Positions 1 to 64,000 of a DNA stretch of 64,000 bases are shown piece by piece. The notes under the pieces were generated by a model. That model had not been told where the DNA came from, searched no databases, and saw only the letters and a program-made list of their open reading frames with translations. The stretch is from NCBI GenBank assembly GCA_000002435.2, contig CM018789.1; one strand, written 5' to 3'. This DNA is from Giardia intestinalis. Lineage: Eukaryota. A program made the translations under genes and the position numbers. Every line of letters begins with the position of its first letter. Positions within the stretch are counted from its first letter, which is position 1.

Positions 1-3000
1 ATGTGCTGACTGGCCAACCTCTTTGGTTTTTTCGTCCAGTAGAACCTGGAGTCTGCTCTTCTCATCTTCGTATGTAGATAACTTGGAAGTTAACTGTGCA
101 AGAAGCACGGTTTTTTCTTCGATGGCAATCTTCAGCGATTCGATCTCCGCGTTGAGCGCTTTTTCGCTTAGTGCGCGAGCATGTTCCGTGCTACGAAGCT
201 CTTCTTTGAGAGAGTTCGCAAAGTTTTGTAGCGACGCACATGAGTTTGTCTTTTCTTGAAGCAGTGCATCTAGCTTTGAACGTTCTTGCTTGCATGCAGA
301 TACTTCTGTTTTGAGCATGTCTGCAGCAGATGAAGCGGTATCGAGCTTGTGCTTAAGGTCCGAGACATATTCAAACGTTGGACGTGCTTTCAGCTCCGTC
401 TCAAGCGCCCGCAGCTTTATCTCTAAGGCCTCATTTTCCTGAGAAGCTTTCTTTGCTGCTAAAGAATCAGCATTTCTGGCCTCTAGCTGCGCCGAAAGCT
501 CTGCTTGCTTGGTGGTGGCCTCCTCCAGCTTCTTCTTGAGGGTCCCTATTTCAGATATCTTGTCGGAAAGCTCCGCAGCCATGGTTTCTCTTAGCGTGTG
601 CAGCTGTTGCCTTAGGTTTTCCTCTGTTAGTGTTGCAGCGTTCAGAGCTGATTCCGTGTGCAGTAAATTGTCTGCATTCCCCGTAGATGATGACAGCTTC
701 TCCATCGAACCAGAAGTCGTTAGCTGAATGATTCTCTCCTTGCACTTTGCGATCTCGTGGTCCTTCTCTTCTATCTGTTGACTGTGTTGTTGCTTCTGCG
801 ACCGCAGAGTAGCATTCAGGCTCTCTATGTTTTCTGTGAGAGCATCTTCAGCATTCGCCAATTTGACTTCCAGGTCCTTGCATGCCAACGTCAGCGTTTC
901 AATGGTTTTTTCGTGAGCAGAGATCGTGGAATTAGCTTTTGCAAGCTCAGCCTCTGTAGCGACAAGTCTAGAGTGAATGTCAGAGGCAGAAGCGGCAGAA
1001 GCTTTTGCTGCTCCAAGCACATGCTCCAAATCAGCTAGCTTTCGTACAAGAATGTCATACTCGGCTCTTGCCACACTGAGCGATGCCTGTAGTTCGCTCT
1101 TTTCCTTCTGAAGTTCTGTCTCTCGACTTAGTGCCTCGTAGATCTTTCCTCGTAGCTCCTCGGTCTTCTTTTCCCCTTCCATATACTTATTCAGAAGTAC
1201 AGTCGGGTCTAGCTTAATATCGTTGAGCACATCATACTTAGCCTGCAGAACAGCAAGCTCGACTGTCTTATCTGTCTGCCGCAGCTCGATAATTGTCTGC
1301 TCAGATCTGGCCAGCTCATGCCGAAGAGCGTCTACTTTCTGGGTAAGGGACGAAATGTCTTTGGCAGCAGACTCAGCGGAGGCTTGCATCCTATCGCGCT
1401 CTTCTAGAAGAGTCGCAATCTGTGCCTCGCGTGTAGCAATGCTCGCCTGAAGCCCTTGGATCTCGTGACGAATTTCTTGTGCTAGGGGTCCATCGGGGAG
1501 GTCGCGAAGAGACGTTGGAATGGATGCTGCACATCCTTGTGGTAAGTTTTCCGAGTTGATGGGGCAAAGAGTGCTGGCGTCCTTGCAAGAGTATTCTGTA
1601 AGCACTTCCTTGTCAACGACAGATGGAGGATTGTAGCTGAGTCTTTCCTGTGGTTCCAAAGGCTCATCGCGTTGCACTGATATGTGAGGCGGGACATTCG
1701 AAGAGGTGCCTACCACACTAGAGCTAGTTGGGTCGGTGCCTCCATACTTAGCCAGATTCTCCTGCAACTCTCTAATTTCTACATCCTTTTTCTCGATGAC
1801 GGCCTTAACCAATTCGCACAACGCTGGACAGCTCGACTGAACAGAAGCGTCAATACCGGAAGCCAATGGAATAGTTTCTTCCTGTTGTGAGGATAAAATA
1901 GAGGAGACAGAAACCCCTAAGTGTGCAACCAATACTTGCAGCTCAGTGGCCTCTGCCTTATACGAGCCGAGGGCATCTGTGGCCAGACGAAGATCTTGCC
2001 TCACCGATTTCTTCTCTTGCTCGAGCTTCTGCAGCTCATCCTTGAGGCGAGCGATTTCTGCATCACGCTGAGTTATGAACTTCTCTGCGTTAGCCTTTAC
2101 TTTCTTGAGTCTCCTCTCGAGCTCGTCCCGTTCCGTGTGAAGTGCGGCTTCGCTAGCTTGAACTTTTGAGAGTTCTGCCTTAGTGTTCTCAAACTCCTGC
2201 TGCGCAACTGACAAAGTCAGCGACAGCTGCTCGTTGGTGCTGCGAAGGATCTGAAGCTCATTGCTCCGCTCAGCAATTACAGACTCGTTGTGCTTGCTAA
2301 CCGTCGCGCACTCGTCGAGATAGCTCCTAAGCTCTATATTCTTAGCGCTATTGATCCGTTCAGCAGTAGCGAGAAGCTCGGACAGACGATCGACCTCCTT
2401 CTCCTTTGTCTTTGCAAAGTGCGTCAGGTCGGAGATGTGGAGCTCTTTCTGGCTGATGATGTCTTTCAACATTAGGTTTTCTCTGAGTAACTCGCCATTT
2501 TCTGCTAAAGAGGTTTGAAGCTGCTGGGACAAGGCCTCAAGTTCACGCTGAAAATCCGTCTTGATGGCGTCATTGGTGGTCTTGATAGTAGACAAGACGT
2601 CATAGATGTGGGAAATCTGAACGGTGGTCCCAGGTGGGTCTTGAGGGCCTGTGCATCCAGCAGGCTCAGGATATTCAGAAGCACGTGCATCAGAGTTCCG
2701 AATTCCCATGATAATATCGTCATTGATGGTCTGCAGTTGGGAGTGGAGCTGCTCCAGCTGGTGGAACTTTTTCTCTAAAGCTGAATGCGTCGAAAGCAAC
2801 TGCGCTGAGTTGGACCCGGACTGTACGTCCTCGGGTTGTTGTGATGAGGGCTGAAGTGGCTGGGCGGTTGTAGTACTATTAAACGCGCCGGTCAAAAGAT
2901 CGCTCACCTTTAAGTTGATTCCAGCCGACATCGGCCTATGGATGCGAACTGACCCAGTGGTCTGTTTAGGCTCTCCTGAAACGGGCTCCGTAGCTAGCGT

Positions 3001-3186
3001 CTGAGACCCTGAATGGCGGTTAAAGCCCGCCGAATGAGAAGTGTCACCAGAACGTCCGACGGTTCCTGATGATGAAAACGACCTAGAGGGTCGCATAACC
3101 GAGCCAGTGCCTCCTTTAAGGACTTTGCTGTGACTTGCTGAGCGGGCGACAGATCCAAACAGTGGATAGGTACCAGAATTTGGCAT
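1..3186 (-). CDS. Long coiled-coil protein, 3'-partial in window (start ATG at 3186-3184, ORF runs off the window start; >1060 codons). The N-terminal ~90 aa are Ser/Gly-rich, followed by a continuous heptad-like E/K/L/Q-rich coiled coil.
   Basis: Hand translation of the minus strand from the ATG at 3186 gives MPNSGTYPLFGSVARSASHSKVLKGGTGSVMRPSRSFSSSGTVGRSGDTSHSAGFNRHSGSQ... and continues without stops in the stretches I checked (e.g. ...ALNAEIESLKIAIEEKTVLLAQLTSKLSTYEDEK near position 100). No complete ORF over 93 aa is listed on either strand across 1-3190, consistent with one long gene running off the window. AT-rich initiator context (aatattaaacaATG). Confidence 0.55.
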   Translation of the reverse strand, partial: MPNSGTYPLFGSVARSASHSKVLKGGTGSVMRPSRSFSSSGTVGRSGDTSHSAGFNRHSGSQTLATEPVSGEPKQTTGSVRIHRPMSAGINLKVSDLLTGAFNSTTTAQPLQPSSQQPEDVQSGSNSAQLLSTHSALEKKFHQLEQLHSQLQTINDDIIMGIRNSDARASEYPEPAGCTGPQDPPGTTVQISHIYDVLSTIKTTNDAIKTDFQRELEALSQQLQTSLAENGELLRENLMLKDIISQKELHISDLTHFAKTKEKEVDRLSELLATAERINSAKNIELRSYLDECATVSKHNESVIAERSNELQILRSTNEQLSLTLSVAQQEFENTKAELSKVQASEAALHTERDELERRLKKVKANAEKFITQRDAEIARLKDELQKLEQEKKSVRQDLRLATDALGSYKAEATELQVLVAHLGVSVSSILSSQQEETIPLASGIDASVQSSCPALCELVKAVIEKKDVEIRELQENLAKYGGTDPTSSSVVGTSSNVPPHISVQRDEPLEPQERLSYNPPSVVDKEVLTEYSCKDASTLCPINSENLPQGCAASIPTSLRDLPDGPLAQEIRHEIQGLQASIATREAQIATLLEERDRMQASAESAAKDISSLTQKVDALRHELARSEQTIIELRQTDKTVELAVLQAKYDVLNDIKLDPTVLLNKYMEGEKKTEELRGKIYEALSRETELQKEKSELQASLSVARAEYDILVRKLADLEHVLGAAKASAASASDIHSRLVATEAELAKANSTISAHEKTIETLTLACKDLEVKLANAEDALTENIESLNATLRSQKQQHSQQIEEKDHEIAKCKERIIQLTTSGSMEKLSSSTGNADNLLHTESALNAATLTEENLRQQLHTLRETMAAELSDKISEIGTLKKKLEEATTKQAELSAQLEARNADSLAAKKASQENEALEIKLRALETELKARPTFEYVSDLKHKLDTASSAADMLKTEVSACKQERSKLDALLQEKTNSCASLQNFANSLKEELRSTEHARALSEKALNAEIESLKIAIEEKTVLLAQLTSKLSTYEDEKSRLQVLLDEKTKEVGQSAH

Positions 3187-3291
3187 TGTTTAATATTCAA
3201 AAGGAGCAGGGCCACCAGTACCTACTATTTGCTCTGCTAGTATATTGGAGACTGTCTCGTGTCCAGACAGAGTATAATCTGAAAATCAAAA

Positions 3292-6200
3292 ATGGAGTAC
3301 TTGTTTCGAGTAGCCTCCCAACAATCTGCGCCCCCAGGGAACTGTGAAGACTCGTCTGATGATGACTGTGGCTACAAAGGCATGGACCTCATTATCTCCG
3401 AGGGAAACCTCCTGCGGGTGGTGAGAAACAAGTCGACGCTTGGGCTTTGCATGGTTAAGCACCAGAAACTCTTGGACTACCTTGTTAAGGAGCACATCCT
3501 TATAGAGATCATGCAGCTAATCTTCAACCGCACGGCTACTCCGTTGAACTCTAGTCTGTGCACTGACACTAAGGAGGGATCGATAATGACTGACTCGATC
3601 ATAAACCCCCAGCCTGCATCTCCTATACATGTCACGTCACATGATCTAGCCACTGACACGGCAATCCGGGGCCAGTGTTACCCCGTTACCCTGGACGACG
3701 TCTATAGAGCTATCGACTTAATACGCACAGCTGAGCGAGTCACACCAGTCCTTACCCATATTATGTCGACGCCTTCTATTCTGCGCATCCCCTTCCAAGC
3801 TGTAGCCGTTGTCTATGGTTTTTTTGCCGACCGCGTCCATCCCCTTAAGGACATCGTTGTGAACCCTGCCAGCGATGACGAGTCGAACAGTGATTGCAAG
3901 ATCGAAGTCACAAAAGCCTTTGATGCGCTTTTGAACATTTGCACACTTTCAGTCGATAACCTCCCTATTTTCGTTGATGCGTTAGAGCAGCCTCTCTTTG
4001 ATACTGATGAAACCAAAGATAGTGACTCGTCGCCAGTGCTTCTAATAGACGTATGGGTGCAGCTTTTGTTGTTGAATAGAGCAGGATCTTCGTTTGTGCG
4101 CCTGGTGACAAATCCAAAGGATAAACCAGCACCCCTTCTTGACAAACTCGCAGCTTTTCTTTCCCAGAGGGGTGTTTTCAGTACTTATATCGATCATCTT
4201 TTCGTGTCTACCAACACCAGCTGTGATTCTATAACTAGTATTCTTGTTCAGTCTTTAAACTCCCAAGTTCCTTGGTGCAATACTATCGTTCAAGAGTTTC
4301 CGCGCCTTTTTAGTCTTTTTCTCTTATTAACAGGAAATTCCTTGCCTGCTGACTTGCCAGCAGAGCTTTTATCAAGACTTCCCACTTTATCACCTATAAC
4401 TAATCCATCTTTATGTCTTACATCATCGGTTGCCGACATGCTAGTATATATGTTGCGCACAATTATTCTTGACGCCGTCACGATTTCTCTAAATAACCCC
4501 GAGGACCCGACGCTAGAGGGTAAGACAATCATTACTTTAGAGTTCCTGAAAAATAAAGGATACACTCACGCAGATAGCTGGACTCTCTTCATTACAAGAC
4601 TCTTGCCTGCACTTTGCACTGCAACAGTGAGCAAACTGGAGGAGTCCGCCGAATCGTCAAGCGGTACATTCTCAGTGGTGGCTCTATTGATGCTCAAAAC
4701 AGTTGTTAGATTTATCGAACTAACCGGCTGCATAAATGATCATATCGATAGCGTTCTAATATCGAATACATACGGTTGTTCCTCGGCGACTCTTCTTTCA
4801 GTGATTTCCGCTGCGACTGAAATTAGCTCATGTAGCACTCTGCCTTCGTCTCTACGCTCACTTGGATGGGATGTCGAACCAAGTGAGTTCTTTAACAAGC
4901 TTCGCTACGGAGACGCAGGCCGGTTGTGCAGCGTGTCCATCGAGCTGATTGTACAAACAGTTGCACAGTCAGAATTGTACTCTGTATTGTGCAAGGTTAT
5001 GCGTGTGTTCCCTACGACAACCGTTGTCCTTTTTCTCTGCTCCCGTCTTTTTATCGTTGCTGCCTTCTATTTGTTCAGCTCGGACTCTGAACTTATTGAA
5101 CAGGCGCTTAAGCAATCTGGAATTTTTGAAGAGCTTGAGCTTGTGTCTATTGACGATGCTTCCGATTGTATAACTATAAGGCCTGTGTCTGAGATGGAAA
5201 CGTTTTCAATCGATGAGCCGTTGCCCACGAAGTTTTTGCCCTATAGATTCCGATCGCCATTTATTGTACACCTTCTCGGCATCCTTAGAGCATTTATCAG
5301 GCTGGCTGCGAATGTTACGCAAAGGGAATACGACTCCGAATGGTCACGCTATCTTGAGTTCCGTGAATCGTCTAGTGTACCTCCAACACGTGTTATGACA
5401 TACGCACAGCTTAGGACTCTCGCTGACAATCACACTTCTTTGCGGAGACTTTTGCTGGAACACCAGAAACTGGCTTCTGTTTCCTCTGCCTTCCTTTGGT
5501 TGGATCGCATAGGGGGAAACTGCTACTTCAAGGGTCTACTCCCCTTCTCGCGCCGACTTCTTTCTCTTGGAATCTCTACCTATGCAGGCGTCTCGCTAGA
5601 ATCTCTTATGGAGTACGCTGAAAAGGAGCCTGTCTTTGCAACTTCACAGGATTGGAACGTCAACGCCAACTTTTCTCTTAAGCAAAACATAGTTCTTGGC
5701 GCCCTCAAGCAAATGCTAACTTTGCAGAGGGGATCCCAGTTTAGTTTCACTGAAACAGACCTTAACAGCATTTACAACGGAATAATGTCTACGTCGCTGG
5801 ATGACGAGGAGGATAACAATGTCCATACTGGCGACGACAACCTGGATACTGGGCAGTTTGATGAAAATGTGGATGTGACTTCCTATCTAGCAAACAACGA
5901 AGCAGAGGTTCTAGGGGGACAAACAGACGTGGCACCGAGCTCTGGTGAGAGTGAGACTTTCGAATCTGCTGATGTAATAGCATTTGCGGAGTGTCTGCCA
6001 GAAGAGCTGGAGCCCCCTGTTGAACTATTGCCCCCGCTGGAGTCTGACAGTGAGGCACTGTCGGGAAGGTCTGAAATGTGTGATATCGACGATAGCTGTC
6101 CAGCTAAAGCACAATCTAGTAGCAAAGAACTGACAGATAGAAGCGATTTGGTAACTTCCACAGAGTCGCATGCTCCCTTAGTTTGCACGACAGCGCAGGA

Positions 6201-6855
6201 GCTTGCCCACATCCTTCACAATTCCCTGCCTAATGGCTCTACCGGGCTCATAAAAGACTCTGTATCAACTCATCAGCGTAGCACCGAGGTTAAGACTCCA
6301 GATAGCGCAACGTGCAGAGACCAAACTCCTCGCGGACAATATGAACAGCAGATCAATGTTATACATCTCACCAGTGTCGATAGCAGAGATAGATCATACA
6401 GCCCTCCACCTATTCCCAAATCGTCGTCGCCTCCAGCTGGTATTCACAACCGAGCATCTCGCGGAACATGCTCGCCAAATAAGCCTTTAGCCGCGATTAG
6501 CTCCATTGGCACAAGGCGAATAGACAAATCTCCGACCACAGAAACTGCAATTCTTACAGAGAAATCCCCGCGTGCAAAGCCTGCCACAAGGCCGTTTGCA
6601 CAAAGCAGCCGCCCAGTGCGTGAGGCTATCAAGCCAAGCAATGAATATTGCGACATCCCGCCCAATGAAGGAAGGTTTATGACATTTGAAGAAGCCACTG
6701 CAGTACTTGAAAAGCAGAACAGCATTATTGGACGAAGGGCACGTGTCGATGATAGCAGTAGAGAAAATGAATTTAGGCCTCTTCCGAAAAAGATGATGGC
6801 GGCGTCGTCCTCCTACTACGCAGGACGATTTAGGGACTATCGTGGAAGAACTTAG
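3292..6855 (+). CDS. Large hypothetical protein (1187 aa). The N-terminal region has weak resemblance to the SAPS/SIT4-phosphatase-associated N-terminus (..NKSTLGLCMVKHQKLLDYLVKEHILIEIMQLI..); the C-terminal third is S/P/D/E-rich low complexity.
   Basis: Uninterrupted 3564-nt ORF with an ATG at 3292 preceded by aaaatcaaaaATG. The SAPS similarity is from memory only and is low confidence. Confidence 0.6.
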   Translation: MEYLFRVASQQSAPPGNCEDSSDDDCGYKGMDLIISEGNLLRVVRNKSTLGLCMVKHQKLLDYLVKEHILIEIMQLIFNRTATPLNSSLCTDTKEGSIMTDSIINPQPASPIHVTSHDLATDTAIRGQCYPVTLDDVYRAIDLIRTAERVTPVLTHIMSTPSILRIPFQAVAVVYGFFADRVHPLKDIVVNPASDDESNSDCKIEVTKAFDALLNICTLSVDNLPIFVDALEQPLFDTDETKDSDSSPVLLIDVWVQLLLLNRAGSSFVRLVTNPKDKPAPLLDKLAAFLSQRGVFSTYIDHLFVSTNTSCDSITSILVQSLNSQVPWCNTIVQEFPRLFSLFLLLTGNSLPADLPAELLSRLPTLSPITNPSLCLTSSVADMLVYMLRTIILDAVTISLNNPEDPTLEGKTIITLEFLKNKGYTHADSWTLFITRLLPALCTATVSKLEESAESSSGTFSVVALLMLKTVVRFIELTGCINDHIDSVLISNTYGCSSATLLSVISAATEISSCSTLPSSLRSLGWDVEPSEFFNKLRYGDAGRLCSVSIELIVQTVAQSELYSVLCKVMRVFPTTTVVLFLCSRLFIVAAFYLFSSDSELIEQALKQSGIFEELELVSIDDASDCITIRPVSEMETFSIDEPLPTKFLPYRFRSPFIVHLLGILRAFIRLAANVTQREYDSEWSRYLEFRESSSVPPTRVMTYAQLRTLADNHTSLRRLLLEHQKLASVSSAFLWLDRIGGNCYFKGLLPFSRRLLSLGISTYAGVSLESLMEYAEKEPVFATSQDWNVNANFSLKQNIVLGALKQMLTLQRGSQFSFTETDLNSIYNGIMSTSLDDEEDNNVHTGDDNLDTGQFDENVDVTSYLANNEAEVLGGQTDVAPSSGESETFESADVIAFAECLPEELEPPVELLPPLESDSEALSGRSEMCDIDDSCPAKAQSSSKELTDRSDLVTSTESHAPLVCTTAQELAHILHNSLPNGSTGLIKDSVSTHQRSTEVKTPDSATCRDQTPRGQYEQQINVIHLTSVDSRDRSYSPPPIPKSSSPPAGIHNRASRGTCSPNKPLAAISSIGTRRIDKSPTTETAILTEKSPRAKPATRPFAQSSRPVREAIKPSNEYCDIPPNEGRFMTFEEATAVLEKQNSIIGRRARVDDSSRENEFRPLPKKMMAASSSYYAGRFRDYRGRT

Positions 6856-6915
6856 CCTTTTGTAAATCAATAATCAGCCGCACTTTCCTCTATAACGGTT
6901 CAGCATCACGTGAAT

Positions 6916-8184
6916 CTATTTCTCAGCCAAAGCTTTCTTCAATGCGGCATTTTCAGAAAGCAGATTGTAGATTCGTTGGTTCAGTAAATCGATTGTCTCT
7001 GTTAGGCTAAGATGATCTTCTTCAGTAGCTCGCAGCCTCCGGATCTCTTCCGAAAGCAGATGCTCGTTCAACTTTAACTCAACAAAGGACGCAGATAGCG
7101 CTCTGTCTATGTTATCGGGAGCGGATGATTGCTGCTTCAGATAATTGAACAAATCGTCCTGGAGCAACGAGACTGCCGTTTTGTAGTTGGTAAGTCTAGC
7201 TAGAAGTTGAAGCTCGTACTTATCTCTTTCAAGAAGGGAGCCTTGCAGCGAAGAAACCAACTCTGTAAGATCTTCTGACACAGGGACAGACGGAAGGGTT
7301 GGCGGAAGTGGAGCATCTAGTTCGCTGCTTGGGGTCTCCGTCTCAGTATGAGTCTGCTGAGTCTTAGAAGATGTATGCGCTGTGTCAATTGCTGCCTCCA
7401 GTAAGGAATCTAAACGCTTAAAGATAGATTCTAGAAGTCCAGTCTCTGGACAGTGGACAGTGCGTGTTTCAGCAAGGAGATCCGTAACCAGTTTAGAAGC
7501 TGCCTCACGAGTGGGCAATAATACACTTAACCCATCGTCCACTTTCTGTAGAAACGTAGATAGCTCAGAAGAACGCATCTGCTGTGAGTGTGAATGCTCT
7601 AGGACAGCACACTGAGATGGAATCGTCAGCTCAGATAGGTCTTCGTCCTGCTGGTCCACACTGCGGGCTGCGCCAACCGCCGCCTTGTACTCTTGTTGTG
7701 CTATATTAAGTATGGGGCAATCTTCTGCTGCAAGACTCTCATGCGAAAACCATGTGTTGGCCCCTTGATTGGTTTTTTCTATGTTCATGAGTGTATCTAA
7801 GGCTGACGAGCGCTCCAATGACGCTCGGTGAGCACAAGGCATGTCTTCGGATGCCTTGGGCGTGGGCAGCGGCTCGATAGCCTTATCCACAGAAAATTCT
7901 AGTCGAAAGGGCGGAAGATCAGTCCCGAAACGAAGAGTATCACCAGGGTAAACAGGGACAGAGTCGTTCTTTATCTTGATGTCATTTATGTATGTGCCGT
8001 TCCGAGAATTCAAGTCTATCACAGCGCTATTCCTAGGCCCCTCCAGAAGGATCTTAGCATGATGACCGGAGATGGACTTGGAATCCAAGGATATGTCGCA
8101 GTCAGCGGAACGACCAACCACGATTATCGGCTTGTGCAAGGCAATGTAGCCGGCAGGCCCTCGAAGAAATGCAAGCGCCTCCAT
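6916..8184 (-). CDS. FHA (forkhead-associated) domain protein with a C-terminal coiled coil
   Basis: N-terminus VVGRSADCDISLDSKSISGHHAKILLEG...VIDLNSRNGTYINDIKI...YPGDTLRFG matches the FHA core (GR..D..l....vSR.Ha.i.......l.DlnS.NGT.vN...i.....L..GD.i.fG). The C-terminus ...LQDDLFNYLKQQ...IRRLRATEED... is helical. ATG verified at 8184-8182. Confidence 0.65.
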   Translation of the reverse strand: MEALAFLRGPAGYIALHKPIIVVGRSADCDISLDSKSISGHHAKILLEGPRNSAVIDLNSRNGTYINDIKIKNDSVPVYPGDTLRFGTDLPPFRLEFSVDKAIEPLPTPKASEDMPCAHRASLERSSALDTLMNIEKTNQGANTWFSHESLAAEDCPILNIAQQEYKAAVGAARSVDQQDEDLSELTIPSQCAVLEHSHSQQMRSSELSTFLQKVDDGLSVLLPTREAASKLVTDLLAETRTVHCPETGLLESIFKRLDSLLEAAIDTAHTSSKTQQTHTETETPSSELDAPLPPTLPSVPVSEDLTELVSSLQGSLLERDKYELQLLARLTNYKTAVSLLQDDLFNYLKQQSSAPDNIDRALSASFVELKLNEHLLSEEIRRLRATEEDHLSLTETIDLLNQRIYNLLSENAALKKALAEK

Positions 8185-8311
8185 GGGAACTGCTCTTCAA
8201 GCGCGCTTGTCAAAAAACAGGCAGCGTACTTTTTCAATTGCCGCCTCCACGTGCCACGTGAAGCAAAGAACTGTGCTTGATGTGGTATTCGATATACTTA
8301 TCTTTGTGATT

Positions 8312-11254
8312 TCACGTCCCATCAATCGCCTTATGGGTTTGCATCAAGGTAACCAGCTGAGACGAATGTTGGCCATGAATGTAGATTGCAGCCCCGTCCA
8401 GCCACGCAAAGCCCTGCACCCCTCGTATTGGGCTTACCTGCCCGTTCACTCGCTCCAAGGTCAAAATGGTTCCTAAGGGCACGCTGTACACACAGATGTG
8501 TTTGTCCAAGATGCAGACCAGGATCCAGTCGCTCATTGTGTTAGCAGTAGAGAGGTTCACAAGGCCTATATACGCCTCTCCTTGAGCTAGAGGAACTGTA
8601 ATTGCATCCAGATAATCATAAATAGAAATATCTCTGTCGAGAGATAGAACGTCTCTTTGAAGACAGGCCAGTATTGGGAACTTGTAAATTCTGGCTACCT
8701 TTTTGGAGCCGTGGCTGAGAAGCATTAACCCAAGAGCCAAAGGAGCCTCGTCGTCTAGTCTGCTCACAAGCTGGTACCACTTGAGTTCTTCCTCTGGAAA
8801 GCGCTTTGCAGCAAGAGATTTGTCGACCGACAGGGATGGTATAGAAAGCCCAAACATCTTTCTTTCTCCAATGAATACGATGCAATAGAAGCGCCGCCCA
8901 TGCATTCCGTTCAAAATTGATATCCGCGGATTGGGGTTTCCCCCTATTGTTAGGTATGGCTGAGTGCTCCCCTTGGACTTGCCGATGTCTTGCTCCACAC
9001 AAGGACTTTGCCCTGCGGGCGTCAAGGTCCGCTCATAGTCCCCACACAATTGACAGACTAGCGCTGCACAAAGCTGCTTGTAGATCACCTTGTGTACTCT
9101 ATGCTGTAGCGGCTTTATTTCTTCGTACGACGCCCCTCCATCTGCCAGGTCATGATACAGTTCTATGACACAACAATCTGGAGTAATAAGCGCATAGCTA
9201 CTATTTGAACCAGCGTGAACCATCCGAAGCTGCAGACCTGGGACACGCCTGACGACCACGTCCGTTAAGTCTGTCACCGATAGCAGAAGGCTATTGAGAC
9301 TGCTAGACACCATTGATGTACGCCCCTCTTTGAAGGTACAGCGGCAGAGCAGGATGGTTTCAGAATGCATCATGAGTGAGCATAGAATCATACTGAGCTC
9401 GGGCACGCGCTTGCCGGCATAATCACTCTCCGTGATGTGCGTAGATGCTATTTCAAATTTCGAACAAGGAAGATGAAACGGTAGGGGAAGCCAATACTGA
9501 TCGCATGTTCTGAGATTCGTTATCAGGAGATAGTAGGCTGCTGCAAACAGTGGGCCAAACTCAGACGATGGATGAGAGTAAAGCCACCGCCGCAACAAAC
9601 AACTGGCAAACTCGTGTGCTTCATTAGAGGTGTGAACGGTCACCAGATAGTCGCCATAGACGTAAGTACTTGTCGAGAGTCTAGCTCTCAGATTTGCATA
9701 AAGGTCTCCGACAGAATCACGACTCTTTTGGGCGGCTTCAGTTACATCAAATGGTAGAACCGGCAAGCGCAGCCTTTTCTCTACCAGATGCTTGCCCTTG
9801 TTGTAGTAATTAACAACAGCAGGGAAAATACTACAGAACGGCCTGTCAGGGCCAGCATCCCAATAGAACTCCAACCTTCTGAAGAGATGGTACCTTGAAA
9901 AAGATATCGCCACAAGCTGATCTGCATTTCGTTCTAGATGCGGGCTGGCTCTCAGTTCATACACTGGCCCGTGATCCTTGTTACTATGTAAAAGAAAACT
10001 TTTGTACATGGGAAGAAAAGAGTGTAGCTGCTGAGGTTCTGCATTGATGGCGGGATCAACGCAATGACACGTGATGCCATCGCCATTGTAGCTAATCAAA
10101 ACAGAAAGAGGAAGGTTGTGAGGATTAAAGTCGATCAAATCTAGACGAAATATAACACTTTCTGAAGTGAGGATTCCGGGCAATGTCAACGGAGCCTCAA
10201 CAAACGCAGGGACATTGTGCAGAGGCTCGTTCTTCAGGGTCACCCTCTTGGCACAGAAGACCTTTTGCTGTCTATGATTCAATAGAAGCAGATTCTCTGC
10301 ACACCGCACACAACCAGTGTACTCTGCGCGTGTAGTAAGATAGGCCTCAAGCAGAGTAACAAAGGATACTCCCATTGCACTCCATGTCATGTACAGCAAC
10401 ACACCGGGGCTCCCAACGATAAGATAGTAGTAGATAGGCCCTTTAGACTTTTGATCTTCTAACTCATGACTGCGAAACCTTTCAACCTTCAAGATGGAAA
10501 GTCGCTTGTATTTAATGAAGGCCTCCCGCCACTTGGCATCTTTGGTGCTGTCATAGTAAAGGGTGATGTTGCCCTCGCTTAGTCGCTGGATATATAGAAA
10601 AGAGCCATAGACTGCCACAAGCACGTCCCCTAATTCCTCCATATGTACGGTCATGTGTAGGCCATTTGGACTTCCTAACTCTGATCTTCGGGTGGCAAGG
10701 GTATCATGTAAGAAGTGCGGATGGATGCTCTGCACAACAAGACGTCGCTTGCCTCCCACTGAAACTGTATTACACTGGATGATGGATTGCATTGTCAAAA
10801 GAAACAGTTGCTCGGCACAGGAGGCCACGGACTGGATGCTCATAAGCTTGTCGACGCACTTGAGCCGAGACTCAAAGCAAACATCTTCCCAGTTATTTCC
10901 ACAGATGAGAAGAACCAGGTCGATAATAATGGCTCCCATGTTTTCCTCTACTATCTGGGGAACAGCAGGGTCTTCTTGTTCTTGCATGGAAGGAAAATCT
11001 TGATGAGCGCGTTGGAGCAACTTGCCGTCTTTCCCATCAACAGCCCGATGTTTTAAAGTGCACAGCACACACAGATAGTTGCTGTATCCGTGGATGATAA
11101 GGGATCCTTCAGTTCGCGACCCCAAGTCTACAAGCTGATATCTTGTCGTACTTCCGTCCCAGGTAGCCCACAGAATCACGATTCGTTGTTCAATGGCCAC
11201 TGCCAACACTATAAACCGACCCACCGCCAGTGCAACGTGCTGAGGCACGCTCAT
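8312..11254 (-). CDS. Hypothetical protein, 980 aa, no domain recognised by eye
   Basis: Single 2943-nt ORF. ATG at 11254-11252 with AT-rich upstream (tttttgagaaagttagATG). Other-strand ORFs in this span are short. Confidence 0.55.
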   Translation of the reverse strand: MSVPQHVALAVGRFIVLAVAIEQRIVILWATWDGSTTRYQLVDLGSRTEGSLIIHGYSNYLCVLCTLKHRAVDGKDGKLLQRAHQDFPSMQEQEDPAVPQIVEENMGAIIIDLVLLICGNNWEDVCFESRLKCVDKLMSIQSVASCAEQLFLLTMQSIIQCNTVSVGGKRRLVVQSIHPHFLHDTLATRRSELGSPNGLHMTVHMEELGDVLVAVYGSFLYIQRLSEGNITLYYDSTKDAKWREAFIKYKRLSILKVERFRSHELEDQKSKGPIYYYLIVGSPGVLLYMTWSAMGVSFVTLLEAYLTTRAEYTGCVRCAENLLLLNHRQQKVFCAKRVTLKNEPLHNVPAFVEAPLTLPGILTSESVIFRLDLIDFNPHNLPLSVLISYNGDGITCHCVDPAINAEPQQLHSFLPMYKSFLLHSNKDHGPVYELRASPHLERNADQLVAISFSRYHLFRRLEFYWDAGPDRPFCSIFPAVVNYYNKGKHLVEKRLRLPVLPFDVTEAAQKSRDSVGDLYANLRARLSTSTYVYGDYLVTVHTSNEAHEFASCLLRRWLYSHPSSEFGPLFAAAYYLLITNLRTCDQYWLPLPFHLPCSKFEIASTHITESDYAGKRVPELSMILCSLMMHSETILLCRCTFKEGRTSMVSSSLNSLLLSVTDLTDVVVRRVPGLQLRMVHAGSNSSYALITPDCCVIELYHDLADGGASYEEIKPLQHRVHKVIYKQLCAALVCQLCGDYERTLTPAGQSPCVEQDIGKSKGSTQPYLTIGGNPNPRISILNGMHGRRFYCIVFIGERKMFGLSIPSLSVDKSLAAKRFPEEELKWYQLVSRLDDEAPLALGLMLLSHGSKKVARIYKFPILACLQRDVLSLDRDISIYDYLDAITVPLAQGEAYIGLVNLSTANTMSDWILVCILDKHICVYSVPLGTILTLERVNGQVSPIRGVQGFAWLDGAAIYIHGQHSSQLVTLMQTHKAIDGT

Positions 11255-11610
11255 CTAACTTTCTCAAAAACACATAATGGAACCTCTCTGGTGCCTCGAT
11301 GAAAGAACTAGGCACACAATCGGCTCCAAGAACCATAAAAAGGAGACAACTGGAGCGCGTGCGTTCGAGAAAAGAGAGAGCAAAACTATTTACTCCAACG
11401 TAGTAGCACTTTTGCGGCATAAGTTGCTTTTAGAGGCCACCATACAGTACGGCTCGTTCCACAAAGCAGTCTCAAGTTCTTCGGAATAACGTCGACACCA
11501 TCCGATAGTGATCTTGAAGAAGCTTAGCGAGTCTGGGCCCTTCAATCAATGCTAAAGGGTCACTCGCTAACGGGTGTAACCCAGGAATACCCCAGGTGGC
11601 TGAGGACGCC

Positions 11611-12342
11611 CTAAGGCGAACGCTTCGTTGCCATTGAATAGCTCGGCTCAAAGTATGCCGCAGTGCAGAAGCTGGGTAGGGCGCCGGACGGGTCTGCAGC
11701 AGCCTCAGGAAAGATCAAGCTGCTGTCACAATTAGGACCCTTACCTGGGATTGCTTGGTCCTCAGCGACAGAGTGATCAGGTGGTTGTTTTTCCGCCTTA
11801 GAATCTGGAGCGGTACCCTTGCTGAAATCGAAGTCCAGCTTTATGGTTTTGATCTTCGTATAGATCTTCGTTCGGACCTTGAAAGACTCGTACACGTCGC
11901 GCTTCCAGGCGTCCTTATGCTTGTCGATTTCATCCTGATCAAGGGCCCTCTTCCCGGAATTGTTGTCGTTTTTCTTCTGCCTTTGAAGGCTCAGTATCAT
12001 TCTGTACGTCTTCTTTAGCTGGGCGAGCCTCTTCAAATATGCTCCAACCGCATCCTGAATTAGCGAAAAGTCTGTTTCAACAATTCTTGTGTGCTCTTCG
12101 GCAGCGTTCACAGTGCCGAGGATGGACTTGTAGATGTTGTTTTCCGATGCCGCTGTTGTCTCCGTGAGCATCGGGGCTCGATGCATCTTCAGCATGAGGC
12201 TTCGAAGGCTCTTGACATATCTGCGATAGATGAACTTATACGTTTTTAGGTACTTAACGAACCACGAAAGATTTTTACTGTCGACTTTCGAGGTCTTCAA
12301 GAAGGTCGCGTAGATCTCCTCCACGGACTCCACCTGAATCAT
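11611..12342 (-). CDS. Hypothetical basic, helical protein, 243 aa
   Basis: ORF with an ATG at 12342-12340 and AT-rich upstream (tttataaatagaaaacgATG). Divergent from the GAPDH gene across a 180-bp promoter region. Confidence 0.5.
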   Translation of the reverse strand: MIQVESVEEIYATFLKTSKVDSKNLSWFVKYLKTYKFIYRRYVKSLRSLMLKMHRAPMLTETTAASENNIYKSILGTVNAAEEHTRIVETDFSLIQDAVGAYLKRLAQLKKTYRMILSLQRQKKNDNNSGKRALDQDEIDKHKDAWKRDVYESFKVRTKIYTKIKTIKLDFDFSKGTAPDSKAEKQPPDHSVAEDQAIPGKGPNCDSSLIFPEAAADPSGALPSFCTAAYFEPSYSMATKRSP

Positions 12343-12522
12343 CGTTTTCTATTTATAAACTGCGAACACAACCATCTCATGTGCACAGGCAACGCCTGGC
12401 TAGCACGTAGCAGCGCTCCAGCGTTTCTCTTGGAGAATAGCTTGTCTGCAGTTTACAGGTCAAGGACTTTCAAGAAAACTTATTACACTAAAACAGGTTG
12501 GGGAAATAAACACTCTAATTAG

Positions 12523-13746
12523 ATGTCGGCCCCGAAGCTGGACTTCTATCATCGCAAGGTCCGCATAGGGATCTCCGGCTTCGGTAGGATTGGCCGGTTC
12601 GCCCTTCGCTACGCCCTTACTTGCCCCAACGTGGAGATTGCCGCCATCAACAACAGGAACATGGAGCGTGCCTACTTCCACTACCTGTTTACCCACGATT
12701 CTGTTCACGGCCCTCCCCATGGCTTCACGTGCTCCCTCTCGTGCCCGTGCGGAGAGACAGATTGTAATTGCTCTGGAAACAACAGCGCGGACCACAACCT
12801 TATATGGTTCAATGACAAGCCCGTGTACTTGTTCACTGCCGGCGTGGCCTCGGAGATACCCTGGGAAGTGGCCAAAGTGGATGTGGTCTTGGAGTGCACG
12901 GGGGCGTACCTTACTGTAGAGTCGTGCATGCAGCATATGTCTCGACCGAATACGACCGTGAAGAAGGTCGTGATCTCCGCGCCGTCTAAGGAGAAGACCT
13001 GCCCCACCTTCGTCTACGGGGTCAATCACAAAAAGATCAACGCAGGGAACCACACAAAGTACTCCGTCATCTCTAACGCCTCGTGCACAACAAACTGTCT
13101 TGCTCCTCTAGCAAAGGTTATCCATGAAAACTTCGGAATCAAGCAGGCGCTGATGTCCACCATCCACGCGGTGACTGCGACTCAGCCCGTCACGGACTCC
13201 GTCATGAAGAAGCGCGACTGGAGGAGTGGCCGAGCGTGCTTGAGTAACATCATCCCGGCCTCCACCGGAGCAGCGTCAGCCTTGACGCTTGTTATTCCAG
13301 AGCTTGCAGGCCGCATCACGGGGACGAGCTGGCGGGTTCCTGTCCAGGACGTGTCTGTCGTGGACCTCGTTGTCGAGACGGAGAAGGACACGTCTTATGC
13401 AGAGATATGCGCGGCCGTCAAGCGGGCCTGTGAAACTCCAGACGAGCTCTGCGGCATCATGGCGTACAGAGACGACTTCTGTGTCAGTAGTGACTTTCTG
13501 ACCACCACCACGATATCAAACTTCGACAGCAAGAGCGGCATAGAGCTTCACAGCAGGTTCTTTAAGCTGGTGAGCTGGTATGACAATGAGTGCGGCTATA
13601 GCGCTAAGCTTGTTGACATGGCAGCATACCTTGGGTCTTTCGTTGTGATGGACGAGTGGGCCGCGATAGAGAAGACGAAGGGCCGAGGGCGCACATCTAG
13701 TGTCCTTGGGCGCGATGTCGAGGACGTTGTCGGCTCTTCTAAGTGA
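12523..13746 (+). CDS. gap: Glyceraldehyde-3-phosphate dehydrogenase, divergent paralog carrying a Cys-rich insertion
   Basis: NAD-binding motif KVRIGISGFGRIGR; catalytic-site motif SNASCTTNCLAPLAKV; C-terminal WYDNECGYS. The N-terminal domain hairpin region has an extra ~18 aa rich in Cys (TCSLSCPCGETDCNCSGNN). ATG at 12523. Confidence 0.85.
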   Translation: MSAPKLDFYHRKVRIGISGFGRIGRFALRYALTCPNVEIAAINNRNMERAYFHYLFTHDSVHGPPHGFTCSLSCPCGETDCNCSGNNSADHNLIWFNDKPVYLFTAGVASEIPWEVAKVDVVLECTGAYLTVESCMQHMSRPNTTVKKVVISAPSKEKTCPTFVYGVNHKKINAGNHTKYSVISNASCTTNCLAPLAKVIHENFGIKQALMSTIHAVTATQPVTDSVMKKRDWRSGRACLSNIIPASTGAASALTLVIPELAGRITGTSWRVPVQDVSVVDLVVETEKDTSYAEICAAVKRACETPDELCGIMAYRDDFCVSSDFLTTTTISNFDSKSGIELHSRFFKLVSWYDNECGYSAKLVDMAAYLGSFVVMDEWAAIEKTKGRGRTSSVLGRDVEDVVGSSK

Positions 13747-13758
13747 ATTAGTAGAAGG

Positions 13759-14454
13759 CTACTTTTTGAGGGCTGCCTTGATCTCGGCCTTCGAGACAGC
13801 GATGGGAGGCAAGGATTTCTTCATTTCTGCGTAGGTAGCGGCTGGCAGTCCTTCCTCAAGACCAAGCTGCTCTATGAAAGCTGACGGCTTCAGCCCTGCG
13901 CCTTCCGAAAGAGCGTCGATAAACTCTCGGCACGTCGCACGGCGAGAGGCCCACGCAGTCATTGCATCCTTGTAATCCTTCTGCAGAGTCAGCATGTCTG
14001 CGTCACTAACAATCGCATTGCTCTCGTGTATGAGGCGCAGCTTTTCGTCGTTGGCAGAGACCTGCTGGCGCAGCTCCTGAACCTCCTGTCTGAGGAGATC
14101 GGTGACAGGGGCCGCCTCGAGGTTCTTCTGGGTGATCCTGAGTGTTTCACTCTGCTGCCCAAGCTTTCCAACCTGAGCTCTAAGGTCGTTTATCTGGGCA
14201 TTTATTTCCATGAGCTGCGCGTCCGAAAGAACCTCAAGCAGATTCTGGTTCCACAAGTAGAGTTTCCCTGTTTTGCCTATTTCGGTGTAGATGCACAGGT
14301 TCTGGGCCACGAGCTCGTCCAGAGCCTTTTGCACCGTTGCTTTTCCATATCTGCTCCCTGTATTGTTGATGGCAGTCTGAACGTTCTGAGGCTTATTGGA
14401 GCTCTGCATCAGCTCTTTTACAGCCGCAAGGGCCTCCTTGTACGCAGCGGCCAT
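13759..14454 (-). CDS. HOP2: Hop2/TBPIP homologous-pairing protein 2 (meiotic recombination; partner of Mnd1/Dmc1)
   Basis: An N-terminal winged-helix region (KATVQKALDELVAQNLCIYTEIGKTGKLYLWNQ, compare KAAVVKALDQLAQEGKIKEKTYGKQKIYF in TBPIP), a central coiled coil, and a C-terminal DYKDAMTAWASRRATCREFIDALSEGAGLKPSAFIEQLGLEE (compare CKEWRKRKRMTTELCDAILEGYPKSKKQFFEEVGIE). ATG at 14454 with AT-rich upstream. Confidence 0.7.
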   Translation of the reverse strand: MAAAYKEALAAVKELMQSSNKPQNVQTAINNTGSRYGKATVQKALDELVAQNLCIYTEIGKTGKLYLWNQNLLEVLSDAQLMEINAQINDLRAQVGKLGQQSETLRITQKNLEAAPVTDLLRQEVQELRQQVSANDEKLRLIHESNAIVSDADMLTLQKDYKDAMTAWASRRATCREFIDALSEGAGLKPSAFIEQLGLEEGLPAATYAEMKKSLPPIAVSKAEIKAALKK

Positions 14455-14585
14455 AAAAAGCTATTTTAATTGCATAGAGGACTATCTGCTTTTAAACGGT
14501 AAACAGGAAGCGGCTTTCTCAGGCAAGAGTAATATCAAGCCCAGCTTCGGGATCCACGGGGCATCAAGCGCATGTTCACACGGGC

Positions 14586-15014
14586 ATGTCAGATCCCGCG
14601 AAAACTCGTTCCGGCAAAGCTTATGTTCGCGGAGGGTGTGATAACACTTTCTTATGGACACCTTTAAAACGCCAAACACCAAATTCAGATTTTATTCTAG
14701 AAATACCAATGGTCGTGCTTGTTGTTGAGACCGCGCAGGAGAGCAGGAACCCGATAATGAGCAGCGTGACGGTGGAGCTTACTGATGACAAGGAGGTTAA
14801 GGTCACGCCGAAAGACGGAGAGTCAACTTTACTAAAGGACGTGCAGCTGGTGTCTGCAAGCGATACACAGCTCGTCATCACCGGAACGGACCAGAAGAAC
14901 AACACCCTGAGATATTACACGTTTAAGCATCAGGAGCTCTCGAAGCAGCCCGACTACGACAAATTCAACAGTCTACCCAAGACAGACCCCATCAAGGCGT
15001 TAGAGATGATATAA
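14586..15014 (+). CDS. Small hypothetical protein. The start is uncertain: ATG at 14586 gives 142 aa, but the ATG at 14709 (MVVLVVETAQ...) has the better AT-rich context (ttttattctagaaataccaATG).
   Basis: ORF only; no recognisable domain. Sits in the divergent promoter space next to Hop2. Confidence 0.35.
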   Translation: MSDPAKTRSGKAYVRGGCDNTFLWTPLKRQTPNSDFILEIPMVVLVVETAQESRNPIMSSVTVELTDDKEVKVTPKDGESTLLKDVQLVSASDTQLVITGTDQKNNTLRYYTFKHQELSKQPDYDKFNSLPKTDPIKALEMI

Positions 15015-15103
15015 TTAGGCGGCTAAGTAAATCAAGTGCTTAGGACCCTCAGTGCCGTGACTGTATCAAGGAGCTCCGGGGCAGGGTGGGAGATAGGGTC
15101 GAG

Positions 15104-16330
15104 TTATTCCCTCGCATACTTAGATGGATATCCAGTAGACTGGTCTAGCATGGGCCGCAGAACGCGCTGCTGATTGTACAAGCGGTACCGCGACTCGAGT
15201 GAGTTCCGATCAGTAAGCAAAACTCCGCCTGGCTTTGACAGGTCTATGCACTCGTCCATAGAGATATCCTGCCTATGCTCGTTTGCGTATCTTCTATTAG
15301 ACCTTGTACGAACGGGCTTTGACAAGGAACCCCCGTCTTCGGAGATCAGGTTCATGAGTCCCGAAATGGCATTGCGTGCCAAGTGTTCTGTGTCTGTAGA
15401 AGATGAGTCCGAGGTCTCTGCATCTTGCAAAACGACTGTATCACCATTGGGTGCATAGAACACGGGTGTCTCATCCAAAAGAGATTGCAACCTCCGGGCA
15501 CGTCTCTTTAGTAGAGCCTGGGACCCCAGGAACTTGCCGTAAAATTGAAGCGTTGATAGCCGCGGGCGCGCATCGGCGATTTCGCATGAGTCGGAAGATG
15601 TGTCGATATGGTGCCGGCTGTCTGTCGCAACGACCGGGTGGATGGGCTGCTGAGCTACTACGGGTGTGTCGAAGACAACCTTCTTGTCTCGAGATTGCGC
15701 CCGGACAAGCCGTTGAATAGTCTTCTGGGCATCTCGCCTGGTCGCCTTCTGGGTTCTGGCAGGTTCCCACATGTTGTGGTTGTGCTCTGTGAACGAACCC
15801 CTGCGACTACTAGCCCTGCTACTGCTTCTGCTACTAGCGCTTGTAGGTCTGCTGAGGCCACTAACGAGGTCGTACTTATCACTATTTTTAGGAACACGGC
15901 TTGTTTCTTCTCTGATCCGCCGCACAAGCTCGAATCTCCGTATGTCTTCGTCGTTGTACCACGGAGGATAAGCGATGGAGGGTTCTCGGCCAGCATCTTT
16001 GGTAGTGCTGCTTGCTCGGGAACCCCTGGAGCGGTTGCTGGAGGGCCTGCTGGTCTTTTTGCCATTGCTTTGCACTCGCACACTGGAGGGACTGTGGGAT
16101 CGGGACCGCGAGCCGCTTGCTCGTCGACTGTATCGAGGCATGGGGCGATAATATTCATCTATGAGGCCGTTGAGATAGCGGGGGTTTGGCGTACCCAGCC
16201 TGCTTCCGAATGTACACCCGGCCGTGGAGCGACCGTAAGCAGACGCGTTTCCTCTGCTAAGTACATAGTTGCTAAACATACAGAAGGTTTGTGAATTTTT
16301 GAAACTAATATTCATAGAGGAACGCTTCAT
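15104..16330 (-). CDS. Ser/Arg-rich hypothetical protein (RS-like low-complexity N-terminal half)
   Basis: The ORF-track start at 16348 is a TTG. The first in-frame ATG is at 16330 (..AMKRSS..) and another at 16315. The protein is rich in SRSRSHSPSS / SSRSSSRASSRRGS runs. Its start overlaps the stop of the upstream gene (16305) by about 11-26 bp. Confidence 0.5.
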   Translation of the reverse strand: MKRSSMNISFKNSQTFCMFSNYVLSRGNASAYGRSTAGCTFGSRLGTPNPRYLNGLIDEYYRPMPRYSRRASGSRSRSHSPSSVRVQSNGKKTSRPSSNRSRGSRASSTTKDAGREPSIAYPPWYNDEDIRRFELVRRIREETSRVPKNSDKYDLVSGLSRPTSASSRSSSRASSRRGSFTEHNHNMWEPARTQKATRRDAQKTIQRLVRAQSRDKKVVFDTPVVAQQPIHPVVATDSRHHIDTSSDSCEIADARPRLSTLQFYGKFLGSQALLKRRARRLQSLLDETPVFYAPNGDTVVLQDAETSDSSSTDTEHLARNAISGLMNLISEDGGSLSKPVRTRSNRRYANEHRQDISMDECIDLSKPGGVLLTDRNSLESRYRLYNQQRVLRPMLDQSTGYPSKYARE

Positions 16331-17282
16331 AGCTGGTATCGTGGACAACTATGAACAGAAGGCTGTCCTGAAAGCATCGTCCTGTGTGTGGTGATGTAAG
16401 AAGTTTGTGGGGCATCTTGGCGGCCATTCTAAAGAGAACAGCGAGAGTGGGCGCACGCAACTGTTGAGAAGTCTCAGGTGCCGGTGTAAATTTTAGCGAG
16501 GGTTCTGCAGACCCGTTGATAATGCTCTCTGGTCCACAGGAAGAAAGAAGAGCCAGTATCCAGTTACATGCGTCCTCAGGGGACACTATGCAATCATAAA
16601 CACGCACGGGATAGTTAGTCACCACTTCTGGGAATGCGCTCCCCATGCTGCTCTGCAGTTGCTTGAAGGACTCCTTCCACAAATAGCCGAGGCTGTTGAA
16701 ATGCGTATCAACGCCATTTACAACGATCCTCGATGAAGGAGATAGAACATTCTCCCGCGTGGGAAGCTTCTCCGTCGAGATTAGTACCGTGTTCCGAATA
16801 AGACGCGTGAAAATATCGACGGCGGGAACTATCGGGACTCTGAGACCGCGCAGGCAACTAGGAGAGGCTAACCCAGGAGCGTGGCCCACTTGTAAATCTC
16901 CGTAGATGATTACCCCACGTTCGTCCTTAGGTGCTCGCTGGTGCTTGTTGCGCATGTAACTGAGAGAGATTGCTGTGGCAGATAGGGAGGATGCACCCAA
17001 AATCATCTTCCCGAGGGACGTGATTGTAACACAGTTAGATCCTCCCGCAGGATTCTTGTTGATTATTACGGCTCCCGGGTTCTCTGCGTACTGCCTCCCC
17101 AGCGCAGCTATATCTAGGCTATTAGCAGGATACTCATAGTACGAAAAAGGCGCCGGGGTCTGGCCTGGAGCCTTGTTGAGCAGTGCGCAAGCCCCAGTGA
17201 AAAGAACAAACTTCCCCAGCGTCTTGCGCAGTCGAGCAGGTAGGTCCCCTGCCCCACCGTATCGAATTGAGCGTGCGTGCAT
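16305..17282 (-). CDS. Hypothetical protein (about 325 aa from the internal ATG; 368 aa if the ATG at 17411 is used)
   Basis: The long ORF overlaps the 5' end of the divergent ankyrin gene. The ATG at 17282-17280 (MHARSIRYGGAGDLPARLRK...) has an AT-rich upstream stretch and leaves a 48-bp bidirectional promoter gap, so I prefer it. No confident domain call. Confidence 0.45.
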   Translation of the reverse strand: MHARSIRYGGAGDLPARLRKTLGKFVLFTGACALLNKAPGQTPAPFSYYEYPANSLDIAALGRQYAENPGAVIINKNPAGGSNCVTITSLGKMILGASSLSATAISLSYMRNKHQRAPKDERGVIIYGDLQVGHAPGLASPSCLRGLRVPIVPAVDIFTRLIRNTVLISTEKLPTRENVLSPSSRIVVNGVDTHFNSLGYLWKESFKQLQSSMGSAFPEVVTNYPVRVYDCIVSPEDACNWILALLSSCGPESIINGSAEPSLKFTPAPETSQQLRAPTLAVLFRMAAKMPHKLLTSPHTGRCFQDSLLFIVVHDTSYEAFLYEY

Positions 17283-17330
17283 CTTCTTCGCGGAATACGC
17301 TAGACTTTTAAAGGGGCATCCGCTTAAAAA
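17283..17330. promoter_or_regulatory. Putative short bidirectional AT-rich promoter/initiator region between divergent genes
   Basis: Sequence ...cttcgcggaatacgctagacttttaaaggggcatccgcttaaaaaATG. Giardia-type promoters are short AT-rich elements abutting the ATG; two genes diverge from this 48-bp interval. Confidence 0.4.
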
Positions 17331-19373
17331 ATGCTTTCTGAGTATGGTTGGTTTGGGGCTGTGAAGACTCGCAATTACGACAAAGTCATCGAGAATGTCA
17401 AAGAGTATCATAGATCTGTCGACGAGGACGGAAACACCGCCCTGATGATCGCGTTACAGAGGAATGACCAGTACATGATGGAAATCCTGGCTCCCCACGA
17501 GTACGGGATCTCAAACCCAGAGGGAATGACCGCACTTGTGCAAGCAATACGCATGCGCAATAATGATGCTGTCCGCATTCTGGCTAGGTACGAGTCGCGT
17601 TTCAAGACTGCCGACGGGATGGCGCCGATTCACTTGGCCGTTCAGATGGAAGACAGTTCGCTGATCTCAATCCTTCTACCTTATAGTGCTGCCGAGCTTA
17701 ATCTGTACAACCAGAATGCTCTTGAGTATGCTGCTGCTAACGGGAGGGCCAACGCAGCTTTTTGTCTGCTGAGCGATCCCAACATCTATGGCCCTGACGA
17801 CGTCAAGTCCGCAGCCTTGACAGCAAATAATAGCGGATACCCCGACATGGCCAGGAAGCTCTATAATTGGTTAAACTCATACAATTGTGCAATGTCCATC
17901 AGTGGAAAGTCTACCACTAATGCCAGCAGTTGTTTGTCAAACTCACTGCAGCCTAGCATGGCCAGCACTGGAAGGACCGGCCTCGAGCAGTCTATACATG
18001 ATGTGCCGCGCAGCCTCACAGCTTCGTCGCGCCATATGTACACGTCAGCGACGAATGCTTCTACGGCACGACCCCTTTCTGGCATGGTTTCATCGTATGG
18101 GAGCTTTTCGGAGAAGGCTGCTCCTCACAACGATAACTTGAAGCTGACCCCCACCTATTCCGTGGGGAACCTCCGTCCGTCGTCCACCTCTCGATCACCT
18201 AGCTCTGCGATGACATCCTCTGCTCGTAATACTAAGTACGCCAAGCCAGCCACTGAAAATGCATTTGAGTACCTGCAGTTTAAAAAGACCTTAGCTGAGG
18301 CAGAAACGCGCCCTGGGTCGCCAACTGGTTCTCGCTCTGCTTCGAGGACGTCGTCTCGTTCCAATTCGCGCACCTTGGGGCGCACGTCTAGCCGGAATCT
18401 GCGTCGCGGTACCGGTACTGTTCCAACCTCGTTTTCGACGGGAGTTATCTCGATGAGCATGGGAGGCACTGGAGTGGGATTGCGAGGGTCTAGCCGTAAT
18501 CGCTCGAATACACCCAGTGGCCACTACTCTGTGAGAGGGCCGAACGCACTTCTGCACGAAAAGGATCCGAACTTCTGCAGTATCTTTGACTCCCGCACTT
18601 TGGTAGACCGCTCTCCGTCCATGACCTTTGGAGCCACTCTTGGTGTCCCTCCCGATCACAATTACAATTACGTTGAGCATCTACCTGATAAGCCGCAGAC
18701 GCATGCTCTGTATGGTCCAATTGTTGGGTACGACCCTGAGACGGTTAACTACACCATAGCTGGAGATGTTGTTCCCAGACAGCTGATTACGGACCCCATT
18801 ATAAATCAGTACTCGAGACAAGATCTGACCGACTTGATGGTGGCAGCAAAGCTGGGAAGAATACAACTAGTTAGGGAACGGGCCGTTGAACAATTCCTCA
18901 AAAGATCCAAGACAGGGCGTACAGCTCTTATTTACGCTGCTCAGCGCAACTTCACAGATATCGTCAGGATACTTATACAGTACGAGGCCGGAGCATCCGA
19001 TAGCTTTGGATACACAGCGTTGATGTATGCTGCCTCCTTTGGACATCTGGAAATGATGGAGATACTTATGTCTGCCGAGGCTGGGCATCGCCGCCAGTCA
19101 GACGGGGCGACCGCCCTGATGGCAGCTGCGGCCAATGGGCATCTACAGTGCGTCCACAAGCTCGTTCCTCTTGAAGGCTGCATTCACTCCCGCAATGGAA
19201 CGACCGCGCTGATGCTGGCCATTAAGTACAACCACAAGGAGTGCGCGTACTTCCTTATGAAGCACGAGCTGAAAGGGTATGATGACAGCATCAGTGCAGT
19301 TGAGCAATTCTGTACAGAGTGTGGCAGAGAAGAGTACATCACCGACCTCCGTGCACACCTGAGGATCCACTAG
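17331..19373 (+). CDS. Ankyrin-repeat protein (Giardia 'protein 21.1'-like). Ankyrin repeats are at the N- and C-termini, with a central Ser-rich/RS-like low-complexity region.
   Basis: Repeats of the form DEDGNTALMIALQRNDQYMMEIL, TADGMAPIHLAVQ, NQNALEYAAANGRANAAFCLL, SKTGRTALIYAAQRNFTDIVRILI, GYTALMYAASFGHLEMMEILM, DGATALMAAAANGHLQCVHKLV, NGTTALMLAIKYNHKECAYFLM. ATG at 17331 preceded by ttaaaaaATG. Confidence 0.8.
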   Translation: MLSEYGWFGAVKTRNYDKVIENVKEYHRSVDEDGNTALMIALQRNDQYMMEILAPHEYGISNPEGMTALVQAIRMRNNDAVRILARYESRFKTADGMAPIHLAVQMEDSSLISILLPYSAAELNLYNQNALEYAAANGRANAAFCLLSDPNIYGPDDVKSAALTANNSGYPDMARKLYNWLNSYNCAMSISGKSTTNASSCLSNSLQPSMASTGRTGLEQSIHDVPRSLTASSRHMYTSATNASTARPLSGMVSSYGSFSEKAAPHNDNLKLTPTYSVGNLRPSSTSRSPSSAMTSSARNTKYAKPATENAFEYLQFKKTLAEAETRPGSPTGSRSASRTSSRSNSRTLGRTSSRNLRRGTGTVPTSFSTGVISMSMGGTGVGLRGSSRNRSNTPSGHYSVRGPNALLHEKDPNFCSIFDSRTLVDRSPSMTFGATLGVPPDHNYNYVEHLPDKPQTHALYGPIVGYDPETVNYTIAGDVVPRQLITDPIINQYSRQDLTDLMVAAKLGRIQLVRERAVEQFLKRSKTGRTALIYAAQRNFTDIVRILIQYEAGASDSFGYTALMYAASFGHLEMMEILMSAEAGHRRQSDGATALMAAAANGHLQCVHKLVPLEGCIHSRNGTTALMLAIKYNHKECAYFLMKHELKGYDDSISAVEQFCTECGREEYITDLRAHLRIH

Positions 19374-19440
19374 CCTTTCTACTAGCACATCAGGTTGTAA
19401 ATGTTACTCAGATGCCCAATGGTTTACTCACACAGGGCCA

Positions 19441-21507
19441 CTAACCTGATCCGCCGAATGCGGCAATTCCGTTGTCAGTGTTGATAAGGACGATGTCGTT
19501 GTAGGCCAAACACATTCGTTTCAACTTTACATCTGCAACGTTCTGCGGTAGAGGAATATAGCAAGGAAGGCCTCTGGGAGACCACTTAAACAGCCGGTTC
19601 TCAGCTAACCCTGGAAGATGCTTGTTGCCTGTGGTAGTGGCCACGACGGGCCGCAGATCGCCCTCAAACCTCATCTCTGCGGTCAAGAGGGAAAACTCGT
19701 CCAGCTCATTATGCAGGCTATAGTCCTGATACTCCTCCGCCAGCGCTGACGTCAAAATGTACAGATTGCTCTGGACAAAAACAAAGTCGATAATTACGTC
19801 ATAAAAGACCAGAACGGTGAGGAGTTTCATCTCCAGCGGATCTACAACAATTAAGGTGGTTGGATATTCTACCCCGACGTAGGCTAGAAAGCGACAGCAC
19901 GAGGAAAACTTTGCCTTTGACATGTGTCCACTCCGTGTGTTTCTCTTCAGATATGCCTCTATTCCTAGTAGCTTAGGAAGCTGGAAAGCTACCTTTCGAG
20001 AGGCATACTGGATGGAGAGGTTATTGAGGTTGGTTTTCACTAGGTAAGAGTGGGTATTAACACTCGGGAAGTCGTAAATGTGGCTCTCAAGAAGTCCTGG
20101 CTGTTTGGTGATAGGTATCCGAAGTCCACAAGCAGGGCAAACGCTGTCGTAGTGCATAGGCTTTCCAGGGTGATCCTTCTCTGGAATCTCATGAACACGC
20201 CGCACGGCCTCCTTGTTCATCTGAGCGCTGTACTGTGTGTTCAGCGGCTCTGAATCTTCTGTGATCGAAACAACTTCTTGATATATGAGATAGTCCTCTG
20301 TCTCTCCCTGTGTTGCCTCTCGGTTCTGCACAACACCTGGGTAAGAGTCTGATTGCACCGGGTCTTGTCTCGTATCGCATGTGCAGTAGTTCTGTTTGTC
20401 TTTAAAAGCATCCAGGGTACTTTTTTCCTTGATATCGGACGCTAGCTCCTTACACCTGCACTCAACAAAGATCGACTCACAATGCTCGAGTAAATCTGGA
20501 AGCCCGCTGATGATCATGCGCTCCTGTAGATTCTTAGATAAAAGGGCAGCCCGAGAGTTAACATAGACTACGGCGATGTGCACATCCTGGGCTGCTATTG
20601 CCGAGATAGCTAGGCTCAGAGTCTTAGTAACTGCAGGATTAAACTGATATGGAATGCGTACCTCGTATCGGACAATGCTGGCCTCATTCTTCGTTAAAAG
20701 CTGCACCTTATAAAGAACCGCGTTGTAAAAATCTGCAAGCAGATACGACTTTTGCCCTAAAACGCTCAAATGCATGGTATCAAAGGTCTCGCTTGGAAAG
20801 TCAACAACAGAGTGTACCTGCTCAGTGGTACCGATGATGTGCAGCTTGTCTTGACAGTAGCTACTGCTGACAAAAACGACGTACGACAGCTCTGCAGAGA
20901 AAATGGGCGGGTTCTTGGCGCCCGGAATAGCCCGAAGGAGCACCCCTTCGCTTTGCCCCGAAGATTTGCCATTGGAATCTCTGGATGCACGGGCTGCCGA
21001 GGAGGACCCATGGGTCGAGAAGCGGACAGACTTACTGGAGGCTCTATCAGGCTTTGCCCATGCAGAGAGAAAGCGAATCTCTAGCGTTTCTGACGTGCTA
21101 GCTGTGACGCAGAAGAGAGTTAAGTTGGGAGAAAATGTGGCGTACTTGATTCCAAGCTCATCGACACGTATACAGAGTTGACGGTCTGAGAGCGAGGAGT
21201 AGGGAAGGACGCGCTCAGACTCCACTCTCCCCAAATGAGGAGACACGCTACTCTCCGACCCCAGTCTGAAGAGATTGATCTCTACATCGGTGGGGAGCGC
21301 GTAATAGAGTATGTAATTTCCACAGAAGGAAAACTCAATGCATATGTCATCCTTGGAAGCCGGTATTTGGAAGGCCGCCCGAATCGGCATCTCCCGCGTT
21401 GCTTCGCGGACATATACGATGTTTTGGTGCCGGTATGCGAAAAGCTGGCCATTTGCCGACAGTGCGATGCGCCCCCGGCCATTCAGCAAGGAGAAACCGC
21501 AACTCAT
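19441..21507 (-). CDS. Hypothetical protein, about 688 aa, with a possible N-terminal beta-propeller-like region
   Basis: The track start at 21534 is a GTG. The first ATG at 21507-21505 has strong AT-rich context (gtcctcaaaaatcatatttggATG). A long uninterrupted ORF follows. Confidence 0.55.
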   Translation of the reverse strand: MSCGFSLLNGRGRIALSANGQLFAYRHQNIVYVREATREMPIRAAFQIPASKDDICIEFSFCGNYILYYALPTDVEINLFRLGSESSVSPHLGRVESERVLPYSSLSDRQLCIRVDELGIKYATFSPNLTLFCVTASTSETLEIRFLSAWAKPDRASSKSVRFSTHGSSSAARASRDSNGKSSGQSEGVLLRAIPGAKNPPIFSAELSYVVFVSSSYCQDKLHIIGTTEQVHSVVDFPSETFDTMHLSVLGQKSYLLADFYNAVLYKVQLLTKNEASIVRYEVRIPYQFNPAVTKTLSLAISAIAAQDVHIAVVYVNSRAALLSKNLQERMIISGLPDLLEHCESIFVECRCKELASDIKEKSTLDAFKDKQNYCTCDTRQDPVQSDSYPGVVQNREATQGETEDYLIYQEVVSITEDSEPLNTQYSAQMNKEAVRRVHEIPEKDHPGKPMHYDSVCPACGLRIPITKQPGLLESHIYDFPSVNTHSYLVKTNLNNLSIQYASRKVAFQLPKLLGIEAYLKRNTRSGHMSKAKFSSCCRFLAYVGVEYPTTLIVVDPLEMKLLTVLVFYDVIIDFVFVQSNLYILTSALAEEYQDYSLHNELDEFSLLTAEMRFEGDLRPVVATTTGNKHLPGLAENRLFKWSPRGLPCYIPLPQNVADVKLKRMCLAYNDIVLINTDNGIAAFGGSG

Positions 21508-21568
21508 CCAAATATGATTTTTGAGGACTGACACCGATCTCTCAGAGGGGCGGTTTACTCCTGGGCGT

Positions 21569-22141
21569 TTAGCGGTTGGAAACGGCTATACGCTCGACAG
21601 AGTTGCGCTGGCTGATGGCATACGACTTGTCGGCGCCTGCGGCTGCATTCATGATTTCTTCGGCGAGGCACTCAGCAAACGGCCGGACCTTGCGGAATGC
21701 CGCCTTGCGGGCGCCAGTCGCAATGTTATAGATGCCGATATTGACGCGACGCAGGGGAGAGACGTCGACAGACTGGCGACGGACCTGGCCGCCCTTCCCA
21801 ATGCGGCAGGAATCCTCACGCGGGCCCGAATTCGCGACTGCGTCGACCAAGACCTGGACGGGATTCTTGCCTGTGTAAAGGTTGATGAGCTCAAAGGCCT
21901 CCCCCACGGTCTTCATGGCCATGAGCTTCTTCCCAGAGTTGCGCCCGTGCATCATGAGGGAGTTAGTCAGACGCTCAACCACGGGGCACTTGGCCTTGCG
22001 AAAGCGCTTTGCGGACCAGCGGCCGGCGCTGTGCGGAACGAAGCTGTGGTTATCAATTGAAATATATGCCTCCAGGGACTCGTCCTGGCACTTGACGTCC
22101 GTGAGTGGCCACTTGTTGAAGAGTGCTACCTCGAGAGACAT
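21569..22141 (-). CDS. RPS5: 40S ribosomal protein S5 (uS7)
   Basis: [100 protein letters not shown]...ERIAVSNR aligns almost residue-for-residue with eukaryotic S5 (human: ...[38 protein letters not shown]...ERVAKSNR). Start taken at the internal ATG 22141 ([11 protein letters not shown]...); the upstream 20 codons of the track ORF are not S5-like. Confidence 0.9.
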
Positions 22142-22207
22142 CGTGCCTGCTATTAAGATGCCAAGTAAATTCAATTTAAATTGATTGCTTTTTATTTGCA
22201 ACGGGAC

Positions 22208-23164
22208 TCAGCACGGGTCAGCGAGAACGGTCCAGTCGAGCCTCCACTGCTCAACCTCTGTGCGGCAGAGAGGACACTGGTTGTGGAGCCTTCTTTTCTG
22301 CAACTCCTGCGAGCAGGTGTAGCACGTGCACCGGTGCCCGCACGGATGGGAGCGAACTATGCAGAACTCGTCTAAGCAAATGATGCAGACACCAATCTTC
22401 TCTGTGCTGCCTCCGTACTTCCGCGCAACAAGAAACCGAAGCCCGTCATCTGCGACGAGCTTGGCGATCTCGGCGTCGTTTGTTCTTTGTGACAAGGAGG
22501 AGAGCGTGTACGCCGCTCCCAGAATAGCATACTCATAGGGAAGAAGCGACTGGACAAAGCTGAGGGAATTACTGACGATTGCGTATCCTAACGCAGACCA
22601 TTTGGCATTGGACAACTTTCCGTGCTCCATTGGGTCGGCGTGCAGTTTGGAAAATGCATATGAATTTTGGCACAGAACAGCGAGCATGAGAGCGGTGCGT
22701 CCTTGGCGGTCCGCGCATCCGCGCTCATCCTTCCATAACAAATCTATATGCTGCTCTCTACCTAGTACGACAGCATACATGAGTGCAGTCATTCCGCAGC
22801 TGTCTTGCCGCCGGATGTCTTTGTGCATAGTAATGCGGTCAGGGTCGTTCCCGCTTAGCACCGCTAGCATCAGAGCTGTGAGGCCGAATGTGCACCCCTC
22901 TTCTCGCCACAATCTTTTGATTCCATCTGTATTAAGAGCGCGACACGCGTAGCAGAGGGCGCTGTGGCCGTCCTTGTCCAAAATAGATCCTTCAATGGCG
23001 ACCAGGTCGTCTGGTGGAGGGACAGGGTGCAGTGCCAGGTACATGAGAGCCGTCTTGCCATTGCTGTCGAAGCTCCCTGCATACTCCTCCAAGTGCTCTA
23101 GTAGAAAAGACACAGCTCCTCGCCTGGCTGCCTCAAACCAGTGTGAGGCTTCGGCAGCCGGCAT
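22208..23164 (-). CDS. Ankyrin-repeat plus C-terminal C3HC4 RING-finger protein (putative E3 ubiquitin ligase)
   Basis: Ankyrin repeats (NGKTALMYLAL, DGHSALCYACRALNTDGIKRL, FGLTALMLAVLSGN, CGMTALMYAVVLGREQHIDLL, QGRTALMLAVLCQNSYAF) followed by CIICLDEFCIVRSHPCGHRCTCYTCSQELQKRRLHNQCPLCR. ATG at 23164 with AT-rich upstream. Confidence 0.8.
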   Translation of the reverse strand: MPAAEASHWFEAARRGAVSFLLEHLEEYAGSFDSNGKTALMYLALHPVPPPDDLVAIEGSILDKDGHSALCYACRALNTDGIKRLWREEGCTFGLTALMLAVLSGNDPDRITMHKDIRRQDSCGMTALMYAVVLGREQHIDLLWKDERGCADRQGRTALMLAVLCQNSYAFSKLHADPMEHGKLSNAKWSALGYAIVSNSLSFVQSLLPYEYAILGAAYTLSSLSQRTNDAEIAKLVADDGLRFLVARKYGGSTEKIGVCIICLDEFCIVRSHPCGHRCTCYTCSQELQKRRLHNQCPLCRTEVEQWRLDWTVLADPC

Positions 23165-23280
23165 TTCTGGAAATAAATTATTGGCGTCATTTTGAGCTCT
23201 GACTGGGCCTACATCCCGGAGATTGTAGTCTAGCAGTGACTGAGCATACTATTCTGGAAGGAATCTTTAGCTAAAGTAAA

Positions 23281-23649
23281 ATGATGAGTTTAGAAGGAGA
23301 AAAAGCCGAGGTGCAGGCTCTCCTGAAGCGGCTAGGGGAGCGCCGTACACACATTGTGAAAGCAGCAGAAAACATAGACCGGCTTCTGGCTCAGGTAAGT
23401 GCTTCAGAAAGTGATCAACGGCTGTTCACAGCACTCCAGGACGCCCATGCGTCCACTCCTGTATCTCTCTCACCCAAGGCGTTACTTCGACTTGAGGCTC
23501 TCAAAAAGAGGCTTTTTCTGGCGCAAACGCGGGAAGCAGATATACGTGAACAACTCGACCTCGTTTTTGGTGATTGCACAGAAACATTGTTGGATCTTCA
23601 ACTAATCATTGATGAGACGAAAGAACTGAGGACGGAGATTGGCAAGTGA
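23281..23649 (+). CDS. Small hypothetical coiled-coil protein (122 aa)
   Basis: ATG at 23281 preceded by ctaaagtaaaATG; helical, charged sequence. No homology recognised. Confidence 0.4.
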   Translation: MMSLEGEKAEVQALLKRLGERRTHIVKAAENIDRLLAQVSASESDQRLFTALQDAHASTPVSLSPKALLRLEALKKRLFLAQTREADIREQLDLVFGDCTETLLDLQLIIDETKELRTEIGK

Positions 23650-26600
23650 ATGCTCGTCTGGTCTTCCACATAGGACTGTGTCAGAAGCTCACGCATGTCT
23701 TCACAGCTCTTCAGTCCGTCGCCTACTCTCGGTAAGTACATAATAGCGTAATGTGAGTAATATCTGGACGTTTCACAAACTTATACGCAACTGTGTACGT
23801 CTCACTTTTGATACATGAAATCGATATATTAATATACTTTACAACTCAGGGCATTTACCAAGACATTCTGTCCCGTTCCAGATAAAGCAGCATCGCCCGC
23901 TGAGCTAAGTATTCAGATCGCTATTGTAGCGCTCCCTGCATCCTTCCCTTGCAGAATGCCAGTAGCTGAGCGGGAACGTGTCTGCGAGAATAGCGAGCAC
24001 CAAGGAGCAGGTGCATATGGCGTACGTGGCTGAGGCGAGTGTTGCTCTGCTACCCAACGCTCGACATGTACACTTTCGACTCGCTAAGCGATGCAGACAA
24101 AGATGCCAGCTTGGCCCGCAGTAGTTCTCCGATCCTTCTGCCCAGTGGCCTCTCCGATGAGCAACAGCCAACTGGAGAGTCGTCAATCGCTGGGACGCCC
24201 AGACCGCACAGTGGCCGCTCAAGAGGTGCAAGGGCTGCACACACCGCTGTGGATGGTGCGCTCTGTCAACGGCTCTCCACGCTGAGCTGGCCCTTAGCTG
24301 CTACTCTGTGGCCTCCGATGGGACGGGCATTATGAAGAGGTTTACTTGGAGAACCCCTGACATTGCGACGCCTATCCTGAGAAGACAATGCTATCTCACA
24401 TAAGCTACTTCCACTACTCATTCCCACTGATCCAGATAACCCATCTTGCATGCTTCGGATTGCCCTCTCTTGCCAGCAGAGCAGCCACCACCCTGTGTGT
24501 CTCCTTCAGACACAGTTTCGTCTATGACGGCACCTTTTGTCTCTTCTCTGGAGAGGCATAACCGTCCCAATCCAGACACCTTGCTCTCAGCACACACCTC
24601 GTATCCAGCAGAGGCCAGGTGCTCGTCGACCATATCCCATGAGTATCAGCGCTGTGCCACTATGTTGCTTCCTGTCCTTCTTGAGGGGCGTGCTCTGACC
24701 ATCTCAGTGTCTCTATGATAGGAGAGATGTGGATCCGGAGGTGGTTGTTGCTTTCTGGCACCCCTCTGCTGACCAGAAGAGTGCAAGAGCGCCCTTCGGG
24801 AGTCGGTCCCCTAATTTTCTGTTCTCTCGGGGAAGTGGTCCTTGGATAGCGCCACTCGGAGGACTCCCAAAGCGTCACTGTATGGGCGCTGCTTTACAAA
24901 CACTCCTGGCTGAAGCTGGACCCGAATCCTCCTAAAGCAACTTTATAGAGTTACCTGGTGGCCCATTCCTTGACTACTATCAGCAGAGGTCTCAACCTCC
25001 CAAGGACATCTCGGGGATAGTACGTTTGGCCCACGTCAGCGCCACTTCCTGGCAGAGGCATGCGGAGGATCTGCTCCCTCTTGTGGATCCATCATTAGTA
25101 TCGAGAGCACTGCGTCTGTTACCTTCGTTGGAGGTGTCGAGAGATGGTGCCCCGTATCTATCCCATTGAAGAGTTGGAGGTCCGCCAGGACAGCGAAGAT
25201 GATCCCATCAGGGCTGTGATCATATACCCGTCATTATGGCAACCATAGTGTAGATAAGACAACTGTCTGGGCCCCGCAACTCCCGGCGTAGGACGCCAGG
25301 AGGCTTGGCTGGGTCAGGCTAGTGAGGGCTACCCCTGTCATAACAGGCTTAGAAAATAGGGAGCGAGTGACGTACCTGGTGTCCACCAATGCACGCATGC
25401 AGCCTGGAAGCTGTGCTCAAAGCACCGAGGCCTGCAGGGGTGTGGCATCCGAACAGGCCCGACAGTTATGACTGCTTCTGAGAACAGCCAGCATGACTGG
25501 ACGAGGACATGAAAGCTCATGGAGGCCCTCACAGTCTTGATGTCTGGGAGAACACGGGGACTGACCACTCCAAGATTGTCCATCTCATGAGCTGGCTTTC
25601 GATAGCAGGCATAACAAGGAAGTGACCCCCAGTCATACACAATCTCATGCGATTCCATCGCAGCCTAGAGCATCCTTATCTGGCCTGCCAGTCCATCCAT
25701 GACGGTAGCAGATGTGTCAGCATTCCAGATCATCGGCCACCGCAGCTGCACAGTCGGGGTACTGCCTATGGTATTGCTCACTGATACTTTACATGGAGCC
25801 CTGTCCCTGTGGTAGTGACAGGTGAACTTCTCTGCAGATGCAGATCTAATGATATGGTTCCTCTTGGGCATTCTACTCCTACTTCTGTCTGGTCTCTCAC
25901 CTCAATGCGAGTGGCCAGCGGCTGTTACTGGGTCTTGCAGCATAACTATTACACATTTGTGTGCTAATCAAGACTACCATATAGGGTCACACAAGCCGGG
26001 AGCTCTGTCAGGCAATTATCGGACTCGATATCAAGATGGCACGGGGACAACACTCCCAGTGGTCACCGGGGACATGAATCATCATACAAGCCGCATAGTG
26101 CACCAGAAGCAGCACAACGGTGAAGAGCATGCCTGGATGTAGATGGCGCCTACAGCAAGCGGCATGCTGTCGTTGTCGGTACAACGGGCATAGTGGCTAC
26201 TGGACCCACGCTTTGGTAGCCTCGATTGGAGCAATTGTACAGCGAAGGAGCAGGGCGTAGGGACATGGGCACCAACCGGTCGAGCAGCGTGTACATGTAT
26301 GAGCACGGTTATAAGTCTCGCCTACACTGTTGGGTGGTGCTCTGCCTCGATGTGGACTCAGCGGGTTGGCTCTTATATCAGTGGCAGATGGCAGAACACC
26401 ACGCTGGTCATGTGGTGAGAGGTCTTCATGCGGTCTTCCAACTATTCTAAGTCACGCTGGAAAGCAGCTAGCCCTCCCGCACCACGTCTCCTCTCCAAAT
26501 AGGACTGAAGGCGCCCAGGGCGCTCTTCTAGGGCCTTAGTATCATGGAGCCCGTGCCAGGCAGGAGAGTTCTATGTTGCATGGCGTGAGAGTCTCTAGGG

Positions 26601-29600
26601 GGTGTAAACACTTGCGTGGTTGTAGCAACGCATCTCCACCAGCAAGTGTCAGGGCACATCGGTGGACAGGTGCATATTAAGTCAGGCACTCTGTGTGCGG
26701 TTATGCATCACAGCTCTTATAACGGGCCACGGGCAGCCTGAGGATCTCTGCTTTATAGCAGCGTGGATGTGGGGTGGTGCGCCCAGAGCATCGCCAGATC
26801 GATAGCTTCAGCGCGGCATCCAACAAGGTGCAGCAGGGCATCGAGCCAGGTGAGCGTTGGACCAGATCCTGAGTGGGGGCTGGGACTCCTGTGCACGGCT
26901 GGGCTGCTCCCAGATAGAATAGGGTACAGAGTGAATTAGATGAGTGCGACGCTGTAAGGTATCCACAGTCGCATAAATGCATCCGGCGGGCCCACACTGG
27001 ACTCTAAGAGGCACGCTGCCGGACAAGCCGAGGAGACTCGAGGGGTGGTGGCGCCGTCTTGTTATCTCTATGCAGTGCTCCGCAGGTATGTACTCAGGAG
27101 GTATCTCTTGATGGCTGGAGAGAGGACAGAGCTGGGCGATGGTGAGCATGCCCATCATGAGCAGCTCCAGGTGCTATCCGATCACTCCTTGGAAAGGCAT
27201 ATGCCTCAGCTAGGTTGCATCACATCCAGGGCAGAAGAGGAAGCTGTGCACTGTCTGACCCGCCATTCAGGGCCATGTGCGGATAAAAGGCAGACCAGTG
27301 ACTGATGCTCTGTACTGCCTCCTCATCCGCTGCCTAAGCAGCCAGAAGCCAGGATCGATATGCAGATAGAGGCTATGAAAAGTGGACTAATCACGGGGCT
27401 GATTGTCTGATACCAAAAAATCCGGAACGACGATGGCAGCCGCTGTCTCCCTAAGATGATGTATTATGCGCGGTATCGACCTTGGTCTCCCAGGTGAGCA
27501 GGCTGGGGACACTCTGGCTGGCCCTGACTTCTGAGGCATTAAGATCTTAAGCAGCACAGAAGGAGACAACGGTATATACAGACGGTGCGTTGTCTTCATA
27601 AAGGTGCACTCCAACTTCCAAATGCATGCAGCTGCGCTGAGACAGGCGGTTCAGCTGGCTTACATTGGCACCCTGTCAGCCATCGTGCTTGCTGCGATCA
27701 GAGGCTGCGTCTGCTCGGCAGACTGAATAGAGATTACAGCGGCTTCCATGGTTATCCACGTTGCACGATGTCCAATGGTAGAGTAGCCACCGTCTGTCTG
27801 AGGTGTTTGCTATCGATAGGAGACAGCGCTTGGTTGCACCAGAGGTGCTTTTGTTTAAGTATAGAGTCTTTATGGCTGCTTCTCCACTGGCTATAATGAT
27901 AACTGTATACTTAAAAAGGTCCTGCAGAGCAATCCACCGTCTTTCAAGATGAGACATGGGCCTGCATCTAAAGCTAAAAACGGAAACTCGTGCACCAAGT
28001 GCCATAAGCCTAGTGTACTGACTGGCCTGGATCACAGTCCATTTGTCAAGAACCTGTGCACACGTTTGGATGCTCCCTGCTAGTGGCAGACGGACCTACG
28101 AGGAGGCTTGTCTTTGGTAGCATTCGCTTTATAATATTTAGCCCTTGGTGACACACCTCAACGAAGAAGGGTGTTACTTAGGTGCACAGGAAGCTATCCG
28201 TGCACAGCGATTCTCAGAGAGCCGGCTCACACAGAGAAGGTAGAGGCCACCAGCAGACCAGTGAGATAAAACTGATGCTAGAGAGGCCAGCAATTAGCCT
28301 GAATTACAGCAGGGACACCTGTATTGCCTCTTTGACCTCTATGCCTGGAGAGGTCGTAGGGTCTGCAGACAAGCTAGATGCTGCTTTTTGATTTTATGCA
28401 CTTACAGCAACGTAATATTATTAAGAGTTGCTTCGTTTGGAACCGAGGGCATTCACCTTCCCTTCGTATACGGGTGAGGATCGATTGTAGAGGTATACTG
28501 CGCAGGTTGGTATCAGTCGGCATGGTTGCTGTCCACATGTGTCTCACCTACGTCCTCCCACGGCAGACGGACACCAATGACGCTTCTTGGCCACATGACG
28601 TCCTACGATGTATCTCCACCTTCGATACAGGTTGCTACACATACTGCGTAGTTTGGATTGCTCATCAGCCAAGGTGATCTGATCAGCTCTTGTCCTCTGC
28701 CCGTCTATCTCGTGCAACCATTTATTGATGGTCTTTCCAGATCAACAGGTGCTTCCATCGGTCCCACAAAAGAATGTGTTATGCAGGCGGCCACTACAGG
28801 CCAGAGCCTTGTCTACCAAGAAAAAGGGTCAATCAGTTCACTGCGTGGGGGTCCTTTGTACGTCTTATGTAATCCAGCAGGTCTTGTGCTCCCCAACATC
28901 TTCACTCACAATCCGCTGTCTGGAGCCCGCGTGCATATCGTTACTACCAAACACTTAGCAGCTTCGACTGACCACCTAGGACGTCAAATCCCTTGCGCTG
29001 CACAGTGGGTATGCTCAGCGTGAGAGATACATAGTCAGCATCAGCCTTCTCAGCTCATCGTCTGGGTAATACTACTACTGTTTCTCATCCAATCAGCTAG
29101 CGCGAGGACCCAGCTCATGACCAGCAAACCGAGACAGGCTATTCCAGGAGGTCTTCAAGCACAGCAGTACCTTGTTAACGAGTAGTCAGCAGTAACCATG
29201 ACACGTACTTCCACTAAGGCATGACCTCCTTGAGCGGGGGTGTGAAGTGGGTCCCTGTCATTTTGCGATCCTACTAATCTTTTAGCCAAGAGGGATCAGA
29301 ACAGCTCAGATTAGCATTGATCACTTCTGGGTCTCCATCTATCTCCGTCGTCTGGGGTGTGCTTGACCCTGTAGACTGAGAAGGGCGCTATATTGTGCTC
29401 GTGCCTGCACGTCTCCGTCAGACAAGGCTACCCTCTTGGAGACTGCGCTAAGGTAGCCACACGTCCCGAGGAACTTGCAGAGAGCATCCCAGTCCAATAG
29501 AACTCCTTACCTATCGAATGCAAGTTGTAGTTGTGGCCTCATAAGTGCAGGATTTTTTAGAATAACCGGTCAACTACATAGTTTGCCTGCTCACCCAGAC

Positions 29601-31161
29601 CCATCTGATGGAAGATGATATCAATCTCGTCAGTTGTCTACAACGTACACCAGTCAAATCTTATAGATGGACAGGGACCACCCAGCCCACAACACTAGAC
29701 ATTACCAGATATCTTTTAAGACAAGGAGGAGCGACTGGTAGACCACAGCAGTCGTCTGCTCATTGGAAACCTTCCAGTAACTGACTTAGGCCAGCTTCCT
29801 ACAAGATTCTTGGCGAGTTGTATCAGAAACGCATGCTTATGGGACTCCCAGCTCAAGGTGTATGGTGCTGGATCGCACTTTCCATACCAGTCTGTGTACA
29901 GCGGTGCTCTGGCCTCTAGCGGAGCTATAGAAGATCGCAGGATATGATGCCCTCAATAGGGTTTGTCTGATTCCTATAGCTATATGATAGGAGGATGCCG
30001 GCCTTCTATGCATTATGTAACGCGTGCTAAGCAACACCAGTACAAGTCCTGCAATGTGGCATGATTCGTGAGTCAAGAGGTAGGACGCTTGGGCTGATCG
30101 GCGTGTCTCCTCGGGACCAACTATAGCTCGGACCAAGGGTCATGAGCGAATGCTATTCGATTCCCTTATCAGCAGATGGGGGGATCAACTGCTCTAGTAC
30201 TCACAGGAGGCTATAAAGGATGCTGGACTAATACAGTCTCCCTGGATCCCTGTTCCTTCTACTACAGACATCCACATGTAGGAAGCTCTGAGGACCTAGA
30301 GCCCTACACTAACAGGTTCAAGGTACTGCACTCCTAGGTGCTTCCATTAGTGGTGGTAGTGATAGCACCAGGATGATCCAGAGGGGAGGATAAGAGTCCT
30401 GATCCATCAGCTCAGGGGGTGGCACAGCTTGGGCAGGGTTTCCTCCTTGTCTAAATTTAGGATTGCTGGCCTACGCCCTCTGACCATCTGACACCTTATC
30501 ATGTGATGTGGAACCTTAAAGTATCCACTACAAAAAGCCAGAAATAGCGCCATGCACACCCAACAAACCAGAGCGTCTCATAGGCCAATCTACACTGATT
30601 CACACATCTATGGACCTTAGCGACTGCTGCGATCTTCTCTTGGGATCTTGTAGGGGTCTATCCTTGAGTGCGGCTCCCCCACGACAGCTAGGAATCGCAG
30701 ACATAATCCAAAAGGATGAGAATACTACAGAGGCGGAGAAGAGATCATCGGCGCACGGGGGTCCACAGGGGCTCGATCCGCGCAGGGGAGGCACAGGGAG
30801 CTGGCTCATCAGGGACGCAGAGACATTAGGAGAGGAACCAGCAGTGGGCCCATAACGCAGGGAGGACGCCCGGGCCGCCCTTTGATTAGCTACAGGGTAG
30901 GGGAGTAGCAGACACGCAAGACAGCATCGCTACTTATTTTTGAATTTTCTGTTTCCCTGCGTGTTGTGCAAGAATCCGTGGTGGGCGGCAAACTATATGT
31001 AGTAGATGCTTTCAGCATTAACAACTATCGCTTGTACAACGATATTATAAAAAAGGAAGATCTCTAAGTTAGTAGCATAGTAATAACCAGATGAATCTTT
31101 TTAGCTTTAAGTACCTTTACTAACAGGACTCTTACCCTATAATAAGCTGAGGGAAACTTCA

Positions 31162-32952
31162 ATGTTGTTGATAGCCTTCTATCTTATATTATCTACATTT
31201 GCAGTAGATTGCAAGAATAGTGGAAATAGTTGTGAAGCTGGCCAATGTGATACGATTGGCGATACTGAAATCTGTATGCAATGTAATCAAGGGAAAGTAC
31301 CCATCAATGGAATATGTACAGCCCATAGTGAAGAAGCAGTCACTAACGCTGGTTGTAAGAAGAACGGGGGTACTAATATAGAAGAAAGTGATAAGGTATG
31401 TGGACAATGTGGAAATGGCTACTTCCTGCACAAAGGCGGATGCTATAAGATAGGAGAGGCTCCTGGCAATCTCATCTGTGCGGATGAGGCGTCAAATCCT
31501 GGTGCACGTACTGCAGGGGTGTGTGGTGCTTGCAAGGATGGCTATTATAAGAATTCGGATGCTGTTGCAACTGCAGACTCCTGTATAGCATGTGAAGATG
31601 CCAACTGTGCCACATGTGGAGGAGCTGGTGAAAACAAATGTACAAAATGTATAGACGGATACTTTGTTGGAGCAACTGGAAATGAAGGTGGGTGCATAAA
31701 ATGTGACGCTACCACAGGGCCTAATAGCTACAAAGGAGTTGCTGGATGTGCTAAATGTGAAAAGCCAAAGAACGCTGGTCCTGCAAAGTGCATTGAATGT
31801 GCTGCTGATTATTTGAAAACAGAAGCAGATGAACAAACGTCTTGCGTTAGCGAAGCCGTGTGCAGAGAAGGCAAGACGCACTTCCCCACTACTGACAGCG
31901 CTGGTGGTAACAAGAAGGTATGCGTAAGTTGTGGCACAACGAATAATGGCGGCATAGAAAACTGTGGAGAATGCACCTCTAAGGAAAGCGCTGCACGGGC
32001 AGGGACAGAGATCACCTGCACCAAATGCTCTAGCAATAATCTGAGCCCCCTGGGAGACGCGTGTCTAACAGACTGCCCTGCCGGAACGTATGCCGTTAGT
32101 GGCGACAGCGGCAGTGTCTGCAAGCCCTGTCACAACACGTGCGCCGGCTGCCAGACCGACGACAGGGAGACTTCCTGCACGGCCTGCTACCCTGGATACT
32201 CCCTTCTGTATGAGTCCAACGGAGCAACTGGGAGGTGCGTCAAGGAGTGCACTGGTGCGTTCATTACCAACTGTGCGGACGGGCAGTGCACGGCTAACGT
32301 CGGGGGTGCGAAGTACTGCACCCAGTGCAAGGACGGGTACGCCCCGATCGACGGGATCTGTACAGCGGTGGCAGCTGCCGGGAGAGACGTGAGCGTGTGC
32401 ACGGCCACAGGTGGCAAGTGCACGGCATGTACAGGCAACTATGCGTTATTATCAGGTGGATGTTATAACACACAAACACTTCCTGGAAAGTCAGTATGTA
32501 AAGCCGTGGCTAATAGCAATGACGGGAAATGCAAAACATGTGCCAATGGTCAAGCACCAGATCCTGCTACTAATTTCTGCCCATTGTGTGATTCAACTTG
32601 TGCAGAATGTTCAACTAAAAATGATGCTGATGCTTGTACAAAATGTTTTCCAGGATACTATAAAACAGGAAATAAGTGTATCAAATGTACAGAAAGTAGT
32701 AATAACGGAAAAAAGATCGATGGAATACCTGATTGTTTAAGTTGTGAAGCACCGATTAATACTGGTCCTGTCATCTGCTACGTTAAAACGGATGGCACTA
32801 GCGATGATAACAGCGGCAATGGTGGAGACAGCACCAACAAGAGCGGCCTTTCCACTGGCGCCATCGCGGGGATCTCCGTCGCAGCCTTCGTCGTCGTGGC
32901 CGGCCTCGTGGGCTTCCTCTGCTGGTGGTTCATATGCAGGGGGAAGGCGTAG
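31162..32952 (+). CDS. vsp: Variant-specific surface protein (VSP), 596 aa, left-arm copy
   Basis: Signal peptide MLLIAFYLILSTFAVDC; about 12% Cys with dozens of CXXC motifs (CGQC, CGAC, CIAC, CATC, CTKC, CAKC, CIEC, CVSC, CGEC, CAGC, CTAC, CTQC, CKTC, CAEC, CTKC, CIKC, CLSC); GGCY motifs; a C-terminal TM helix (GAIAGISVAAFVVVAGLVGFLCWWFI) and the invariant CRGKA tail. AGTAAAC polyA signal 9 nt after the stop. Confidence 0.92.
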   Translation: MLLIAFYLILSTFAVDCKNSGNSCEAGQCDTIGDTEICMQCNQGKVPINGICTAHSEEAVTNAGCKKNGGTNIEESDKVCGQCGNGYFLHKGGCYKIGEAPGNLICADEASNPGARTAGVCGACKDGYYKNSDAVATADSCIACEDANCATCGGAGENKCTKCIDGYFVGATGNEGGCIKCDATTGPNSYKGVAGCAKCEKPKNAGPAKCIECAADYLKTEADEQTSCVSEAVCREGKTHFPTTDSAGGNKKVCVSCGTTNNGGIENCGECTSKESAARAGTEITCTKCSSNNLSPLGDACLTDCPAGTYAVSGDSGSVCKPCHNTCAGCQTDDRETSCTACYPGYSLLYESNGATGRCVKECTGAFITNCADGQCTANVGGAKYCTQCKDGYAPIDGICTAVAAAGRDVSVCTATGGKCTACTGNYALLSGGCYNTQTLPGKSVCKAVANSNDGKCKTCANGQAPDPATNFCPLCDSTCAECSTKNDADACTKCFPGYYKTGNKCIKCTESSNNGKKIDGIPDCLSCEAPINTGPVICYVKTDGTSDDNSGNGGDSTNKSGLSTGAIAGISVAAFVVVAGLVGFLCWWFICRGKA

Positions 32953-32960
32953 ACTTAGGT

Positions 32961-32967
32961 AGTAAAC
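32961..32967 (+). promoter_or_regulatory. Giardia-type polyadenylation signal (AGTRAAY = AGTAAAC) for the left VSP copy
   Basis: ...gcgTAGacttaggtAGTAAACgcg. The motif lies within 15 nt of the stop codon, as is typical for Giardia mRNAs. The mirror copy is at 35586-35592 on the minus strand. Confidence 0.6.
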
Positions 32968-33420
32968 GCGTCACTGTATATGGCTTATTACGCTGTGCTG
33001 CTGGGGCTATCTGAGAGCGGTCCAGAGATCATGCGAGTGGGCCCGCTCCTTCCTGGCCAGTCTAAGGACGAGGGTTGAGTATGGATAACATAATGAAAGA
33101 GTCCTCTTCAGTGACACATCCAGAATCTGGGCATTCCTCGCCGCTCCATGAGGATATGCTCTGTCTGGATGTCCATGCCGATCTGCCTTGGATTCAGGTC
33201 TTCTCGCAGACTCTCTGCTCTACCAGTGGCGCCTCTCCTTGGCCTGCCGTCTGGTGGGTGAAGCTCCAGTCGCCGTCTTTTTTAGATGCTCCCGTCTGAC
33301 TCGGTGATTGCTGTCGGGCCCTCCGCTGGCTGGGCCCCTCGGTGTCCGGGCAGCTGTGGCCCGGGTCAGCGCTCCCACAGTCGCGGTCGCTTGGGTCCCA
33401 GCGGGTTCGGATGATGGGTG

Positions 33421-35132
33421 GGGCGGTGAGGCTGGTGGGGCTCTGGTGGGGGCTGAGGTTGGTGGTGTTCGTATGTGCCTCTGGGTTCGGTGGGTCATTG
33501 GGGTGATCCCCGCTCTGTTTGCCAAGGTGGTTGTGTCTGCTCTCCAGCCCTCGTTGCACTCCCGAGACACAGGCACCGACGATCGTGTCGTGTCCCCCTG
33601 ACTGAGTGCCTCCCTTGGCCCCTGCATGCCTCAGGCAGTACTGCTGCTCTGTCTGGCTGGTGCGTGAGTGTCGAGGCAGGCCATCGCAGCCCCTCCTGCT
33701 ACTCGCTGTTGCTCTGTGCGGGTCTGCTGAGCCCCTGGCATGCCCTGTCCGGTGCCTCGACGGGGAGTTCACCTGGGACCAGCAGGGGTGTGGATGAGCC
33801 TGTGGATGGGATGGGTTCTCTCATGCCTCTAGTGTGATGACTCAAAAGACTAACACGGTGGGGCATCGGTGACTGCACTGTCCCCGTGGTCAGCTGTGCT
33901 GCTCCTGGTGGGTCCTCGTTGTGAAGCGCTGTGTGTCGTCCGTAGGCAGGGGTGAGCCCCCTTGGTCTCAGGATGCTCTACCATCAGAGAGGAGCACGCT
34001 GAGGATCACCCAACATCACCTGCTGTGCCCTCGGGAGTTCCCGGTGTGGTCTACTAACCTTGACCCCTCCTCGTGGCTCTGATGACCCCTCGGGGAGAGT
34101 CGGCATCCTATGCCAGGGGAGGCGTGCACCCTCCTGCATGAGCTGAGTCACTCACTGCACTGCCCTCAAGGAGGTCTGCTATGAGAGGCAGTGGAATGAT
34201 CGACAGCCCCTCAGAGTGGGTGGAGGGTGCTCGTGGTCGTCTCTGTGACCGGGCATCACTCTGATGGTCAGTCCTGTGCCTGGGTGGTGCTCAGAGGTCA
34301 CCTGTGCTCCATAGCCTGCTGGACAGCCGGGCCTCTTGTGGTGTCCGAAGGTCTCCTCACTCCTCTGGCTGCTGCCCCCTCAGGTCATCGTGAATGCAGT
34401 CGAGGCCAGCGAGTCTGGTGCCTGCCTGGGTGTCATGGGGGCTGGCAGCTGTCAGGGCTCTGCCACTGCTCACCTGCCTGGAGTGTGCCTCCCTTGGGCC
34501 TGCTCTGCTGTAGTGTTTGAGTCCTCTGGCTTCCTATCAGGCCCTGATTGTGAGGGTGACCCCACCTGGTCCTCTGATGCCCCTGTGGATGAGCATGGCA
34601 GCTGTCTGGCTGGGAATCTCTGGTGCCCGTGTCTGTTGCTGCCTCTCGGGTGCTCGGGTGGTTGCCTGGGGCTCTCGTATGGGGCACAGTCAGCGTGTCC
34701 CGAGCAGACTCCGGTCCTCTCTGGGTCTACACAGTCTGTTCGTGTGTGGACGGTCCTCCTGCACTCAGGTCCGTCTGGTTCATTGTCACTCAGCTTCGAG
34801 AGTAGGCCAGTGCAGTCACCAGGGCTGCTGTCAGAGGGAGTCGTCTGCCACTACCATCGCTCGAGCAGGCCCTGCAGATCAGGCTGGCTGCTGTGCACCC
34901 TCAGCATCATGGCAGGGCTGCTTAACTCCCTTGGTCACCCTCTCTGTCCCAGCGTGCACGGCTCCTGAGGGTTGCCTGGGCGGAGGGCACTCACGAGTCC
35001 ACAGAGGGATGGGTCACAGATAGACAGCCCCCAGTCACCACAGCTGCGATCACCCGACATGGCCCATCAGACCCAGGGGCACATACAACCACCCCCCGGT
35101 CCCCTCCAGCCTCACCGCCCCATACCCCGCCT
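33421..35132. other. Unique, asymmetric central spacer of the palindrome (about 1.7 kb). It is GC-rich, and the top strand is G+T-rich and A-poor. No credible coding capacity.
   Basis: The sequence either side of the symmetry axis (about 34276) is not self-complementary. ORFs here (e.g. 34336-34968, 33194-33772) translate to P/S/G/W/C-rich low-complexity junk without VSP CXXC periodicity. G-runs on the top strand at the left boundary (ggggcggtgaggctggtggggctctggtgggggctgagg, 33420-33460); C-runs on the top strand at the right boundary (ccccccggtcccctccagcctcaccgcccc, about 35090-35125). Confidence 0.7.
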
Positions 35133-38100
35133 CACCCATCATCCGAACCCGCTGGGACCCAAGCGACCGCGACTGTGGGAGCGCTGACCCGGGCCACAGC
35201 TGCCCGGACACCGAGGGGCCCAGCCAGCGGAGGGCCCGACAGCAATCACCGAGTCAGACGGGAGCATCTAAAAAAGACGGCGACTGGAGCTTCACCCACC
35301 AGACGGCAGGCCAAGGAGAGGCGCCACTGGTAGAGCAGAGAGTCTGCGAGAAGACCTGAATCCAAGGCAGATCGGCATGGACATCCAGACAGAGCATATC
35401 CTCATGGAGCGGCGAGGAATGCCCAGATTCTGGATGTGTCACTGAAGAGGACTCTTTCATTATGTTATCCATACTCAACCCTCGTCCTTAGACTGGCCAG
35501 GAAGGAGCGGGCCCACTCGCATGATCTCTGGACCGCTCTCAGATAGCCCCAGCAGCACAGCGTAATAAGCCATATACAGTGACGCGTTTACTACCTAAGT
35601 CTACGCCTTCCCCCTGCATATGAACCACCAGCAGAGGAAGCCCACGAGGCCGGCCACGACGACGAAGGCTGCGACGGAGATCCCCGCGATGGCGCCAGTG
35701 GAAAGGCCGCTCTTGTTGGTGCTGTCTCCACCATTGCCGCTGTTATCATCGCTAGTGCCATCCGTTTTAACGTAGCAGATGACAGGACCAGTATTAATCG
35801 GTGCTTCACAACTTAAACAATCAGGTATTCCATCGATCTTTTTTCCGTTATTACTACTTTCTGTACATTTGATACACTTATTTCCTGTTTTATAGTATCC
35901 TGGAAAACATTTTGTACAAGCATCAGCATCATTTTTAGTTGAACATTCTGCACAAGTTGAATCACACAATGGGCAGAAATTAGTAGCAGGATCTGGTGCT
36001 TGACCATTGGCACATGTTTTGCATTTCCCGTCATTGCTATTAGCCACGGCTTTACATACTGACTTTCCAGGAAGTGTTTGTGTGTTATAACATCCACCTG
36101 ATAATAACGCATAGTTGCCTGTACATGCCGTGCACTTGCCACCTGTGGCCGTGCACACGCTCACGTCTCTCCCGGCAGCTGCCACCGCTGTACAGATCCC
36201 GTCGATCGGGGCGTACCCGTCCTTGCACTGGGTGCAGTACTTCGCACCCCCGACGTTAGCCGTGCACTGCCCGTCCGCACAGTTGGTAATGAACGCACCA
36301 GTGCACTCCTTGACGCACCTCCCAGTTGCTCCGTTGGACTCATACAGAAGGGAGTATCCAGGGTAGCAGGCCGTGCAGGAAGTCTCCCTGTCGTCGGTCT
36401 GGCAGCCGGCGCACGTGTTGTGACAGGGCTTGCAGACACTGCCGCTGTCGCCACTAACGGCATACGTTCCGGCAGGGCAGTCTGTTAGACACGCGTCTCC
36501 CAGGGGGCTCAGATTATTGCTAGAGCATTTGGTGCAGGTGATCTCTGTCCCTGCCCGTGCAGCGCTTTCCTTAGAGGTGCATTCTCCACAGTTTTCTATG
36601 CCGCCATTATTCGTTGTGCCACAACTTACGCATACCTTCTTGTTACCACCAGCGCTGTCAGTAGTGGGGAAGTGCGTCTTGCCTTCTCTGCACACGGCTT
36701 CGCTAACGCAAGACGTTTGTTCATCTGCTTCTGTTTTCAAATAATCAGCAGCACATTCAATGCACTTTGCAGGACCAGCGTTCTTTGGCTTTTCACATTT
36801 AGCACATCCAGCAACTCCTTTGTAGCTATTAGGCCCTGTGGTAGCGTCACATTTTATGCACCCACCTTCATTTCCAGTTGCTCCAACAAAGTATCCGTCT
36901 ATACATTTTGTACATTTGTTTTCACCAGCTCCTCCACATGTGGCACAGTTGGCATCTTCACATGCTATACAGGAGTCTGCAGTTGCAACAGCATCCGAAT
37001 TCTTATAATAGCCATCCTTGCAAGCACCACACACCCCTGCAGTACGTGCACCAGGATTTGACGCCTCATCCGCACAGATGAGATTGCCAGGAGCCTCTCC
37101 TATCTTATAGCATCCGCCTTTGTGCAGGAAGTAGCCATTTCCACATTGTCCACATACCTTATCACTTTCTTCTATATTAGTACCCCCGTTCTTCTTACAA
37201 CCAGCGTTAGTGACTGCTTCTTCACTATGGGCTGTACATATTCCATTGATGGGTACTTTCCCTTGATTACATTGCATACAGATTTCAGTATCGCCAATCG
37301 TATCACATTGGCCAGCTTCACAACTATTTCCACTATTCTTGCAATCTACTGCAAATGTAGATAATATAAGATAGAAGGCTATCAACAACATTGAAGTTTC
37401 CCTCAGCTTATTATAGGGTAAGAGTCCTGTTAGTAAAGGTACTTAAAGCTAAAAAGATTCATCTGGTTATTACTATGCTACTAACTTAGAGATCTTCCTT
37501 TTTTATAATATCGTTGTACAAGCGATAGTTGTTAATGCTGAAAGCATCTACTACATATAGTTTGCCGCCCACCACGGATTCTTGCACAACACGCAGGGAA
37601 ACAGAAAATTCAAAAATAAGTAGCGATGCTGTCTTGCGTGTCTGCTACTCCCCTACCCTGTAGCTAATCAAAGGGCGGCCCGGGCGTCCTCCCTGCGTTA
37701 TGGGCCCACTGCTGGTTCCTCTCCTAATGTCTCTGCGTCCCTGATGAGCCAGCTCCCTGTGCCTCCCCTGCGCGGATCGAGCCCCTGTGGACCCCCGTGC
37801 GCCGATGATCTCTTCTCCGCCTCTGTAGTATTCTCATCCTTTTGGATTATGTCTGCGATTCCTAGCTGTCGTGGGGGAGCCGCACTCAAGGATAGACCCC
37901 TACAAGATCCCAAGAGAAGATCGCAGCAGTCGCTAAGGTCCATAGATGTGTGAATCAGTGTAGATTGGCCTATGAGACGCTCTGGTTTGTTGGGTGTGCA
38001 TGGCGCTATTTCTGGCTTTTTGTAGTGGATACTTTAAGGTTCCACATCACATGATAAGGTGTCAGATGGTCAGAGGGCGTAGGCCAGCAATCCTAAATTT

Positions 38101-41100
38101 AGACAAGGAGGAAACCCTGCCCAAGCTGTGCCACCCCCTGAGCTGATGGATCAGGACTCTTATCCTCCCCTCTGGATCATCCTGGTGCTATCACTACCAC
38201 CACTAATGGAAGCACCTAGGAGTGCAGTACCTTGAACCTGTTAGTGTAGGGCTCTAGGTCCTCAGAGCTTCCTACATGTGGATGTCTGTAGTAGAAGGAA
38301 CAGGGATCCAGGGAGACTGTATTAGTCCAGCATCCTTTATAGCCTCCTGTGAGTACTAGAGCAGTTGATCCCCCCATCTGCTGATAAGGGAATCGAATAG
38401 CATTCGCTCATGACCCTTGGTCCGAGCTATAGTTGGTCCCGAGGAGACACGCCGATCAGCCCAAGCGTCCTACCTCTTGACTCACGAATCATGCCACATT
38501 GCAGGACTTGTACTGGTGTTGCTTAGCACGCGTTACATAATGCATAGAAGGCCGGCATCCTCCTATCATATAGCTATAGGAATCAGACAAACCCTATTGA
38601 GGGCATCATATCCTGCGATCTTCTATAGCTCCGCTAGAGGCCAGAGCACCGCTGTACACAGACTGGTATGGAAAGTGCGATCCAGCACCATACACCTTGA
38701 GCTGGGAGTCCCATAAGCATGCGTTTCTGATACAACTCGCCAAGAATCTTGTAGGAAGCTGGCCTAAGTCAGTTACTGGAAGGTTTCCAATGAGCAGACG
38801 ACTGCTGTGGTCTACCAGTCGCTCCTCCTTGTCTTAAAAGATATCTGGTAATGTCTAGTGTTGTGGGCTGGGTGGTCCCTGTCCATCTATAAGATTTGAC
38901 TGGTGTACGTTGTAGACAACTGACGAGATTGATATCATCTTCCATCAGATGGGTCTGGGTGAGCAGGCAAACTATGTAGTTGACCGGTTATTCTAAAAAA
39001 TCCTGCACTTATGAGGCCACAACTACAACTTGCATTCGATAGGTAAGGAGTTCTATTGGACTGGGATGCTCTCTGCAAGTTCCTCGGGACGTGTGGCTAC
39101 CTTAGCGCAGTCTCCAAGAGGGTAGCCTTGTCTGACGGAGACGTGCAGGCACGAGCACAATATAGCGCCCTTCTCAGTCTACAGGGTCAAGCACACCCCA
39201 GACGACGGAGATAGATGGAGACCCAGAAGTGATCAATGCTAATCTGAGCTGTTCTGATCCCTCTTGGCTAAAAGATTAGTAGGATCGCAAAATGACAGGG
39301 ACCCACTTCACACCCCCGCTCAAGGAGGTCATGCCTTAGTGGAAGTACGTGTCATGGTTACTGCTGACTACTCGTTAACAAGGTACTGCTGTGCTTGAAG
39401 ACCTCCTGGAATAGCCTGTCTCGGTTTGCTGGTCATGAGCTGGGTCCTCGCGCTAGCTGATTGGATGAGAAACAGTAGTAGTATTACCCAGACGATGAGC
39501 TGAGAAGGCTGATGCTGACTATGTATCTCTCACGCTGAGCATACCCACTGTGCAGCGCAAGGGATTTGACGTCCTAGGTGGTCAGTCGAAGCTGCTAAGT
39601 GTTTGGTAGTAACGATATGCACGCGGGCTCCAGACAGCGGATTGTGAGTGAAGATGTTGGGGAGCACAAGACCTGCTGGATTACATAAGACGTACAAAGG
39701 ACCCCCACGCAGTGAACTGATTGACCCTTTTTCTTGGTAGACAAGGCTCTGGCCTGTAGTGGCCGCCTGCATAACACATTCTTTTGTGGGACCGATGGAA
39801 GCACCTGTTGATCTGGAAAGACCATCAATAAATGGTTGCACGAGATAGACGGGCAGAGGACAAGAGCTGATCAGATCACCTTGGCTGATGAGCAATCCAA
39901 ACTACGCAGTATGTGTAGCAACCTGTATCGAAGGTGGAGATACATCGTAGGACGTCATGTGGCCAAGAAGCGTCATTGGTGTCCGTCTGCCGTGGGAGGA
40001 CGTAGGTGAGACACATGTGGACAGCAACCATGCCGACTGATACCAACCTGCGCAGTATACCTCTACAATCGATCCTCACCCGTATACGAAGGGAAGGTGA
40101 ATGCCCTCGGTTCCAAACGAAGCAACTCTTAATAATATTACGTTGCTGTAAGTGCATAAAATCAAAAAGCAGCATCTAGCTTGTCTGCAGACCCTACGAC
40201 CTCTCCAGGCATAGAGGTCAAAGAGGCAATACAGGTGTCCCTGCTGTAATTCAGGCTAATTGCTGGCCTCTCTAGCATCAGTTTTATCTCACTGGTCTGC
40301 TGGTGGCCTCTACCTTCTCTGTGTGAGCCGGCTCTCTGAGAATCGCTGTGCACGGATAGCTTCCTGTGCACCTAAGTAACACCCTTCTTCGTTGAGGTGT
40401 GTCACCAAGGGCTAAATATTATAAAGCGAATGCTACCAAAGACAAGCCTCCTCGTAGGTCCGTCTGCCACTAGCAGGGAGCATCCAAACGTGTGCACAGG
40501 TTCTTGACAAATGGACTGTGATCCAGGCCAGTCAGTACACTAGGCTTATGGCACTTGGTGCACGAGTTTCCGTTTTTAGCTTTAGATGCAGGCCCATGTC
40601 TCATCTTGAAAGACGGTGGATTGCTCTGCAGGACCTTTTTAAGTATACAGTTATCATTATAGCCAGTGGAGAAGCAGCCATAAAGACTCTATACTTAAAC
40701 AAAAGCACCTCTGGTGCAACCAAGCGCTGTCTCCTATCGATAGCAAACACCTCAGACAGACGGTGGCTACTCTACCATTGGACATCGTGCAACGTGGATA
40801 ACCATGGAAGCCGCTGTAATCTCTATTCAGTCTGCCGAGCAGACGCAGCCTCTGATCGCAGCAAGCACGATGGCTGACAGGGTGCCAATGTAAGCCAGCT
40901 GAACCGCCTGTCTCAGCGCAGCTGCATGCATTTGGAAGTTGGAGTGCACCTTTATGAAGACAACGCACCGTCTGTATATACCGTTGTCTCCTTCTGTGCT
41001 GCTTAAGATCTTAATGCCTCAGAAGTCAGGGCCAGCCAGAGTGTCCCCAGCCTGCTCACCTGGGAGACCAAGGTCGATACCGCGCATAATACATCATCTT

Positions 41101-43418
41101 AGGGAGACAGCGGCTGCCATCGTCGTTCCGGATTTTTTGGTATCAGACAATCAGCCCCGTGATTAGTCCACTTTTCATAGCCTCTATCTGCATATCGATC
41201 CTGGCTTCTGGCTGCTTAGGCAGCGGATGAGGAGGCAGTACAGAGCATCAGTCACTGGTCTGCCTTTTATCCGCACATGGCCCTGAATGGCGGGTCAGAC
41301 AGTGCACAGCTTCCTCTTCTGCCCTGGATGTGATGCAACCTAGCTGAGGCATATGCCTTTCCAAGGAGTGATCGGATAGCACCTGGAGCTGCTCATGATG
41401 GGCATGCTCACCATCGCCCAGCTCTGTCCTCTCTCCAGCCATCAAGAGATACCTCCTGAGTACATACCTGCGGAGCACTGCATAGAGATAACAAGACGGC
41501 GCCACCACCCCTCGAGTCTCCTCGGCTTGTCCGGCAGCGTGCCTCTTAGAGTCCAGTGTGGGCCCGCCGGATGCATTTATGCGACTGTGGATACCTTACA
41601 GCGTCGCACTCATCTAATTCACTCTGTACCCTATTCTATCTGGGAGCAGCCCAGCCGTGCACAGGAGTCCCAGCCCCCACTCAGGATCTGGTCCAACGCT
41701 CACCTGGCTCGATGCCCTGCTGCACCTTGTTGGATGCCGCGCTGAAGCTATCGATCTGGCGATGCTCTGGGCGCACCACCCCACATCCACGCTGCTATAA
41801 AGCAGAGATCCTCAGGCTGCCCGTGGCCCGTTATAAGAGCTGTGATGCATAACCGCACACAGAGTGCCTGACTTAATATGCACCTGTCCACCGATGTGCC
41901 CTGACACTTGCTGGTGGAGATGCGTTGCTACAACCACGCAAGTGTTTACACCCCCTAGAGACTCTCACGCCATGCAACATAGAACTCTCCTGCCTGGCAC
42001 GGGCTCCATGATACTAAGGCCCTAGAAGAGCGCCCTGGGCGCCTTCAGTCCTATTTGGAGAGGAGACGTGGTGCGGGAGGGCTAGCTGCTTTCCAGCGTG
42101 ACTTAGAATAGTTGGAAGACCGCATGAAGACCTCTCACCACATGACCAGCGTGGTGTTCTGCCATCTGCCACTGATATAAGAGCCAACCCGCTGAGTCCA
42201 CATCGAGGCAGAGCACCACCCAACAGTGTAGGCGAGACTTATAACCGTGCTCATACATGTACACGCTGCTCGACCGGTTGGTGCCCATGTCCCTACGCCC
42301 TGCTCCTTCGCTGTACAATTGCTCCAATCGAGGCTACCAAAGCGTGGGTCCAGTAGCCACTATGCCCGTTGTACCGACAACGACAGCATGCCGCTTGCTG
42401 TAGGCGCCATCTACATCCAGGCATGCTCTTCACCGTTGTGCTGCTTCTGGTGCACTATGCGGCTTGTATGATGATTCATGTCCCCGGTGACCACTGGGAG
42501 TGTTGTCCCCGTGCCATCTTGATATCGAGTCCGATAATTGCCTGACAGAGCTCCCGGCTTGTGTGACCCTATATGGTAGTCTTGATTAGCACACAAATGT
42601 GTAATAGTTATGCTGCAAGACCCAGTAACAGCCGCTGGCCACTCGCATTGAGGTGAGAGACCAGACAGAAGTAGGAGTAGAATGCCCAAGAGGAACCATA
42701 TCATTAGATCTGCATCTGCAGAGAAGTTCACCTGTCACTACCACAGGGACAGGGCTCCATGTAAAGTATCAGTGAGCAATACCATAGGCAGTACCCCGAC
42801 TGTGCAGCTGCGGTGGCCGATGATCTGGAATGCTGACACATCTGCTACCGTCATGGATGGACTGGCAGGCCAGATAAGGATGCTCTAGGCTGCGATGGAA
42901 TCGCATGAGATTGTGTATGACTGGGGGTCACTTCCTTGTTATGCCTGCTATCGAAAGCCAGCTCATGAGATGGACAATCTTGGAGTGGTCAGTCCCCGTG
43001 TTCTCCCAGACATCAAGACTGTGAGGGCCTCCATGAGCTTTCATGTCCTCGTCCAGTCATGCTGGCTGTTCTCAGAAGCAGTCATAACTGTCGGGCCTGT
43101 TCGGATGCCACACCCCTGCAGGCCTCGGTGCTTTGAGCACAGCTTCCAGGCTGCATGCGTGCATTGGTGGACACCAGGTACGTCACTCGCTCCCTATTTT
43201 CTAAGCCTGTTATGACAGGGGTAGCCCTCACTAGCCTGACCCAGCCAAGCCTCCTGGCGTCCTACGCCGGGAGTTGCGGGGCCCAGACAGTTGTCTTATC
43301 TACACTATGGTTGCCATAATGACGGGTATATGATCACAGCCCTGATGGGATCATCTTCGCTGTCCTGGCGGACCTCCAACTCTTCAATGGGATAGATACG
43401 GGGCACCATCTCTCGACA
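35133..43418. repeat. Right arm (8286 bp) of the inverted repeat, reverse complement of 25135-33420
   Basis: See the left arm. All mirrored ORF translations are identical, implying about 100% nucleotide identity. Confidence 0.9.
35601..37391 (-). CDS. vsp: Variant-specific surface protein (VSP), 596 aa, right-arm copy, identical to 31162-32952
   Basis: Translation identical to the left-arm VSP. Its 3' end faces the left copy across about 2.65 kb (tail-to-tail). Confidence 0.92.
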   Translation of the reverse strand: MLLIAFYLILSTFAVDCKNSGNSCEAGQCDTIGDTEICMQCNQGKVPINGICTAHSEEAVTNAGCKKNGGTNIEESDKVCGQCGNGYFLHKGGCYKIGEAPGNLICADEASNPGARTAGVCGACKDGYYKNSDAVATADSCIACEDANCATCGGAGENKCTKCIDGYFVGATGNEGGCIKCDATTGPNSYKGVAGCAKCEKPKNAGPAKCIECAADYLKTEADEQTSCVSEAVCREGKTHFPTTDSAGGNKKVCVSCGTTNNGGIENCGECTSKESAARAGTEITCTKCSSNNLSPLGDACLTDCPAGTYAVSGDSGSVCKPCHNTCAGCQTDDRETSCTACYPGYSLLYESNGATGRCVKECTGAFITNCADGQCTANVGGAKYCTQCKDGYAPIDGICTAVAAAGRDVSVCTATGGKCTACTGNYALLSGGCYNTQTLPGKSVCKAVANSNDGKCKTCANGQAPDPATNFCPLCDSTCAECSTKNDADACTKCFPGYYKTGNKCIKCTESSNNGKKIDGIPDCLSCEAPINTGPVICYVKTDGTSDDNSGNGGDSTNKSGLSTGAIAGISVAAFVVVAGLVGFLCWWFICRGKA

Positions 43419-43777
43419 CTTTCAGCGAGGGTGACAGGCGCAGTGCTCTCGATACCAACAAGTAATGATGTTGGAGCGCAATGGACTGTCACAGAGTTAT
43501 AAAATTTCCTTCTTCCTTCCTACGTTAAAGCTGATCAATGTTCGAACTCTCTCGGATTAAATCCAGAAGTTGGCAGGACACCGCGTCCCGGTGAGGCTCG
43601 GAAGCTCAAGATCAGCATGTGATCACTAGCCGTTGAGAATAATGCACAGCACTCAGCAGCTCTCTCTCAGGGTCTGCTGGAGGCTGAATGAGCACAGGCA
43701 GGCAAAGCTCTTATGACGAGCCATCGATTTAAAAGGATATTAAAAAATTACGAATAACCCCTTTAAATTCAAAACCA

Positions 43778-45364
43778 ATGGGCCAGTCGCCGTCCAAGCT
43801 TGCACCCCCGCCTTTCCTCGCGTTGCCAGTGCCTGGTGTAAGGTTCACAGGCCCCAATGGTACGACGTGCACGTGGGCAGACCTGTACGCCCACTGTTCT
43901 ATCAGGGCCCAGAAAGCCGTCCTTGACGCGTTCAACATGAAGTACAGGGAGAAGGTCGTCCACTGGCACGGGACGTTGCTGAATGCAGATCCTAGCACTA
44001 ATTCCGTCCTTTTCAAGATGAGCCCCTCTATCAACCAGGGGGCCGTTCCCGACCTGGCTCTTCACTTTCCTCAGTCGTTTACGGTGACGCAGCTTCAGCC
44101 TCTGATAAAAATGAATGAAATGAAGACGATCGACTTCGTGGGGAAGCTGAGAGGGATGAACGGGCCCGTAATTGCCGCTGACTACGTTTCTGTGGGCGGA
44201 GGCTACGTTGAAAAACCCGAGCACAATCTTCCAAAGACCGTTGCTGATGCGCTGCATGCGATTCCGGAGGCCTTCCCCTCTCTGGCTGCTCTGGAGTCTC
44301 AATTGACGGTGGAGTATCCTATGGTTGCGATGGAGTGCTCCATGCAAGCACGCGGGCTTCCTGAAGCTATCTTCATGAGGCACATCACTAAGGTTGCCGG
44401 CGCCTTATCCTGTCAGGTTATAGAGGTGTCTCCTCAGAACGCCAAGGTCAAGTGCAACCCCCGCATAGATGAGAAGGCGCCGTTCGATGTTCTAGTTACT
44501 TTCCAGCCAGCCATGGCTGCGAAGCTCCCAGAGGTCAAGCAAGGGGCGCTCTGCACTTTCCGGGGCAAGTACACCTCGATATCAACAGCACGCGAGCCGC
44601 AGAAGGTCTTTGGATTTGCCGCCGACGACGTTGTTCTCAATAAGGATCCTGCGGCAAGCTTAGCATCCCTGCCCACTAAGGGGGGCGATGTGTTCTACCA
44701 GGGTCAGGACGAAGTTGTGATGAAGAATCTCCGTGCTCAGGTTGAGTCTGATAGGCAGCTTCATAAGTCCATGAGGGGTGGTGCCCACGCACAGACACCA
44801 GCCTCTGCTCCCACTCCAGCGCCGCCGGCTCCATCAGAGCCCGCATCCTCATCTGCAGGGCACAAGCCAGCTGATGATAAACCCGTGGAGGAGCCACCAG
44901 CTGAAGCCTCAAAGCCAGCCGAGCCAACGCCGAAGGTCGAGGAGGTCAAGCCGCCAGTCATCGAGGAGACAGTGTCAGACGTTGCTGGGAAGGATCCTCT
45001 GGAGGTTGCTCTTACCCTCATGCAGTCTGCGCCAGAAGCGTCCTACACTGTCAAGAAGAGCATCCTCGATGCAGATGAACAGGAGGACGACCCAGTGGCC
45101 CGCATGGCCAGGCTGAAGATGGGCGGCTTCAACGCCAGCGCGTTTACTTCCTCCGCCGACAAGTACATGGGCGAGCTGGACATGCTAGCCGGCGTAAAGC
45201 CAACGCAGCAGAGTGACTATGACGTGTATGACGTGGCTAATGACTACAATAATACAAACAACTATGATAGCTACAACAGTGGCTACGATAACTATAACAG
45301 CGGCTATGACAACTATAGCAGCGGTGGCTACAACAGCTATGGCGGCGGCTATAGCAGCTGGTAG
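43778..45364 (+). CDS. Hypothetical protein with an N-myristoylation consensus (MGQSPSK) and a Tyr/Asn/Ser/Gly-rich prion-like C-terminal tail
   Basis: ATG at 43778 preceded by aaattcaaaaccaATG. Gly2 plus Ser6 fits the NMT substrate consensus MGxxxS. The central region is PAPTPAPPAPSEPASS / PAEASKPAEPTPKVEEVKPP. The C-terminus is DYDVYDVANDYNNTNNYDSYNSGYDNYNSGYDNYSSGGYNSYGGGYSSW. Confidence 0.6.
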   Translation: MGQSPSKLAPPPFLALPVPGVRFTGPNGTTCTWADLYAHCSIRAQKAVLDAFNMKYREKVVHWHGTLLNADPSTNSVLFKMSPSINQGAVPDLALHFPQSFTVTQLQPLIKMNEMKTIDFVGKLRGMNGPVIAADYVSVGGGYVEKPEHNLPKTVADALHAIPEAFPSLAALESQLTVEYPMVAMECSMQARGLPEAIFMRHITKVAGALSCQVIEVSPQNAKVKCNPRIDEKAPFDVLVTFQPAMAAKLPEVKQGALCTFRGKYTSISTAREPQKVFGFAADDVVLNKDPAASLASLPTKGGDVFYQGQDEVVMKNLRAQVESDRQLHKSMRGGAHAQTPASAPTPAPPAPSEPASSSAGHKPADDKPVEEPPAEASKPAEPTPKVEEVKPPVIEETVSDVAGKDPLEVALTLMQSAPEASYTVKKSILDADEQEDDPVARMARLKMGGFNASAFTSSADKYMGELDMLAGVKPTQQSDYDVYDVANDYNNTNNYDSYNSGYDNYNSGYDNYSSGGYNSYGGGYSSW

Positions 45365-45393
45365 GTTCTGAAGTAAAACTTTAAATTTGACCG

Positions 45394-45726
45394 ATGCCTC
45401 CGATTAATAGGCTAGATAGGAACCCGTGGCAGGATCCGAAGTCCATCCGCGACAGGGTTGACGCCGAAGGCATACAGAGGTGGCACGAAAATAATCTGAA
45501 GGAGATCCGCAAGGTGCAGCACCGCGCAGACTTTGACTCTAAGGACAAGCTTGGAAGTGAGGTTCTTGCTGCGCGCAAGGAGCTAGACCAAATAAGACAA
45601 GCAGTTAAGCAAGCAAACGTAGTGTGCAGACGCGAGAAACTCCTGAAGCTGTACAGTCTCGATTTTGAACGCCAACGCCAGGAGCTACAGCGCCTTGGCT
45701 ACGACATAAAGGTGGTGGCTCCGTAA
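45394..45726 (+). CDS. Small conserved-looking basic/helical protein (110 aa), function unknown
   Basis: ATG at 45394 preceded by aagtaaaactttaaatttgaccgATG. Sequence MPPINRLDRNPWQDPKSIRDRVDAEGIQRWHENNLKEIRK... Confidence 0.45.
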   Translation: MPPINRLDRNPWQDPKSIRDRVDAEGIQRWHENNLKEIRKVQHRADFDSKDKLGSEVLAARKELDQIRQAVKQANVVCRREKLLKLYSLDFERQRQELQRLGYDIKVVAP

Positions 45727-45727
45727 G

Positions 45728-46999
45728 TCATGCTCTTTGTGGTGGTTTTTCTCTGCCGTGTCCTGGCTGAGCCATGTGGTCAATGAGCAGATTCTCTACC
45801 CTGTGCAGTCGCATCTCCAAAGGACTCAAGAACGCAAAAGTTGCATTCCTCTGACTGTCCACAACGAGCTCATCGTATGACTTTTGGCGAAACACTTCGT
45901 ACTCCTTGTAAACATTGGTGCCAACGAGAAGGCTCTTGCAGTTATTGATTTGGAATAGCAGATCCTCCTCAAGGTCCTGCACTGAATCTGCAAGCTGGGC
46001 CACTGCTGCCCGCATCTCCTCGCAGGAATGCAAGGTTGCCTCCTCGCAATCTCCCATCTCATCACGCAAAGAGCGGGCTTCGGTTTCTAGAAAGAGCTTC
46101 ATGCTGTCGTACTTCACGCAGAGCTGCTTATAGCTATTTCCTAGGCTCTTGTCTTCGCTGTCCTGCTGGATCATGATAGTCTCGAGTGTCTTCATGCCGA
46201 GCTCCAATGCCTCCAAGACGGGATATTTGTCCTCCGCAGCAACCACTCTCTCAGTTAGTGCTTCTATCTGACTAGCAAGAGCGGGAATGCGTGCCCTTTC
46301 GGCGTCCATTTTCTGAGATACCTCTAGAAAGTCTGCCTCACACTTTCGTATGATGCTTGTCTGAGAGGTGAGATCCAGCTTGAACGCCTCTGTCAGTTCA
46401 GAGAACGCTGCGGTGGACTGAACGTACTCTTTGTAAAGCGTGTCGAATTGGGTGGCGAATCCGTCAGAACGAGTGAACAAGTCGGCGAGAAGGTCTGCAT
46501 AGCGCTTTTCTAGGGATGCGATCCTATCGGCTGCTGCACCTGAAATGTCTCCGACACAAGCACTGTCAATCTGCCGTTGAATCTCAGCAAACTTGGGCCC
46601 AATGCTTTCAAGGATGGAGTTGTTCATGAGCTCTATCTGCTGCTCGACTCCTGCCTTAATCTGTTTCATTTGCTCCTCTATCTGACGCTGTCGCTCCTGC
46701 AGAGAAGCCAGCTTAAACTCCATGTCTGTTTCTAAGGTCTTCACTCGGCGATCAATCTGCTCCTTGAACGAGGCTAGATCCTCCCTTCCCGAGCTCAGAA
46801 AGCGGTCTGTGTTCTGCACTATCTGCTGAGCGTCTCGAATCGTTTGATAATTTGTCTTAAGGTAGTTCTGTTCGGATGTAAACCAGGAAGACAGCTCGGT
46901 GAAGTTCTGCATGGTAACCCGCGCAAACTCCGTGATTACCGGCGGAAACATCGCCCACTGGTCATCCACAAAATGCTGGAGGGCAAGCTTCGTGAGCAT
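45728..46999 (-). CDS. Coiled-coil protein (423 aa), possibly cytoskeletal (striated-fibre/giardin-like). No firm family call.
   Basis: ATG at 46999 with AT-rich upstream. Continuous heptad-rich sequence (..LETDMEFKLASLQERQRQIEEQMKQIKAGVEQQIELMNNSILESIGPKFAEIQRQID..). Confidence 0.55.
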   Translation of the reverse strand: MLTKLALQHFVDDQWAMFPPVITEFARVTMQNFTELSSWFTSEQNYLKTNYQTIRDAQQIVQNTDRFLSSGREDLASFKEQIDRRVKTLETDMEFKLASLQERQRQIEEQMKQIKAGVEQQIELMNNSILESIGPKFAEIQRQIDSACVGDISGAAADRIASLEKRYADLLADLFTRSDGFATQFDTLYKEYVQSTAAFSELTEAFKLDLTSQTSIIRKCEADFLEVSQKMDAERARIPALASQIEALTERVVAAEDKYPVLEALELGMKTLETIMIQQDSEDKSLGNSYKQLCVKYDSMKLFLETEARSLRDEMGDCEEATLHSCEEMRAAVAQLADSVQDLEEDLLFQINNCKSLLVGTNVYKEYEVFRQKSYDELVVDSQRNATFAFLSPLEMRLHRVENLLIDHMAQPGHGREKPPQRA

Positions 47000-47031
47000 C
47001 TTTGAAAGGCTCGGTAGTAAGCTTTGAAAAT

Positions 47032-47652
47032 TTACTTGTCGCCTATTTTATCACCAAGGAAGCCGGCCTTCACAACCATTGGATAGGAGACAATAGGATT
47101 ATCTCCTTCGAACTGCACGAGTGTCTTGACCCAGCCCGTGCATGCCTCAAGCACGTCTATCTCTACACGAGGATCAAACCTGCTTAGGACCTCAAAAATC
47201 TGCATAAGAAGGGTAGCCCGAATCTCACCGTTATGTGTAGGACTTGTGACAGCCATCACAGACTCTACTACCTTGCCCATTGAGCTGTATGCTAGGCTCA
47301 GTAAAAGAATAGTATACGTCAGCGCATCGGGTTCTAGATGTGCCATTTGAAGCATAGAGTTGATCGAATGATGAACGGGCTGAGGGATTAGGTATTTTTC
47401 AACAGCTGCTTCGAGATTGACGTTATCCGAAAGGTCTCGATACATCCCCGATACGAGTTTTAGGTCGGGGCTGAAGGACTCGTGGGAAACGCTGTTCGGT
47501 CGCAAGGCGCTCAGTTGCTTGAAGTATTTGATAGAAAACTCTATTAAATCGCTCGGCTGCTCACGCAACACCACTTTTGAGTATTCCTTAATGATCTGCG
47601 GCAGTTGGTTCGGTATGGTTATCTGTTCGGAGCAGTATATACGTTCTTGCAT
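47032..47652 (-). CDS. RIIa (PKA regulatory-subunit dimerisation/docking) domain protein, ropporin/RSP11-like, probably axonemal
   Basis: N-terminus ..IPNQLPQIIKEYSKVVLREQPSDLIEFSIKYFKQL matches the RIIa four-helix motif (L..LL..y...vl...P.dl..Fa..yF..L). ATG at 47652 with AT-rich upstream (gggaaaaaatttaaacgttgaATG). Confidence 0.65.
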   Translation of the reverse strand: MQERIYCSEQITIPNQLPQIIKEYSKVVLREQPSDLIEFSIKYFKQLSALRPNSVSHESFSPDLKLVSGMYRDLSDNVNLEAAVEKYLIPQPVHHSINSMLQMAHLEPDALTYTILLLSLAYSSMGKVVESVMAVTSPTHNGEIRATLLMQIFEVLSRFDPRVEIDVLEACTGWVKTLVQFEGDNPIVSYPMVVKAGFLGDKIGDK

Positions 47653-47808
47653 TCAACGTTTAAATTTTTTCCCTTCGCGCACTGTGCAAGCTCTTAAAGT
47701 GCATGAACGAAGATTTTGGCGTACGGCTGTGCACTGTTTTGTTAGCTATAGCCGGTAACTAGCAGATAATACATTCAATGAACTCGAGAGATTTGGACGG
47801 ATTTAAAA

Positions 47809-50343
47809 ATGCCATTTGGGCTTGACCAACTATGTGACACACAAGCCCAACCTCGGAGTCGGGTTTTACCTCTTGGCACCGGCAGCACTAGAAGCGAGGA
47901 TCCGTCCAGCTACAGGGCGCTTAGAGTGCGCAACTCTCCGTTTTTGACTAACGTGCCTCTAGTGTCAAAGGCCACTCCACAATTTGCGCACAAATCTATA
48001 GTTCACGGGGATGTGCTTGGTAGTCACGTGGCAAGTGCTATATTGTGCCATGTCCCTTCAGCAGAGGGGAGATCCAAGCAATCAGCTCTACCGCCACATG
48101 AAAACTCTTTAATAAACCAGGTACTGCCCAGGATCAGCGACACTCTACACGAAATGGCTCGCAACGCTACTCCAGATTTCTCGCAATACTCCGTACTCAA
48201 AGGCTCGGAGGACGTCGATGATAGTCCCCTGGCGTCAGTCGATCTCGACAAGTATACCAAGAATCCCCATTCAGTGCCTCACTCCCGGGTCCTTAGGCGT
48301 GCATGTCCCCCTGGCAGTGCCATACCAGGCCCGAAAAGTCACCGGAAGAGCTCTGATAGCGCCAGTGCACACCCTAAGGCCTCAGTGCACGATCCCCCTG
48401 GTCCCGTCGACCGGCAGTTCAAGTCAGCTAACGCATTCTTAGAAACAGGGAGGGCTTCGGAGCACTTCAGTATTACCGATGAGGATCTAGACGATACCGA
48501 AATCTACCAGGATATTGCTAGTTCTTTGCCAAACTCTCGCGGAAGTAATGCTTCGCGGGCAAAACCTGTTCTAAGTGTGGAGGCGAGCCCAATACATAAA
48601 CGGCCGATGCGTAAGCTCTGCCTCAACCACTTCCCCCAGCTTGTGTTGCACAATGACTCTCGTGGGAGAGCACCTTCAGTGGAGGATGCTTCTAATACGT
48701 CTGTTTCACCTGCAGGAAGTCTTGCAGATTCTAATGGTAAGGCTTCGCCTAAGGTTGAAACCCCTGTCTGCCAACTCATTCAGCTCCCTCCTATTACTGT
48801 CTTTGAGGATACTTGTGACGAGTACCAAGGTACAGCATCCAAACAAAGCCATACATCCAGTGGCAAACTGTCTTCTTGCTCACCAGCAGGTCAACTTAAC
48901 AGCCCTCGGCTACGCCTCAGCACTGGCCAAACTATAGGCGATATAAGCATAGATAACTCCATACAGTTTCCTCTATTAGAAAATGGTCGGTTATCTGGTG
49001 ATCGTTGCTCCTCCATAGACATGGATCTACCTATTCATCTGGGGACAACTCTGCTCACAATCAACGAGTCTGACAACGCAGAATTTGCTCAGCAGGTAGC
49101 TGACACCGCCACAACGAATCCCGCGTTAACGGCTGCATACAGTTCATCTTGCTCTGTCCCGCATATCTCTTCTATTACAGGCGCTCTAAATGATAGCATA
49201 ACTGAGCCGCCTCTTATGAATAGTGCAGAGCATACTCACACAAGGCTGGCAGAGCAGCGGCAGTATTCTATTGAACGTTTTCCCGTGATAGACTCCACCC
49301 AGCTGTCTGGAGCATCTTTTGCGCATAACTCTATTGCAAACGATGATCCAGACACAGGGACATTTACTTCTTCGAAGCAGTCCGTTATTCATTTGTTGAA
49401 AGGAAGCACCCGACAACTAAGTGACTATAGAGCCCTCATAGACCCAGATCAATCCACCTCACTTCTCACAGATAATATTGACGAGTGCATGGACTCATAC
49501 GTATTTATTGGGAAGCTCGGGGATGAAGATGGATCCGCAGACACTAAGTCGTGCACCTTAACTCCCCGGTATCTAAATATTACGTCGTATTGTGTTGGAG
49601 AAGACACGTCTTCTACAGCCATAGTTGACACAAACACGGCTCTTTCTCATCCTCGGCCAAGCAGTGAAGAAATCCTTAGCGGGCTATCCTCTGATGATTG
49701 GCAACGGCAGATAGATGCCATTACAAAATGTATTAGTTTTTTCTCTGCTCTGTCTACTACAACGGATAACATAGAAATCCAGACAATCATTGCATCGTAC
49801 GTTACGGTATTGTCTTCCCCACGGTCTAAGGTAATCAAGCACGCTATCGAAACTTTGGTTCCGATCTTTCTTACCAAGCACCCTGCCTTGCTGCACTACG
49901 CAGATAGGATATTCACCCCCTTGCTTCTTCGTGTTGGGTCCGCGTCCCAGGCCGACTTCATCTCCACAGCTGGAGACCGGGCGCTACACGTCATCGTATC
50001 GCTCACGCAGCCCCTCAAACTCGTGCCACATCTGCAGAAGGAGTCTAGACACAAGTCTCCAGGCGTGCGGCTTCGAGTCGCACAACTATTTACAATCATC
50101 TTCAAGGAATTTGCAGAGGATTCTCAGGTAGTTTCCCATTTCCGCAGCTCCACAGAGATATATGTTGAAACGCTATTAAGGTTGATAGGAGATAGCTCTG
50201 AATCGGCTAGGAAATATGCTCGAGAGGCCTTTGCAATGCTCTTGAGTATAACAAGGATACCAGGAGAGTCTGTTGCCGACTTTTTAACCCGTTGTAGGCT
50301 CTGCACAGTTGATAATCTTTCCAGGGTGAAGTTTGTCGAGTGA
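47809..50343 (+). CDS. Large hypothetical protein (844 aa). The N-terminal two-thirds are Ser-rich and disordered. The C-terminal ~240 aa look like a HEAT-repeat/TOG-like helical domain.
   Basis: ATG at 47809 (tttaaaaATG). The C-terminus (..KHAIETLVPIFLTKHPALL...DRALHVIVSLTQPL...SPGVRLRVAQLFTIIFKEF...ARKYAREAFAMLL..) has the periodicity of HEAT repeats. The TOG assignment is speculative. Confidence 0.55.
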   Translation: MPFGLDQLCDTQAQPRSRVLPLGTGSTRSEDPSSYRALRVRNSPFLTNVPLVSKATPQFAHKSIVHGDVLGSHVASAILCHVPSAEGRSKQSALPPHENSLINQVLPRISDTLHEMARNATPDFSQYSVLKGSEDVDDSPLASVDLDKYTKNPHSVPHSRVLRRACPPGSAIPGPKSHRKSSDSASAHPKASVHDPPGPVDRQFKSANAFLETGRASEHFSITDEDLDDTEIYQDIASSLPNSRGSNASRAKPVLSVEASPIHKRPMRKLCLNHFPQLVLHNDSRGRAPSVEDASNTSVSPAGSLADSNGKASPKVETPVCQLIQLPPITVFEDTCDEYQGTASKQSHTSSGKLSSCSPAGQLNSPRLRLSTGQTIGDISIDNSIQFPLLENGRLSGDRCSSIDMDLPIHLGTTLLTINESDNAEFAQQVADTATTNPALTAAYSSSCSVPHISSITGALNDSITEPPLMNSAEHTHTRLAEQRQYSIERFPVIDSTQLSGASFAHNSIANDDPDTGTFTSSKQSVIHLLKGSTRQLSDYRALIDPDQSTSLLTDNIDECMDSYVFIGKLGDEDGSADTKSCTLTPRYLNITSYCVGEDTSSTAIVDTNTALSHPRPSSEEILSGLSSDDWQRQIDAITKCISFFSALSTTTDNIEIQTIIASYVTVLSSPRSKVIKHAIETLVPIFLTKHPALLHYADRIFTPLLLRVGSASQADFISTAGDRALHVIVSLTQPLKLVPHLQKESRHKSPGVRLRVAQLFTIIFKEFAEDSQVVSHFRSSTEIYVETLLRLIGDSSESARKYAREAFAMLLSITRIPGESVADFLTRCRLCTVDNLSRVKFVE

Positions 50344-50378
50344 CTTCTCTTTGAAAATAGATTCTAGTTAGTAAATTA

Positions 50379-52304
50379 TCACTTTCTGCCATCAGCAGTT
50401 TTATGTGTCTTTTCAACGAGGCTTTCCAGGATTTCACGACCACTTGCTACATCTGTACCAATAGTCAGGATGCCGACGCTCGGGCCATACTGCATAACAA
50501 GCTGCTCTTCAAGAATAGAAAGGGCAGCCAACTCGGCATACGTCACCCCGCCAATAAAGACCACGAGCACTGAGGAGCTCTGCTGTTCGCCTATTAGGTC
50601 ATTGTGGAGACGTACATCCTCTCCTACGCTGCCGCTCCATGCCTCCAAAGGTCTTTTGATTCCCCAGACGCGGGTCGCGGGGACATATGGATAACTGTTA
50701 GAAGCGTCTGAGGTGCTTTCTAGGGCAGGATCAGCACTGGGTCCTCCTCTAGCAATGCCCTTGAGTGCATTTTCTCCGGAACCAGAGGACAAAATGGCCT
50801 TGAGTTCTCTCTCAACCATCCGCACAGAAAGAGGTGCTCGGCTATTGAAGACATCGGAGATGTCTCGGTAGTGAGTAACAGACACGCCGTGGGTCCGTTC
50901 TGAGTGCTCGTCTTCATCATACCAAAGAGTGTAGGCAGTACGGAGGTCCTTGAACCATGATTTGGACGTGAGAGCAGGCAGCAATCCAGACCCATCAAGT
51001 GTATCAAAAAGAAAGTCGGCACTAACCCCATAGCGGGCGCTTATGTTGGAACGAATGATCTGGAGGTCCTTGGGCTTTGGCTGTGAGGTGATCAGGATCA
51101 ATAAGTAGAACTGGACGATCTCGACAAGTGGCGCGTTCTCCATAATTCGCAGAAGCAGGTGGTCTAGCACCCGCTTGGAAAGAACACCTTCCCGAAAGAG
51201 ATCACGTTTTAAGACAAAAGCTTGCCCGAGGTCATAGCTCATAAATTTCAAAATGCTATTAGCTAACCCAACGTGGCATTCAGTGAACTTTTGATTCCTT
51301 TCCGCTACAATGGACTTCTCTCTAATCAAGCGGATCTGCTGAAGAGAAAGATTGTCACGCCCTGCTATTGCTTGCTCCTTCTCCTGTTCCACCTCCTTGA
51401 GCTCCTCCAGTATCTTATCTATCTTGTCTTTTATTTTTGATATGTGTGTAGCTCGCAATCTCCTGTAAACGGGGTCCAAAGAGTTTAGATAGGTTATGCC
51501 AGAATCCTTATCAGTCTGGAGAGCAGAGTTGTGAAGAGAAAAGGTTTCTGCCAGCAGGGCTTCGTATGTCCATGGATCAAGGGTTAGAGATAGAAGATCT
51601 ATGCCTCTATCTATGAGGAATACGTGTTCAAAAGGCGGTTGTCGATTATGGGCCCCCTCCAGTAATTGAGCAGGTCTGGACTTCAGCTCTGCCAAGAATG
51701 AGCGAAGGCATCGAACACCCTCGAGGCCCCTAGCGTAAATGTTTCTGAAAAGGCCGGTTGTGTTAACAATCTGAAGAAGGGCCTGGGCTGAGCGCTGCAC
51801 TGCAATCATGCTTTTCTGGTAGAGCATGTGATTAAAGCCATAGCGCAGATTAAGCGTTATGACATCGGTGTCCAGGAAGACGGAGTTGTAGGAGAATGCC
51901 TCGAGCGTATGTACCTGATCGGATAAGCCCGTGTCGCATATGAGCTGCTCGACATATTGATCGCATGCCGGAGTCACTAGGAAGTGCAAGGCGATGCTTG
52001 GGCGGGCCTTCAGGAACATCTTGGCGCCAGATATGGCATCCAGTACATTAGCGCCATCAAAAACGATTACCAGGTTTATATCTGTCTTTGGATTGGGCTT
52101 CATGGCTGTAGACAAGAACGTGACCTCGTTATCCTTAAAGAGGTCACCTGCAATAAGAGAAAGAGGGTCGCGGAGCTTCTCGTCGAGTAGAAAGACACGG
52201 TTGCTTTCTGGGACATTGCTAAGGGCCGTTACTAAGCTTTCACGCTGTGAAGCTAGCAGATCAGACAGGTCATAGGCTCGCTCCTCAAAGGATAGAGATA
52301 TCAT
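50379..52304 (-). CDS. VPS33: Vps33 (Sec1/Munc18 family; HOPS/CORVET subunit)
   Basis: The C-terminus ..FNSRAPLSVRMVERELK...SVLVVFIGGVTYAELAALSILEEQLVMQYGPSVGILTIGTDVASGREILESL.. matches the Vps33 C-terminus (..YSGYAPLSVRLAQLL...[23 protein letters not shown]...YVIATTKLMNGTSWIEAL). Overall Sec1-family architecture. The track start (52325) is a TTG; the first ATG at 52304-52302 has AT-rich context (catctacattaaaATG). Confidence 0.75.
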   Translation of the reverse strand: MISLSFEERAYDLSDLLASQRESLVTALSNVPESNRVFLLDEKLRDPLSLIAGDLFKDNEVTFLSTAMKPNPKTDINLVIVFDGANVLDAISGAKMFLKARPSIALHFLVTPACDQYVEQLICDTGLSDQVHTLEAFSYNSVFLDTDVITLNLRYGFNHMLYQKSMIAVQRSAQALLQIVNTTGLFRNIYARGLEGVRCLRSFLAELKSRPAQLLEGAHNRQPPFEHVFLIDRGIDLLSLTLDPWTYEALLAETFSLHNSALQTDKDSGITYLNSLDPVYRRLRATHISKIKDKIDKILEELKEVEQEKEQAIAGRDNLSLQQIRLIREKSIVAERNQKFTECHVGLANSILKFMSYDLGQAFVLKRDLFREGVLSKRVLDHLLLRIMENAPLVEIVQFYLLILITSQPKPKDLQIIRSNISARYGVSADFLFDTLDGSGLLPALTSKSWFKDLRTAYTLWYDEDEHSERTHGVSVTHYRDISDVFNSRAPLSVRMVERELKAILSSGSGENALKGIARGGPSADPALESTSDASNSYPYVPATRVWGIKRPLEAWSGSVGEDVRLHNDLIGEQQSSSVLVVFIGGVTYAELAALSILEEQLVMQYGPSVGILTIGTDVASGREILESLVEKTHKTADGRK

Positions 52305-52475
52305 TTTAATGTAGATGATGAACAAAGAAAGACGCGGTCAAACCCATAATACTGAGCCAACCAAGAGTCACCCTTACAGTACCCAGTGAACTCCGCTCTG
52401 GAGAGACAGTAGAGCAGGTTGTGACGGCACTAGCAGAGCTGCTAGTAGGGCATCGGAAAAATAAAGAAGAATCCG

Positions 52476-52727
52476 ATGGATTTGATTCAGAATGCCACCA
52501 GTGGAGGCTACTTCACTAATAACGAGATAGCTGAGCTACGAGGAAAGAAGGTCCAGGCTAAGATAAGCGATGTGGATTATCTGAAGACGCATCCGGAGGT
52601 TGAGCAGGTCATTGAGCTGCTATATATGAGCGTGCTCGAGCATAAGCCGCCTCGCGATCAGCTATATGTTTTTGTGGCCAACTTCTTTAGACAGCTTAAC
52701 GAAGAGCGGCAACGGGCGATGGGGTAG
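52476..52727 (+). CDS. Dpy-30 motif protein (83 aa), DPY30/DYDC-like, possibly flagellar or COMPASS-associated
   Basis: DYLKTHPEVEQVIELLYMSVLEHKPPRDQLYVFVANFFRQL fits the Dpy-30 helix-turn-helix motif (aYL...V.P.L..gL..l.k.rP.dPi.fLa.yL). ATG at 52476 after ggaaaaataaagaagaatccgATG. Confidence 0.65.
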   Translation: MDLIQNATSGGYFTNNEIAELRGKKVQAKISDVDYLKTHPEVEQVIELLYMSVLEHKPPRDQLYVFVANFFRQLNEERQRAMG

Positions 52728-52872
52728 TCTCAAGACTGAAGGTTGTTACCCGTTAAATCCTTTGGGCCCTCTGACATACAGATAAGTAGAGCGTGTTGTG
52801 GCGAAGTGAATTTGCAAATGCTAACTTTCGGCACAATCTTTACCCGGACACTCAAAAATTCAAATTATAGCT

Positions 52873-54171
52873 ATGGTCGATCTTAGTTCTATTATCACTC
52901 AGGTAAAGCAGGGAGAGACAATGCCAACTCCTCCTGCTCCACCACAGGCTGCTCCCACTATTACTGACACATCAAAAGTAAAGAAGACGAAGACCGCGTT
53001 TGGGGGATGTTGTGGGTCTAAACCAAAGCAGAAGAAGGAGTCAGTCACCAGGGAAGCACAATCCAACACTAAAACCACAGAAAACGCCGTTGAATTACAG
53101 AATGTTAGAACTTTAGCCACCACAATCGAAGACACCATGATGAACGACACTATTCCTATCGAGAGTGACCAGATCCTTGACCGGCAAATCTCATTATCTC
53201 CTAAAACAGTTACATCTGATGTTAGCAAATATGCTGTACCAGATAAACCTCACACTGCAGCTACCGATAACCTTGAGTCTAGTAAGAGGTTCTCACGGAA
53301 GCGGAGATCCACTGATGACCTCACTCCAGCAGCTACAATTGCAGTCGCCCGGAAAGCGGCTGACAGTTCACCCAACAACCTTGTCTCCTCAACTCCTCAA
53401 ACAGATGGAAAGCCAGTCTCAGACGCTTCGCCTTCTGGCGGCCAAGGCTCGAGACTTGGTTCTGAAGCAACGTCTCCTGTTCCATCCCCGGCAATGTCAC
53501 CTGGAAGCGAGGGAGCAGATAGACTCAGTACTAAGGAGAGCACCCCAAAGCCTCCTCCAAAGAGAATGTACTTTACCAAAGTAGAGAACTGGGCTCCAGG
53601 GCCTGATGCGTTACTACCGCCGCCAACAGAAGATCAGTATAACAAAAAGCTATTAGTCTTAGACCTAGACGAGACACTAGTTCACAGCTCTTTCAACAAG
53701 GTAGACAACGCAGACATGATAATACCTTTGTCCATAGAGGACCCCGTGAGCAAGGCGACAATAAGCCACCAGGTTTATGTGTATAAGCGGCCCTATGTCG
53801 ACGAATTCCTGGAAACCATGGCAAAGTATTATGAGCTGGCGATCTTCACCGCTTCTCTCCGAGTATACTGTGATGCGGTTATGGAGAAACTTGACCCCAA
53901 TGGGCTCTGTGTGCATCGCCTCTACCGTGATTCATGCATTCAATCCAACGGTGTATTTGTAAAAGATATGAGCATACTCGGGAGACCAATAGAATCTGTC
54001 ATTATTCTCGACAACTGTGCAGCCTCTTATATGTTTCAGCCGGAAAACGGTATTTTGGCCGTGGCCTTCTACGATGACAAATCGGATACGTTCCTCAAGG
54101 CCATTGAAGAGACCATGATCCATCTGAGTCGGGTTGAGGATGTGCGAACGTATCTTCGAAGCTGTCCATAA
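52873..54171 (+). CDS. NIF/FCP1-homology (CTD small phosphatase-like, HAD-family) protein phosphatase with a long disordered N-terminus
   Basis: Catalytic DxDxT motif in KKLLVLDLDETLVHSSF, followed by ..VYVYKRPYVDEFLETMAKYYELAIFTASLRVYCDAVMEKLDP...VFVKDMSILGRPIESVIILDNCAASYMFQPENGI..., characteristic of SCP/Dullard/Psr1 NIF domains. ATG at 52873; AGTAAAT polyA motif at about 54187. Confidence 0.8.
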   Translation: MVDLSSIITQVKQGETMPTPPAPPQAAPTITDTSKVKKTKTAFGGCCGSKPKQKKESVTREAQSNTKTTENAVELQNVRTLATTIEDTMMNDTIPIESDQILDRQISLSPKTVTSDVSKYAVPDKPHTAATDNLESSKRFSRKRRSTDDLTPAATIAVARKAADSSPNNLVSSTPQTDGKPVSDASPSGGQGSRLGSEATSPVPSPAMSPGSEGADRLSTKESTPKPPPKRMYFTKVENWAPGPDALLPPPTEDQYNKKLLVLDLDETLVHSSFNKVDNADMIIPLSIEDPVSKATISHQVYVYKRPYVDEFLETMAKYYELAIFTASLRVYCDAVMEKLDPNGLCVHRLYRDSCIQSNGVFVKDMSILGRPIESVIILDNCAASYMFQPENGILAVAFYDDKSDTFLKAIEETMIHLSRVEDVRTYLRSCP

Positions 54172-54227
54172 CACGCGGACGCCACTCTCAGTAAATAAGC
54201 TGTAAGCTTTTAGCCGATCGTCAGCTC

Positions 54228-54941
54228 ATGATGCTCCTCAGCATTCAGCCTCGCGGCCTCTCTAAGGGACCCCAGAGCAGCTGCACGCTTGACCACGGTC
54301 CACAACGGCAGGTGGTACTTGCAAGGAAAGACGACGAGGTGTATCTTCGACTTAAGCTAGATCTCTTTTGGGCGCACGCCCGCGGAGTCAAACGGCTCGG
54401 GGTTCTCTCTGACTCGATATTTACCAACTGCCCTTCAAGGGCCGACTTCTATGTTCCCGTCAATCCGTGGCACTACGCCGTCCCAACTTTGCGAGAAATG
54501 TCCGATAGTATGCACACAGAGGAAGACATAAGGCTGACGCTTGAAGATAGGGATCCGGCGCTGGCAAGCATTCTTACAGGCATTCCCCTTCAGCAGTGTC
54601 CAGGACTCGTTAGTCGAACGTTTGACGGAGAATTGGCTCATCAGTTCAGAGAAGACACGTACTTGCAGCACTGCAAGGAGCGGATCATTGCTCTATCAGC
54701 TACCGATGCTCTAAAGACACTCGACAGAGCCATCGACTTTTGTGCACAACTGTTTGACCAAACCACAATCCAGAAGCTCAGGCAAGATCTGGGGGCCCCA
54801 AAGGCCTCATGCCCACCAATGGCCGTATCTGCAACTAAGGACGCTAGACAAGGAGCGCGCCAAACAAAAGTGAAGCGCCAAACCAAAGAGGCACCCGGGA
54901 CCGGACCCATCGACGCATTTCTGCGCACAATAAAGAAGTAA
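54228..54941 (+). CDS. Hypothetical protein, 237 aa
   Basis: ORF with an ATG at 54228; upstream context only moderately AT-rich. No domain recognised. Confidence 0.4.
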   Translation: MMLLSIQPRGLSKGPQSSCTLDHGPQRQVVLARKDDEVYLRLKLDLFWAHARGVKRLGVLSDSIFTNCPSRADFYVPVNPWHYAVPTLREMSDSMHTEEDIRLTLEDRDPALASILTGIPLQQCPGLVSRTFDGELAHQFREDTYLQHCKERIIALSATDALKTLDRAIDFCAQLFDQTTIQKLRQDLGAPKASCPPMAVSATKDARQGARQTKVKRQTKEAPGTGPIDAFLRTIKK

Positions 54942-55015
54942 TCAGCAAAATTCACTGCACTAGTGTCGCCAGCTCGACGGAGAGCACTGTGAAATCGAGG
55001 CAAAATGCTGCAGAA

Positions 55016-55171
55016 TCAGAGCTTGAGGTGAGACCTCCTCCAGTGGTGTCTCTTGTAATTCCACGTCTTCTTGAGATGATCCTTTGCGATGACCCAGCGC
55101 GGGATGTTCTTGTTCGTCTTTGTCTTCTTCGCGAGCCTCAACTTCCTACTGAGCGTCTTATTCGCAGTCAT
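55016..55171 (-). CDS. RPL39: 60S ribosomal protein L39e (51 aa)
   Basis: MTANKTLSRKLRLAKKTKTNKNIPRWVIAKDHLKKTWNYKRHHWRRSHLKL versus eukaryotic L39 (..[47 protein letters not shown]). The track ORF starts at a TTG 9 codons upstream; the real start is taken as the ATG at 55171. Confidence 0.85.
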   Translation of the reverse strand: MTANKTLSRKLRLAKKTKTNKNIPRWVIAKDHLKKTWNYKRHHWRRSHLKL

Positions 55172-55597
55172 GACGAAGGGGCTTTTTTCCCAAGCCAAAA
55201 AGTGGAATCAATTTATATTCATGAGAATAACCACACACAATGCCCCGCAGAGCCTGTCCTCTTTGGGCTATACAGTACATCCCATCCGCCCTGGATTAGA
55301 AATACCGTTGACCTCCAAGCAGCTTGTCCTCGCCAGCTTCTCTTTATGTATAGTACTCGTTTGTATCTACGTGGCAGTGGGGATACCCCAGGAGCCTCGC
55401 AAGAGAGTGCTTGCTTGCCTGCCGCTCTTGCTTGTGTCGACAGCGACCGCAATGGCTCTGGCTGTTCTTTTTATGGTGCTCCTTTTTGTCGCAGAAGTGA
55501 CGCTCTAGGCTCTATGCCCAGCACACACTAATCTAGTGCCTCCAACCTGTAAACACACCCCAGCTTTTCCATGCGCAAATGTGTTTGCCTGCATGTA

Positions 55598-55873
55598 TTA
55601 GTAGAGCTCTTTGGAGGCAGTCTCGAACTTGGCCCAGATCTCCTGTGCGCGCAACGGGGAGTCTTTAATGAGGGTAACTGTCTTATGCAGCAGTTTAAGA
55701 AGAACCTTCCTGGCCTCAAATTCCCGCTGTAGATGCTCAATGGGGCCATTCATAATATCGCCATACTTCCGCTGGCAGGTTTGCAGGTATTTTGTGTCCT
55801 TGTCAATCTCGCGCAGCTCTGCAACAACGACTGCTTCATAGGCCTTGGCGCGTTGCAGAATTGCACCAGTCAT
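55598..55873 (-). CDS. Small helical hypothetical protein (91 aa)
   Basis: The ATG at 55873-55871 overlaps the TGA stop of the upstream TTC1 gene in an ATGA arrangement. Its AT-rich initiator lies inside the last codons of TTC1 (gtttaatatcagtatgcaaaaATGA). Confidence 0.45.
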   Translation of the reverse strand: MTGAILQRAKAYEAVVVAELREIDKDTKYLQTCQRKYGDIMNGPIEHLQREFEARKVLLKLLHKTVTLIKDSPLRAQEIWAKFETASKELY

Positions 55874-56439
55874 TTTTGCATACTGATATTAAACGAGCCA
55901 TCGGCGTTTTTGGCCAGCTTGAAATTATCCAGGGAGAGCCCTATCTTCCCAAGAAGTTTATTGCCCCAGGATTTCATTGTAGTGATACCTGCGTCCATTG
56001 CCTTCTTGTTGCATGCGTCCCTCTCCGCGGCTTCGGCGTCTGTCAAAGGCCGGAGCTGCGTCACCACACTCCATTCACTAGCTGCCAAGATGTACTTTTC
56101 TCTGGCGGCAAAGACACGCGCGACACGCAGACGCGCATTGATATGACGCGGATTTATGTCAATTGCCTCCCGAAGTGATCGCTCTGCCTCATCCAGTTCG
56201 CCCAGGCGAACACAGGCGGCCGCGTAGTTCGACAGACAGTTTGCACGCTCGGTGGTTCGTCCGGAAAATATGGCTAGGGCCTCTCGATAATGTTCTGCTG
56301 CTTCCTTGTACCTCCCCGTCTTCAGGGCGCTATTTCCTGCCTCTTTGAACGCTATTCCGCGATCAAAAGCGTCTTTTGCTGGTTCTGGCTCAAATACCAC
56401 CTCTTGCTCGTCGATCAGCTGTGCTGTAGGGGGCTCCAT
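55870..56439 (-). CDS. TTC1: TPR-repeat protein, TTC1-like Hsp70/Hsp90 co-chaperone
   Basis: TPR consensus in AFKEAGNSALKTGRYKEAAEHYREALAIF and ANCLSNYAAACVRLGELDEAERSLREAIDINPRH. The C-terminal LLGKIGLSLDNFKLAKNADGSFNISMQK resembles the TTC1 tail (..FGLSTENFQIKQDSSTGSYSINF..). ATG at 56439 with AT-rich upstream. Confidence 0.65.
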   Translation of the reverse strand: MEPPTAQLIDEQEVVFEPEPAKDAFDRGIAFKEAGNSALKTGRYKEAAEHYREALAIFSGRTTERANCLSNYAAACVRLGELDEAERSLREAIDINPRHINARLRVARVFAAREKYILAASEWSVVTQLRPLTDAEAAERDACNKKAMDAGITTMKSWGNKLLGKIGLSLDNFKLAKNADGSFNISMQK

Positions 56440-56588
56440 TTTAAAACATTGAACACGATTTGCTGTAGAGCCCGTTGAGTGCTTAGGGGACGAACCCGGC
56501 TTCCAGACGCCAGTTCACATCCTGCGTAGTCCTGGAAAATAAACAAAATTAATTTTGAATCTGCTCCAATAAAACAGACCCGGGCGAG

Positions 56589-56960
56589 ATGGAGGAGATC
56601 AAGGGCAAGACATTTTTGCCGGCGATATTTGTCGGGTACCAGCGAAGTAGGGCCAAGCAGCGCGAAAATGTCGCTCTTGTCAAGGTCAGTGGGATCTATA
56701 CACGCGCAGAGACAGACAAGGTGCTCGGGAGACTCATTGCAATAATCCACTCCAAGAGCGGCAAGCCCATTTTCGGCAAAATCTGCCGCCCGCACGGCAA
56801 CTCCGGCATGGTCCGTGCGCGCTTCTACACAAACCTCCCGGGCCAGCTTATGGGCCACAAGGTGCGTGTTTTCTATGACAATATCGACGTGGGCGACCGC
56901 GCAACACCGAAGTACGAGCGCTTGTACGGGAACCCCAACGCGACGGTAACCTACGAGTAA
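56589..56960 (+). CDS. RPL35A: 60S ribosomal protein L35a (eL33)
   Basis: MEEIKGKTFLPAIFVGYQRSRAKQRENVALVKVSGIYTRAETDKVLGRLIAIIHSKSGKPIFGKICRPHGNSGMVRARFYTNLPGQLMGHKVRVFYDN matches the eL33 family (..GYKRGLRNQRE.TALLKIEGV..R.E..FYLGKR.AYVYKAKN......IWGKVTRAHGNSG.VRAKF..NLP..A.G..VRVMLYPSRI). Confidence 0.88.
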   Translation: MEEIKGKTFLPAIFVGYQRSRAKQRENVALVKVSGIYTRAETDKVLGRLIAIIHSKSGKPIFGKICRPHGNSGMVRARFYTNLPGQLMGHKVRVFYDNIDVGDRATPKYERLYGNPNATVTYE

Positions 56961-57047
56961 ATAGTCAGGCGGGCTTGTGGCGTGATGCTGGGGGTCTCGC
57001 CCTGGTGGTTTACTGCTTTGCCGCCGCACTCAGTGTGAGACAGGCTA

Positions 57048-57527
57048 TCAGTTCATGAGTGCTCCGAGAAGAAAGCGGGCGCCGTCGCTCAAGGTTTGCT
57101 TGAAGGACCTCTCACTCACTTGCGGGCCAGCTGGGTTATCAGAAAGGTAAAACCCATTGTCCACAATTTCCCCAAGAGTTATGCAGATAGATGCATACTG
57201 CTCCTTGCACGCCGCTAGGGAGAGGCGCTCACCAAGTATGCCCACCAACGCCTCTACAACCGTGGAGGCGATATCGCAGAGAAGCATCTCATTCTCCGCT
57301 TCCGCGCCGATCACAAAGAGGAACAGCCCGCCAAGCTTTCTGTAGATGCACGGGTAGGGGCAATAGTGGAGCTGGCTGGACGTGCTAATCGAGTCCAGGG
57401 TGGCGGCATGCAGCGCCGGGAGAAAGGACGAGAGGTAGCCTTCGGCGAGGAGAGGGTCGTAGCACTGGGCGTAGATAGCTGCGCCGCTCACGTCCGTCAA
57501 AGCCAGCCCTGCGAGCTGCCTCTGCAT
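57048..57527 (-). CDS. COPZ: Coatomer zeta subunit (zeta-COP)
   Basis: ..GGLFLFVIGAEAENEMLLCDIASTVVEALVGILGERLS...ICITLGEIVDNGFYLSDNPAGPQV.. versus zeta-COP ..[38 protein letters not shown]...[23 protein letters not shown].. ATG at 57527 with AT-rich upstream. Confidence 0.75.
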   Translation of the reverse strand: MQRQLAGLALTDVSGAAIYAQCYDPLLAEGYLSSFLPALHAATLDSISTSSQLHYCPYPCIYRKLGGLFLFVIGAEAENEMLLCDIASTVVEALVGILGERLSLAACKEQYASICITLGEIVDNGFYLSDNPAGPQVSERSFKQTLSDGARFLLGALMN

Positions 57528-57676
57528 TTTATTAAAGGAACCTCATGTGTGCTTTCACTCATCAGCGTGCAAGACACTCCGAAACACGGACTAAGCGTTG
57601 CAAATCACGGGTTGCTAGGACTTTTTTCCCCACATGCAATGCAATTTAATATGATTACTGTCATCCATTTTTTAGT

Positions 57677-60448
57677 ATGGATTTTGGAGCCGCTGGGGCC
57701 TTGGACGATGTGCAAAGTCAGGAGGGGTTCCTCCATATTAACCAGATGGCCGACATGCTCTACAATTGCATTAAGAAGCAGTTGAATGTTGCAGACGACG
57801 ACACAGTTAACGTCGCAGATGTCAGCTCCTTGGTCAATCTTCCGTTTGACGCACTCAAGGATTACGTAGATGACACTGGGAGAATAAGCATCAATGGGAT
57901 TGTCAATTGTGCCGTCAGCCAGCTGGCCCAGAACAACGTAAGGTCCATCCGCACAGAAACCCAGGATACTCAGGCTAGACAGCAAGGCTCGACACTCAGG
58001 AGGCTCACCGGGGAATTAAAGGCAATTACGCGGCGTCGGAGTGAGATTCTTGGTGCGCAGCCTTCCAACTCCTTCGATCCCGCCCCCTCTATTGCAAGCC
58101 TTTTGGGGTCGAACACACATGTATTCAGTAGTATTGCTGGCTCTACCCATCCCCAGGGCTTTAACATAGCTACCTTCAATGAGCTTAAGACAAAGAACTC
58201 AGATCTGTCTACACAGTTAAGCAAGGCAGATAAACAGATAGGAGAGCTCAAGAAGCTTGTCTTAGATAAGGACTACGAAATAGCCCAGCTCAATGAGCGG
58301 ATCAAGGGCCTGATGACTGATGCTGCCAGTGTCGTCTCTCTGCCGCAGCGGACTCCATCCATCTCATCCGCAGAGCTTCAGTCACTCCAGGCCACCCTTC
58401 ATGAACCCCTCATTGTTCTCAGAGGGATGCTTCAAGACCTCCACACAGCCATTGTACCTGCTCCGTTGTCTGGGCCGGCCGATAACTTTGTCTCTGACGA
58501 AACAGGTCTGGTAGATATGAACGTAGGAGATAGACGATCGAATGCGACGCTCAAGGAGCGTGTGGCTAAGATTCTGACTGCAACAGAGCGTATTTTGGAG
58601 GGACAAAATACGGCATTCAAGCAGCTGGAGGAAAAAGATGCCAGTATCCTTAAAGTCTTGACCTCCAGCTTCGAGTCTGTACAGTCACATCTTTCTTCTA
58701 CTCAGGATGTCGTTATCACCACATTAGAGAAGAGGGTGGGATCCATCAATGCCAAGTTAGCAGATACCGTTAAAGACTACATTGAGCATCTTTTTGCATC
58801 TATACCTATACCTTCCACATGTGGCCAACAGGCAAGTAGCTCCGATGGCCTGGAAAAGCAAGTCTTCGATACCGTTTTTTCCGAAAGTCGTGTGCAATCG
58901 AGGATAGAGCTTAAGGAGGTGATAAGGGATATCATGGCTGCCAGTTCTGAGTCTCTCATAGCTAAGCTGGACGAAATTAAGAGGGAAGTGGTAAAGGTAG
59001 AGAGGACCGATTCCGAAAGCACAGTGGGCGACAGACTGATGCCTACCGATCTAGCTAGCGTCATTGCAGCACAAACAAGTGAGCTGTCCCTTATCTTGTC
59101 CGATGTACAAGGTAAGGTCATTGAAGGTGTATCAACACACATAGAGCAGCGTCTTTCTCAGCTTCAGCTTGAGCTGGCACGTAATATGCACAACCTGAAG
59201 GAGCTCCTCACCCAAAACCTAGAGGCCTTTGTCCACCCGGCGAACCTGTCCGGGAAGCCCTCTGCCTCACATTCATCGATGGACTCCATGATACAGCACT
59301 GGGACGCGTCTCTTGTTGAAGGAATTGCTCAAGAAGTTGCTTTAAAGATTCAAGCACGACTAGATCAGTACCGTGATGCGGTGCTTTCTCAGATACCGCG
59401 AGAGCAAACTACTCTGTATGATCAACAGCCAGGCTTGGTCTCAGGCGTGTTGCAAGCATTTGTCGACTCTGTTTTTCCTGACCTCAAAGAGGGGTTTCAG
59501 GAGCTTATAACAAAGCAGTTTACAATCCACATGGAGACCTTTGCAGAAGAGCAGTTGCGTTTTGCAGAGGCGCTCTGCTGTGACTTCAAGAGCATCCTTC
59601 TGGACGACCCTCACAGAAACCACTCCCAGCAAATGCCGATTTCTGAGGCCACTCGGTTGGAGAATATGCTTCCTCTGCGCGCTAGCCCCACAGTACTGAC
59701 GGAGGAGGACAATCCAGGTTGCTCTCCGCAAGAGATAGTACAAGGAGTGTCCAAGTTGCTGGAGAAGAAGGCCCCTGTAATCTCTGGTATTATTACAAAA
59801 GCATCAAAGAGGTCGCTGGCAGCTGCTAGCAGACGGGACTCCGGACGTCTTGAGGAAAGTGCTCTGATCGTGTTCAACGATGAAAACGACAACGTAATTG
59901 ATGCATTGGTCAAGGAAAAGGATTTGCTCAACATATGTCCCGGGCTAGCTAATGAAGAAACAGGCCTGCAAGGCAAACCTCTAACGGAGATATCGTTAGC
60001 TATAGATCAAATCTGTACACAGCCGGCCCAGAGCAATGTCCCAGAGTCCTTCCACACTCTCAGATTTCCACCGCACTCGTTCCAGACCCTGCAGCATTAT
60101 CTTCCGGAGACCAACACCAAGCTCGATCTCATTGAAGATCATATTCTGCGACAGTTTGCAGACGTAAGAAGCTCCATCGATGGGCTGACCAAATCTATCA
60201 ACACCTCAACCTATATAACATCTAGCGAGGCCGCAAGGATGCGGCAAGAATACCGCGACGTCGCCATGACTATAGATGATATAAACGACGGGCTTGCAGC
60301 GGTTATAGAGTCGGAGTCTGCTAGGACGCTCTCGAATTTACGTCACATTGTCTGGGCCGACTATATTACCGTAACTGCTGTCTTGGCCCTCACGCTGGTC
60401 ATATTTTTCAACCTGATTGTGGTTCTTGCAACACATAACTGCACATAG
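57677..60448 (+). CDS. Large coiled-coil protein (923 aa) with a single C-terminal transmembrane segment (tail-anchored topology)
   Basis: ATG at 57677 (ccattttttagtATG). Long helical sequence; the last 30 aa, WADYITVTAVLALTLVIFFNLIVVLATHNCT, are hydrophobic. Confidence 0.6.
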   Translation: MDFGAAGALDDVQSQEGFLHINQMADMLYNCIKKQLNVADDDTVNVADVSSLVNLPFDALKDYVDDTGRISINGIVNCAVSQLAQNNVRSIRTETQDTQARQQGSTLRRLTGELKAITRRRSEILGAQPSNSFDPAPSIASLLGSNTHVFSSIAGSTHPQGFNIATFNELKTKNSDLSTQLSKADKQIGELKKLVLDKDYEIAQLNERIKGLMTDAASVVSLPQRTPSISSAELQSLQATLHEPLIVLRGMLQDLHTAIVPAPLSGPADNFVSDETGLVDMNVGDRRSNATLKERVAKILTATERILEGQNTAFKQLEEKDASILKVLTSSFESVQSHLSSTQDVVITTLEKRVGSINAKLADTVKDYIEHLFASIPIPSTCGQQASSSDGLEKQVFDTVFSESRVQSRIELKEVIRDIMAASSESLIAKLDEIKREVVKVERTDSESTVGDRLMPTDLASVIAAQTSELSLILSDVQGKVIEGVSTHIEQRLSQLQLELARNMHNLKELLTQNLEAFVHPANLSGKPSASHSSMDSMIQHWDASLVEGIAQEVALKIQARLDQYRDAVLSQIPREQTTLYDQQPGLVSGVLQAFVDSVFPDLKEGFQELITKQFTIHMETFAEEQLRFAEALCCDFKSILLDDPHRNHSQQMPISEATRLENMLPLRASPTVLTEEDNPGCSPQEIVQGVSKLLEKKAPVISGIITKASKRSLAAASRRDSGRLEESALIVFNDENDNVIDALVKEKDLLNICPGLANEETGLQGKPLTEISLAIDQICTQPAQSNVPESFHTLRFPPHSFQTLQHYLPETNTKLDLIEDHILRQFADVRSSIDGLTKSINTSTYITSSEAARMRQEYRDVAMTIDDINDGLAAVIESESARTLSNLRHIVWADYITVTAVLALTLVIFFNLIVVLATHNCT

Positions 60449-60464
60449 GTGCTGATTGGTTGGT

Positions 60465-62846
60465 CTAAAAGGCACTATTTGAGCCTGTGCTGTCTGGTCT
60501 GGGTGGTAGGTCAGCCAGCCAAGATAAGGACGCTGCTCCCTGGAAGCTTGGGGAGGATGGAGGAGACAGAGGATAAGATGTGCTGATAACCGAGGTATCT
60601 ATGCCTTCAGACGTGCTACTCTGTGTTGGCCTGGAACTGGTCCTGAGTGTGGTCTTCTTCCTTTGCACAAGAGCCATGTTGGCATAAGCTGTCACAAAGT
60701 CTATTTCTGCTTGTTTTCCGGCGAATATCCTTTCCATACGATCTAGCTCTTTTGATGCGACATCAAATAGCTCGGTCGTGAATTTAACCAGCCTTTCTGG
60801 GTCCCGAAAGTAAGAAAACGGCGGGACTATCGTCCTTTTTGCCAAGGAGGTCCACTCTCTGTGGAGCCTGTCAGCATGTGCAACTAATATCTTATCCAGA
60901 AGAAGATGAGTGGCATCATTACCTTGATCGTATAGCATTTGCATGCTCTCGCATAGCAATTCTGATTTCATTACAGCCTCTACAAATCTATCCTCTGGTA
61001 TCTGTCCTTTGTTAGACTTTGAGTCAATGACTAACATACTTTTTCTTTCCTCTTCACTCGTGTGGATGCAAAGCTTTGCGTATGATGCAGCAATCTGCTG
61101 TAGGACCAACCCTGTCCGCGTGTGAAGGAGTGATGCAGTGACTTGCTGGTAAAGGTTATCTATATAAAAACATTGATTGACGAGTAAAGAGTAAAGGGAT
61201 TCCTCGACGTGAGTTGAGCATTTAGTGCGAGAATTCCCAGAGGCGCTTGATTTTCTGGTATCTGGTGCATGGGCTTTTGGCAACGCAGACGGCTCCACGA
61301 GGGATCCAATGCACGCCCGGAGCCGTGCATTCTCGCCAGCCAAGATGGCTATCGTCTCGTGAGACTCCTGAGAGGAACTGTCTTTGTTTAGGAGAAGTAA
61401 AACATCTGGCAAATGCTTTTCAAGCTTAGTCAGAGATATGCCAATCGAGGACAAATATGCTTCCGCGATGGCACGGCTATTGACCTCCATTGAAGAGTCA
61501 CAGCCAGACACAGACTCTATGTCCGTGGCAAAGCTTTTAGGCCTGCTCCGGTCTGGAAGGCTCTTGCACCGCTCTGCAAACGCAAGCGTTGACAAGGTCT
61601 CTGGTAGAGATGCTAGGTCTGGAGATAATGTTACTATCGCTACCATCCTGCTTTCACCAGCCAAAGAGGGCTTTAGAAGCTTCGTCAGCAGTGAGTCTCT
61701 GTACGGTACATGGGATATCTTCTTTCCTAAAGCTTGCTTTGACAGTGCACTTACAACGTTGCCGAGAGCAGAGAGGGACTGGTTAATATGGGTGGCCTCA
61801 GAGAGCCGAACCCCGTCTGATTTGCTCGCCTTAACTCGTTCGCTACCCGCTAGATCACAGAGGTAAAAGATTGCTTCGAAGGCAGGCGCATCAAACTGTG
61901 TCCTTGCCAGTGTCTTAGCATATGTTTGGAAACTCCTGGTTGTGCTTGTAGAGACGTGTAGCTCGTCCAAAGGACGTAATATCGCACTGTTCTGTTTTTC
62001 TAGCCGTGGTATGTTAGACTTCCTTCGCTCTTTGGCTAAAGCTGGAGCTGCACTATTTGCTCTTGGAGCCCTGTAACAGGCCCCTTGAGTAGTTCCAGAG
62101 AATTCTTCAGTGGTGTTTTTCAAGTATTCTGCGCTAGTAATGAACAGCTGAGAAGATTGCTTATCTCCTAGGGCGCGCTTACAGAGTGCGACGCAGAGAA
62201 CTGTGTGCGATCGCGAGGATGACTTGTTCATCATTGTAGGCGCGGTTGTCCTGTTTTGCAGCCCCACTCTAACAACTGCCATAGCATCGGCAGCTGTGGA
62301 AACTGAAACACACGTAGCATTTGATATGTAAAAGAACCCTCCTGCTTCACGAAGACTAATCCTCCTGCGAGGAAGTAGCAAGTCTTCCAATTCATCATTA
62401 TAAATCTGCACCATCGAAAGCAGCAGCTGCGAGGTGGCAAAGTTGTGCTTCTGGGGACCATACTGTAGCTTGTGAAAGAGCCTATTGAAGAAGATGCCGC
62501 AAACACCCTCCTCTTTCAGGCTGGCCCTGTCCTCTGACAAAGCAGGAGTGTCGGCTTCGAACCCCATGGTGTGTGTCTTGCCGGACCCCGTCTGGCCGTA
62601 CACAAAGCATGTGCATGAATAGCCATCAAGAAAGTCAGCGACCAGCGGTCCCAGTGAAGAGTCATGCACGTCTACGCTGGTGACATTCGGCCCATAAACG
62701 CCGTCCAGGGTAAACGAGCGGATGTTTGCAAATGGAGGACGCACAACGACTGTGCAGTCCTGGGAGAAAAGGCACTGTGGGTTAGTGATCTCATCAGCAC
62801 TGATCGGGGGCCGTAGACGGGCGTAGACCTTCACGTGCCGCTGCAT
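60465..62846 (-). CDS. Kinesin-like protein (N-terminal motor domain, C-terminal coiled-coil tail)
   Basis: Motor motifs: VKVYARLRP (N-terminal), P-loop GQTGSGKTHTMG, switch I SSRSH, switch II DLAGSE. The track start at 62861 is a TTG; the real start is taken as the ATG at 62846 (MQRHVKVYARLRP) with tttttttgaattatgtcaatATG upstream. Confidence 0.85.
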   Translation of the reverse strand: MQRHVKVYARLRPPISADEITNPQCLFSQDCTVVVRPPFANIRSFTLDGVYGPNVTSVDVHDSSLGPLVADFLDGYSCTCFVYGQTGSGKTHTMGFEADTPALSEDRASLKEEGVCGIFFNRLFHKLQYGPQKHNFATSQLLLSMVQIYNDELEDLLLPRRRISLREAGGFFYISNATCVSVSTAADAMAVVRVGLQNRTTAPTMMNKSSSRSHTVLCVALCKRALGDKQSSQLFITSAEYLKNTTEEFSGTTQGACYRAPRANSAAPALAKERRKSNIPRLEKQNSAILRPLDELHVSTSTTRSFQTYAKTLARTQFDAPAFEAIFYLCDLAGSERVKASKSDGVRLSEATHINQSLSALGNVVSALSKQALGKKISHVPYRDSLLTKLLKPSLAGESRMVAIVTLSPDLASLPETLSTLAFAERCKSLPDRSRPKSFATDIESVSGCDSSMEVNSRAIAEAYLSSIGISLTKLEKHLPDVLLLLNKDSSSQESHETIAILAGENARLRACIGSLVEPSALPKAHAPDTRKSSASGNSRTKCSTHVEESLYSLLVNQCFYIDNLYQQVTASLLHTRTGLVLQQIAASYAKLCIHTSEEERKSMLVIDSKSNKGQIPEDRFVEAVMKSELLCESMQMLYDQGNDATHLLLDKILVAHADRLHREWTSLAKRTIVPPFSYFRDPERLVKFTTELFDVASKELDRMERIFAGKQAEIDFVTAYANMALVQRKKTTLRTSSRPTQSSTSEGIDTSVISTSYPLSPPSSPSFQGAASLSWLADLPPRPDSTGSNSAF

Positions 62847-62947
62847 ATTGACATAATTCAAAAAAACCTACAAGGAGCGGTCCGCCCGGCCCTTCTGCAC
62901 ATTTACACGTTCTGGTCATTTCTAGTTACTTTCATAAATAATAACTC

Positions 62948-64000
62948 TTATTTGTTGGTGCTAGAAGGGAACGCGGTGTTGCGTTTCTCCGAGATCTTAA
63001 AATCTTTGGGAGCACCCTGCCTGTTCAACCTCGTTTGCGGGCCCGGCTCATAATAGTCTACCTCGAAAAGCTTCTCGTCGACAACGGAACTCCCCAGAAG
63101 GCTTTTCTCCTCCCTCAACCTCTGGATCGCCTCCTTGGCCATGTCAGCTGTCGAGAACAGAACATTAACGTGGAACTTAGCCTGGTCAAGCTTGGGGTCC
63201 AGGACCTTGGGAGGAAACTTGATCTCATATACATCCTCGCCCCAGATGTCTCTAATTCTCCTTTCAAACTCTTTCTGATCCAAATCAAGCTTCAATCCAT
63301 AGATACTAATGTTCCTTTTAGACGAGCAGTACTTGACGAAGTTCTCGCGCATCACCCTCTTCAGCTGCAGCGAGCGCAACCCCCTCGAGAGGAACTTGCA
63401 AGCCTGGATATTATACTTCTCTGCGTTGTCTGCGAATCCCTTGATGATCCTTTCGGCGTCTTCAACTCCCCTGGCTTTTACGACACACCAGGAGTTGTCC
63501 GTCCTGAAGGGCTCGGGACGACTGTCCCTCCTCATAATAATGGATGTCAGGTAGTACTCCTCCAGAAGGGCCTCAAGAGGCTTTCCGCAGAAGGAAACCA
63601 TGAGCTGCTTGAACTTGTCCAGGTCGTCTGCGTACTCGGGGGGAATGTTCTTAATGAAGATTGAGTTAGTGTTGCTGATGCGCTCCTCTGCAGTAAGGTA
63701 GCGGGAAGAAGTGACCTTGTTCACGCCGAGGAACTTCCCATTCGTCTCCCTTACAGCACGGTCAGCCTCTTCGTCAGAAAGAAACATGACGTACCCCATG
63801 GCCGAGCCGATAGGCGCCTGCGTTTTGTCCTCGGCCCCTTTGACGCGGGTGTCCCGGTTTGATACTAGCTTAGCGCTCAGCACAGTTCCAAAGGTGGAGA
63901 ACACGGACCTCAGTCCACTTACTGTGACGTCCTTGGGTAAGTTCTGAACCACCATCATCCCCGTCTTGGCCTTAATCCTCTTGGCCAAGTCCTGGACAAA
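62948..64000 (-). CDS. PABP-like multi-RRM RNA-binding protein, 5'-partial (N-terminus lies beyond the window end)
   Basis: At least three RRM-like units (MMVVQNLPKDVTVSGLRSVFSTFGTVLSAKL...GYVMFLSDEEADRAV; SIFIKNIPPEYADDLDKFKQLMVSFCGKPLEA...WCVVKARGVEDAERII; NISIYGLKLDLDQKEFERRIRDIWGEDVYEIKF...VNVLFSTADMAKEAIQRL) with the spacing of PABP RRM2-4. The track start at 63988 is a TTG, and the frame stays open to position 64000. Confidence 0.6.
   Translation of the reverse strand, partial: FVQDLAKRIKAKTGMMVVQNLPKDVTVSGLRSVFSTFGTVLSAKLVSNRDTRVKGAEDKTQAPIGSAMGYVMFLSDEEADRAVRETNGKFLGVNKVTSSRYLTAEERISNTNSIFIKNIPPEYADDLDKFKQLMVSFCGKPLEALLEEYYLTSIIMRRDSRPEPFRTDNSWCVVKARGVEDAERIIKGFADNAEKYNIQACKFLSRGLRSLQLKRVMRENFVKYCSSKRNISIYGLKLDLDQKEFERRIRDIWGEDVYEIKFPPKVLDPKLDQAKFHVNVLFSTADMAKEAIQRLREEKSLLGSSVVDEKLFEVDYYEPGPQTRLNRQGAPKDFKISEKRNTAFPSSTNK

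What the first reader, a model, noticed from the sequence alone, without database searches (positions are those of the whole stretch)
33421..35132. Strand-asymmetric GC-rich spacer bracketed by opposite-strand G-run (G-quadruplex-like) motifs at the points where arm identity decays
The spacer is not self-complementary about the axis, so it is a true unique core rather than a continuation of the palindrome. Its top strand is G+T-rich and A-poor; sampled 60-mers have about 17% A and about 38% G. It is punctuated by ctgg/gtgg/tggg repeats and translates to junk in all frames. At the left inner boundary the top strand has ggggcggtgaggctggtggggctctggtgggggctgagg (several GGGG/GGGGG runs). The degenerate mirror at the right inner boundary puts the equivalent G-runs on the bottom strand. 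So each arm ends in a G4-prone or R-loop-prone element pointing into the spacer, exactly where gene-conversion homogeneity stops. This could act as a conversion boundary, a replication or transcription terminator for the convergent VSPs, or a fragile site seeding rearrangement.
Basis: seen in the sequence. Interest (0 to 1): 0.5.

Follow-up and report, generated by a model that had tools for sequence, protein, structure and literature searches.

The report
Non-coding centre of Giardia VSP palindrome
This is the already described non-coding DNA between two identical, convergent surface-antigen (VSP) genes of Giardia; the one new detail is that a short, length-variable G-rich tract on each side marks where the two gene copies stop being kept identical, here and in at least one related locus.

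Summary
The window is Giardia assemblage A. Two identical 596-aa VSP genes converge 2,648 bp apart. This matches the published VSP1267 pair of isolate WB in both numbers.

The observation largely holds:
- The centre is not self-complementary.
- It is non-coding.
- It is 62% GC and A-poor (A 13.9%, T 23.6%).
- The strongest G4Hunter regions of the whole 64 kb sit at the two arm ends, on opposite strands, where perfect identity stops (first mismatch at 33421).

Corrections:
- G is not in excess (G 31.7%, C 30.7%).
- ctgg/gtgg/tggg are not enriched beyond composition.
- The inverted repeat continues weakly to 33517/35039.
- The outer arm edge also decays, without G-runs.
- The "unique" core is a multicopy family. 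Eight related modules were recovered from metagenome assemblies (90-94% identical in the core), all with the same polarity and G tracts.

Outside the G tract the two flanks are homogenised. Inside it, sequences group by side across loci.

Best reading: arm-to-arm gene conversion whose inner limit is fixed passively by a slippage-prone G-rich tract. The G4 potential follows from G content alone. An active G4, R-loop or terminator role is untested.

The structure is known; the boundary detail is modest.

The parts
31162..32952 (+). Left VSP gene (596 aa, ends ...CRGKA*)
   Evidence: ORF list. Pfam PF03302 VSP, E = 3e-76. 220 VSP homologues with E <= 1e-50.
35601..37391 (-). Right VSP gene, identical inverted copy
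   Evidence: ORF list. Lies within the zero-mismatch part of the arms.
32961..32967 (+). AGTAAAC, Giardia-type polyadenylation signal 9 nt after the left VSP stop codon (mirror copy at 35586-35592 on -)
   Evidence: Pattern AGTRAAY found at 32961. That this motif is the Giardia poly(A) signal is established knowledge.
25134..33420 (.). Left arm, part with zero mismatches to the right arm (8,287 nt). Includes about 6 kb of non-coding DNA upstream of the VSP.
   Evidence: Base-by-base complement check; the repeat finder.
35133..43419 (.). Right arm, part with zero mismatches to the left arm
25095..25133 (.). Decayed outer edge of the left arm: 7 mismatches, then no similarity. Mirror copy at 43420-43458. 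No G-runs.
32953..33402 (+). VSP 3' flank inside the arm. Non-coding and A-poor on the strand that is sense for the VSP (A 15%, T 26% over 32953-33426).
   Evidence: Composition. The 74-aa ORF at 33075-33299 is not conserved in frame in L008 or L011.
33403..33470 (+). Left G-rich hypervariable tract (68 nt, 57% G; TRF reports a 9-nt unit GGTGGGGCT x3). Perfect arm identity ends inside it, at 33420.
   Evidence: G4Hunter 2.08; TRF; tract table; highest G fraction in the window.
33471..33517 (.). Left relic of the old inverted repeat (starts GTATGTGCC). About 65% identical to its right partner but 94% identical to the left relic of locus L008.
33518..35038 (+). Asymmetric core (1,521 nt). Non-coding. 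The 1,700-nt spacer that contains it is 62% GC and A 13.9% / T 23.6% on +. Member of a multicopy family of inter-VSP cores.
   Evidence: Composition of the 1,700-nt spacer. No period-3 signal, no Rfam match, no Pfam match. Homologues L007-L014 are 90-94% identical.
35039..35086 (.). Right relic of the old inverted repeat (GGCACATAC at 35078-35086)
35087..35150 (-). Right G-rich tract (64 nt, 61% G on the - strand). Differs from the left tract by indels.
   Evidence: G4Hunter 1.96 on -; alignments; tract table.
35151..35600 (-). VSP 3' flank of the right arm, mirror of 32953-33402

Best explanation
WHAT IT IS
The interval is the non-coding centre of a tail-to-tail pair of identical Giardia VSP genes. 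ORF size (596 aa) and spacing (2,648 bp) both equal those of the VSP1267 pair of isolate WB. It has three layers:
- A 1,521-bp asymmetric, A-poor, GC-rich core. It belongs to a family of related cores found between or beside VSP genes.
- A relic of about 47 bp on each side, left over from an older, longer inverted repeat.
- A 64-68-bp G-rich, minisatellite-like tract on each side. The G strand is the sense strand of the adjacent VSP.

HOW IT MOST LIKELY WORKS
- The two arms are kept identical by arm-to-arm (intrachromosomal) gene conversion.
- Conversion stops in the G tract. Replication slippage there keeps creating length differences between the two copies, and these break the homology. The short relic on the inner side is then too short and too diverged to be converted.
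- The boundary is therefore fixed passively, by heterology plus the ordinary edge effect seen at the end of any homology block.
- The core makes no product. Its most likely role is structural: a 1.5-kb non-palindromic spacer keeps an 8.3-kb perfect palindrome from folding into a hairpin or cruciform.

SHOWN: the anatomy, the family, the by-locus versus by-side pattern, tract hypervariability and the absence of coding or RNA-family signals.
INFERRED: gene conversion as the homogenising process, heterology as the reason it stops, and the stabilising role of the spacer.
For: - The arms have zero mismatches over 8,287 nt, with decay at both edges. The outer edge has no G-runs, so decay at the edge of homology is generic.
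- The left and right tracts differ mainly by indels of G-rich units. Tract length ranges from 34 to 82 nt among six copies, between conserved anchors on either side. This zone is the least conserved part of the family alignment. TRF finds a 9-nt repeat unit.
- Outside the tract, flanks show no side signal: winL = winR at 100%, L008L-L008R at 89%, cross-locus 77-82%. Inside, relics group by side across loci: 94% and 75-86%, against 49-67% between sides. The limit of homogenisation has therefore stayed at the tract since before the modules diverged.
- G4 potential equals that of composition-matched shuffles.
- The core is non-coding: no period-3 signal, no Pfam hit, no Rfam hit, no consistent conserved fold (mean z -0.5), and frameshifted relative to homologues.
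- Literature on the pairs: WB has 12-13 tail-to-tail identical VSP pairs, 2,526-2,813 bp apart, with nothing annotated between them (PMC7000408). 3' divergence points lie 318-559 nt after the stop codon, and 7 of 9 lie at 486-559 (PMC2996952). Ours are 468-474 nt (perfect identity) and 565 nt (relic end). Intergenic regions are near-identical between pairs (10.1101/2022.03.07.483299).
- Literature on the process: gene conversion with median tracts of about 3.3 kb, enriched at VSPs and GC-rich DNA, is reported in assemblage A (PMC12669663).
Against: - No conversion event is observed directly. Identical arms could also reflect a very recent duplication at this locus.
- The by-locus signal in the second locus is weak: L008 left versus right is 89%, against 87-88% to L011.
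- The passive model does not explain why the tract stays G-rich at 57-65% in every copy, beyond inheritance of G-rich repeat units.
- It does not explain why the core is better conserved between modules (90-94%) than the flanks (77-82%).
- It does not explain why the core is A-poor on one strand.
- The comparison loci are short metagenome contigs, and some may be chimeric (L013, L009).
Confidence: 0.5

Rival explanations
1. The G tracts are active cis-elements. They would form G-quadruplexes or R-loops on the strand that is non-template for each VSP. This could (a) block branch migration or DNA synthesis and so set the conversion limit, (b) start the breaks that drive arm-to-arm conversion, or (c) pause or terminate read-through transcription. 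Without (c), transcription running from one VSP into its inverted copy would make a long hairpin dsRNA.
For: - These are the top two G4Hunter regions of the 64 kb, and they sit exactly at the arm ends.
- Every family member that spans a boundary keeps a tract with at least 4 runs of G3+ and G4Hunter 1.8-2.2, despite sequence turnover.
- ViennaRNA with quadruplex energies places a quadruplex in the minimum-energy fold of all five tracts tested.
- The orientation suits both genes: G lies on the sense strand, about 440 nt downstream of the poly(A) signal.
- Giardia TBP binds single-stranded G tracts in vitro, although weakly (PMC12209930).
- From my own knowledge, G4 motifs are tied to antigen-gene recombination in Neisseria pilE and Plasmodium var.
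Against: - Composition-matched shuffles reach the same G4Hunter maximum in 33-91% of cases.
- No canonical G3+N1-7 motif is present.
- The mirror placement follows automatically from the tract being part of an inverted repeat.
- The outer arm edge shows the same decay without G-runs.
- Published divergence points of 559 and 572 nt in two WB pairs suggest that identity can run past the tract. This assumes flank lengths are similar, which was not tested.
- No RNA, G4 or R-loop data could be examined.
Confidence: 0.2
2. The core is a functional non-coding element, for example a unidirectionally transcribed RNA or a regulatory or chromatin element for the VSP pair. Its conservation and strand skew would then reflect function and transcription.
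For: - The core is 90-94% identical between paralogous modules, against 77-82% for the arm flanks.
- The T>A skew runs in a single direction across the whole core and the left flank in all members.
- Two windows show locally stable conserved folds, with z from -2.9 to -3.9.
Against: - No Rfam match at E <= 1.
- The mean alifold z is only -0.5.
- The preprint describes a pseudogene annotated between one VSP pair as non-transcribed.
- High similarity can equally come from gene conversion between modules. The L009 mosaic points that way.
Confidence: 0.1
3. The flank-core-flank module is a relic of a mobile or foldback-like element. It would have about 0.5-kb terminal inverted repeats and a non-coding centre, and would have spread and carried VSP 3' ends with it.
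For: - It is a multicopy family: three distinct copies occur in one sample, and WB has 12-13 tail-to-tail pairs with near-constant spacing.
- In L008 the module, with its 369-nt inverted flanks, stands next to a single VSP.
- The same module (99-100% identical) is joined to a different VSP body in L009.
- The preprint reports transposon relics around duplicated pairs.
Against: - No transposase or reverse-transcriptase signal in any frame.
- No target-site duplication or defined termini were seen.
- In this locus the inverted repeat runs through the VSP and 6 kb beyond it.
- The left and right relics are old and side-specific. This fits a single ancestral palindrome copied by segmental duplication or recombination.
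Confidence: 0.1
4. The perfect 8.3-kb palindrome is an assembly artefact.
For: Identical inverted VSP pairs were once suspected of being artefacts, and they broke early assemblies.
Against: - An independent short-read contig (L002, 99.993% identical) stops 80 nt inside the right arm, as expected at a true repeat.
- Metagenome contigs join the core to the arms (L008, L009, L011).
- The PacBio WB assembly lists the same 596-aa / 2,648-bp pair.
- The VSP1267 pair was described experimentally in the literature cited.
Confidence: 0.02

Closest known systems
Identical inverted (tail-to-tail) VSP gene pairs of Giardia intestinalis, e.g. VSP1267 = GL50803_112208/d112208 (Adam et al. 2010, PMC2996952; Xu et al. 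2020, PMC7000408; preprint 10.1101/2022.03.07.483299)
   Same: - Two identical convergent VSP ORFs.
- ORF size of 596 aa and spacing of 2,648 bp, identical to the published VSP1267 pair.
- Nothing coding between the genes.
- Abrupt 3' divergence a few hundred nt after the stop codon.
- An intergenic region homologous to those of other pairs.
- A long, gene-poor upstream region that is also duplicated.
   Different: Nothing essential differs. In the papers searched, I did not find the following described: the G-rich hypervariable tract at the divergence point, the relic of an older inverted repeat inside it, the side-specific versus locus-specific pattern, or the A-poor polarity of the core.
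Large palindromes with arm-to-arm gene conversion and a unique spacer (human Y-chromosome ampliconic palindromes P1-P8; my own knowledge)
   Same: Near-perfect arm identity over kilobases, a non-palindromic spacer, genes of a multicopy family in the arms, and signs of concerted evolution.
   Different: The scale differs: 8 kb against 9 kb to 1.45 Mb. Here the spacer with its inner flanks is itself a dispersed family, and the inner limit of conversion coincides with a G-rich minisatellite in at least two loci.
G-quadruplex motifs linked to antigen-gene recombination (Neisseria gonorrhoeae pilE G4; G4 motifs near Plasmodium var recombination sites; my own knowledge)
   Same: A G4-prone tract lies next to a variant surface-antigen gene that undergoes gene conversion.
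   Different: In pilE the G4 is genetically required and initiates recombination. Here no requirement is shown, the tract lies 3' of the gene at the end of the homology, and its G4 score is explained by base composition alone.
G-rich transcriptional pause or R-loop terminators downstream of poly(A) signals (mammalian examples; my own knowledge)
   Same: A G-rich non-template strand lies some hundreds of nt downstream of a poly(A) signal, between convergent genes.
   Different: No transcript data were available, and Giardia termination mechanisms are poorly known. The placement is a by-product of the inverted repeat.

Membership tests
Giardia identical tail-to-tail VSP pair module | Two identical convergent ORFs with a VSP domain, ending in CRGKA | tested here: met
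   ORFs 31162-32952 (+) and 35601-37391 (-) lie inside the zero-mismatch arms. PF03302 E = 3e-76. The CRGKA* tail is read directly.
Giardia identical tail-to-tail VSP pair module | 2.4-3.2 kb of non-coding DNA between the ORFs | tested here: met
   2,648 nt. No period-3 signal, no Pfam or Rfam hit, and no conserved reading frame. Published ranges are 2,393-3,222 and 2,526-2,813.
Giardia identical tail-to-tail VSP pair module | Flanks identical up to an abrupt divergence point 318-559 nt beyond the stop codon | tested here: met
   Perfect identity ends 468 nt after the stop codon (33420). The repeat finder places the arm end at 474 nt, and the degenerate repeat ends at 565 nt.
Giardia identical tail-to-tail VSP pair module | Intergenic sequence homologous to that of other pairs | tested here: met
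   Eight related modules or cores (L007-L014), 82-98% identical by blastn and 90-94% in the core. Three distinct copies occur in one sample. The preprint states the same for WB.
Palindrome maintained by arm-to-arm gene conversion | Arms more alike within a locus than between related loci (concerted evolution) | tested here: met
   Window arms are 100% identical, against 77-82% to L008 and L011. L008's own arms are 89%, against 87-88% to L011, which is weak.
Palindrome maintained by arm-to-arm gene conversion | Direct observation of conversion events, such as a polymorphism transferred between arms | not testable with these tools
   Needs population long-read data or marked-arm experiments.
G-quadruplex-forming sequence | Canonical motif G3+N1-7 repeated four times | tested here: not met
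   The regex scan finds none at either boundary. Motifs appear only with loops up to 12 nt, at 33393-33423 and 35125-35160.
G-quadruplex-forming sequence | G4Hunter score of 1.5 or more | tested here: met
   2.08 and 1.96, the top two of the window. Homologues score 1.76-2.24.
G-quadruplex-forming sequence | G-run arrangement beyond what base composition gives | tested here: not met
   Mononucleotide shuffles of each tract reach the observed maximum score in 33-91% of cases.
G-quadruplex-forming sequence | Quadruplex formation shown physically (CD, NMR, G4-seq or BG4) | not testable with these tools
   No such data were accessible.
Recombination-initiating G4 of antigen-variation loci (pilE type) | The G4 is genetically required for gene conversion of the antigen gene | not testable with these tools
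   Requires mutagenesis in Giardia.
G-rich pause or R-loop terminator | G-rich non-template strand downstream of a poly(A) signal | tested here: met
   AGTAAAC at 32961. The G tract at 33403-33470 is on the sense strand, and the mirror copy serves the right gene.
G-rich pause or R-loop terminator | Transcripts or polymerase shown to stop at the element | not testable with these tools
   No RNA-seq, 3'-end or DRIP data were available.
Known RNA family, protein-coding gene or transposon | Significant match to an Rfam or Pfam model | tested here: not met
   Rfam: 0 matches at E <= 1 over 24000-44500. Pfam, six frames: nothing below E = 0.5. tblastn with 120 VSPs hits only the two VSP ORFs.

The most novel reading that the evidence does not exclude
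The G-rich tract is a conserved, active cis-element of Giardia VSP palindromes. A quadruplex or R-loop on the VSP sense strand would set or trigger arm-to-arm gene conversion. It would also stop convergent read-through, which would otherwise turn each identical VSP pair into a hairpin-dsRNA source feeding the RNAi pathway proposed for VSP silencing. That would link DNA secondary structure to antigenic variation in a third, very distant lineage, after Neisseria and Plasmodium.
Probability: 0.15. Interest if true: 0.7.

Novelty: new member of a known kind. Interest (0 to 1): 0.3.

Why it matters
About 30% of the complete VSP genes of Giardia WB (38-40 of 133-136) sit in identical inverted pairs. 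Their origin and purpose are called 'cryptic' in the literature.

The analysis shows three things:
- The centre of the tail-to-tail pairs is one conserved, polar, non-coding module.
- Homogenisation of the two copies has stopped at the same G-rich, length-variable tract since before the modules diverged.
- The module can be attached to different VSP bodies.

This gives a concrete, testable landmark for studying gene conversion and read-through at VSP loci. As it stands, it refines a known structure rather than adding a new mechanism.

Tried and rejected
- Coding gene or pseudogene in the spacer: rejected. No period-3 signal, no Pfam hit, and frames not conserved. The 74-aa ORF in the flank is frameshifted in L008 and L011.
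- VSP remnant in the spacer or upstream arm: rejected. tblastn with 120 VSPs hits only the two ORFs.
- Known RNA family: none found.
- Conserved RNA structure: no consistent signal in an alifold scan against column shuffles.
- G excess or GC skew of the spacer: absent.
- ctgg/gtgg/tggg as a repeat: not enriched over a dinucleotide model.
- Internal repeats in the core: only short two-copy matches, probably chance.
- Telomere-like (TAGGG)n in the tract: not present, by inspection of the tracts.
- A six-frame concatenate of 4,369 aa as a single protein query timed out. A 705-aa concatenate of four ORFs worked.
- Exact look-ups of the window VSP, P0010 and P0121 found nothing.
- L001 (P0007) proved to be a head-to-tail VSP array, not a pair.
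- Two scans of the JGI metagenome collection with conserved 21- and 22-mers of the core found nothing.
- No paper searched links G-quadruplexes or R-loops to VSP loci.
Full report
WHAT THE WINDOW IS

The two long ORFs flanking the finding, 31162-32952 (+) and 35601-37391 (-), encode identical 596-aa proteins ending in CRGKA. They match Pfam PF03302, the Giardia variant-specific surface protein family (E = 3e-76), and 220 database VSPs.

A housekeeping protein of the window (45728-46999, -) occurs exactly in 56 blocks of short-read assemblies of Giardia. One of them is SRR3177751, an assemblage A genome. One such contig, L002, is 99.993% identical to the window and ends 80 nt inside the right arm.

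Xu et al. list a WB chromosome 1 pair, d112208/112208 (VSP1267). It is convergent, 596 aa, and 2,648 bp apart. The inter-ORF distance here is also 2,648 bp. I infer that the window is this locus or its equivalent in a near-identical strain. The protein tools did not return the expected self-hit, so this identification is an inference.

CHECK OF THE OBSERVATION

The arms. The inverted repeat has arms 25095-33426 and 35127-43458. A base-by-base check finds zero mismatches over 25134-33420. There are 7 mismatches at the outer edge (25097-25133), and the first inner mismatch is at 33421.

Composition of the 1,700 nt between the arms.
- It is 62.4% GC, with A 13.9%, C 30.7%, G 31.7% and T 23.6%.
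- T over A is highly significant (p = 7e-11). G over C is not (p = 0.62).
- Its AT skew is the most extreme in the window.
- The same composition already holds in the left arm's 3' flank (A 15%, T 26%), and the skew flips only at about 35000.

Symmetry and coding.
- The centre is not self-complementary: 27.6% against 25.9% expected.
- It shows no sign of coding: period-3 signal 0.67 against 5-24 for real ORFs, and no Pfam hit in six frames.
- It has no Rfam match.
- ctgg/gtgg/tggg are common but not enriched over a dinucleotide model.

The G-run tracts.
- They are real and are the top two G4Hunter regions of the 64 kb: 33401-33463 (+, 2.08) and 35080-35150 (-, 1.96).
- They are also the most G-rich and the most C-rich 65-nt windows.
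- No canonical G3+N1-7 motif is present.

FINER ANATOMY

Gapped alignment extends the inverted repeat, at about 65-80% identity, to 33517 and 35039. From the outside in, each side consists of:
- the VSP;
- the poly(A) signal AGTAAAC, 9 nt after the stop codon;
- about 450 nt of non-coding flank;
- a G-rich tract of 68 nt (left) or 64 nt (right), whose two copies differ mainly by indels (TRF sees a 9-nt unit GGTGGGGCT);
- a relic of about 47 nt beginning GTATGTGCC.

Between the two relics lies the 1,521-nt core, 33518-35038.

RELATED SEQUENCES

A search with concatenated spacer ORFs hit one database 'protein', P0121. It maps colinearly to 34082-35169 but hops across all three frames. This means the DNA is homologous but no reading frame is conserved.

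A profile-free HMMER scan with P0121 found seven more such ORFs. Their contigs, L007-L014, come from ENA metagenome assemblies.
- They align to the window at 82-98% identity.
- Within the core, substitution identity is 90-94%.
- Three distinct copies come from one sample (L008, L010, L013), so the core is a multicopy family.
- All keep A at 13-15% on the same strand.
- Every contig that reaches a boundary carries a G tract on the left or a C tract on the right, with G4Hunter 1.8-2.2.

The tract zone is the least conserved part of the alignment because of indels. Tract length ranges from 34 to 82 nt, with 57-65% G.

Three of the loci show that the module can be separated from its VSP or rearranged:
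- L008 is an eroded module: one VSP, the core, a 369-nt inverted flank at 87% identity, then another VSP in the same orientation.
- L009 carries the same module (99-100% identical from 34677 to 35600) joined to a different VSP body.
- The left part of L009 has clustered mismatches, a mosaic that suggests exchange between modules.

THE KEY COMPARISON

In the 330 nt outside the tract there is no side-specific signal. The window's two flanks are identical, L008's two flanks are 89% alike, and cross-locus values are 77-82% whichever sides are compared.

In the 75 nt inside the tract, sequences group by side across loci. Left to left is 94%. Right to right is 75-86%. Left to right is only 49-67%, even within one locus.

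So the two copies have been homogenised outside the tract but not inside it, and this limit predates the divergence of the modules.

MECHANISM

I favour a passive boundary (confidence 0.5).
- Arm-to-arm gene conversion keeps the arms identical. Conversion enriched at VSPs and GC-rich DNA is reported in assemblage A.
- The slippage-prone G tract keeps generating length heterology. This ends the usable homology and isolates the short relic.

In favour of the passive reading:
- The outer arm edge decays in the same way without G-runs.
- The tracts differ by indels.
- Composition-matched shuffles give the same G4 scores in 33-91% of cases.
- Two published pairs diverge at 559 and 572 nt. That is probably beyond the tract, but only if flank lengths are similar, which was not tested.

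The core probably acts only as a spacer that keeps an 8.3-kb palindrome stable. This rests on general knowledge that palindrome instability falls as spacer length grows.

An active G4, R-loop or terminator role (0.2) is not excluded. Every tract can fold into a quadruplex in silico, the G strand is the sense strand for each VSP, and G richness persists despite sequence turnover.

A functional non-coding RNA or element in the core (0.1) is suggested by its higher conservation and one-directional skew. It has no Rfam or consistent structural support.

A mobile-element relic (0.1) fits the copy number and the inverted flanks. It has no enzyme remnant and no recognisable termini.

COMPARISON WITH THE LITERATURE

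Identical inverted VSP pairs, their 2-4 kb of non-coding intervening DNA and the abrupt 3' divergence are described in PMC2996952 and PMC7000408. The similarity of intergenic regions between pairs, and the duplicated gene-poor upstream regions with transposon relics, are described in preprint 10.1101/2022.03.07.483299.

I found no paper that links G-rich tracts, quadruplexes or R-loops to VSP loci. The closest lead is that Giardia TBP binds single-stranded G tracts weakly in vitro.

VERDICT

The added value is:
- the layered anatomy;
- the family-wide conservation of polarity and G tracts;
- the evidence that homogenisation has long stopped at the tract.

What remains unexplained is the A-poor polarity of the core and its high conservation between modules. 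Interest is modest at 0.3. It would rise to about 0.7 if the tract proved to be an active element, which I rate at 0.15.

Noticed in passing
window 23650-31160 (mirror 37392-43458): About 6 kb inside each arm, upstream of the VSP, has no ORF above 122 aa, no period-3 signal and no VSP similarity. This is unusual for an 81%-coding genome. A preprint reports transposon relics in the 7-kb upstream region of VSP1267.
   Followed up: partly
window 25095-25133 and 43420-43458: The outer edge of the palindrome also decays (7 mismatches in 37 nt) before similarity ends. There are no G-runs there.
   Followed up: yes
L013 1-504 and 493-1841: This metagenome contig starts with a right-type relic in the left position and carries the first ~460 nt of the core twice. 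It is either a rearrangement next to the boundary or a mis-assembly of paralogues.
   Followed up: no
L009 43-1336 (window 34437-35733): The module is 99-100% identical to the window from 34677 to 35600 but is attached to a different VSP body. Eight mismatches cluster at 34439-34676, and the first 42 nt are unrelated. The mosaic suggests exchange between modules.
   Followed up: partly
L008 1-6072: An eroded module: VSP(+), flank, core, a 369-nt inverted flank at 87% identity, about 1.3 kb, then a second VSP in + orientation rather than an inverted twin.
   Followed up: partly
P0121-P0128 (database proteins): Eight catalogued 'proteins' of 114-396 aa are just long open frames in this A-poor non-coding DNA. 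With 14% A, stop codons are rare.
   Followed up: yes
window 31162-32952: The window's VSP found no database hit above 59% identity and no exact record. Yet the published WB VSP1267 pair has the same ORF size and spacing. The source genome seems to be hidden from the protein tools.
   Followed up: partly
window 33490-33610 and 34330-34450: These are the only windows of the core with locally stable conserved folds in the alifold scan: z -2.9/-3.9 on both strands for the first, and -3.4 on + for the second.
   Followed up: no
window 41697-41744 (mirror 26809-26856): A 22-nt tandem repeat of 2.2 copies lies inside the arm.
   Followed up: no
window 30414-30439 (+) and 38114-38139 (-): A second, weaker mirror pair of G4Hunter hits (1.56) lies about 730 nt upstream of each VSP start codon.
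   Followed up: no
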